In this document: positions 1 through 24,000 of the stretch, one piece after another
How the letters are laid out: each line of letters starts with the position of its first letter
Position numbering within the stretch: position 1 is the stretch's first letter
Source of the DNA: an uncultured Gammaproteobacteria bacterium
Lineage (GTDB): Bacteria > Patescibacteriota > Microgenomatia > UBA12405
Assembly: GCA_964434595.1 (NCBI GenBank)
Contig: CAYSVP010000005.1
Location: forward strand, 1 to 24,000
Reading direction: 5' to 3'
DNA length: 24,000 nucleotides
Notes under the pieces: generated by a model
What the model saw: only the letters and a program-made list of their open reading frames with translations
Databases searched by the model: none
What the model was told of the DNA's origin: nothing
Made by a program: the position numbers and the translations under genes

Positions 1-950
1 ACCCAAAATAAGGCAAATAAAATTATTGAAGGAAGTTTTTTTAAATTAGTCTTAATGAAGGAAATAAAAAATAAACAACTCAAACTTATACCAACACCCC
101 AGAAAAATAAATTTTTAAAAGAAAACAAGAATAAAGTTTTGCTTAGCCATTGAACTCCGGGAGGATACCAAGCCTGCCGGTCATTAAAAGAACTGAGTGA
201 TTTAAGACTAATTATAAACTGAGGATTAAGGTGAAAAAGATTAATAAATGAATATGGTTGAAAAATACGAAATATTAATAATGAAATTATTAAGAAACAA
301 AAACCGTAAAATAAAATATTTTTGAGCTTCTTTTTCCTTAGTAAAAATAGAAATACAACCGGAGAAAAATACAAAGCGGTTACTTTAGATGATAACGCTA
401 ATCCAAAAAATATTGCCGATAATGGCAAATAATTGTATACCAGAGCAGTAAAAGTGGCGACTAAAAAAAAGTTTAAAAATGTATCGACTGTAAAAAAATG
501 GGATAATTGAAGAGGTAAAACACAGAAAGTGTACAGTATAGAAGGCAGATAAATGAAGCGACTTTTTGATTTAAAGACTTTCCGAGATATTAAAAATAAA
601 AGAATTATGTTTAGGGAATCAAATAAAGCCGATAATCCCCGGCCCCAAAGGAAAAAATTATCATAAGTGTCCTGGTGAAAAAGATAGGAAATAGTCTTGG
701 TTATAAATAGAGGAAATGTACCGTAGACAAAAAATTCATATTGAGGATAGTTATAGGGATTGAGAGGTGAAATTGACGTATCAAAATACTGTGTTAATGA
801 ATCGGGAAGTTTAATGTCTACTCCAACCATGGTTAAATAACGTTCATCAGGATGAAGATGTTGAAATTGATCCCAATTAATACCATAAACCCTTAGGAGA
901 AGAGCTAGTAAAAATAAAAAGAAAATATAAAATATTTTTTTAATTGACAT
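1..950 (-). CDS. Polytopic membrane protein, GT-C/GT39-like glycosyltransferase paralog (N-terminal part; ORF runs off the window start)
   Basis: Not in the supplied track. Manual minus-strand translation from ATG 950-948 gives MSIKKIFYIFFLFLLALLLRVYGINWDQFQHLHPDERYLTMVGV..., with no stop down to base 1. Very hydrophobic and multi-TM. The HPDE(R) first-loop motif is shared with the neighbouring 940-2388 gene. Its start overlaps the upstream stop by 11 nt (ATGTCAATTAA). Confidence 0.6.
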   Translation of the reverse strand, partial: MSIKKIFYIFFLFLLALLLRVYGINWDQFQHLHPDERYLTMVGVDIKLPDSLTQYFDTSISPLNPYNYPQYEFFVYGTFPLFITKTISYLFHQDTYDNFFLWGRGLSALFDSLNIILLFLISRKVFKSKSRFIYLPSILYTFCVLPLQLSHFFTVDTFLNFFLVATFTALVYNYLPLSAIFFGLALSSKVTALYFSPVVFLFLLRKKKLKNILFYGFCFLIISLLIFRIFQPYSFINLFHLNPQFIISLKSLSSFNDRQAWYPPGVQWLSKTLFLFSFKNLFFWGVGISLSCLFFISFIKTNLKKLPSIILFALFW

Positions 951-2388
951 TTTTTTGATAAATTCTAATAGTAGGATGATCAAATACTGACCAAGTCTCT
1001 TCGGCGTTTTCGGAATCGAGAAAAAGATCATAATTGGGAACAAATTTTTTTATTTCAGAAAAGTTTAGATTACCACTGAATAAATTCTGATAATAGTCTG
1101 GGGCAAAATTATTTTTAAATACCCGACGTGAAGGAATAAAAATATAGTCGGAATAATTAATCTGATCAACTAAGTCTGTCGGTTGGTAATTATAAAAATC
1201 AAAATTATTAATATCTAAACTAATGTTATTAACGGGTAAATTAATAACATTACCCGACTCAGATAATACTGTTGAATGGGCAGGAATTTGATTATTAATC
1301 CAATCAGAGGCTTGGATTCTAATATCCGGTTGAAGATAAAGTCTTAAAAAGAAAATTCCGGGAACAATAGAGGTAATTAAAAACAGTTTACTTATAAAAG
1401 AATTCTTTATTTTACTAATCAACACTGTGGTCAAAAGAGGAAAAACAAAAAACAACGGAGCCATAAAACGTGACCATTTAACAAAAACCTGTCCGAAATA
1501 GGCAAAATAGACTAAGCAGGGAATAATAATAATGAGATTTTTTTTATTGATTTTGATAAAGAGTAAGCCAATTAAGCCGAAAATAAACATTAGCAAGCCT
1601 GACGAATAAGGGAATACTCTGTTTAACTGAAAAATATAAGCAATAGAGCCAACAAACTGTTGAGTATAAAAAACTGACAGCTTTCCAGTGGCTACTCCGG
1701 TTTCATATTTCATTGAAGATAAAAAATCTGTTAATACTAGAAAATTGTATGGGGAAAAAATGATTGAAGTTAAAAAAGCTGTTATGGGGACCAAAATGAA
1801 ATTTAAAATGTTTCGATTGACAATTAGGAAAGGAATAATAAAAATAATCGCTGAAACTTTAGTAGCTAAACCGATGCCTAAAAAAAAGGCTGTTAAAAAA
1901 TAATTAATTTTAAGTGTTGGTTTTTGATTGATACGAAAGGCCAATAACAATTCCAAAGCAAAAATTAAGTTGAGAATACTTTCAGTGGTACCGAAATGAG
2001 AGAGTTGAATTAAGCCAGGAGTAAAGATTAAAAGGGTCAGAAAAAATAAACGATGTTTTTCCAAATTAAAAAAATAAAAAGACAAACGATAAAGAACAAA
2101 AAGATAGATAACTGAACAGATTGCTGAAATACTTCGAAGAACCAGAACCGCGTTTACAAAGTTGATAGGAGTAAAAAATATTTTAAGTATAATAAAACCT
2201 AAATATAGGGGAAACTGTCCATAGGCAAAAAAATGAGGATTCAAATTTTGCCAGGATAATTGGGAAAGAGCTGTGGCCATATTATTTTCGTCGGGATGGA
2301 AAAAATATGACGAACCCCAATCAAGCTTGATAAACCGAGTGATGACAGCTAAAACAAAAAGATAAATCAAAAAATGCTTAGAGGACAT
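940..2388 (-). CDS. GT-C fold, GT39/PMT_2/ArnT-like polyprenyl-phosphate-sugar-dependent glycosyltransferase (482 aa)
   Basis: Long ORF with more than 10 predicted TM helices. Has an N-terminal loop with an acidic DE motif (FFHPDENNM), as in the PMT/ArnT-type loop 1, and a soluble C-terminal domain. 11-nt overlap with the upstream UbiA gene (ATGTCCTCTAA). Confidence 0.65.
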   Translation of the reverse strand: MSSKHFLIYLFVLAVITRFIKLDWGSSYFFHPDENNMATALSQLSWQNLNPHFFAYGQFPLYLGFIILKIFFTPINFVNAVLVLRSISAICSVIYLFVLYRLSFYFFNLEKHRLFFLTLLIFTPGLIQLSHFGTTESILNLIFALELLLAFRINQKPTLKINYFLTAFFLGIGLATKVSAIIFIIPFLIVNRNILNFILVPITAFLTSIIFSPYNFLVLTDFLSSMKYETGVATGKLSVFYTQQFVGSIAYIFQLNRVFPYSSGLLMFIFGLIGLLFIKINKKNLIIIIPCLVYFAYFGQVFVKWSRFMAPLFFVFPLLTTVLISKIKNSFISKLFLITSIVPGIFFLRLYLQPDIRIQASDWINNQIPAHSTVLSESGNVINLPVNNISLDINNFDFYNYQPTDLVDQINYSDYIFIPSRRVFKNNFAPDYYQNLFSGNLNFSEIKKFVPNYDLFLDSENAEETWSVFDHPTIRIYQKNVN

Positions 2389-3301
2389 AGATGATAGTAA
2401 TTATCGCCAGCCCCCAGGCGACCACAGACATTAAGAGGGGAATATCAGTAGCAATAATCCGTTCTGGTCGTTCCCCTTCTTGCATTTCAAATATTATTTG
2501 ACCATAGCGCATAATGCCATAAATTACCGGAATAATTGTAACCATATACCATTTACGATCAAGAGCGGTAGGAAAATTATCGACAAGAAAATGATGAATT
2601 AAACCTTGAAATTTTATTTTTTCTTCAAAAAAAGTATACATGGAATAGGTAATTAAGGTACAGACGGCAAACATAGTGGTATAAAAATTGAGCAAGCTCT
2701 TTCCGTAGCCACTTAAGGCACTACGAGTCTTGGTGCCAACATTATAGAGTTCACTACGACGTTTACCACTGGCAATAAAAAGTGATAAAAAAATGACGGT
2801 AAGCATAATCCAAATCGGTAGATGATAGCCAGTAGCGATCTCTCCGGCAAATGCTCGAAGAATAAAGAAAAAAGAAATACCAATAATATCAAGAACAGCC
2901 TTCTTCTTGAGAAAAGCAGAATAGGAATACTGAAGAACAATAAACAACAAACAAATTAAGAAAAAATTAAAATTTACTGAGATAGCAACCGATAATCCTA
3001 AAAAAAAGAGAAGAACAGAAAAAAATAAAGCCTGACTAATAGAGATATCACCACGGGCAATGGGACGGTTTTTTTTAACGGGATGACGGCGGTCGTTTTC
3101 AACATCCAAAACATCATTAACCAAATATGAGGAAGAAGAAAGGGCACAAAAACTAATAAAAGCTAAAATAGAATAAGTTAAAGAACTTGGATTAAATAAT
3201 TGACCGGTCAAAATAGCTGCAGAAAAAACGGCAAAATTCTTTATCCATTGGGCGGGTCGAAAAGCTTCAAAAATTGACAAGGCATTGTGTAATTTATTCA
3301 T
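2378..3301 (-). CDS. UbiA-family prenyltransferase, decaprenyl-phosphate phosphoribosyltransferase-like (DPPR synthase type)
   Basis: 307 aa polytopic protein with the first Asp-rich motif NDVLDVENDRRHPVKKNRPIARG. The ND..D...DR.HP.K..RPIA.G pattern is typical of the Rv3806c-like UbiA subfamily. Confidence 0.8.
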   Translation of the reverse strand: MNKLHNALSIFEAFRPAQWIKNFAVFSAAILTGQLFNPSSLTYSILAFISFCALSSSSYLVNDVLDVENDRRHPVKKNRPIARGDISISQALFFSVLLFFLGLSVAISVNFNFFLICLLFIVLQYSYSAFLKKKAVLDIIGISFFFILRAFAGEIATGYHLPIWIMLTVIFLSLFIASGKRRSELYNVGTKTRSALSGYGKSLLNFYTTMFAVCTLITYSMYTFFEEKIKFQGLIHHFLVDNFPTALDRKWYMVTIIPVIYGIMRYGQIIFEMQEGERPERIIATDIPLLMSVVAWGLAIITIIYVL

Positions 3302-3310
3302 GACATCACA

Positions 3311-3338
3311 ATAATACCAAAATTAAGAACAAAGTAAA
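3311..3338 (-). promoter_or_regulatory. Putative sigma70-type promoter TTTACT-16 nt-TGgTATTAT, with the -10 ending 9 nt before ATG 3301
   Basis: Read on the minus strand: TTTACT (3338-3333), a 16-nt spacer, an extended -10 TGG+TATTAT (3319-3311), then tgtgatgtc and ATG. Confidence 0.35.
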
Positions 3339-3349
3339 AACCAAATGGA

Positions 3350-4600
3350 TTATCTTAGAAAACTAAAAGATATAAGAAATAGACCACAAGCAAGGACAAT
3401 TATTAGAATGGTTGGTAGAGAAATACCTGATTCGGGGACGGCAGAATCAGTACTAGGATAAGCAACTCTAACTGTCGGCACTAAGGTTGGGGTAGGAGTC
3501 GGAGCTAAAGTAGCTGAAGCTGAAGCGGTAAAAGCCATTGTAGAATTCTCAGCTGCCTGAACAACAAAATTACGAGTAATTGTTTGATAAACTCCAGAAA
3601 TTGGATCCAAAACCTTGGCGGTAATAGTATGATTTCCTGGTTCTAGTTCTGAAGTTGGTGACCAATGCCATGAACCAGTACTATCTGATTGTGATTGACT
3701 GGAAATCTCATTTGAAGAATTGACAGTAATAATAATTTGACTGTTCGCCGGAGCAACACCAAAAAAATCAGGTAAACCTGTATTAATATTTTCATTTTCC
3801 TTGGGATTTAAAATATCGATATTCTTCGAAAGAGTGGGTGATAATTGATTTGTAATTACAGGTGTAAAATCCGAAGTAGTGGTAGTTGGAACCGCAACTG
3901 GAACGTTAGTGAAATAATCCTGACCAATAGTAATGTCTGGTACTGGATTATTACGATCAGTAGTATTAACTAATTGAGTAACTATGCCATTTTCAGAAAT
4001 TACGATCAAATCTTCACTGGCTGAAGAATTTGTTGGTGAGTACCAATCGGTTTTTGATTCATTAAAACTATTGGCTAGAGGAATATTCCAGTTTCCATCG
4101 GAAGTGGTAAAAGCTGATAATGGCGAAGCTCCGGGAATATTCAAATAAACAATAACATTTTTAGCTGGATTTTTGTCAACAGTAATAACCCGTCCCCAAG
4201 CTAATTTGGCCTCTACAGCAATAGTACTAGGTTGACTACCTGTCTTGACGATATAATCCGGTTTGGTAATTTTCTGACCGTTACTGATAACAGTATAAGG
4301 AATACTTGTATTCGAAGGAAGATTATATATTTGAAAATAATGTAACTTTCCTTGATCTTGAAAATCATCTAGTGTTTGATTATTAATCATCAAAGATACT
4401 AAACAAGTATCGATGGTTGAAAAAGAAATTGCAGCTGATTTGTCGGTAATATTGGTAATTTGTGGATTAACTGGTTGGCAATTGCCACTAGCTTTTATAT
4501 TGGTATTGATTTTTTGACGGGTAGCAAAAACTCCAACAAAAACAGTTAGTGTTAACAATAACAAACCAAAAATAGTAGGTATCTTTTTTTCTTTATTCAT
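3350..4600 (-). CDS. Cell-surface multidomain protein (Fn3-like + prealbumin/CarboxypepD_reg-like + bacterial Ig-like domains) with an N-terminal signal/anchor and a C-terminal TM sorting-like tail
   Basis: 416 aa. N-terminal hydrophobic segment IPTIFGLLLLTLTVFVGVFA. Beta-rich domains, e.g. AWGRVITVDKNPAKNVIVYLN..TTSDGNWNIPL and STGSWHWSPTSELEPGNHTITAKV. A Thr/Pro linker APTPTPTLVPT. C-terminus VPESGISLPTILIIVLACGLFLISFSFLR. Confidence 0.7.
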   Translation of the reverse strand: MNKEKKIPTIFGLLLLTLTVFVGVFATRQKINTNIKASGNCQPVNPQITNITDKSAAISFSTIDTCLVSLMINNQTLDDFQDQGKLHYFQIYNLPSNTSIPYTVISNGQKITKPDYIVKTGSQPSTIAVEAKLAWGRVITVDKNPAKNVIVYLNIPGASPLSAFTTSDGNWNIPLANSFNESKTDWYSPTNSSASEDLIVISENGIVTQLVNTTDRNNPVPDITIGQDYFTNVPVAVPTTTTSDFTPVITNQLSPTLSKNIDILNPKENENINTGLPDFFGVAPANSQIIITVNSSNEISSQSQSDSTGSWHWSPTSELEPGNHTITAKVLDPISGVYQTITRNFVVQAAENSTMAFTASASATLAPTPTPTLVPTVRVAYPSTDSAVPESGISLPTILIIVLACGLFLISFSFLR

Positions 4601-4892
4601 TATTGGATGGTATTTGATTGTTCATTAATGATTCATCGATAATCGGGACCGAAGAAACACTACTGGAACTGGCCTCTTCAATTGAGGAAAAATAATTATC
4701 ACGTTTTTCAATCTGATCGAGAAGACTGGTGTCCAGATTAGGATCAATCGGATCTAGGAGATTATTATTTTGAGCATTATTAATTGGTTTCATTAAATTA
4801 ATATAGCTTTCTTGGACGACAAAAACAAAGATGGTAATAAATGTCAGAATACTAATTATCAGAAAGTAGTTGTTTATTTTACTTTTTTTCAT
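4593..4892 (-). CDS. Small N-terminally anchored acidic membrane protein (hypothetical)
   Basis: I prefer the internal ATG at 4892 (MKKSKINNYFLIISILTFITIFVFVV...), which gives a basic N-terminus plus a TM. The track's longer form (to 4976) would overlap about 100 nt of the upstream gene. Overlaps its neighbours by 14 nt and 8 nt. Confidence 0.5.
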   Translation of the reverse strand: MKKSKINNYFLIISILTFITIFVFVVQESYINLMKPINNAQNNNLLDPIDPNLDTSLLDQIEKRDNYFSSIEEASSSSVSSVPIIDESLMNNQIPSNNE

Positions 4893-5523
4893 TTGTTTTT
4901 TGCCAATAAGAAAATGTGGTAGTGAAATTGGTAACCAGAGGATTTTGCCCATCATTTTCTTGGTTATCAGTATCATTATTAAAGGTAATTTTAGAAATAT
5001 TAATTAGCCGGCGATTATTTAATAAATCAGCGACAATTTTGACACTATCGATAAAAGGATTTTTTATATCCAGAGAGATATCGTAATTATTGATATTGGA
5101 ATCTTTTTTAACTTCTTCATCCAGATCATTTAGATCAAAACTACCGAAGTTGAATGAGGTACCGTATTTATTGAGTGTTTCTTTTATTTGATTGAAGGAT
5201 TGGTAAAAATTTGGTCTACTGGGAAGGCTGGATTCGATAATCTGATAGCGACCCTGGGCTAAAGAATAGCTTTCCTGGGCTAGCATCAGACTATTAATTT
5301 TATCTTTCATTTGATTGTTGGTTATTTCTTTTGACTTTATTTCGCCGATTAGGGAAAAAATAGTTTGGGCGGTCGGTTTGATAGCAAAAAACAAAAAGAA
5401 GGAAATCAGAAGAAAAGTGATAGCTATCTCGAAACGAAGCATAAATTTTTTATTCTCTTGTTGTTTTTTAAGGAAATCGGATAGTTTTTGAGCCCCATCG
5501 GAAGTATATTGGAATGGTTTCAT
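4879..5523 (-). CDS. pilO: PilO-like type IV pilus/alignment-complex protein (bitopic, coiled coil + C-terminal alpha/beta domain)
   Basis: 214 aa. Cytoplasmic N-terminus, one TM (FEIAITFLLISFFLFFAI), a coiled-coil segment and a C-terminal domain with PilO-like periodicity. Lies immediately downstream of, and overlapping (ATGA), a PilN-like gene. Confidence 0.5.
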   Translation of the reverse strand: MKPFQYTSDGAQKLSDFLKKQQENKKFMLRFEIAITFLLISFFLFFAIKPTAQTIFSLIGEIKSKEITNNQMKDKINSLMLAQESYSLAQGRYQIIESSLPSRPNFYQSFNQIKETLNKYGTSFNFGSFDLNDLDEEVKKDSNINNYDISLDIKNPFIDSVKIVADLLNNRRLINISKITFNNDTDNQENDGQNPLVTNFTTTFSYWQKTNEKK

Positions 5524-6086
5524 GGTTTTTTATTATTAAAAACTAAGGTAATCGAAACAGTATAGGTGGATTCTTTAGGTTTCTTTTCAATACTGACAAC
5601 ATTGACTGATTTAATATCGGGATTAACACTAAGATTGGAAATATAATCAACTATTGATGACTCTTTGTTGGATATAATCAATATCGAGGCAGAAAGGTCC
5701 TGATTTTCGGGATTCTGGGAGATTTCAAGTTTGCTGAAAGATATATCGGTGGGAGTACTGGCGACAAGTGATTCAATTTTTGCCGGATATTCCGGCTGGT
5801 TTTTATAAAATTTATCAATATATTTTAATCGTTGTTGAAGGAGAACATATTCGTCTTGAAAATCTTGAGTACTTTCAATAATAGCTTTTCTTTGACGGAT
5901 TACTTCGGAAAGATCTGAATTTTTACGATCCAACCAAAAACGGGAAACAAAAGCACTAATAACCACCAGCTCAGTTAGAACAATAACGAAGCGCCCAATA
6001 GTGGTTAACCAATTTAGAAGTCTGGCAGAAAACGAGTTGATGTTTTCCGAATCGGGAAGAAATGAAATTTCCTTTTTAACTGCCAT
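5520..6086 (-). CDS. pilN: PilN-like fimbrial assembly protein
   Basis: 188 aa. N-terminal ISFLP resembles the PilM-binding INLLP motif. It is followed by a TM (IGRFVIVLTELVVISAFV), a coiled coil and a ferredoxin-like C-terminal domain. Confidence 0.55.
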   Translation of the reverse strand: MAVKKEISFLPDSENINSFSARLLNWLTTIGRFVIVLTELVVISAFVSRFWLDRKNSDLSEVIRQRKAIIESTQDFQDEYVLLQQRLKYIDKFYKNQPEYPAKIESLVASTPTDISFSKLEISQNPENQDLSASILIISNKESSIVDYISNLSVNPDIKSVNVVSIEKKPKESTYTVSITLVFNNKKP

Positions 6087-6096
6087 ATCAAATAAC

Positions 6097-6102
6097 AGTA
6101 TA
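6097..6102 (-). promoter_or_regulatory. Putative -10 box TATACT, 10 nt upstream of the pilN-like ATG (6086)
   Basis: Minus strand reads ...tttctaTATACTgttatttgatATG. No convincing -35. Confidence 0.25.
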
Positions 6103-6128
6103 TAGAAAAATTTGAAGAAATAAAAATA

Positions 6129-7742
6129 TTAGTGTTTGGTGAGAAAATTTGTAGCTTTTAGATAATAATGCCGATAGCTATTGTATTCCTCAATTTTCAA
6201 CAATTTAGCAGAAATAAAGAAAATAATTACTCCCACCAGAGCGGCAACTACTGTAGTAAGAATCAAAAAAACTGTTCTAGTGGTATCAAAAACAAAAAGA
6301 TCAATGAACCGGAGAGTTGACCAGGAAGAGAAAGCTAATAGTAGTGAAGCAATAATAATTTTTATAATGTGGACCAAGGTCTTGTCCCAACCATCGCCAT
6401 CAACCCGAATAATAAAGGCATAAAATAGACCTATACATTGGATAAAATTACCAATAGTGTCACTAATAGCCAAACCAATAATACCAATATTAGTGTAATT
6501 TACTAATAAATAACAGGCTAAAATACTACAGCTAAGGGAAATAACTGATAAACGAAGAGGAGTCTTGGTATCATGAAGGGCATAAAAAGATCGAATTAAA
6601 ATTTGAATAATTGATTGACAGATAATTACTGGTGTTAGATAGGCTAATGTTCTAGCAGTGATAATGGTAGCAGACCAAGGAAATTGTTTGGCACCAAAAG
6701 CAATACGAACAAGAGCAAAACGATGAACCAAAACTAGGGCAGTAATCGGAATAGCGATAAATAATCCTTGGGTAATAGTCCGACGAACGGTATTACGAAA
6801 TAGATTCATTTCATTACGAGCAACATTTTTTGAAAGAATCGGTAGAGAAGCCTGACCAACCGTAGTACTAAAAATTCGACTGGGTAGATATATTAGTTGC
6901 ATAGCTAAATTTAATAACGACAATGACCCGGCAGTTAAAGTGCTAGCAAAAAAAAGGGTGACAGTACTACCGATTTCCCCAAGTCCTAAAGAGAGACTAC
7001 GAGGAAGCATTAGACGGATAACTTCATTAACACCATCAGTTTTATATTTAAGAGAAAAACGATAACGAAACCCTAGTTTTTTTAATAAGGGAAACTGAAT
7101 AGCCAAATGAAAGAAAGCTCCAAAAACAGCACCATAAACGACTCCATAAATTCCAAATGTAGGTGCTAGACAAAAGATACCTAAAATAATAAAAATGTTA
7201 TAGACAATGGGGGAAAGGGCTGGAATTAAAAAGACTTGATGAACCTGAAGTATACCGGTAAAAAAATTACTAATTAGAAAGAATATCTGGGCGATAAGTA
7301 AAATACGAGTAAGGTTGGACATTAATCCAATTTGATAATCAGTAAAACCAGGGGCAATTAAGCGGGAAAATTGGTTAGTAAAAATTAAGATAACCAGAGA
7401 AGCAAAACTAAAAACAATCAAAAGAAGGGTAATAACCACTGAAGACATTTCGTAGGCTTTCTTCTTGTTCTTGTGAATAAATCCGGTAAATACAGGAATA
7501 AAAGAAGCAGATAGAGCTCCAGTTACTAAAAGTTTAAAAATTAAGTCAGGTAATCTAAAGGCGGCATTATAAGCATCAAGGTCAAAAACACAGCAATTGT
7601 AAAAATGAGCGTAGAGTGATTTACTCCGAAAAAGACCTAAAATAGCAGATATGCCGAATGTTACCGCTAATACTATGCTTGCTGACAAAATACTTTTTTG
7701 TCTTCTGATCCCAATGTTGGCAATTTTATCTTTAAGTGACAT
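6129..7742 (-). CDS. murJ: Lipid II flippase MurJ (MviN family, MOP superfamily)
   Basis: 537 aa with about 14 TM helices. The N-terminal block ...LGLFRSKSLYAHF...DAYNAAFRLPDLIFKLLVTGALSASFIPVF matches the MurJ signature. Confidence 0.9.
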   Translation of the reverse strand: MSLKDKIANIGIRRQKSILSASIVLAVTFGISAILGLFRSKSLYAHFYNCCVFDLDAYNAAFRLPDLIFKLLVTGALSASFIPVFTGFIHKNKKKAYEMSSVVITLLLIVFSFASLVILIFTNQFSRLIAPGFTDYQIGLMSNLTRILLIAQIFFLISNFFTGILQVHQVFLIPALSPIVYNIFIILGIFCLAPTFGIYGVVYGAVFGAFFHLAIQFPLLKKLGFRYRFSLKYKTDGVNEVIRLMLPRSLSLGLGEIGSTVTLFFASTLTAGSLSLLNLAMQLIYLPSRIFSTTVGQASLPILSKNVARNEMNLFRNTVRRTITQGLFIAIPITALVLVHRFALVRIAFGAKQFPWSATIITARTLAYLTPVIICQSIIQILIRSFYALHDTKTPLRLSVISLSCSILACYLLVNYTNIGIIGLAISDTIGNFIQCIGLFYAFIIRVDGDGWDKTLVHIIKIIIASLLLAFSSWSTLRFIDLFVFDTTRTVFLILTTVVAALVGVIIFFISAKLLKIEEYNSYRHYYLKATNFLTKH

Positions 7743-7750
7743 GATCTATT

Positions 7751-7756
7751 ATTATA
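7751..7756 (-). promoter_or_regulatory. Putative -10 box TATAAT, 8 nt upstream of the murJ ATG (7742)
   Basis: Minus strand reads gataaTATAATaatagatcATG. The -35 is weak. Confidence 0.35.
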
Positions 7757-7761
7757 TTATC

Positions 7762-7790
7762 TTGTAATTAGTTTTTGGATAAGATAGAAT
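7762..7790 (+). promoter_or_regulatory. Putative sigma70-type promoter TTGTAA-17 nt-TAGAAT, with the -10 ending 7 nt before the rpsT ATG (7798)
   Basis: TTGTAA at 7762-7767, a 17-nt spacer, TAGAAT at 7785-7790, then atcgact and ATG. No SD motif. Confidence 0.45.
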
Positions 7791-7797
7791 ATCGACT

Positions 7798-8064
7798 ATG
7801 CCAATTGGAAGATCTGCAAAAAAAACACTGCGTAAAACAGTCAAAAATCACGATGTTAATTTAGTTTTAAAAAATAAAATCAAATTAACTATCAAAAATT
7901 TTTTGGCCAAACCAACTGAAAAGGGTTTGTCGGAAGTTGATTCTGTTCTGGATAAAGGAATTAAAAAACATTTAGTTCACAAAAATAAAGTAGCCAGATT
8001 AAAATCGAATTTTTCTAAAAAAATAACTGTCAAGAGAACTGCTAAGGAAAAAATGTCAAAATAA
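7798..8064 (+). CDS. rpsT: 30S ribosomal protein S20
   Basis: 88 aa, very basic. The start MPIGRSAKKTLRKTVKNHDVNLVLKNKIK... is typical of bS20. Confidence 0.9.
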   Translation: MPIGRSAKKTLRKTVKNHDVNLVLKNKIKLTIKNFLAKPTEKGLSEVDSVLDKGIKKHLVHKNKVARLKSNFSKKITVKRTAKEKMSK

Positions 8065-8098
8065 TTAGGTATAATTGCTTAATTATTTAGACATTTTT

Positions 8099-9511
8099 AT
8101 GAAAAGATTTTATATTACAACTCCGATTTATTATATTAACGCTGAGCCAAGTATTGGCTCGGCCTGTACAACTGTGGCGGCTGATGTGGTGGCTAGATTG
8201 CATCGACAATTAGGTGAAGAAGTGTTTATGTTAACTGGAACTGACGAACATGGAGAAAAGGTTTGTGAAACTGCTGAAAAAGCTGGATTATTACCAATAG
8301 ATTTTTGTAACCAAATTGCTCCAATGTTTAAGGAAGCCTGGAAGTTACTGAATATTCATAATGATTTTTTTATCAGAACAACCGATATTCGACACGAAAA
8401 GGTGGCTAGTGAATTTTTGAATAAAATGTATCAAGCTGGGGATGTCTATAAAGATAAATATGAGGGCTGGTATTGTACTGGTTGCGAAGCTTTTAAAACT
8501 GAAAAAGAATTGGAAGACGGTCATTGTCCACTTCACCCACCGGAAAAAACAGTCTTGAAATCAGAAGAAAATTGGTTTTTTAAATTGTCAAAATACATCC
8601 CGAAAATTATAGAATTAATTGAAGATCCCAACACTAATTACATTTTCCCTGAGAGCAAAAGATTGGAAATACTGGCAAAACTTAAGTCGGGAGTTAATGA
8701 TGTGTCAATCTCGAGGGAAAAAGTGAAATGGGGGATTCCAATACCATGGGATTCGGATCATACAATTTATGTGTGGATTGATGCCTTAATTAATTACTAT
8801 AGCGCAACGTTATTTTTAGAAAATAAGAAAGATTTCTGGCCGGCAGATGTTCATCTATTGGGTAAGGAAATTTTATGGTTTCACACCGTAATTTGGCAAG
8901 CTATGTTGTTGTCAGCCGATATTCCTCTACCGAAAAAAACTTATGTCCATGATTTTTATACAATTGACGGACAAAAGATGAGTAAATCATTGGGCAACAC
9001 GATACCCCCAAAAGATATGGTTGAATTATTTGGATGTGATGCGGCTAGATATCTAATTGTTCGATCATTTCCCTATAACGGCGATGTTGATGTTGGAATA
9101 CCCAGATTCAAAGAAAAATATAATGCCGATTTGGCTAATAATTTTGGTAATCTGGTATCGAGGATTAATAAACTGAATGAGGAATCAAAGATTAAATTGG
9201 CAAAACCAAATTTAAAACTTGATTTAGAATTTAGAGAATTAATAGATGATTTGAAACTTGAGATGGCAGTAGATTATGTATTTAAAAAATATATCGATAA
9301 AGCTAATTTATTTTTAAATCAACAGACTCCATGGAAATTGACGGTTGATGATCCAAAAAGACAAGAAATTATCACTAAATGTATCTCAGATATTGTGACG
9401 GCGGCCTATCACTTAAAATCAATTATGCCCGAATCTTGTGAAAATATAATCAATTTATTTACCGAAGAATACAAACCATTGCAAAAGAGTTTGTTTCCAA
9501 GAATTGCATGA
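8099..9511 (+). CDS. metG: Methionyl-tRNA synthetase, short form (no C-terminal Trbp111-like domain), with an atypical HIGH motif (SIGS)
   Basis: ATG at 8099 (MKRFYITTPIYYINAEP...) is preferred over the track's TTG at 8075. KMSKS is present (8975-8989). Zn knuckle CTGC...CPLH. Anticodon-domain block NNFGNLVSR. metG-tatD synteny. Confidence 0.9.
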   Translation: MKRFYITTPIYYINAEPSIGSACTTVAADVVARLHRQLGEEVFMLTGTDEHGEKVCETAEKAGLLPIDFCNQIAPMFKEAWKLLNIHNDFFIRTTDIRHEKVASEFLNKMYQAGDVYKDKYEGWYCTGCEAFKTEKELEDGHCPLHPPEKTVLKSEENWFFKLSKYIPKIIELIEDPNTNYIFPESKRLEILAKLKSGVNDVSISREKVKWGIPIPWDSDHTIYVWIDALINYYSATLFLENKKDFWPADVHLLGKEILWFHTVIWQAMLLSADIPLPKKTYVHDFYTIDGQKMSKSLGNTIPPKDMVELFGCDAARYLIVRSFPYNGDVDVGIPRFKEKYNADLANNFGNLVSRINKLNEESKIKLAKPNLKLDLEFRELIDDLKLEMAVDYVFKKYIDKANLFLNQQTPWKLTVDDPKRQEIITKCISDIVTAAYHLKSIMPESCENIINLFTEEYKPLQKSLFPRIA

Positions 9512-10221
9512 TAGATACTCATGCCCATTTATCTGCTGAATTTAGAGGGGATATAAAAATTGATGGATTATCGTCGGTGATATTGTCGGCAAGCTGTCTC
9601 GCGGATTCAATTGATAATTTGAACATTGCAAAAACCAATAAAAAGTTATTACCAGCAATCGGGATTCATCCGCAAAATATTGAAGATAATCCTGACAAAC
9701 TAGAAGAATTAATGAGTCCTAACGTTTTTGCTATAGGTGAATGTGGTTTGGAATTTAACGAGGGAACGGATAAAGAAAAACAAATTACTGTTTTTAAACG
9801 CCAAATAGAGATGGCGAAAAAATATGATAAACCATTGATTGTTCACAGCCGAAAAGCTAGTGATGAAACATTAGAGATATTAAGAAATTATCAAAACTTA
9901 AGAGGGGTAATTCATTGTTATACCGGAGGGAAAAAACGAATTGATAAATATCTGGGAATATCCGACAACTGGTATATTGGTATCGATGGTAATCTGACTT
10001 ATGAAGTTGGATTGGAACAAGTTGTAATGTCAATCCCTAAAGATAGGCTGATTTTGGAGACTGATTCACCTTTTTTGACACCGATCCCCCATCGTGGAGA
10101 AAAAAATTGTCCGGAGTATATTCGATATATATATCAAAAGGTATCAGACATTTGGCAGATGAGTTTTGAACAGACAGAAAAAATAATTGATGAAAATGCC
10201 AAGAAATTATTTAGAATTTAG
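9508..10221 (+). CDS. tatD: TatD-family metal-dependent hydrolase/DNase
   Basis: Motifs MIDTHAHL, GECGLEF, PLIVHSR, VIHCYTG and LETDSPFL. The ATG overlaps the metG TGA (ATGA). Confidence 0.9.
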   Translation: MIDTHAHLSAEFRGDIKIDGLSSVILSASCLADSIDNLNIAKTNKKLLPAIGIHPQNIEDNPDKLEELMSPNVFAIGECGLEFNEGTDKEKQITVFKRQIEMAKKYDKPLIVHSRKASDETLEILRNYQNLRGVIHCYTGGKKRIDKYLGISDNWYIGIDGNLTYEVGLEQVVMSIPKDRLILETDSPFLTPIPHRGEKNCPEYIRYIYQKVSDIWQMSFEQTEKIIDENAKKLFRI

Positions 10222-10224
10222 ATC

Positions 10225-10467
10225 TTATTTTATAAAATCAGAAATAATATTCTCTAATTCTTTTTGACCGGGATATTTATCAATAAAAGTCACTTCACCA
10301 TTAATCAATAAAACAGTATTACCCTGGTAACCCATAGAATAAACCCGATTCATATCTTTAAAATACTCCGGGGAACAATCAAGTTGAAGTCTTTGGCAAA
10401 CAGCATCTAAATCAGCAAATAACTTTTTACCAGGTGGTAAACCGCGATCATAAAGTTGAATTCGCAT
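10225..10467 (-). CDS. Thioredoxin_3-like small thioredoxin-fold protein lacking the CXXC redox motif
   Basis: 80 aa. The layout matches the small MTH895-like thioredoxin family (MRIQLY..G....K.L...........L.........D......G......P.LLINGEV...G..P...EL), but the expected GCxxC reads GLPPGK. Confidence 0.5.
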   Translation of the reverse strand: MRIQLYDRGLPPGKKLFADLDAVCQRLQLDCSPEYFKDMNRVYSMGYQGNTVLLINGEVTFIDKYPGQKELENIISDFIK

Positions 10468-10470
10468 GGT

Positions 10471-11235
10471 CTATTTTACCATTGTTAAGTTTTTCAGCAA
10501 ACAAGCGATAGTCATTGGCCCAACTGAACCAAAGGGCGGAGTTATAAAACTACATTTATCCTTAACATCCTCATAATCTACATCTCCTCCACCAATATCA
10601 ACAACTATAGCACCAGGTTTGATATATTCACTGGTAACTAGTCCTTTTTGACCAGTGGCAGAAATTAACAAGTCAGCTCCCCTACTAATTTCTAATAAAT
10701 TTTGAGTAGATTTATCACATATAACAACATTTAGATGTTGATCAATTAACAATTTTTGAAGAGGAATACCGATTAGATTACTGGAATTAATAATTACCGC
10801 ATTTTTACCTGATAGATTAACTTTGGTGGATTTTAGGAGAGCCATAACCCCAATGTCAACCGCTGGAACAAAAGAAGACTGACTGGTAAGACCATCAACA
10901 TCTTTCCGTGGATCAATTTGCTCCAGAATATTGGGATTTATGTGTGCTGGTAGTGGTAGTTGGATAAAAAAACCGGTGACATTTTGGTCGAGATTAAGTT
11001 GGTTAATTAATAATTGTAATTCTGATTCAGTCGTATTTTCTGATAAATGATGAAATGTAAAATTAATACCGACCTGTTGACACTTTTTTTCTTTGAGAGA
11101 AACATATTTTAGACTAGAGGGGTCGTTGCCAACTAAAATAACATGTAAATTAATTGTCGATTGACGAGTAGTAATTTCTGATTTAATGTCAGAAAGAATT
11201 TGTTCTGATAGTATTTTACCGTCAAGAGAAATCAT
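10471..11235 (-). CDS. folD: Bifunctional methylenetetrahydrofolate dehydrogenase/methenyl-THF cyclohydrolase (compact form)
   Basis: Motifs YVSLKEKKCQQVGI, FIQLPLP, PRKDVDG, VVDIGG and GSVGPMTIACLLKN. 254 aa, shorter than the usual length of about 285 aa. Confidence 0.85.
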   Translation of the reverse strand: MISLDGKILSEQILSDIKSEITTRQSTINLHVILVGNDPSSLKYVSLKEKKCQQVGINFTFHHLSENTTESELQLLINQLNLDQNVTGFFIQLPLPAHINPNILEQIDPRKDVDGLTSQSSFVPAVDIGVMALLKSTKVNLSGKNAVIINSSNLIGIPLQKLLIDQHLNVVICDKSTQNLLEISRGADLLISATGQKGLVTSEYIKPGAIVVDIGGGDVDYEDVKDKCSFITPPFGSVGPMTIACLLKNLTMVK

Positions 11236-11990
11236 GGAAGGGTTAATATTTCTGAACCATTAGATGTAATCAATATTGTGTGTTCAAATTGACAAGATAA
11301 ACTACCATCGTGAGTACGAATAGTCCAACCATCACGACGATCGACAGTAATCTGCCAGTCGGGAGAGGCATTGATCATTGGCTCGATAGTAAAAATCATT
11401 CCTGGTTTGAGAATTACGTCGTTTCGTTTGGTCTGATGATGAAAAACAAAAGGATCTTCGTGGAAATCTAAACCGACACCGTGGCCACCACAATCACGAA
11501 CTGAAGAATAACCAAAGGGAGTAATATATTTTTCAATAACCTGGCCGACACACTCGTTCATACTCTTACCGGGTTTTAGAGATTTAATAGCTAATTCAAG
11601 TGATTTTTTTGTTCGATCAATTAATAAGGAGGTACTCGGAGATATTTTGCCGACCGGAAAAGTGACTGAAGTGTCACCATAATAACCATCAAGAATGGTG
11701 GTAATATCGATATTTACAATATCCCCTTCTTTAAGGATTTCTTTTTTGGAAGGGATTCCGTGACAGACAACATTATTAATGGAGGTACAAATACTTTTAG
11801 GAAAACCTTCGTAGTTTAGAGAGGCGGGAATTGCCCCATGGGAGATAATATACTGATGAGCAATTTGATTGAGAGATTCAGTGTTAATACCCGGCTTAAT
11901 GTAATTTTCCAAATGTTTAATAGATTGAGCGGCCAAACGACTGGAACGACGAATTCCATTGATTTGCTCGGTATTCTTTATAATTATCAC
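11232..11990 (-). CDS. map: Type I methionine aminopeptidase
   Basis: 252 aa with metal-ligand blocks VCHGIP, DIVNIDIT, GHGVG, FTIEP and QFEHT. GTG start at 11990. Its stop overlaps the folD ATG by 4 nt. Confidence 0.95.
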   Translation of the reverse strand: MIIIKNTEQINGIRRSSRLAAQSIKHLENYIKPGINTESLNQIAHQYIISHGAIPASLNYEGFPKSICTSINNVVCHGIPSKKEILKEGDIVNIDITTILDGYYGDTSVTFPVGKISPSTSLLIDRTKKSLELAIKSLKPGKSMNECVGQVIEKYITPFGYSSVRDCGGHGVGLDFHEDPFVFHHQTKRNDVILKPGMIFTIEPMINASPDWQITVDRRDGWTIRTHDGSLSCQFEHTILITSNGSEILTLP

Positions 11991-11997
11991 TGGGCTG

Positions 11998-12026
11998 ATT
12001 ATCGTCTTTTTTGACTAAATTGGCAA
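11998..12026 (-). promoter_or_regulatory. Putative promoter TTGCCA-17 nt-GATAAT, with the -10 ending 7 nt before the map GTG (11990)
   Basis: Minus strand: TTGCCA (12026-12021), a 17-nt spacer, GATAAT (12003-11998), then cagccca and GTG. Overlaps the divergent promoter at 12011-12039. Confidence 0.35.
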
Positions 12027-12039
12027 TAAGGAGTATATT
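12011..12039 (+). promoter_or_regulatory. Putative promoter TTGACT-17 nt-TATATT, with the -10 ending 7 nt before ATG 12047
   Basis: TTGACT at 12011-12016, a 17-nt spacer, TATATT at 12034-12039, then gggatta and ATG. Confidence 0.4.
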
Positions 12040-12046
12040 GGGATTA

Positions 12047-12319
12047 ATGAAGCTGACCAAGATGTTTTTGGTCTTAGTTTTAGCAAGTTTGGTTTTTGGA
12101 AAAAGTGCCTGGGCCTTAACACCGACAAAAGAAGCTGAAGAGATAGTAACTTTATCACCAACAACTGCAATCTCAATAGAACCAACAGTTCCAGATAAAA
12201 TTGTGGAAACACAATCGGAAAACGATTTATCAAAATGGTTTTTATTCATCACAATTGGTTTATTAGCTTTGATAATTACAGTACAGGTTTGGCCGGAGAA
12301 AAAAGAAAAAATTGAGTAA
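12047..12319 (+). CDS. Small secreted protein with a cleavable signal peptide and a C-terminal TM anchor (hypothetical)
   Basis: MKLTKMFLVLVLASLVFGKSAWA|LTPT... has an AXA cleavage site. A Thr/Pro/Glu-rich spacer follows, then C-terminal FLFITIGLLALIITVQVW and a charged tail. Preferred over the antisense 11917-12387 ORF because of its promoter geometry and signal peptide. Confidence 0.5.
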   Translation: MKLTKMFLVLVLASLVFGKSAWALTPTKEAEEIVTLSPTTAISIEPTVPDKIVETQSENDLSKWFLFITIGLLALIITVQVWPEKKEKIE

Positions 12320-12327
12320 AGATCAGA

Positions 12328-12333
12328 TATAAT
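12328..12333 (+). promoter_or_regulatory. Putative -10 box TATAAT, 7 nt upstream of the in-frame ATG at 12341
   Basis: Reads cagaTATAATggtggaaATG. It overlaps the track's ATG at 12332, suggesting the real start may be 12341. Confidence 0.3.
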
Positions 12334-13084
12334 GGTGGAAATGCAAAATCGAACATCTTGGAATAAAGTTAGTCGGTGGTATGACAAACAAGTCGGAGAT
12401 AAAGGCCATTATTATCATGAACATGTAATTATTCCGGGAATTAAAAAAATAATTGATTGGGATAGTTCGAAATCGCTATTAGATTTAGCCTGTGGTCAGG
12501 GAGTTTTGGGCAGGGAATGGCCGGGAAATAAGTATTTGGGAATTGATGTGGCGAGTAATTTGATTGCTGAAGCGAGACTAAGGGATAAAAACAATCAACA
12601 TAAATATCAGATAGGAGATGTTACTAAAAAATTAAAATTAGAAGAAAAGTTTGATGAGGCGATAATAATATTAGCTTTTCAAAATTTAAATAATCCAGCA
12701 ATGGTAATAAAAAATATCAGAGAGAATTTGACAGACAGAGGAAAGCTGTTGCTGGTTATTAACCATCCGGCATTCCGGGTACCAAAACACAGTGATTGGA
12801 TAGTAAAAAACTGGCGACAATTCCGAATGGTCGATAATTATATGTCACCTTTAGAAATTCCAATTGAAAGCCGTCCATTTGATAAGGTCGACAATCAAAC
12901 TACTTATTCTTTTCATTATCCCCTATCAATGATTAGTCAGATGTTATTTGATAACGGTTTGGTAATAGAAAAAATTGAGGAGTGGATTTCGGACAAAAAA
13001 TCTGAAGGTAGTATGGCAAAAATTGAAAATAAAGCCAGAAAAGAAATTCCCTTATTCATGGCAATTTTAGCAATGGTAAAATGA
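12332..13084 (+). CDS. Class I SAM-dependent methyltransferase
   Basis: Motif I LLDLACGQGVLG, post-I acidic GIDV and motif II/III region AIIILAFQNL. The start may be 12341 (MQNRTSW...) rather than 12332. Confidence 0.8.
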   Translation: MVEMQNRTSWNKVSRWYDKQVGDKGHYYHEHVIIPGIKKIIDWDSSKSLLDLACGQGVLGREWPGNKYLGIDVASNLIAEARLRDKNNQHKYQIGDVTKKLKLEEKFDEAIIILAFQNLNNPAMVIKNIRENLTDRGKLLLVINHPAFRVPKHSDWIVKNWRQFRMVDNYMSPLEIPIESRPFDKVDNQTTYSFHYPLSMISQMLFDNGLVIEKIEEWISDKKSEGSMAKIENKARKEIPLFMAILAMVK

Positions 13085-13088
13085 TTCT

Positions 13089-13295
13089 ATGCTAAAGACA
13101 AAACACAAAATCATTATTGTCGGAGCCTGGTTTGTAATTTTAGTTTTGATTTGTGTAATGAGCGCCAAATTTGAATTAAACAAAATTGATAATTGTGCAA
13201 AGTTACGAATCAGAGCATTTAACCAAAAAGATTTTACCTGGTCGGGAATTGTCGAACAAAATTCTGCTGGAACTTATCAACCGAAATGTTTATGA
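13089..13295 (+). CDS. Small membrane-anchored hypothetical protein (68 aa)
   Basis: ATG lies 4 nt after the methyltransferase stop. N-terminal TM IIIVGAWFVILVLICVM. The 3' end overlaps the convergent OFOR-beta stop by 6 nt. Confidence 0.4.
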   Translation: MLKTKHKIIIVGAWFVILVLICVMSAKFELNKIDNCAKLRIRAFNQKDFTWSGIVEQNSAGTYQPKCL

Positions 13296-13913
13296 CTTGA
13301 GTTGTTTACCAAAAGTAACACACGTTTGACGAATATCGATTAAAGAAAACTCAGGATTGGTAATAGCTGATTTGATAGCCGAGGTAATTTCTGGAAGCTC
13401 TGTACCATCAACTGATTTAACATCAATTTTGGGATTTACTGACTGAAGAACTTTGACTGGATTAAGAGCAAAACTGGGCGCACCTAGAGGGGTAGATTTA
13501 GTCTTGGAACCTTGAGGAGTAGTAGGACTAGTCTGCCCGGTAGTTAAGCTGTAGAGCTGGTTATTGGCAACTAAAACAGTGATATCTAAGTTATAACGAG
13601 CCGCAGAAAAAAGATGATTAAAGCCTTCTCCGTAAACTCCACCGTCACCACCAATAGCAATTACTGTTAATTTTGGATTAGCCATTTTTACTCCCATAGC
13701 AGTCGCAATGCTGCGACCATGGAGAGAGTGAATACCGTAAGTACTAAAAAAGTCAGCCATATTACCAACACAACCAATATCAAAAACTAAAACGACATCT
13801 TTTTTGGGAATTTGTAATTGAGTAATGGCTTGTTGAATAGCAGCGTAGAGGACAAAGTTATTACAACCAGGACAAAAAGTAGGAGTAATATTGGATTTTA
13901 GATTTTGAATCAT
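13290..13913 (-). CDS. 2-oxoacid:ferredoxin oxidoreductase, beta (TPP-binding) subunit
   Basis: FCPGCNNF, DIGCVGN and a C-terminal RQTC supply four Cys for a [4Fe-4S] cluster. TPP motif GGDGGVYGEGFNHL...NN. ATGA overlap with the alpha subunit gene. Confidence 0.85.
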   Translation of the reverse strand: MIQNLKSNITPTFCPGCNNFVLYAAIQQAITQLQIPKKDVVLVFDIGCVGNMADFFSTYGIHSLHGRSIATAMGVKMANPKLTVIAIGGDGGVYGEGFNHLFSAARYNLDITVLVANNQLYSLTTGQTSPTTPQGSKTKSTPLGAPSFALNPVKVLQSVNPKIDVKSVDGTELPEITSAIKSAITNPEFSLIDIRQTCVTFGKQLKS

Positions 13914-15490
13914 AGTAATTTAGACAATTCTTCGGGAAAGAATGGTCGGCCATCAAATTTTAATAAAACTTTGGTTGGATTAAAATCGAATTGAGATTTT
14001 AAAAGAGTAACTAATTGGGCAGTGGCGTTGTTTTCAATTACAGTAATATCTTTAAATGGTTTAATTAAAAGTTGAAGATTGGCATCGATTGGCCACATGG
14101 TTTTAATCTGAAGATAGGCATAATCTTGTTTGCCCCGCATTTTTAGGGTTTCCAGAATAGTCGATTTGGTTGATCCCCAGCCGATGATTAGTTTTTTAGC
14201 TGATTGATTACCGTAGAAAACCGGCTTTGGAGCGGCTTTGATAATTTTACTGACTTGAGCCAACCGAAGATTAACCATTTTATTTATTACTACCGGATCT
14301 TCAGTAGAAAAACCAGCGTCATCATGTTCATAACTATTGGCTAAATACTCTTTGTCGGCAGTTCCAGGAATAGGATTTTGAGAAGTGATAATTTTGACTT
14401 TTTTAAGAGAAAGGTCGGGAAGTGAAGCACCGGATTCAGAGATATATTTATCAGAAACCAAAATAACCGGGATATTAAATTTGGCGGCTAGATTCAATGA
14501 TTCGGCACCAAGTTCGAATGATTCCTGTTGATCGCCGGGGGCAAGAACAATTTTATTGAATTCACCATGTCCGGCATTGATTGCAAATAATAAATCACCC
14601 TGAGAAGTCCAAGTAGGTAGACCGGTAGCGGGCCCGGGTCGAGAGACTAAGTAAAACAAAACTCCGAGATTAGTGGCACCACAAAGACTAACTGTCTCGA
14701 CCATTAGAGCAAAACCACCACCACTAGTTCCAGTGGCGGCTCTGGCTCCAGCAAAGGCGGCACCAGCGGCTAAGGAAGCGGCAGCAATTTCATCTTCGGG
14801 ATGAACAACTTTAATTTTTTGTTCGACCTGTTTTGCGGCTAAAAAGTGCAGAGTGCCAGTGGCTGGAGTCATTGGATAAGCGGTATAAAAATTACCACCA
14901 CCTTTTAAATATCCCCAACCAAAGGCTTCATTACCATCATAAACACAGGTACCAGATTTAGGCTGAGCAACTTTGTCTAGTTTAAATTGCTTAAATTTAT
15001 TATCTTTGGCAAATTCATAACCAAGGCAAAAAGCATCAATATTGCGATTATCTTTGAAAAATGTTTGCTGAATAATTTTTTGACAAATTTGAGAATTGAG
15101 ATTGAAAATGTAGGCGGCGACTCCAAGACAAATTGTGTTGGCAAAAATATTACCACCAGCTTTGTTGGACAATTCTTGGATAGGGAGTAGATTTTTAGCA
15201 TCTTCACCGCAGACAATAGTATCCTTCTCAAACTCATCTTTGTGTTGTTGCCAATGACCGGAAGCTAAAGAAAAGAAAACATCGATTTTTTGGTGAATAG
15301 TGAATATTTGGTCTTGAGAAAAACTAACCTGATAGGTGTTGTGGCCACCACGGATAAGAGAAGGATATTCCGAATAATCCCGTATATTGTAGCCATGGGC
15401 AATTAATATTTTTGAGAGGAGTAAACCACTGGATTTGATACCGGCACCGGCCGGACCAGCAATTTTTATTGAATAAGTTTTTAAAGACAT
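13910..15490 (-). CDS. 2-oxoacid:ferredoxin oxidoreductase, fused gamma-alpha subunit
   Basis: N-terminal POR-gamma-like block IKIAGPAGAGIKSSG..., followed by an alpha domain (NEAFGWGYLKGGGNFYTAYPMTPAT, GAAFAGARAATGTSGGGFALM). Confidence 0.85.
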   Translation of the reverse strand: MSLKTYSIKIAGPAGAGIKSSGLLLSKILIAHGYNIRDYSEYPSLIRGGHNTYQVSFSQDQIFTIHQKIDVFFSLASGHWQQHKDEFEKDTIVCGEDAKNLLPIQELSNKAGGNIFANTICLGVAAYIFNLNSQICQKIIQQTFFKDNRNIDAFCLGYEFAKDNKFKQFKLDKVAQPKSGTCVYDGNEAFGWGYLKGGGNFYTAYPMTPATGTLHFLAAKQVEQKIKVVHPEDEIAAASLAAGAAFAGARAATGTSGGGFALMVETVSLCGATNLGVLFYLVSRPGPATGLPTWTSQGDLLFAINAGHGEFNKIVLAPGDQQESFELGAESLNLAAKFNIPVILVSDKYISESGASLPDLSLKKVKIITSQNPIPGTADKEYLANSYEHDDAGFSTEDPVVINKMVNLRLAQVSKIIKAAPKPVFYGNQSAKKLIIGWGSTKSTILETLKMRGKQDYAYLQIKTMWPIDANLQLLIKPFKDITVIENNATAQLVTLLKSQFDFNPTKVLLKFDGRPFFPEELSKLL

Positions 15491-15496
15491 CTTCTT

Positions 15497-15505
15497 ATTC
15501 TAACA
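15497..15505 (-). promoter_or_regulatory. Putative extended -10 TGtTAGAAT, ending 6 nt upstream of the OFOR-alpha ATG (15490)
   Basis: Minus strand reads atagTGTTAGAATaagaagATG. Confidence 0.35.
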
Positions 15506-15563
15506 CTATAAAAAAACGATGATGACATTACGATTTGTCAAAAAATTTTTAATTTTAAATATA

Positions 15564-16010
15564 TTAGTTTTTGGGTTGATTCTGAATAGGATTGAGTTGG
15601 ACATTTTGAGCAGTAACACTACCATCAGTATTAGTTGAACCAAAAATCATTACTCTTTCGCCAACTTTGAGATCACTAAAAACGGCTTGAGTGGCTTTAT
15701 TAATTGATGTTTTTTCGGTAAAAAGAACAATTTTACTGCTACCATTGGCCATCTTAACAGTAATCGAATTGCTGTCATTACTGGAAATTTCACCCATAAC
15801 GTTGCCACCCATATTAGATCGATTACCACTACCATTTTTTAAATTATTACCACCAAATTCCATTTGACCCGGTGGATTGCCCATCATCATATTACGACGA
15901 CCTTTGTTTTGACTGATTTTACTACCAGCAAAAAAGCCAATAGCAGTAAATATAATGGCGATAATAATAGTAACTAGGAGATGTTTGTTTGACTGGAAAA
16001 ATTTTGACAT
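15564..16010 (-). CDS. Secreted/anchored DUF5666-like beta-domain protein with a Gly/Met/Asn-rich linker
   Basis: N-terminal TM LLVTIIIAIIFTAIGFFAG and the low-complexity stretch RRNMMMGNPPGQMEFGGNNLKNGSGNRSNMGGNVMG. The following ITVKMANGSSKIVLFTEKTSI....SDLKVGERVMIFGSTNTDGSVTAQNVQL resembles DUF5666-type repeats. Confidence 0.55.
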   Translation of the reverse strand: MSKFFQSNKHLLVTIIIAIIFTAIGFFAGSKISQNKGRRNMMMGNPPGQMEFGGNNLKNGSGNRSNMGGNVMGEISSNDSNSITVKMANGSSKIVLFTEKTSINKATQAVFSDLKVGERVMIFGSTNTDGSVTAQNVQLNPIQNQPKN

Positions 16011-16077
16011 TTTTTGTTTAATAATTAATTTTATTTGATACTAGTTTAATTTTAACAACTGAAGATTAACTGATATT

Positions 16078-17304
16078 TTATTCGTAACGGAGGGCTTCGA
16101 TTGGTTGAAGATTAGAGGCCCGACGAGCAGGATACCAGCCAAAAATAATACCAATGGCAACGGAAACAACAAAGGCTAAAACTATTGAACCAAGAGAAAC
16201 GGTAAAAATTGAAGCGTTAGCCAGAGCATAAACGTAAGAAACTAAAATTCCAATAATGATACCAATAATACCGCCGACAAAAGTTAGCAAAGCTGATTCC
16301 ATTAAGAATTGATAAATGATAGTCTTTTTTTTGGCTCCCAAAGCTTTACGAAGACCAATTTCCCGAGTTCTCTCGGTAACAGTGACTAACATGATATTCA
16401 TAATACCGATACCACCAACAACAAGAGAAATAGCGGCAACACCGGATAAAAGTGTTGTGAATGTCCCCGAAACTTCAGTGGCGGTACTTAAAATATCTTC
16501 TTGATTCATAATTCGAAAATCAACTTTAGAAGTATCAGTGATTTTATGACGAGCCATTAGTAGATAACCGATTTCGTTAACTGCTTGATCCATGACATCA
16601 GAGCTATTAGCGACAACAGAAATAGAACTAAGATGATTGACTCCAAATAATTGTTTTTGAGCGGTTGTAAGAGGGACATATACCCGATCATCCTGACTTT
16701 CCATGCCAGTACTACCCTTGGCAACAGTCACACCAATAACAGTAAAATTTTGACCGCCAATTCTAATGGTTTCACCAACTGGATCATAATTGGAATCATC
16801 AAAAAGGTCTTCGACCACTGTTGGGCCCAAAACTACTACTCGAGTCATTGAATCAATATCATGTTGAGTAATAAAACTGCCAGAGGCAATTTCAATGTTG
16901 TGAACTTCCAGATAGTCTGAAGTAGCACCCATAACGGTAGTATTAGTATTATTTTCACCGGTAACAATTTGGGATCGGGAAGAATATTCAGGTGAAACAC
17001 TTTTAACAGTAGTAACACTATCGGAAGAGAGAATAGCGTCGGCATCTTTTTTAGTTAAAGTGGTGGTATTAGAGATTCCCCTTACCATTCCAGATCGTTG
17101 AAAATTTGGTGAAATAGTTAAAAGATTAGAACCGAGTGATTGAATTTGAGACTGAACTGCTTTTTGACTGGATTGACCCAATGAAACCAGAGCAATGACA
17201 GAACCAATACCGATTATAATTCCTAGCATAGCCAAACCAGTTCTCATTTTATTGAGACGAAGAGTACTGATACTTTCAATAAATAGTTCCCATAATTCGG
17301 TCAT
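16078..17304 (-). CDS. MacB-type ABC transporter permease (FtsX/MacB_PCD architecture)
   Basis: I prefer ATG 17304 (MTELWELFIESISTLRLNKMRTGLAMLGIIIGIGSV...). TM1 is followed by a periplasmic domain of about 220 aa and a C-terminal FtsX 3-TM bundle (REIGLRKALGAKKK...). Confidence 0.9.
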   Translation of the reverse strand: MTELWELFIESISTLRLNKMRTGLAMLGIIIGIGSVIALVSLGQSSQKAVQSQIQSLGSNLLTISPNFQRSGMVRGISNTTTLTKKDADAILSSDSVTTVKSVSPEYSSRSQIVTGENNTNTTVMGATSDYLEVHNIEIASGSFITQHDIDSMTRVVVLGPTVVEDLFDDSNYDPVGETIRIGGQNFTVIGVTVAKGSTGMESQDDRVYVPLTTAQKQLFGVNHLSSISVVANSSDVMDQAVNEIGYLLMARHKITDTSKVDFRIMNQEDILSTATEVSGTFTTLLSGVAAISLVVGGIGIMNIMLVTVTERTREIGLRKALGAKKKTIIYQFLMESALLTFVGGIIGIIIGILVSYVYALANASIFTVSLGSIVLAFVVSVAIGIIFGWYPARRASNLQPIEALRYE

Positions 17305-17311
17305 AATTTTT

Positions 17312-18022
17312 TTATTTAATAATTTTTCGAGTTTTGTTGATGCAATCCTGTTGGATTTTTCCATCTCTAATAGTAATAATTCTTTTGGCATGTTCGGCAA
17401 TATCCGGTTCGTGAGTAATCATAACAATAGTCCGGCCATCATTATTTAATTGTTGGAATATTGCCATTACTTCTTCGGCTTGATCAGAGGCAATATTACC
17501 GGTTGGTTCATCAGCAAGAATCATATCGGGATCCATTACCAGGGATCGGGCAATAGCTACCCGTTGTTGTTGACCTCCGGAAATTTGATTGCTGGTGTGT
17601 TGGAGACGGTTGCCAAGACCAACCATTTTGAGGTATTTTTCAGCAGTAGTAATCCTTTCTTCTTTGGGAACACCACCATAGACCATGGGAATCATGACAT
17701 TTTTTAAGGTAGTGGTTCGAGATAGAAGATTAAAAGCCTGAAAGATAAAACCGATTTTACGATTACGGATTTCTGATAATTCGTCATCTGATAATTTTTC
17801 GACATTCTTACCGCCAAGAATATATTCTCCTTTTGTCGGCTTATCCAAAGCCCCGAGAATATGCATTAAAGTTGATTTTCCGGAGCCGGAAGGCCCCATA
17901 ATGGCAACAAATTCACCTTTTTTAATTTCAAAAGAGATGTCGTCAAGAGCGACAGTTTCCAGAACATCAGTTTTGTAAATTTTTGATAAATGAGAAACTT
18001 TAATAATGGTAGTATCACTCAT
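17312..18022 (-). CDS. ABC transporter ATP-binding protein (MacB/LolD-type)
   Basis: I prefer ATG 18022 (MSDTTIIKVSHLSKIYK). Walker A GPSGSGKST, signature ISGGQQQR, Walker B ILADEPT and the H-loop ITHE are all present. Confidence 0.95.
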   Translation of the reverse strand: MSDTTIIKVSHLSKIYKTDVLETVALDDISFEIKKGEFVAIMGPSGSGKSTLMHILGALDKPTKGEYILGGKNVEKLSDDELSEIRNRKIGFIFQAFNLLSRTTTLKNVMIPMVYGGVPKEERITTAEKYLKMVGLGNRLQHTSNQISGGQQQRVAIARSLVMDPDMILADEPTGNIASDQAEEVMAIFQQLNNDGRTIVMITHEPDIAEHAKRIITIRDGKIQQDCINKTRKIIK

Positions 18023-18035
18023 ATTTTTATGATAT

Positions 18036-19382
18036 TTAATTTCTGAGAGGGGCACCCATGCCACCCATGCCACCCATATTATTGCCGCCAAAGAGTGAAG
18101 AACCGGAAGAACTGGATGATTTAGTATTGGTAGTTTTACTACCGGAAGTATTAATACTGGAAGTTATAACCACGTCGCCTTCATTAATACCGGAAATAAT
18201 TTCAATTTGAGTATCATTGCTATCACCGATTTCAACGGTTATCGTAGTTGGTTGATTATCCTTCATTATTTGGATTGTGGATTGACCATTAAAGGTTTTA
18301 ACTGCAGTAGAAGGAATCAAAATAACATCTGATTTTGTCGAAGTGATAATAGTAGCGGAAACGGCCATGTTGGTGTAAATATCCAAAGTAGTTTCATCGA
18401 GTAAAACAGTAGCGGTGTAGGAAGTGACATTGGAATTGACACTACCACTGGTATTAACAGCTAAAATTGATCCGGTTAAAGTAATATCAGGAAAAGCATC
18501 CATGGTAAGGGTAACTTTTTGACCGGATTGAATTTTGGTAACATCAACTTCAGTAAGACTTAAAGTAGCTTGATATTTACCTTGAGGATTTTTTATTGCC
18601 CCGATTTTCTGAGAACTGACAGAGATTGAATCACTAGAAGAATCAGTGCCAGTACTAACAGTGATTGAAGAGTTTGAACTGTCACTAATAACTACACCCT
18701 CAGCCAAAATTAGGTTGTTGACTACACCCGAAGCAGGAGCATAAATTACTCCGGAAACTTTTTGATAATTTCTCCAGGCCGCTTGAACTTTTGATTTGGC
18801 CAAAGTAATATCTACAGCGGAATTATTATATATAAGTTCATCGGCAGTAAAAGTTTTTTTTGCCAATTCTAAGGTCTTTTCAACGATAGCTTTTTCATTA
18901 TAGGTATACTCGGCTTTAGTTTTTGGATTCCAGCCACCGGCGTACATATTGTTATATTCTTCTGTAGCATCTAAAACTGTTTGACGATCTTTCCACATTT
19001 GAATATCGGCGGACAAGCGATTGGCTTCGGCAGTTTTCTGATTTTCAACAGCATTTTGATAATTCGCCCAGGCAGTGGTTTGGGTTTCACTACCAATATC
19101 ATCCAGAGTGAGTTCGGCTAGTTTCTGATCTTTTTTGACAGTGTCTCCATTTTTTACATAAACTTTTTTAACTGTACCACTAGCTCCGGTAGTGATATAA
19201 GTAACATTGCCAGAAGTTATTGTTCCCGAGGCAGAAATAGAATTAATTAGAATACCTTTTTCAGCAGTGCTAGTTTGATAATTAATTTGAGTTTTTTTAG
19301 ACGCAAATATTTTTGTATAAGCAAAATACCCTGCTCCGATAAGAGCAATAATACCAATAATTATGGTTGTCTTTTTTTTCAT
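18036..19382 (-). CDS. HlyD/MacA-family periplasmic adaptor (membrane fusion protein) with a Ser- and Gly/Met-rich C-terminal tail
   Basis: N-terminal anchor TIIIGIIALIGAGYFAY, lipoyl-like GTVKKVYVKNGDTVKKDQKLAEL, a long coiled-coil hairpin and a beta-barrel domain. The tail reads SSSSSGSSLFGGNNMGGMGGMGAPLRN. Confidence 0.85.
   Translation of the reverse strand: MKKKTTIIIGIIALIGAGYFAYTKIFASKKTQINYQTSTAEKGILINSISASGTITSGNVTYITTGASGTVKKVYVKNGDTVKKDQKLAELTLDDIGSETQTTAWANYQNAVENQKTAEANRLSADIQMWKDRQTVLDATEEYNNMYAGGWNPKTKAEYTYNEKAIVEKTLELAKKTFTADELIYNNSAVDITLAKSKVQAAWRNYQKVSGVIYAPASGVVNNLILAEGVVISDSSNSSITVSTGTDSSSDSISVSSQKIGAIKNPQGKYQATLSLTEVDVTKIQSGQKVTLTMDAFPDITLTGSILAVNTSGSVNSNVTSYTATVLLDETTLDIYTNMAVSATIITSTKSDVILIPSTAVKTFNGQSTIQIMKDNQPTTITVEIGDSNDTQIEIISGINEGDVVITSSINTSGSKTTNTKSSSSSGSSLFGGNNMGGMGGMGAPLRN
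18053..18077. repeat. 2.8 tandem copies of the 9-bp unit CACCCATGC (encodes the GMGGMGGMG tail of the adaptor on the minus strand)
   Basis: Direct reading: cacccatgc cacccatgc cacccat. Confidence 0.8.
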
Positions 19383-19398
19383 GGAAAAATTTTAATGG

Positions 19399-20409
19399 CT
19401 ATATCTGAAAAATAACTGTAAATATTGCACCTTTGTTGGGAATACTTCTGACGGTTATATGACCATGATGTTGATCAATAATTTTTTTGGCGATGGAAAG
19501 GCCCAGGCCATAACCTCCAACATCGACTTTGGAACGAGACTGGTCAGCCCGATAAAAGCGATCAAAGATGTGGGGTATGTCTTTATCATCAATACCAATG
19601 CCATGATCTTTAACAGACAAATAGAGATGATTATTTTTAATTTCCGAGCGAAGAATTATTTTCTGATTTTTTGGACTGTATTTAATGGCATTGTCGATAA
19701 GAATTACCAATAAATCAACCACGGAAGATTGATCACAATCAAAATCTAATTTTTTAGTCCGATTGATGATGGTAATATTTTTTTTCAAAGCTAATGGACG
19801 AGTACGAATTAAAACCCGATCAATGATTTCGGCTAGTGAGTTTTTGGTTTTAATAATTTTTTGATTGGATGTCGGAGATTGAATTAACTTAATTAGACCA
19901 TCCGATAAATTCTGAAGATGATTGACTTCTTCGAGATTGTCTTTGATTAATTTTTTTGATTCCTGAATAGTAAATTTCGGATCACGAAGACTAACTTCAA
20001 GAGAACTCTTGAGAGCAGTAATGGGAGTTCGAAGTTCATGGGATGAATCGGAAATAAAACGATTCTGTTCTTCAACCATTTTGGCAATAGGTTTTAAGGT
20101 TTTTCCGGCTAGAAAAAAGCTTAAGGCGCCAGAGATAGAGATAATGCCAAGATTAACAATTAGCAAATTTAATAATAGTCGGTTTTTTGTTTCTTCGATT
20201 AATTCGTCATCGATAGTAGGCGGAGGTGGAAGAAAATAATTGTCATTGTTGTTATTTATCCGTCGTTCGATTCTGATTCTCTGGGACATGGCAAAACGAT
20301 TTATTTCATTGGATACCAACTGATAGATAATAAAGCTAAAAACAAAGCTAATAACCATAATGATGACCAAATACCAGGCGGTAAGTTTTAGACGGGCATT
20401 ATTGAACAT
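19399..20409 (-). CDS. Sensor histidine kinase (2 TM, HisKA + HATPase_c)
   Basis: H-box SDSSHELRTPITAL, N-box LVILIDNAIKYS, G1 DHGIGI and G2 GGYGLGLSIAKK. Two TM helices flank a loop of about 45 aa. Confidence 0.9.
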   Translation of the reverse strand: MFNNARLKLTAWYLVIIMVISFVFSFIIYQLVSNEINRFAMSQRIRIERRINNNNDNYFLPPPPTIDDELIEETKNRLLLNLLIVNLGIISISGALSFFLAGKTLKPIAKMVEEQNRFISDSSHELRTPITALKSSLEVSLRDPKFTIQESKKLIKDNLEEVNHLQNLSDGLIKLIQSPTSNQKIIKTKNSLAEIIDRVLIRTRPLALKKNITIINRTKKLDFDCDQSSVVDLLVILIDNAIKYSPKNQKIILRSEIKNNHLYLSVKDHGIGIDDKDIPHIFDRFYRADQSRSKVDVGGYGLGLSIAKKIIDQHHGHITVRSIPNKGAIFTVIFQI

Positions 20410-20453
20410 AAAATTTTAAAGTCTAAATTTTAAAAATAAAATAAACATTCACT

Positions 20454-21128
20454 TTATTCACCAAGTTTATAACCGAAACCACGAATGGTGTTGATTAGAG
20501 GCTTTTTATTGGTGAAAGGAGTATCAATTTTGCTGCGCAAATTTTTTATATAGACTTCGACTGTGTTGGTGAGAATATTGGCATCATAGTTCCAAACATG
20601 AGAAATTATTTGGTTTTTATTGATAATTTGGTGAGAATGTCGGATTAGATATTCCAACAAAGAAAATTCTTTACTGGACAAAGTTATTCGACGGCCAGCG
20701 CGATTGACTTCAAAGGTTCTCGTATTTAAGGTTAAATCCTCAAGAGTAATGATGTCGCCAAAAGAATTGTGGGGACGACGAGATAAAGCTCGGATACGAG
20801 CCAATAATTCTTCAAAAGAAAATGGTTTGACTAAATAATCGTCGGCTCCCATGTCAAGACCTTTTACTTTATCCTCTGTCTGACCGCGGGCAGTTAGAAT
20901 TAAAATCGGCACATGATTACCTTTTTGGCGTAATTGTTGGCATATTTTTAGACCATCCATGCCCGGTAACATTAGATCTAATATAATTAGATCGTAATCT
21001 TCGGTACTGGCTAAATCGTAACCATCAAGACCATTGTAAGCAACATCAACAGCATAACGTTCGAGCTCGAGACCTTTTTTAATCGAATTAGCAATACGAT
21101 GTTCGTCCTCGACAACTAAAATTCTCAT
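20454..21128 (-). CDS. OmpR/PhoB-family response regulator
   Basis: Receiver domain (MRILVVEDE, DLIILDLMLPGMDG, KP) plus a winged-helix Trans_reg_C domain (LSSKEFSLLEYL...TIRGFGYKL). Confidence 0.95.
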   Translation of the reverse strand: MRILVVEDEHRIANSIKKGLELERYAVDVAYNGLDGYDLASTEDYDLIILDLMLPGMDGLKICQQLRQKGNHVPILILTARGQTEDKVKGLDMGADDYLVKPFSFEELLARIRALSRRPHNSFGDIITLEDLTLNTRTFEVNRAGRRITLSSKEFSLLEYLIRHSHQIINKNQIISHVWNYDANILTNTVEVYIKNLRSKIDTPFTNKKPLINTIRGFGYKLGE

Positions 21129-21136
21129 GGTGATAG

Positions 21137-21142
21137 ATTATA
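21137..21142 (-). promoter_or_regulatory. Putative -10 box TATAAT, 8 nt upstream of the response-regulator ATG (21128)
   Basis: Minus strand reads ctagcgcTATAATctatcaccATG. Confidence 0.35.
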
Positions 21143-21149
21143 GCGCTAG

Positions 21150-21188
21150 ACTGAAAATAATCTGAAATTGTAATGTATACTGAAAAAT
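21150..21188. promoter_or_regulatory. Three direct repeats (A/T)CTGAAA(A/T)(A/T)T in the RR/MAT divergent intergenic region; candidate OmpR-type binding site
   Basis: ACTGAAAAT at 21150, TCTGAAATT at 21161 and ACTGAAAAAT at 21179. CTGAAA cores start at 21151, 21162 and 21180, giving spacings of 11 and 18 bp. Confidence 0.3.
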
Positions 21189-21196
21189 TAGGCAGA

Positions 21197-21225
21197 TTTA
21201 CTAAAAATAATATCTGGCTTATAAT
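21197..21225 (+). promoter_or_regulatory. Putative promoter TTTACT-17 nt-TATAAT, with the -10 ending 9 nt before the MAT ATG (21235)
   Basis: TTTACT at 21197-21202, a 17-nt spacer, TATAAT at 21220-21225, then cgtgaatat and ATG. Confidence 0.4.
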
Positions 21226-21234
21226 CGTGAATAT

Positions 21235-22512
21235 ATGCTTAAAAACTTGACGGTTTTTAAATCTGACAAACAAAAAATTAATGACAGTAAATTCGAAGTA
21301 GTGGAGAGAAAGGGTGTTGGACATCCGGATAATTTATGCGATGCCATTGCTGAAAAAATCTCGGTTGAATATTCACAGCACTGTTTTAAAAAATACGGTA
21401 TAGTACTGCGTCATATGGTGGATAAAGTAGCCATATTAGGGGGATCATCTAAGGTCAGTTTTGGACACGGGGAAATGACAGCGCCAATACGACTATTACT
21501 TAATGGTAGATTTACTCATCAATTTAAAGAGGAAAAGATTGATTATTTAGATATTACTAATCGAGTTATTAAAAATCATTTTAAAAATATTTTTCCGTTA
21601 TTAGATACCGAAAAATGGTTAAAAATTGTTGATAATACCCACTTTACCCAAGGACCCGGAGTAGTATACAGTCAAGACGGGACAACAAAAAATGAAAGAA
21701 GTCAATTTTTTTGCGTATCTGACGATAATTTTGCAAAACATCATTGCAATGGATTCCGGTCAAATGATACCTCGACTACGGTTAGTTATGCACCTCTATC
21801 AGATCTAGAAAAAATAGTAATTCTGTCAGAAAATTGGCTAAATTGTTCAGATTTTAAACAAAATCATTTATATGTCGGCAGTGATATAAAAGTGATGGGA
21901 AAAAGAATTAATAAAAATATTGAATTAACTTTATGTGTGCCGTTTATTGCTGACTATACACCTGACCAAAATTTTTATATTCAAAAATTAGGAGAATTAA
22001 AACAGTTATTAATCGATAAAATTAAAAAAGAATTTCCATTATATTTAGTAGATATTTTTTTAAACACCCGGGATAATTTTAATAATCAGGATATTTATTT
22101 AACGGCAATTGGTAGTGCAGTTGAAAGCGGTGACGAAGGGGCAGTAGGACGGGGAAATAGAACTAATGGAGTAATTCCATTTACCAGAAATATGAGTACT
22201 GAAGCACCTTGTGGAAAAAATCCGGTATATCATACCGGAAAAATTTTTACTGTTATTGGTGATATTGTGGCCGAGGAAATATATAAAAAATTAGGAGTAG
22301 AGAATACGATTTATTTAACTTCCCAAATGGGTCGGGATATGAATGATCCATGGCAGGTTACGGTGGCACTAGATGGATATAAAAACGATATTAATATTGA
22401 TCTGAAGAAAAAAATTGAAAAGATTGTAGAAAAAAATTTAAGACGACATTGGGAAGTAACTCAACAAATTATCGATGGACAGATCAAGATTTACGAACCA
22501 AATTTATCCTAA
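21235..22512 (+). CDS. mat: Archaeal-class S-adenosylmethionine synthetase (methionine adenosyltransferase, PF01941-type)
   Basis: Blocks VERKGVGHPDNLCDAIAE, SNDTSTTVSYAPLS, VGSDIKVMG and YLTAIGSAVESGDEGAVGRGNRTNGVIPFTRNMSTEAPCGKNPVYHTGKI match archaeal MAT hallmarks as I recall them. The bacterial MetK hallmarks (GAGDQG, GGGAFSGKD) are absent. Confidence 0.88.
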   Translation: MLKNLTVFKSDKQKINDSKFEVVERKGVGHPDNLCDAIAEKISVEYSQHCFKKYGIVLRHMVDKVAILGGSSKVSFGHGEMTAPIRLLLNGRFTHQFKEEKIDYLDITNRVIKNHFKNIFPLLDTEKWLKIVDNTHFTQGPGVVYSQDGTTKNERSQFFCVSDDNFAKHHCNGFRSNDTSTTVSYAPLSDLEKIVILSENWLNCSDFKQNHLYVGSDIKVMGKRINKNIELTLCVPFIADYTPDQNFYIQKLGELKQLLIDKIKKEFPLYLVDIFLNTRDNFNNQDIYLTAIGSAVESGDEGAVGRGNRTNGVIPFTRNMSTEAPCGKNPVYHTGKIFTVIGDIVAEEIYKKLGVENTIYLTSQMGRDMNDPWQVTVALDGYKNDINIDLKKKIEKIVEKNLRRHWEVTQQIIDGQIKIYEPNLS

Positions 22513-22530
22513 TTAAAGGATTTTTCTAAA

Positions 22531-23220
22531 TTAGAATTGTATTTTTTCTCCAGGAAAAATACTTTTGGTCGCACCAGAGAGTGAATAAATATTGACCGGA
22601 TCAAAACCCACTGATTCAGCTATTAAATCTTTGGATATTATTAAACCTGACCGTTCGGTTAAGGCAACTAAATCACCTTTTTGTTGATTAATAAAATTGT
22701 CAACTGAATTAATTTTTTCCGAAGTAAAATGACAAAGAACTGATCTGTTATTAAGAAGATTTAATCCATTATCGTATGAGTAATTAGCATCATTTTCCTC
22801 TGATACGGTAGATATAGTTTTTCCCATAATAATAGCGCCAGCACTACCACCATAAATTAAACCACCTTGGTTATAAAACTCGAGTAAAAGATTATTAAAC
22901 CCAGTTTTAATAATATGATCGAGGAGTTTATAGGTATTACCACCACCAATATAAATACCACTAAACTTTTCCAAATCTTTAATTGTTTTGTTTTTTAAAT
23001 CTGTCCACATACTAATTTCAGTAAAATCGTCTGAGGCTTTGGTTAGAGTTGAGGTGATCCAATCAAAACAACTTTCATAGCCATTTTCTTTGGGCCCTAG
23101 GGCAATAGGGATATAAATAATTTTTTTAGTTGGCAGTTGTGATAGAAATTTTTTGTCAAGATGAAGACTATCGGCTGATCCCCCACCACCACCAAGAAAC
23201 AGTTTACCTTTACTAATCAT
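22531..23220 (-). CDS. Peptidase S51 family protein (dipeptidase E / cyanophycinase-like Ser-His-Glu hydrolase), cytoplasmic
   Basis: IYIGGGNTYKLLDHI and LIYGGSAGAIIMG (nucleophile Ser), VLCHF (His) and LTERSG (Glu) align with my recollection of PepE. No signal peptide. The ATG overlaps the upstream stop by 8 nt (ATGATTAG). Confidence 0.8.
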   Translation of the reverse strand: MISKGKLFLGGGGGSADSLHLDKKFLSQLPTKKIIYIPIALGPKENGYESCFDWITSTLTKASDDFTEISMWTDLKNKTIKDLEKFSGIYIGGGNTYKLLDHIIKTGFNNLLLEFYNQGGLIYGGSAGAIIMGKTISTVSEENDANYSYDNGLNLLNNRSVLCHFTSEKINSVDNFINQQKGDLVALTERSGLIISKDLIAESVGFDPVNIYSLSGATKSIFPGEKIQF

Positions 23221-24000
23221 GAGAATATTTTAGTTCACCAAGAACCACTGTTAAATAATCAGATTTGACACTAGTGCCTTTTAGTTGTTTGATCAACATG
23301 TCGGTGGGTTGATTAATATTAAGCTCAACATCTGGACAATGAGTAGACAGTTTATCTAACAATAGACGATTAAAATTTCGCGTATTTTCCTGAGCTAAAG
23401 ATTCGATTGACTGATTTAATGGAGACACAAGTTTAGTCCATTTTTCCCAGTAATTATAATATTTCTTGGCTTGTTCCTGACTGATTAAATGTTCTCCCAG
23501 GGCATTGTTAACTAATTTTTTGGAAAATAATCTAAAACGATAACCGTGCTCTTTATTGGATGGTTTTAAGCCTTCGCCAGCCAGTAAAGAAAGGGTATGA
23601 GAACAGGCGGCAACGTCACCGGTTATTTCATGAGAAACCCGACCATCACCTAAAATATCAAAATAGGAACCTCCTTGTAAAATCCATTTAATCCTCTCTA
23701 AACCAAAACCAATATCACTGAGAGTTAAGTTTGGTCTGGTTTTCTGAGGAAGATCCTGAATATATGAAGCATCACCAATTTCCAGACCATCATAGATAAT
23801 AAACATTTTCTGACTGTTAATTATTTTATCCCCCCACTGTTGTTGATATGGTTTATTTTTGAAAGAAAAATCATCTTTATTTAAACCAAGCTGAACAAAT
23901 AAATCCAACCAGGTTTGTAAATACTGGTAATGTTGTTCCTGACTACCATTAAGATGACAAGTTGAGACGTTGATAAAACTAGTCGAAGTACCCTCACAGA
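23213..24000 (-). CDS. Alanyl-tRNA-synthetase-like protein: class IIc catalytic core (C-terminal part seen) + tRNA-recognition helical domain only; no editing or C-Ala domains; 5' end off-window
   Basis: Motif 3 DIGFGLERI (23693-23716) and PSNKEHGYRFRLFSKK (compare AlaRS PSNENRGYVLRRIIRR) identify the family. The track's TTG at 23908 is not the start. Manual translation stays open to base 24000 (...CEGTSTSFINVSTCHLNGSQEQHYQYLQTW-LDLF...). The protein stops about 150 aa after motif 3. Confidence 0.8.
   Translation of the reverse strand, partial: CEGTSTSFINVSTCHLNGSQEQHYQYLQTWLDLFVQLGLNKDDFSFKNKPYQQQWGDKIINSQKMFIIYDGLEIGDASYIQDLPQKTRPNLTLSDIGFGLERIKWILQGGSYFDILGDGRVSHEITGDVAACSHTLSLLAGEGLKPSNKEHGYRFRLFSKKLVNNALGEHLISQEQAKKYYNYWEKWTKLVSPLNQSIESLAQENTRNFNRLLLDKLSTHCPDVELNINQPTDMLIKQLKGTSVKSDYLTVVLGELKYSHD

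Follow-up and report, generated by a model that had tools for sequence, protein, structure and literature searches.

A putative AlaRS-derived amino-acid ligase linked to an S51 hydrolase and a SAM synthetase in CPR bacteria and DPANN archaea

Introduction

Non-translational aaRS paralogues are few, and each of them (MshC, EpmA, GluQRS, AsnA and AcmF) has revealed new chemistry. AcmF is a truncated AlaRS-like aminoacyl transferase of ascamycin biosynthesis that uses Ala-tRNA as donor; the changes reported for it are N219Q and D232E, and most of its residues for ATP and alanine activation have reportedly been lost (PMC12945691). The acceptor of AcmF is a 5'-modified adenosine, and the aminoacyl group is stripped again by a hydrolase partner, AcmE, which is an alpha/beta hydrolase. 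The host is Streptomyces and the product is a secondary metabolite.

Mycothiol and bacillithiol are made by a glycosyltransferase, a deacetylase and an aaRS-like ligase, in this order (PMC7278568). The glycosyltransferases MshA/BshA are GT4 proteins, the deacetylases MshB/BshB are PIG-L proteins, and MshC is derived from the class I CysRS. N-methyl-bacillithiol provides a precedent for SAM-dependent N-methylation. AsnA, EpmA/PoxA, GluQRS, amino acid:carrier-protein ligases and GlyQ likewise direct class II (or class I) cores at targets other than the tRNA 3' end. To our knowledge, none of these is AlaRS-derived with a helical domain, and we know of no link between any of them and an S51 protein or a SAM synthetase.

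Here, we describe an AlaRS-like protein (ALA), encoded together with an S51-family hydrolase and a methionine adenosyltransferase (SAM synthetase, MAT). ALA belongs to an AlaRS-derived family that has not been described before; it comprises roughly 280-430 clusters and has fixed S51 and MAT partners. No description of this family or of the module was found in the literature searched.

Results and Discussion

Organization of the locus

The window, which is the whole 24,000-nucleotide stretch of DNA analysed here, carries the minimal form of the module, with three core genes only (Table 1). The part of ALA in the window encodes the second half of the class II catalytic core plus the helical AlaRS-type domain. 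The full-length protein (P0001, 399 aa) is encoded on contigs L001 and L128, which are identical to the window in sequence, and is 100% identical over the window fragment. The MAT gene is convergent with the S51 gene in the window. The ALA and S51 genes overlap by 8 nt, as the earlier note on this DNA had read from the sequence, and this overlap has the geometry of translational coupling. A promoter and terminator scan of L128 returned no more sites than were found in shuffled sequence.

Table 1. Coordinates of the module genes and of selected features in the window
Feature	Position	Strand	Basis
AlaRS-like ligase (ALA), putative, C-terminal 261 codons (residues 139-399 of 399)	23213..24000	-	translation; N-terminus past window edge
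S51-family hydrolase, type 1 glutamine-amidotransferase-like fold, 229 aa	22531..23220	-	PF03575
Archaeal-type methionine adenosyltransferase (MAT), F2 clade, 425 aa	21235..22512	+	PF01941
ALA/S51 gene overlap, 8 nt	23213..23220	-	ATGATTAG, S51 ATG plus upstream TAG of the AlaRS-like gene
Class II motif 3 region SDIGFGLER, P0001 residues 232-240	23693..23719	-	alignment to E. coli AlaRS
Asn286 of the PSN motif in the AlaRS-like protein	23555..23557	-	alignments to 2ztg and 3hxu
S51 triad codon, Ser126	22843-22845	-	
S51 triad codon, His164	22729-22731	-	
S51 triad codon, Glu189	22654-22656	-	

ALA is a stand-alone paralogue of archaeal-type AlaRS

With the window fragment alone, AlaRS homology is weak and confined to the motif-3 region (E=0.0045 to an archaeal AlaRS model and E=0.047 to GlyQ). 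With P0001, phmmer matched A. fulgidus AlaRS (2ztg) at E=2e-6 over residues 50-248 and 273-301, and the AlaRS match reached E=2e-11 with a family profile. The AF2 model of P0001 (pLDDT 92, pTM 0.90) has archaeal AlaRS as its top Foldseek match (E=1e-16, TMq 0.66), followed by bacterial and human AlaRS catalytic fragments and then by GlyQ; GlyQ and archaeal AsnA are weaker fold matches. An identity as GlyRS alpha subunit was rejected, as the matches are weak (E=0.047-0.1) and the fold scores are lower than those for AlaRS. P0001 ends 159 aa past motif 3 and has no Pfam match to tRNA_SAD or DHHA1, indicating that the editing and C-Ala domains are missing. It scores far below the canonical AlaRS cut-offs of TIGR00344 and TIGR03683 (30-32 bits vs 457 and 745) and also below that of PF01411 (22.8 bits vs 30.3), although two family members score 34-37 bits with this last model.

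ALA shares the fold and domain order of canonical archaeal AlaRS (A. fulgidus 2ztg/3wqy, P. horikoshii 2zze) and keeps its motif 2 Arg, EI..Q strand, D-x-G-x-GLER motif 3 and PSN-GY-R helix. However, the two are only about 15% identical, and ALA has no editing, C-Ala or dimerisation domains. Unlike canonical AlaRS, it is part of a metabolic gene cluster, and it coexists with a canonical AlaRS: in one genome (locus L005), the contig that carries the AlaRS-like paralogue also encodes a canonical AlaRS (444 bits, with tRNA_SAD).

The AlaRS-like family comprises 281 clusters at E<=1e-30 and 426 at E<=1e-10, clustered at the 50% identity level, and occurs in CPR (Patescibacteria) bacteria and DPANN archaea. 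Its members are 350-415 aa long (around 395 aa). Those aligned share 22-75% identity with P0001 and keep the length and the invariant residues, and some carry an archaeal N-terminal Cys-rich ribbon. Judged by homology and predicted fold, ALA is a stand-alone paralogue of the archaeal-type AlaRS 'catalytic fragment'. The earlier note had proposed as much from the fragment: an AlaRS core plus helical domain is borne out by full-length homology and by AF2/Foldseek, its end about 150 aa after motif 3 without editing or C-Ala domains agrees with the 159 aa and the Pfam result, and its stand-alone protein proves to be neither a pseudogene nor a split alaS, given the conserved length of 350-415 aa and the canonical AlaRS on the L005 contig.

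Catalytic residues, amino-acid pocket and helical domain

ALA has an AlaRS-type fold with class II motif 2, class II motif 3 and the Asp that binds the alpha-amino group. The motif 3 sequence SDIGFGLER aligns to DTGMGLER of E. coli AlaRS (3hxu) at position 235. D233 is aligned with E. coli D235, which we take to be the alpha-amino binder, G235 with G237, and motif-2 R131 with R69; R240 is the motif-3 Arg. S232, D233, G237, E239 and R240 are invariant among 35 family members. The catalytic residues R131, F146, E211, D233, G235 and R240 are all kept, and all of these except E211 are invariant or nearly so in the family. ALA and AcmF are both stand-alone proteins with aminoacylation and tRNA-recognition domains only. 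Compared with the reported description of AcmF, however, ALA retains D233 and the Arg of both motif 2 and motif 3 and shows no residue loss of the AcmF type; it has an Asp in place of the conserved pocket Asn of the AlaRS EIWN strand, a position that may correspond to AcmF N219.

The alanine-pocket strand of AlaRS, E-I-W-N-x-V, is absent from the AlaRS-like family, which reads GLEIGDAxY. In this strand, the W of AlaRS is replaced by an invariant G213 and the N by D214, which is at least 90% conserved; the residue at the V position varies. In a Zn-ribbon subtype of the family, the D of EIGD is replaced by I or V. Since the EIWN pocket motif reads EIGD, alanine is a doubtful substrate, and the amino acid used by ALA is probably another one.

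In the helical domain, N286 of the PSN motif is at least 90% conserved and aligns with the PSN Asn of both A. fulgidus and E. coli AlaRS (2ztg 346-374 for this region), presumably the G3:U70-reading Asn359/Asn303. The same helix also has two conserved basic residues, R294 and K298; we take the AlaRS equivalents of all three to be tRNA-contacting residues. The position aligned with the second G3:U70-reading residue, presumably an Asp in AlaRS, is not conserved (LKGTS vs LYDTYG). By net charge and pI, the helical domain is near neutral, as it is in canonical AlaRS, and these values are an uninformative proxy for tRNA binding. The label 'tRNA-recognition', used for this domain in the earlier note, holds for its fold ancestry only, and no link to tRNA was found.

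The S51 hydrolase

The S51 protein matches PF03575 with 85 bits (cut-off 23.9) and has an intact Ser/His/Glu triad, as first noted from the window sequence; across 36 cluster-linked homologues, S126 is conserved in 100%, H164 in 97% and E189 in 92%. It shares the Pfam S51 assignment, the GGSAG nucleophile elbow and the Ser-His-Glu triad with PepE and cyanophycinase, but scores below both equivalog cut-offs (37.6 vs 156 and 31.1 vs 126.6, respectively). Unlike these two enzymes, the module S51 invariably has an aaRS-like ligase or a glycosyltransferase as its pair or fusion partner. Its closest solved relative, Lmo0363 (3l4e), is uncharacterised. Sub-threshold matches to GATase_3 (4e-5), SNO/PdxT (1e-4) and CobQ were obtained, and source annotations name the protein 'type 1 glutamine amidotransferase-like'.

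Gene neighbourhood and natural fusions

The S51 gene lies directly downstream of ALA in 34 of the 46 loci, and the two ORFs overlap in 28 of these 34 co-directional pairs. From the S51 side, the paralogue and MAT were found on three of four long contigs. P0137 is a natural fusion of an AlaRS-like protein with S51, P0175 of an AlaRS-like protein with a class I methyltransferase, and P0206 of an AlaRS-like protein with a glycosyltransferase. L008 and L010 encode natural S51+GT1 fusions. The gene order, overlaps and fusions indicate that ALA is functionally tied to the S51 gene. The conservation of the AlaRS-like/S51 adjacency in relatives, raised as a question by the earlier note, is thereby established, and its statement that no described pathway fits agrees with the literature searched. 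Its two-gene module stands as to the ALA-S51 tie, with the 34/46 loci, the 28/34 overlaps and the P0137 fusion, but the module has at least three genes and MAT had been missed.

Larger loci contain accessory genes. An inositol-1-phosphate synthase gene occurs near 11 of 77 loci and a glycosyltransferase gene near about 20 of 77. Glycosyltransferase, deacetylase or inositol genes are present near just about a quarter of the loci, and none was found in the window's own locus or in its extension L128. Further accessory genes in the larger loci encode IMPase, HAD, GT4, Amidohydro_2, methyltransferase and radical SAM proteins. PIG-L is present in L089 (BshB1 model, 109 bits) and in L133, and both of these loci have a GT4, a PIG-L deacetylase and the ligase together. 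The operon order is MAT-ALA-S51-GT4-PIG-L in L133 and Ino1-MAT-ALA-S51-GT-MTase in L005.

A canonical SerRS gene adjoins the module in 33 of 77 loci, and a MetRS, a ProRS and a ThrRS-like gene stand beside it in single loci each. ProRS lies 3' of S51 in four loci that have no AlaRS-like gene (566 bits vs a cut-off of 437). The neighbouring SerRS and ProRS were considered as specialised paralogues, which was rejected as both pass their equivalog cut-offs. No tRNA, T-box, riboswitch or other RNA element was consistently linked to the module in the loci scanned, and no editing or C-Ala gene was found near ALA in the loci examined. The kept N286, R294 and K298 and the frequent SerRS neighbour also fit a tRNA-linked role of ALA, which counts against the reading favoured below.

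A probable dedicated SAM synthetase

MAT matches PF01941 with 348 bits and M. jannaschii MAT (7p83) with 235 bits. The module MATs fall under all NCBIfam MAT cut-offs (290-347 bits vs 435-577), in bacterial and archaeal loci alike. MAT is present in 36 of 47 genome loci and is co-directional in MAT-ALA-S51-GT operons. From the MAT side, ALA or S51 was found in 18 of 20 F2-type loci vs none of nine lower-scoring MAT loci, an association that is partly circular as the ranking profile was built from module-linked MATs. Four loci (L068, L073, L074 and L117) have MAT-S51 pairs and no AlaRS-like gene. An altered active site was considered but is not supported: the F2 clade keeps every residue that is invariant in the lower-scoring MATs, and no conserved-but-different position was found relative to other archaeal-type MATs. 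Collectively, MAT appears as a dedicated third member of the module, from a clade almost exclusive to it.

Proposed role of the module

Our preferred reading, held tentatively and at slightly less than an even chance, is that ALA would be an ATP-dependent amino-acid ligase for a non-tRNA acceptor, in a conserved three-gene CPR/DPANN module in which it is coupled to S51 and served by a dedicated MAT. Judging from the retained catalytic residues, ALA can most likely still bind ATP together with an alpha-amino acid and convert them to an aminoacyl-adenylate. The aminoacyl group would then be passed to the non-tRNA acceptor, which is probably the free amine of a de-N-acetylated amino-sugar glycoside; the GT4, PIG-L/amidohydrolase and inositol-phosphate genes of the larger loci and the gene fusions point to such an acceptor. 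This step would parallel that of MshC in mycothiol synthesis. The larger loci, with their GT4, PIG-L deacetylase and inositol-phosphate synthase or phosphatase genes, would follow the logic of the MshC/BshC pathways. However, ALA derives from class II AlaRS and is not homologous to MshC or BshC, the mycothiol and bacillithiol pathways have no S51 and no dedicated MAT, and most module loci have no glycosyltransferase or deacetylase genes. AcmF offers a second parallel in its non-translational use and in its hydrolase partner, although AcmE is not an S51 protein; its adenosine acceptor is suggestive given the linkage of ALA to the adenosyl-transferring MAT.

S51 would act on the same metabolite. 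As an aminoacyl amidase or esterase, it could serve turnover, proofreading or the recycling of conjugates; it could also be an acyl-enzyme transferase, and the 'make and trim' role may be just one of several. It is not simply the deacetylase, since a PIG-L or an amidohydrolase co-occurs with it. MAT would supply SAM for tailoring by the methyltransferases and radical-SAM enzymes found in some loci; alternatively, SAM may be a direct substrate. The minimal trio (the window locus and L128) has no obvious SAM-using enzyme, which counts against the preferred reading.

Alternative explanations

A tRNA-linked function is unlikely but has a described precedent in AcmF, a truncated AlaRS-like, aa-tRNA-dependent transferase paired with the hydrolase AcmE (PMC12945691). 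ALA would be a mini-AlaRS without editing that binds or charges tRNA, with S51 as a trans-editing esterase or an acyl-enzyme transferase to a glycan, or it would be AcmF-like and take pre-charged aa-tRNA as donor. Its architecture is that of the AlaRS aminoacylation and tRNA-recognition fragment, the three helix residues are conserved, and SerRS and, in single loci, other aaRS genes lie beside it. Nevertheless, these small genomes are rich in aaRS genes, and the aaRSs beside the module have the scores of canonical housekeeping enzymes; no consistent linkage to a tRNA gene, T-box or other RNA element was seen, and the second G3:U70-reading position is not conserved. AcmF has reportedly lost most of its activation residues, whereas the AlaRS-like family keeps the aligned motif-2 Arg, motif-3 Arg and D233, and the glycosyltransferase and methyltransferase fusions and the strict SAM-synthetase link are left unaccounted for. 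That nothing special is present, with ALA as a truncated pseudogene of alaS or as half of a split housekeeping enzyme and with S51 and MAT as chance neighbours, we regard as extremely improbable. The window does hold just an edge-cut fragment, and a split AlaRS is known in Nanoarchaeum. This explanation was rejected on the intact 399-aa ORF, the conserved family length and residues and the canonical AlaRS in L005; moreover, no editing or C-Ala gene is nearby, the neighbourhood is conserved and fusions exist.

If SAM were the direct substrate, S51 and/or ALA would convert or capture its amino-acid moiety and ALA would ligate it to the acceptor; candidates are small amino acids derived from SAM, such as azetidine-2-carboxylate, ACC or homoserine lactone, or SAM itself as an aminoacyl-adenylate mimic. 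We judge this decidedly unlikely. It would suit a MAT clade nearly exclusive to the module, the MAT-S51 pairs that persist without the AlaRS-like gene, a minimal trio with no other SAM-using enzyme and a pocket remodelled at W->G213 and N->D214. Azetidine-2-carboxylate can be bound by AlaRS, as a human AlaRS structure with Aze-SA (5v59) from the Foldseek list shows, and ProRS follows S51 in the four loci without the AlaRS-like gene. Yet this ProRS is canonical by score and the four loci may be one lineage, the methyltransferase and radical-SAM neighbours are an ordinary reason for SAM supply, no enzyme of the S51 fold is known to us to use SAM, and the reading is inferential throughout. Still less probable is a two-subunit amidotransferase, in which S51 would hydrolyse an amide (Gln/Asn) and pass ammonia to an acyl-adenylate on ALA, as in AsnA-type synthetases. 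The sub-threshold GATase_3, SNO/PdxT and CobQ matches and the annotation name of S51 agree with it, the tight coupling and the fusion resemble synthetase/glutaminase pairs, and the aaRS-like archaeal asparagine synthetase A (3reu) is among the fold matches. However, the nucleophile of glutaminases is Cys and that of S51 is Ser, the best family match is to S51 peptidases, D233 predicts activation of the alpha-carboxyl, whose amidation would give an amino-acid amide without obvious use, and the glycosyltransferase fusions and the SAM link are again left over.

Significance

The hosts belong to two radiations of ultrasmall, host-dependent prokaryotes with very few biosynthetic pathways. A bolder reading, to which we assign only a small probability, is that the trio constitutes a self-contained and hitherto unknown pathway of these CPR/DPANN episymbionts, with SAM as a direct building block and not as methyl donor. 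The AlaRS-derived site would capture its amino-acid moiety, or a small amino acid made from it, for ligation to an acceptor such as a sugar, an inositol or a nucleoside. If true, this would represent a new class of aminoacylated metabolite, such as a redox buffer, a compatible solute, a surface decoration or an aaRS-targeting toxin. The module loci, for example MAT-ALA-S51-GT4-PIG-L, form a ready operon set for heterologous reconstitution. The module has been retained in these hosts and apparently exchanged across domains, suggesting that its product is likely important for the host lifestyle.

Gene layout at the right edge of the window

The AlaRS-like gene, an S51-family hydrolase gene and an archaeal-type methionine adenosyltransferase (MAT, SAM synthetase) gene form a module at the right edge of the window (table). 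The 8-nt overlap of the AlaRS-like stop and the S51 start described in the earlier note was confirmed on the minus strand, where ATGATTAG holds both. A longer contig identical to the window, L128, carries the complete AlaRS-like gene and its upstream neighbours, and the module genes of this locus and its extension are limited to the three core genes. Beyond the window edge, upstream of the AlaRS-like gene, sortase and surface-protein-like genes were found on L128 (778-4370), encoding a 552-aa protein without a Pfam match, a 421-aa protein with weak SH3-like matches and the sortase, a cell-surface theme in this organism. The regulator/kinase/ABC-transporter order adjoining the module was seen in this lineage only. 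Housekeeping genes occupy 940-15490, including those for UbiA prenyltransferase, MurJ flippase, TatD, FolD, methionine aminopeptidase, a class I methyltransferase and a subunit of pyruvate:ferredoxin oxidoreductase; PIG-L, inositol and glycosyltransferase genes are absent.

Features of the module and its surroundings in the window
Feature	Position	Strand	Basis or remark
AlaRS-like ORF	window edge to stop at 23213	-	ORF calling; last 261 codons only
S51 ORF, 229 aa	22531-23220	-	ORF calling; downstream of AlaRS-like ORF
MAT ORF, 425 aa	21235-22512	+	ORF calling; convergent on AlaRS-like/S51 pair
OmpR-type response regulator	20454-21128	-	Pfam label from identical contigs L128-L131
HisKA histidine kinase	19399-20409	-	Pfam label from identical contigs L128-L131
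YknX-like membrane-fusion protein	18036-19382	-	Pfam label from identical contigs L128-L131
ABC ATPase and MacB/FtsX permease	16078-18091	-	Pfam labels from identical contigs L128-L131
DUF5666 protein	within 15564-21128	-	Pfam label from identical contigs L128-L131
Class I methyltransferase	12332-13084
MetRS	8075-9511	+	12 kb from module

Homology and active site of the AlaRS-like protein

Taken alone, the 261-codon fragment gives a thin AlaRS homology, matching the archaeal AlaRS model (E=0.0045) and GlyQ (E=0.047) across the motif-3 stretch only. A protein search retrieved a 399-aa protein (P0001, contig L001) that is 100% identical to the fragment, together with 70 further relatives of 350-417 aa. 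P0001 matches A. fulgidus AlaRS (2ztg) across residues 50-248 and 273-301 (E=2e-6), and a profile built from 35 family members detects archaeal AlaRS (E=2e-11) as well as the AlaRS catalytic fragments of E. coli and other bacteria. The AlphaFold2 model built with the family alignment (pLDDT 92, pTM 0.90) has archaeal AlaRS as top Foldseek matches (E=1e-16, TMq 0.66, ~15% identity), followed by bacterial and human AlaRS catalytic fragments and then GlyQ. The protein ends 159 residues past motif 3, and no editing or C-Ala domain was detected in it with Pfam. Since homology, fold and domain content agree, the anatomy first read from the fragment, an AlaRS core plus helical domain without editing and C-Ala domains, is correct.

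When 1.84 billion representatives were searched with the profile, 281 family members passed E<=1e-30 and 426 passed E<=1e-10; their lengths cluster at ~395 aa. The AlaRS equivalog models score the whole protein at 30-32 bits (cut-offs 457 and 745). In one locus (L005), the AlaRS-like paralogue and a canonical AlaRS (444 bits, tRNA_SAD present) are 8 kb apart, and no editing or C-Ala gene was found beside the family in the loci examined. These proteins are annotated as hypothetical in their sources; Pfam and NCBIfam hold no model for the family, and no description was found in a full-text literature search.

Residue alignments were computed, and the roles given for AlaRS residues are general background. 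Invariant or nearly invariant positions include Q127, P128 and R131 in motif 2, S145, F146 and E211, S232, D233, G235, G237, E239 and R240 in the SDIGFGLER stretch, and N286, G290, R294 and K298 in a helix corresponding to the AlaRS PSN-GY-R segment. In the alignment, E. coli AlaRS has R69 at the position of R131, and D235 and G237 at those of D233 and G235. D235 is the alpha-amine-binding Asp of AlaRS, and N286 aligns with the asparagine that reads G3:U70. Because both class II arginines and this Asp are retained, nucleotide and amino-acid binding have probably been preserved. The AlaRS strand E-I-W-N-x-V-F-M-Q is E-I-G-D-A-x-Y-I-Q in the family, with G213 invariant, D214 at least 90% conserved (I or V in a Zn-ribbon-bearing subtype) and the Val position variable. 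Because this pocket strand is altered (EIGD versus EIWN), alanine should not be assumed to be the substrate. In the Zn-ribbon subtype, the N-terminal Cys-rich ribbon can be aligned to the N-terminus of archaeal AlaRS, which points to descent from an archaeal-type AlaRS. AcmF, to our knowledge the only truncated AlaRS-like enzyme described, reportedly lacks most of these activation residues and takes Ala-tRNA as donor (PMC12945691), whereas the present family keeps the class II arginines and the alpha-amine Asp. Two different AlaRS-like paralogues in L134 (4840-5994, plus strand; 6682-7863, minus strand) flank one S51 gene beside the module MAT, one of them scoring 379 bits and the other 204 bits; the 204-bit protein is of the Zn-ribbon subtype and has GLEIGIANY in place of GLEIGDA. 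Two amino acids could be added in this organism.

S51 hydrolase and gene fusions

The S51 protein scores 85 bits against Pfam S51 (cut-off 23.9), far under the PepE and cyanophycinase equivalog cut-offs. Its closest relative of solved structure is the uncharacterised Listeria Lmo0363. The Ser/His/Glu triad, read as intact in the earlier note, is indeed conserved in 36 cluster-linked homologues (S126 100%, H164 97%, E189 92%).

A scan of species-representative genomes gave 46 AlaRS-like loci, whose neighbours were determined by our own ORF calling and clustering. Most are from CPR (Paceibacteria, Shapirobacteria, Yanofsky-, Nomura-, Adler-, Taylor- and Giovannonibacteria, and bins labelled Saccharibacteria), eight are from DPANN or unclassified archaea (Woesearchaeota, Nanoarchaeota, Micrarchaeota and two bins labelled just 'archaeon'), and a few are in bins with other labels. 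S51 homologues were present in 39 of 47 sources. The adjacency is conserved across relatives: S51 is the next gene downstream on the same strand in 34/46 loci, and the ORFs overlap in 28 of these 34 pairs. Loci without S51 are mostly truncated at the end of a contig, or archaeal with S51 two genes off on the opposite strand. Searching from the S51 side, the AlaRS-like gene and MAT were found on 3/4 long contigs. Some module records carry Gammaproteobacteria (L002, L004, L008), Clostridia (L009), Bulleidia (L011) or Bacillota (L036) labels, and two (L086, L104) are from human gut metagenomes; mislabelling or contamination of the bins would explain this, as would an extension of the module into some Bacillota.

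Natural fusions join the AlaRS-like protein to S51 (P0137, 568 aa), to a class I methyltransferase (P0175, 589 aa) and to a glycosyltransferase (P0206, 708 aa), and S51 to GT1 (L008 and L010, 570 aa), and thus place the AlaRS-like protein, S51, a glycosyltransferase and a SAM-dependent methyltransferase in one process.

SAM synthetase as a third core gene

The MAT scores 348 bits against PF01941 and 235 bits to M. jannaschii MAT, with motifs intact. Module MATs from bacterial and archaeal loci alike fall under every NCBIfam MAT cut-off. The two-gene module proposed earlier stands as far as the pair is linked, but a third core gene must be added, since MAT homologues adjoin the pair in 36/47 sources. 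In a metagenome scan started from MAT, among loci flanked by 2.5 kb or more on each side, an AlaRS-like or S51 gene was nearby in 18 of 20 with a MAT at >=430 bits against the module-MAT profile (16 AlaRS-like, 16 S51) and in 0 of 9 below 430 bits; the ranking is partly circular, the profile being built from module-linked MATs, and the adjacency itself is independent of it. None of the residues conserved in lower-scoring MATs is altered in the module clade; in all likelihood, this MAT is a genuine SAM synthetase that belongs specifically to the module. A co-directional MAT-ALA-S51-GT operon (ALA, the AlaRS-like gene) in which MAT comes first was found in one group of loci. The clade has a distinctive segment at residues ~104-176 (window ~21544-21762) whose alignment to M. 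jannaschii MAT is poor and in which P141, G142, R155 and F159 are invariant; R155, R279, S298, W373 and others are conserved in this clade only. Adaptation to partners or regulation is possible.

Accessory genes and locus types

Among 77 loci with an AlaRS-like gene, neighbours included MAT (66, a count inflated by the 31 loci found via MAT), S51 (62), SerRS-like genes (33, a label from iterated searches that may include other class II aaRSs), glycosyltransferases (~20), inositol-1-phosphate synthase (11), radical SAM (10), Amidohydro_2 (5), methyltransferase (3) and carbamoyltransferase (3), and also IMPase, HAD, NT5C, NUDIX and DegT aminotransferase. A PIG-L deacetylase adjoins GT4 in L089 (BshB1 model, 109 bits) and L133, the latter ordered MAT-ALA-S51-GT1-PIG-L. 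Two architectures were recognized: a minimal one, as in the window (SerRS divergent, ALA-S51, MAT convergent), and an expanded (Ino1/IMPase)-MAT-ALA-S51-GT-(GT4, PIG-L, MTase) operon.

In L068, L073 (169-3575), L074 and L117, a module-type MAT and S51 are present but the AlaRS-like gene is missing; there S51 is followed by a canonical ProRS (566 bits, cut-off 437), an APH/choline-kinase-like gene and GT2. ProRS may be either a chance neighbour or a substitute for the ligase. In archaeal L044, a MetRS homologue (5281-7278, minus strand) immediately precedes the AlaRS-like gene, and MetRS, SerRS, ProRS and ThrRS-like genes recur near the module in different loci, which may reflect only aaRS gene density in small genomes. 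One CPR contig carries a LOOT RNA (Rfam RF03000, 54 bits, gathering score 46.4; L007:16711-16834, minus strand) ~6 kb from the module. In L018 (9092-9721) and L032 (148-747), the gene immediately before the AlaRS-like gene encodes an NT5C-type 5'-nucleotidase, and NUDIX and PduO-type adenosyltransferase genes lie near the module elsewhere, a faint nucleoside theme that would fit an adenosine-type acceptor.

Proposed function and alternatives

The gene set of expanded loci follows the glycosyltransferase/deacetylase/aaRS-derived-ligase logic of mycothiol and bacillithiol synthesis (PMC7278568). In the putative order of steps, GT4 would make a GlcNAc-type glycoside, with inositol phosphate as its acceptor in loci that have Ino1 and IMPase; PIG-L or an amidohydrolase would free the amine; and the aaRS-derived ligase, through a predicted adenylation activity, would aminoacylate it. 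For SAM-dependent tailoring, N-methyl-bacillithiol provides a precedent. S51 is not simply the deacetylase, because PIG-L or an amidohydrolase co-occurs with it. Like Mca in mycothiol metabolism and AcmE in ascamycin biosynthesis, it may be an aminoacyl amidase/esterase for turnover or conjugate recycling; it may also act in proofreading or as an acyl-enzyme transferase.

A pseudogene, a split alaS or a chance neighbourhood is contradicted by the family size and lengths, the low equivalog scores, the canonical AlaRS in L005, the conserved neighbourhood and the fusions. A tRNA-linked role is unlikely: the PSN Asn and basic helix are conserved and a canonical SerRS is often a neighbour, but no tRNA or RNA element was linked to the module in the loci searched, and such a role leaves MAT and the glycosyltransferase and methyltransferase fusions unexplained. 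That SAM is itself a direct substrate would account for the strict MAT link and for the MAT-S51 pairs lacking the AlaRS-like gene; we know of no S51 precedent, and consider this rather improbable. Still less probable is a two-subunit amidotransferase of the AlaRS-like protein and S51, which the GATase-like fold of S51 would allow, given that the S51 nucleophile is Ser and that such an enzyme conflicts with the predicted alpha-carboxyl activation.

The best-supported reading is that the AlaRS-like protein would be an ATP-dependent amino-acid ligase of AlaRS ancestry, with an acceptor other than tRNA. The recruitment of aaRS paralogues as amino-acid ligases or transferases is an already known theme; what is new here is the partner set, in a family restricted mainly to CPR and DPANN.

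Follow-up and report, generated by a model that had tools for sequence, protein, structure and literature searches.

An AlaRS-derived, stand-alone protein family of Patescibacteria and DPANN archaea encoded beside an S51 hydrolase and a MAT-like protein

The AlaRS-like gene and its neighbourhood

The window, which is the whole stretch of 24,000 nucleotides that was analysed, ends within an AlaRS-like gene on the minus strand (23213..24000), of which it holds residues 139-399 and the stop codon; the 5' end lies outside the window. Translation of 23998..23213 gives 261 residues and a stop. This fragment is 100% identical to the 399-residue protein P0001, and the DNA is identical to that of locus L001 over the common part. 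The protein consists of the AlaRS catalytic and tRNA-recognition domains only, without an editing or C-Ala domain, and ends about 105 residues beyond the PSN..GY block. The stop codon (23213-23215) follows residue 399, and another gene begins where an editing domain and C-Ala would be expected in AlaRS.

This next gene (22531..23220, minus strand) encodes a 229-residue Peptidase_S51 protein of the PepE/cyanophycinase family (Pfam PF03575, E 6e-24) with an intact catalytic triad, Ser126-His164-Glu189. Its start overlaps the AlaRS-like stop by 8 nucleotides (ATGATTAG, 23213..23220, minus strand), which implies translational coupling, and the same overlap or tight spacing was found in most related loci. 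Convergent with the S51 gene is a gene on the plus strand (21235..22512) for a 425-residue MAT-like protein, a divergent methionine adenosyltransferase of the archaeal type (PF01941, E 6e-104), whose score of 315 bits falls short of the NCBIfam cut-offs (435-577). A two-component system beside the window MAT-like gene was considered as part of the module and rejected, since four unrelated genes intervene in L057, the closest relative.

The trio of AlaRS-like, S51 and MAT-like genes recurs across phyla. The S51 gene adjoins the AlaRS-like gene in 42 of 51 loci and the MAT-like gene does so in 39 of the 51; among the S51 partners, the Ser, His and Glu of the triad are kept in 39/39, 39/39 and 37/39, respectively. 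The same sub-threshold MAT-like clade was found in all clusters. In a reciprocal test anchored on the MAT-like gene, 19 MAT-like loci in the linked score range (at least 467 bits) had a flank of at least 3 kb on both sides, and 15 of these carried the AlaRS-like gene; of the 10 MAT loci that scored lower, none carried it. The MAT-like gene is tied to the module by adjacency alone, with no fusion. It could be the housekeeping MAT of its carriers; no bacterial-type MetK was found on the loci examined, which is uninformative as to whether the MAT-like protein is an extra copy.

Fusions join the AlaRS-like and S51 proteins to each other and to a GT4 glycosyltransferase. In P0136, an S51 domain is fused to the AlaRS-like protein exactly at the position of the AlaRS editing domain. 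In P0205, the AlaRS-like protein is fused to a GT4 glycosyltransferase that shares 36% identity with the GT neighbour (E 3e-83); fusions of the S51-GT4 type occur in L016 and L018. The operon includes or adjoins a canonical SerRS gene in 22 of the 51 loci of the first set and in 13 loci of the second; in L072, L090 and L091 the order MAT, AlaRS-like, S51, SerRS is found on one strand. A MAT-S51-ProRS variant of the module also exists, a ThrRS without editing domain is linked to the module in L043, and L008 has a PSTK-like kinase. Sub-lineages carry accessory genes for inositol-phosphate synthase (MIPS), GT4, kinases, a carbamoyltransferase and radical-SAM enzymes. Clustering of MIPS with GT4 was seen in L007, L013, L014, L018, L055 and the P0205 fusion, not in the window or most loci; alongside the window copy there is no SerRS, GT, MIPS or Amidohydro_2 gene, and no aaRS adjoins it. 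A dedicated tRNA gene beside the module was found neither in 40 loci nor in the window. PADLOC defence models gave no match for the trio and accessory genes, save a generic radical-SAM/viperin similarity in one accessory gene.

Descent from an archaeal-type AlaRS

A preliminary description of this DNA had listed a series of blocks corresponding to those of AlaRS. All of them were located in the minus-strand translation: FINVSTCHLNGSQE at 23936-23977, QQWGDKIINSQKMFIIYD at 23789-23842, EIGDASYIQ at 23756-23782 (not ending at 23785, as first given), DIGFGLER at 23693-23716 and GEGLKPSNKEHGYRFR at 23531-23578. The correspondence itself held in three tests independent of one another: the family profile, hhalign and the comparison of the AF2 model by Foldseek. 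When the family profile was compared with PDB sequences, A. fulgidus AlaRS ranked first (E 8e-14), with F-x-N aligned to FEM, Trp to Trp, GLEIGDA to GLEVATL and SDIGFGLER to VDTGYGLER. An hhalign comparison with E. coli AlaRS and a CPR AlaRS gave a probability of 98.6%. The AF2 model (pLDDT 92.5) has an archaeal AlaRS as its top Foldseek match (E 4e-17). AlaRS homology and the block correspondences are thus confirmed by profile, profile-profile and fold comparison, far beyond chance.

The protein lies below the curated AlaRS thresholds (Pfam PF01411; NCBIfam alaS equivalogs). A Pfam scan of the window fragment alone gave no match, the fragment scores 15.2 bits against TIGR03683 (cut-off 744.7), and full-length P0001 scores 22.8 bits against PF01411 (tRNA-synt_2c; gathering score 30.3). 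Two other origins were rejected. Descent from GlyRS-alpha (GlyQ, the other class IId enzyme) is contradicted by a profile E-value of 1.6e-3 against 8e-14 for AlaRS and by a Foldseek value of 1.5e-9 for GlyQ against 4e-17 for AlaRS. A split AlaRS as in Nanoarchaeum is contradicted by the low AlaRS profile scores and by the coexistence of a canonical AlaRS.

It had also been suggested that about 60 residues were deleted between the first block and the Trp block. The F..W spacing is 47 in this reading frame, 80 in E. coli AlaRS and 46 in archaeal AlaRS, so the difference amounts to 33 residues from the E. coli enzyme and practically none from the archaeal one. The apparent deletion was an artefact of taking E. 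coli AlaRS as the reference; the family descends from an archaeal-type AlaRS.

Family members were collected at E<=1e-30 and clustered at 50% identity, which gave at least 284 clusters, nearly all of 320-420 residues. They are patchily distributed over Patescibacteria (CPR), DPANN archaea and a few Bacillota; no relative was found on viral contigs. They are annotated as 'hypothetical' only. No source names the family, no curated model covers it, and no description of it, or of the S51/MAT/AlaRS-like combination, was found in the searchable part of the literature. A dN/dS of 0.05-0.10 indicates strong purifying selection; full-length reading frames are intact in hundreds of clusters, and no frameshifts were seen in close orthologues. 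The L013 contig carries a family member together with a canonical AlaRS of the bacterial type, which scores 421 bits against the E. coli enzyme. The AlaRS-like protein is an additional paralogue and not the AlaRS of the cell, the coexistence having been seen on this contig. It represents a large, broad, selected and hitherto unannotated AlaRS-derived family of stand-alone proteins in Patescibacteria and DPANN.

Active site and tRNA-recognition domain

Conservation was counted over 200 representatives of the family. R131, R240, Q127 and P128 are each present in 200/200, F146 in 199, D233 in 192 (the other eight have Glu) and W193 in 186. F146 lies in the STSFIN block (23969..23986, minus strand), W193 in the QQWGDKIINSQKMFIIYD block, from which the GPCGPC/GNAGPC segment of AlaRS is gone, and D233 and R240 lie in SDIGFGLER, the class II motif 3 (23693..23719, minus strand). 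By alignment, F146 is equivalent to AlaRS Phe89/90, which stacks on adenine, D233 to Asp235, which binds the alpha-amino group, and R240 to the motif 3 Arg, which also stacks on adenine (PMC12143591). That the ATP-binding Arg of motif 3 is retained, as the preliminary description had it, is borne out by R240 in all 200 representatives. An adenine nucleotide would very probably still be bound, with R131, the motif 2 Arg, on the alpha-phosphate and the adenine sandwiched between F146 and R240; likewise, D233 very probably still holds the alpha-amino group of an acyl moiety. The alignment shows no counterpart of the Glu in the 'C(T/L)E(I/A)' element of AlaRS, and the binding of Mg-ATP may therefore be altered. 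The conservation of R131, F146 and R240 would fit ATP and an adenosine-containing acceptor alike; the corresponding Arg, Phe and Glu are retained in AcmF (PMC12945691).

The features that make the AlaRS pocket alanine-sized (the conserved Val, the EIWN(L/I)VF strand and FEM) are absent: the strand reads EIGDASY and the block FIN. New identities are conserved at the substituted positions. N148, which takes the place of the Met of FEM, is found in 192/200; on the strand GLEIGDASY (23762..23788, minus strand), the counterpart of IEIWNIVF in bacteria and of LEVATLVF in archaea, G213 is found in 188/200 and Asp or Glu at 214 in 165/200. A215 is a further pocket position with a new conserved residue. 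Position 216, at which AlaRS Val214/Val204 touches the methyl group of alanine (PMC12143591), carries Ser in the window copy and varies over the family, with S, V, N, I, G or T. With the geometry taken from alignment only, the side-chain pocket has very probably been rebuilt into a larger, more polar or acidic one (N148, G213, D/E214, A215 and a small residue at 216), so that the substrate would not be alanine.

The preliminary description also held that the block facing the acceptor stem was kept, which proved true in part. The equivalent of Asn303 (E. coli numbering), a G3:U70 reader in AlaRS (PMC6055181), is present: the basic helix of the tRNA-recognition (ATL/Mid1) domain, PSNKEHGYRFRLFSKK (23516..23563, minus strand), aligns to PSNENRGYVLRR and bears N286, which is found in the window and in 130/200 representatives. 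For the YDTYG element, by contrast, with Asp400 (E. coli numbering) as the other G3:U70 reader, no conserved counterpart was found; the positions aligned with it vary or fall in gaps. Such readers are not strictly required, as a mini-AlaRS works without the conserved Asn and Asp (PMC10036535). The basic helix residues K287, R292, R294 and K298 are conserved together with Asn286, R294 in 180/200 and K298 in 165/200. A second helix, QENTRNFNR (23366..23392, minus strand), aligned with AlaRS EEEQFARTL, keeps E342 in 189/200 and R345 in 175/200. The net charge of the domain averages +1.8, like that of a CPR AlaRS, and does not discriminate for RNA binding. Paralogues of aaRSs that act independently of tRNA usually lose their tRNA-recognition domains. 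The retention of the whole domain in this family therefore argues for an RNA partner.

Possible function and relation to known systems

As an explanation of the whole, we tentatively favour a non-translational aminoacyl-transfer enzyme, with a confidence somewhat short of even. The AlaRS-like protein may activate an amino acid with ATP to form an aminoacyl-adenylate, and the aminoacyl group may then be passed to a non-ribosomal acceptor. The best guess for the substrate would be a residue that is small and polar, for example serine, and the alternative a cationic residue. Serine is hinted at by the SerRS neighbours, by the PSTK-like kinase of L008 and by the behaviour of AlaRS itself, in which V204A leads to a higher acceptance of Ser, whose hydroxyl is bound by Asp235 (PMC12143591). 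The AlaRS-like protein and the coupled, sometimes fused S51 Ser-His-Glu hydrolase may act as one unit, in which the part of S51 would be to cleave the aminoacyl bond, to proofread it or to relay it. The acceptor might conceivably be related to the product of the MAT-like protein (SAM or another 5'-adenosyl compound), and in sub-lineages the product might be elaborated by the inositol-phosphate synthase, GT4, kinases, carbamoyltransferase and radical-SAM enzymes. Against this explanation count the retained tRNA-recognition domain, the fit of the adenine site to ATP and an adenosine-containing acceptor alike, the missing Glu with its possible effect on Mg-ATP, the link of the MAT-like gene by adjacency alone, and the lack of SerRS, GT, MIPS or Amidohydro_2 genes alongside the window copy.

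A different mode of action is suggested by AcmF, an AlaRS-like aminoacyl-tRNA-dependent transferase of ascamycin biosynthesis (PMC12945691). Here no adenylate would be formed; the former ATP site would hold an adenosine-containing acceptor, the MAT-like product, while an aminoacyl-tRNA would dock on the tRNA-recognition domain and give up its aminoacyl group to the acceptor. SerRS would supply the donor, and S51 would strip the aminoacyl group, as is proposed for AcmE. We regard this as possible, though rather unlikely. The two-domain architecture is the same as that of AcmF, the tRNA-recognition domain is conserved with its basic helix and Asn286, and the MAT-like protein would provide a 5'-modified adenosine. 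The pairing of the AlaRS-like protein with a hydrolase parallels that of AcmF with AcmE. However, the motif 2 Arg, motif 3 Arg and Asp are near-invariant, unlike the losses reported for AcmF, and no counterpart of the G3:U70 reader Asp400 was found. The canonical SerRS that many lineages, L072, L090 and L091 among them, have within or next to the operon would suit such a transferase, but this partner is a SerRS while the domain derives from AlaRS, and the window copy has no adjoining aaRS at all.

It is less likely that the protein is a mini-synthetase that charges a tRNA, either tRNA(Ala)-like or another, with an amino acid other than alanine, while S51, in place of the lost AlaRS editing domain, serves as a trans- or cis-editing deacylase. 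The catalytic and tRNA-recognition core of the Tupanvirus mini-AlaRS suffices for tRNA charging, even without the conserved Asn/Asp (PMC10036535), S51 is fused exactly at the place of the editing domain in P0136, and SerRS, ProRS (in MAT-S51-ProRS) and the editing-less ThrRS of L043 are linked to the module. Yet no dedicated tRNA gene accompanies it in the 40 loci and the window, S51 enzymes are known as peptidases rather than aminoacyl-tRNA deacylases, and the role of the MAT-like protein would be left without explanation; the GT4 fusions and the MIPS, kinase and carbamoyltransferase neighbours point to small-molecule chemistry.

The preliminary description had proposed a rebuilt pocket and thereby altered substrate specificity. 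This is plausible, since the new residues are conserved; the Val214 position is variable. Read as an AlaRS of the organism retuned to another amino acid for translation, however, the proposal is largely refuted and very improbable. The AlaRS homology and the kept catalytic motifs would agree with it, but this is a 399-residue paralogue without editing or C-Ala domain, below the Pfam and NCBIfam thresholds, which coexists with a canonical AlaRS on the L013 contig and is patchily distributed, travelling with S51 and the MAT-like protein. A decaying or non-catalytic remnant, be it a pseudogene or a protein with only a regulatory or binding role, might account for the several unrecognizable AlaRS signature blocks and the fragment without a Pfam match, but is scarcely credible given the dN/dS of 0.05-0.10, the intact reading frames in hundreds of clusters, the invariant or near-invariant catalytic Arg, Arg, Phe and Asp and the confidently predicted fold; 'not decay' had been the earlier judgement too.

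For the preferred non-translational aminoacyl-transfer enzyme, the conserved module points to an undescribed aminoacyl-transfer pathway. A more far-reaching picture, to which we give only a slim chance, is a mobile three-enzyme pathway common to ultra-small symbionts of the CPR and DPANN: the MAT-like protein, a neofunctionalised archaeal-type MAT, would make an adenosyl(-sulfonium) compound, the AlaRS-like protein would aminoacylate it from Ser-AMP or Ser-tRNA, and S51 would unmask the product or protect against it. If this were true, the product would be a new aminoacyl-adenosyl metabolite, for example an aminoacyl-adenylate mimic directed against the synthetases of the host, or else an aminoacylated SAM derivative employed for signalling or as an activated building block.

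Few paralogues of aaRSs have been recruited to non-translational chemistry (AsnA, MshC, EpmA, amino acid:carrier-protein ligases and AcmF), and every one of them has led to new biochemistry. The present family stands out by its intact nucleotide site, its rebuilt pocket and its fixed partners, namely a hydrolase of the S51 family and a MAT clade of its own kind. The family is common to the bacteria of the CPR and the archaea of the DPANN, about whose metabolism and dealings with their hosts little is known. Once identified, the substrate would allow at least three 'hypothetical' gene families to be given a function together, and would show how nature re-engineered the AlaRS pocket, famed for its Ala/Ser/Gly dilemma.

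Among known proteins, the N-terminal halves of A. fulgidus (2ztg/3wqy) and P. horikoshii (2zze) AlaRS have the class IId fold in common with the family. The likeness extends to motif 2 QPxxR, the adenine-stacking Phe, the Trp, motif 3 D-x-G-x-G-L-E-R, the PSN..GY..R helix and the near-identical F..W spacing (46 versus 47); the archaeal N-terminal CxxC...C..C element is present in 60/200 family members. Unlike archaeal AlaRS, the family lacks a cradle-loop barrel, an editing domain and C-Ala. Its pocket strand reads EIGDA(S)Y rather than EVATLVF/EIWNIVF, FEM is replaced by F(I/V)N, the GPC segment is missing, and no YDTYG (Asp400/Asp450) element was found. Similarly reduced architectures are those of the viral mini-AlaRS (PMC10036535) and the small-AlaRS of CPR, DPANN and Asgard (bioRxiv 10.1101/2023.05.29.542759). 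However, both are genuine AlaRSs, charging tRNA(Ala) with alanine, and an editing domain is retained in small-AlaRS, whereas the present family has a rebuilt pocket and a gene in a metabolic-looking operon.

The tRNA-independent ligases derived from aaRSs, namely MshC (mycothiol), AsnA, EpmA/PoxA and the SerRS-like amino acid:carrier-protein ligases (PMC2922099), resemble the family, by functional analogy only, as adenylate-forming amino-acid ligases, an activity that is proposed for the AlaRS-like protein. In a subset of relatives, the combination of inositol-3-phosphate synthase, GT4, an aaRS-like ligase and an amidase-type hydrolase mirrors Ino1, MshA, MshC and MshB; the window copy, in contrast, is without inositol or GT genes. 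The family differs further from these ligases in its parent, the class IId AlaRS, in its retained tRNA-recognition domain and in its S51 and MAT-like partners. AcmF is likewise a truncated AlaRS-like protein with aminoacylation and tRNA-recognition domains only and a non-translational role; it is clustered with the aaRS AcmD and the hydrolase AcmE and acts on a 5'-modified adenosine. Compared by description only, AcmF reportedly lacks most of the residues that bind ATP and carries N219Q and D232E (PMC12945691), whereas the AlaRS-like protein keeps the Arg, Arg, Phe and Asp, with the Asn replaced by Asp or Glu. Its partners are S51, the MAT-like protein and SerRS, and it is a CPR/DPANN protein of archaeal-type ancestry, while AcmF belongs to Streptomyces.

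Ancestry and extent of the AlaRS-like family

The AlaRS-like ORF lies on the minus strand, is cut by the window edge and ends in a TAG stop (23213–23215); the window encodes residues 139–399 (261 residues) of a 399-aa protein, P0001, which was found in an independent assembly whose shared DNA stretch is identical to the window. The five sequence blocks located in the preliminary description were all recovered at their positions, one end coordinate being 3 bases off, and their correspondence to AlaRS blocks was reproduced by alignments, with profile, hhalign and Foldseek tests in agreement. The family reads QPVLRTQ at motif 2 where AlaRS has QRCVRAG, STSFIN at the Phe block (AlaRS HTFFEM or LTLFEM), W..GDK at the Trp block (W.MGDTGPCGPC or WAGGGNAGPC), LEIGDASY at the pocket strand (IEIWNIVF or LEVATLVF), SDIGFGLER at motif 3 (VDTGMGLER) and PSNKEHGYRFR at the tRNA-domain helix (PSNENRGYVLRR). 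The deletion of about 60 residues proposed earlier shrinks to 33 residues against E. coli and to zero against A. fulgidus; F..W spacings of 80, 46 and 47 were obtained for E. coli, A. fulgidus and the window ORF.

Pfam gave no match to the window fragment alone, the archaeal AlaRS model matched it at 15 bits only, and full-length P0001 scored 22.8 bits against PF01411, below the gathering score of 30.3. A profile of 47 family members (A1) found the AlaRS of A. fulgidus (E = 8e-14) and P. horikoshii (8e-12) as best matches, followed by bacterial AlaRS (1e-7) and then GlyRS-alpha (1.6e-3), while hhalign of the family against E. coli and Patescibacteria AlaRS gave a probability of 98.6%. Foldseek on an AF2 model (pLDDT 92.5, pTM 0.90) ranked archaeal AlaRS first (E = 4e-17), next AlaRS catalytic fragments and then GlyQ. 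On these comparisons the family is a descendant of archaeal-type AlaRS, which fits a CxxC...C..C element that aligns with the archaeal AlaRS N-terminus and is still present in 60 of 200 members.

P0001 comprises only the catalytic and helical tRNA-recognition (ATL) domains and stops about 105 residues past the PSN..GY helix. A word search gave 71 family clusters at 90% identity; an exhaustive profile search gave 838, 439 and 284 clusters at 50% identity (E ≤ 1e-3, 1e-10 and 1e-30), nearly all 320–420 aa long. The hosts are Patescibacteria (Paceibacteria/Parcubacteria, Shapirobacteria, Saccharibacteria and others), DPANN archaea (Woese-, Nano- and Micrarchaeota) and a few Bacillota. No curated model covers the family, the few members named at source are called ‘hypothetical protein’, and no description of family or trio was found in the literature, insofar as it is searchable. 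On one contig (L013) a member occurs together with a canonical bacterial-type AlaRS, so the family represents an additional paralogue and a role as the organism’s own AlaRS is largely excluded. One 589-aa member, P0186, carries at its C-terminus a fused methyltransferase domain of the SAM-dependent class I (MTS/TRM5-TYW2-like), a further tie of the family to SAM chemistry.

Selection and conserved residues

The comparison among orthologs foreseen in the preliminary description gave a dN/dS of 0.05–0.10 between the window gene and its nearest relatives (least saturated pair: dN 0.061, dS 1.13), by which decay is largely excluded, as had been supposed.

Conservation was counted over 200 family representatives. 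AlaRS binds the α-phosphate through the motif 2 Arg and sandwiches adenine between a Phe and the motif 3 Arg (PMC12143591). R131 and R240 are kept in 200/200 and F146 in 199/200; D233, which corresponds to the E. coli Asp235 that holds the α-amino group, is found in 192, with Glu in the other eight. Since these nucleotide and amino-group residues are conserved, the site looks suited to an adenine nucleotide and an α-amino acyl group. Around them, N148 (192/200) replaces the Met of AlaRS FEM, D/E214 (165/200) replaces Asn212 of bacterial or Thr of archaeal AlaRS, and G213 and A215 occur in 188 and 133 representatives. In AlaRS, Val214 touches the alanine methyl group, and shortening its side chain increases serine acceptance (PMC12143591); the window has Ser at this position, and the family as a whole S, V, N, I, G or T. 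The pocket signature recurs in all gene-cluster types, and from alignment the side-chain cavity is inferred to be larger and more polar or acidic than that of AlaRS. The earlier suggestion of a rebuilt pocket with altered specificity is plausible in that the substituted positions are conserved as new residues, but not for an AlaRS of the cell.

The basic helix of the tRNA-recognition domain is well conserved (P284; N286 in 130/200, with His in 21; G290; R294 in 180/200; K298 in 165/200). The acceptor-stem block described as retained is so only in part. N286 aligns with Asn303, one of the two AlaRS readers of G3:U70 (PMC6055181), but no conserved equivalent of the second, Asp400 (YDTYG), was found by hhalign or across the 200 representatives; the aligned stretch is variable and often gapped. 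In the window, as in 40 loci that were scanned, no tRNA gene accompanies the trio.

Partner genes and genomic context

The Peptidase_S51 gene (22531–23220) overlaps the AlaRS-like stop by 8 nt at its start, and a gene for a divergent archaeal-type methionine adenosyltransferase (MAT-like, 21235–22512) converges on it. Unbiased ORF clustering within 6 kb of the AlaRS-like gene in 51 non-redundant loci found S51 in 42 and MAT-like genes in 39. The Ser-His-Glu triad of the S51 partners is kept (S126 and H164 in 39/39, E189 in 37/39); among proteins of solved structure, these partners come closest to Lmo0363, PepE and cyanophycinase. Domain fusions tie the module proteins together: AlaRS-like-S51 (P0136), AlaRS-like-GT4 (P0205, 36% identical to the free GT neighbour, E = 3e-83), S51-GT4 (L016, L018) and P0186. 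Additional genes in sub-lineages encode inositol-3-phosphate synthase, GT4/GT2 glycosyltransferases, APH-like and PSTK-like kinases, NodU-type carbamoyltransferase, Amidohydro_2 and radical-SAM enzymes.

The window copy is a bare trio, and its closest relatives carry an extra Amidohydro_2 gene between the S51 and MAT-like genes (285–318 aa in L057, L058, L002, L011 and L012). The two convergent genes lie 18 bp apart in the window (22512–22531); since the relatives have a gene there, the window lineage has lost that gene cleanly. In the closest long-flank relative (L057 2474–12760) genes for an HTH protein, a resolvase and a large serine recombinase of 566 aa precede the module, and the module sits between two MgsA_C fragments, which suggests that the block or a neighbouring element is mobile and inserted in an mgsA/rarA-like gene. 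Beside the module some lineages carry a radical-SAM gene of generic SPASM/twitch-like type that weakly resembles viperins, together with a P-loop kinase of 171 aa (L008 6406–7956; L009 13776–14840); the best match of the kinase is PSTK (E = 3e-11), which acts on seryl-tRNA(Sec). Two accessory genes, a GT4 gene (L014 4124–5175) and an inositol-phosphate synthase gene (L018 206–1277), are broken into two or three ORFs, either by frameshifts or by assembly errors.

All cluster-linked MAT-likes, bacterial and archaeal, score 290–345 bits on five NCBIfam archaeal MAT models, below the cut-offs of 435–577, and keep the catalytic motifs. In TkMAT three residues, including His62 and Asn64, bind the methionine carboxylate (PMC3853416); its HHN reads RHM in 24 of 38 cluster-linked MAT-likes, including that of the window (21412–21420, residues 60–62). 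HHN is kept in inositol/GT-type and archaeal clusters, so that two MAT-like subtypes follow cluster type. Reciprocally, when MAT-like genes with at least 467 bits on the linked-clade HMM and flanks of 3 kb or more on either side were used as anchors, the AlaRS-like gene was present at 15 of 19 loci; the other four had S51 and a canonical ProRS in its place (two) or neither (two). Neither AlaRS-like nor S51 genes occur at the lower-scoring MAT loci (0/10), which are probably ordinary archaeal MATs. The variant operon MAT-like, S51, ProRS (L080 5959–9368; L130 6007–9395; L085 169–3575) lacks the AlaRS-like gene and continues with an APH-like kinase and a glycosyltransferase gene of type GT2 or GT4; its ProRS is of the canonical archaeal/Thermus type (499 bits against T. 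thermophilus ProRS).

Canonical SerRS directly adjoins the module in 22 of 51 loci and in 13 loci of a second set. Several phyla and several gene orders are represented, among them MAT-AlaRS-like-S51-SerRS with all genes on the same strand. It lies next to or co-oriented with the module at L011 420–1718, L020 8303–9643, L043 8368–9738, L044 5512–6921, L054 8603–9868, L072 8932–10245 and L090 6859–8118, with 328–497 bits on TIGR00414 where scanned (equivalog cut-off 302; L072 and L090 by phmmer only). The adjacency was seen in Parcubacteria, Shapirobacteria, archaea and Bacillota; no SerRS lies beside the window copy. A ThrRS adjoining an archaeal AlaRS-like gene (L043 12106–13524) begins at model position 153 of 613 and so is without the N-terminal editing domain.

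Elsewhere the window is unremarkable Patescibacteria chromosome (GC 34%) with MetRS, MurJ, FolD, MAP, POR, MacB/HlyD and two-component system genes. Neighbours of a PilN-like gene and of a gene for a Big_13-domain protein, three minus-strand ORFs without Pfam match (940–2388, 4593–4976 and 4879–5523; 482, 127 and 214 aa) may form part of a pilus or surface locus that is so far uncharacterised. Several module-bearing MAGs that look typically patescibacterial (L010, L012, L016) are titled ‘uncultured Gammaproteobacteria bacterium’, probably by mislabelling.

Proposed function

From the observed identity, architecture, selection, conservation pattern and linkage of the AlaRS-like gene, we infer that its product is an active enzyme for an adenine nucleotide and a non-alanine α-amino acyl group, and that it and the S51 hydrolase act together as one unit. 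In the leading version, to which we give somewhat less than an even chance, the enzyme would form an aminoacyl-adenylate with ATP and hand the aminoacyl group to a non-ribosomal acceptor, which would have a relation to the MAT-like product or, in inositol/GT lineages, to a glycosyl-inositol; S51 would act on the aminoacyl bond by cleaving, proofreading or relaying it. Such a reaction would be the class II counterpart of the chemistry of MshC, the aaRS-paralogue ligase of mycothiol synthesis. Several features make serine the best guess for the amino acid: the Val214 position holds a small residue, the Asp that has been kept binds the Ser hydroxyl as well, the new residues are polar, SerRS is linked to the module, and one locus includes a PSTK-like kinase. 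The additional acidic residue D/E214 would fit a cationic side chain or a sulfonium equally well.

The main rival, which we regard as rather unlikely, is the mechanism of AcmF, the truncated AlaRS-like transferase of ascamycin biosynthesis (PMC12945691), with an aminoacyl-tRNA donor and an adenosine-type acceptor in the former ATP site. It accounts jointly for the presence of the MAT-like gene and the hydrolase, for the linkage to SerRS and for the retention of a tRNA domain; however, it clashes with the intact activation residues of the family. More doubtful still is a genuine mini-synthetase for which S51 would do the editing, by analogy with the viral mini-AlaRS (PMC10036535). The organism’s own AlaRS and a decaying gene are both largely excluded as readings. 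Apparently undescribed itself, the AlaRS-like family would join the aaRS paralogues recruited to non-translational aminoacyl chemistry.
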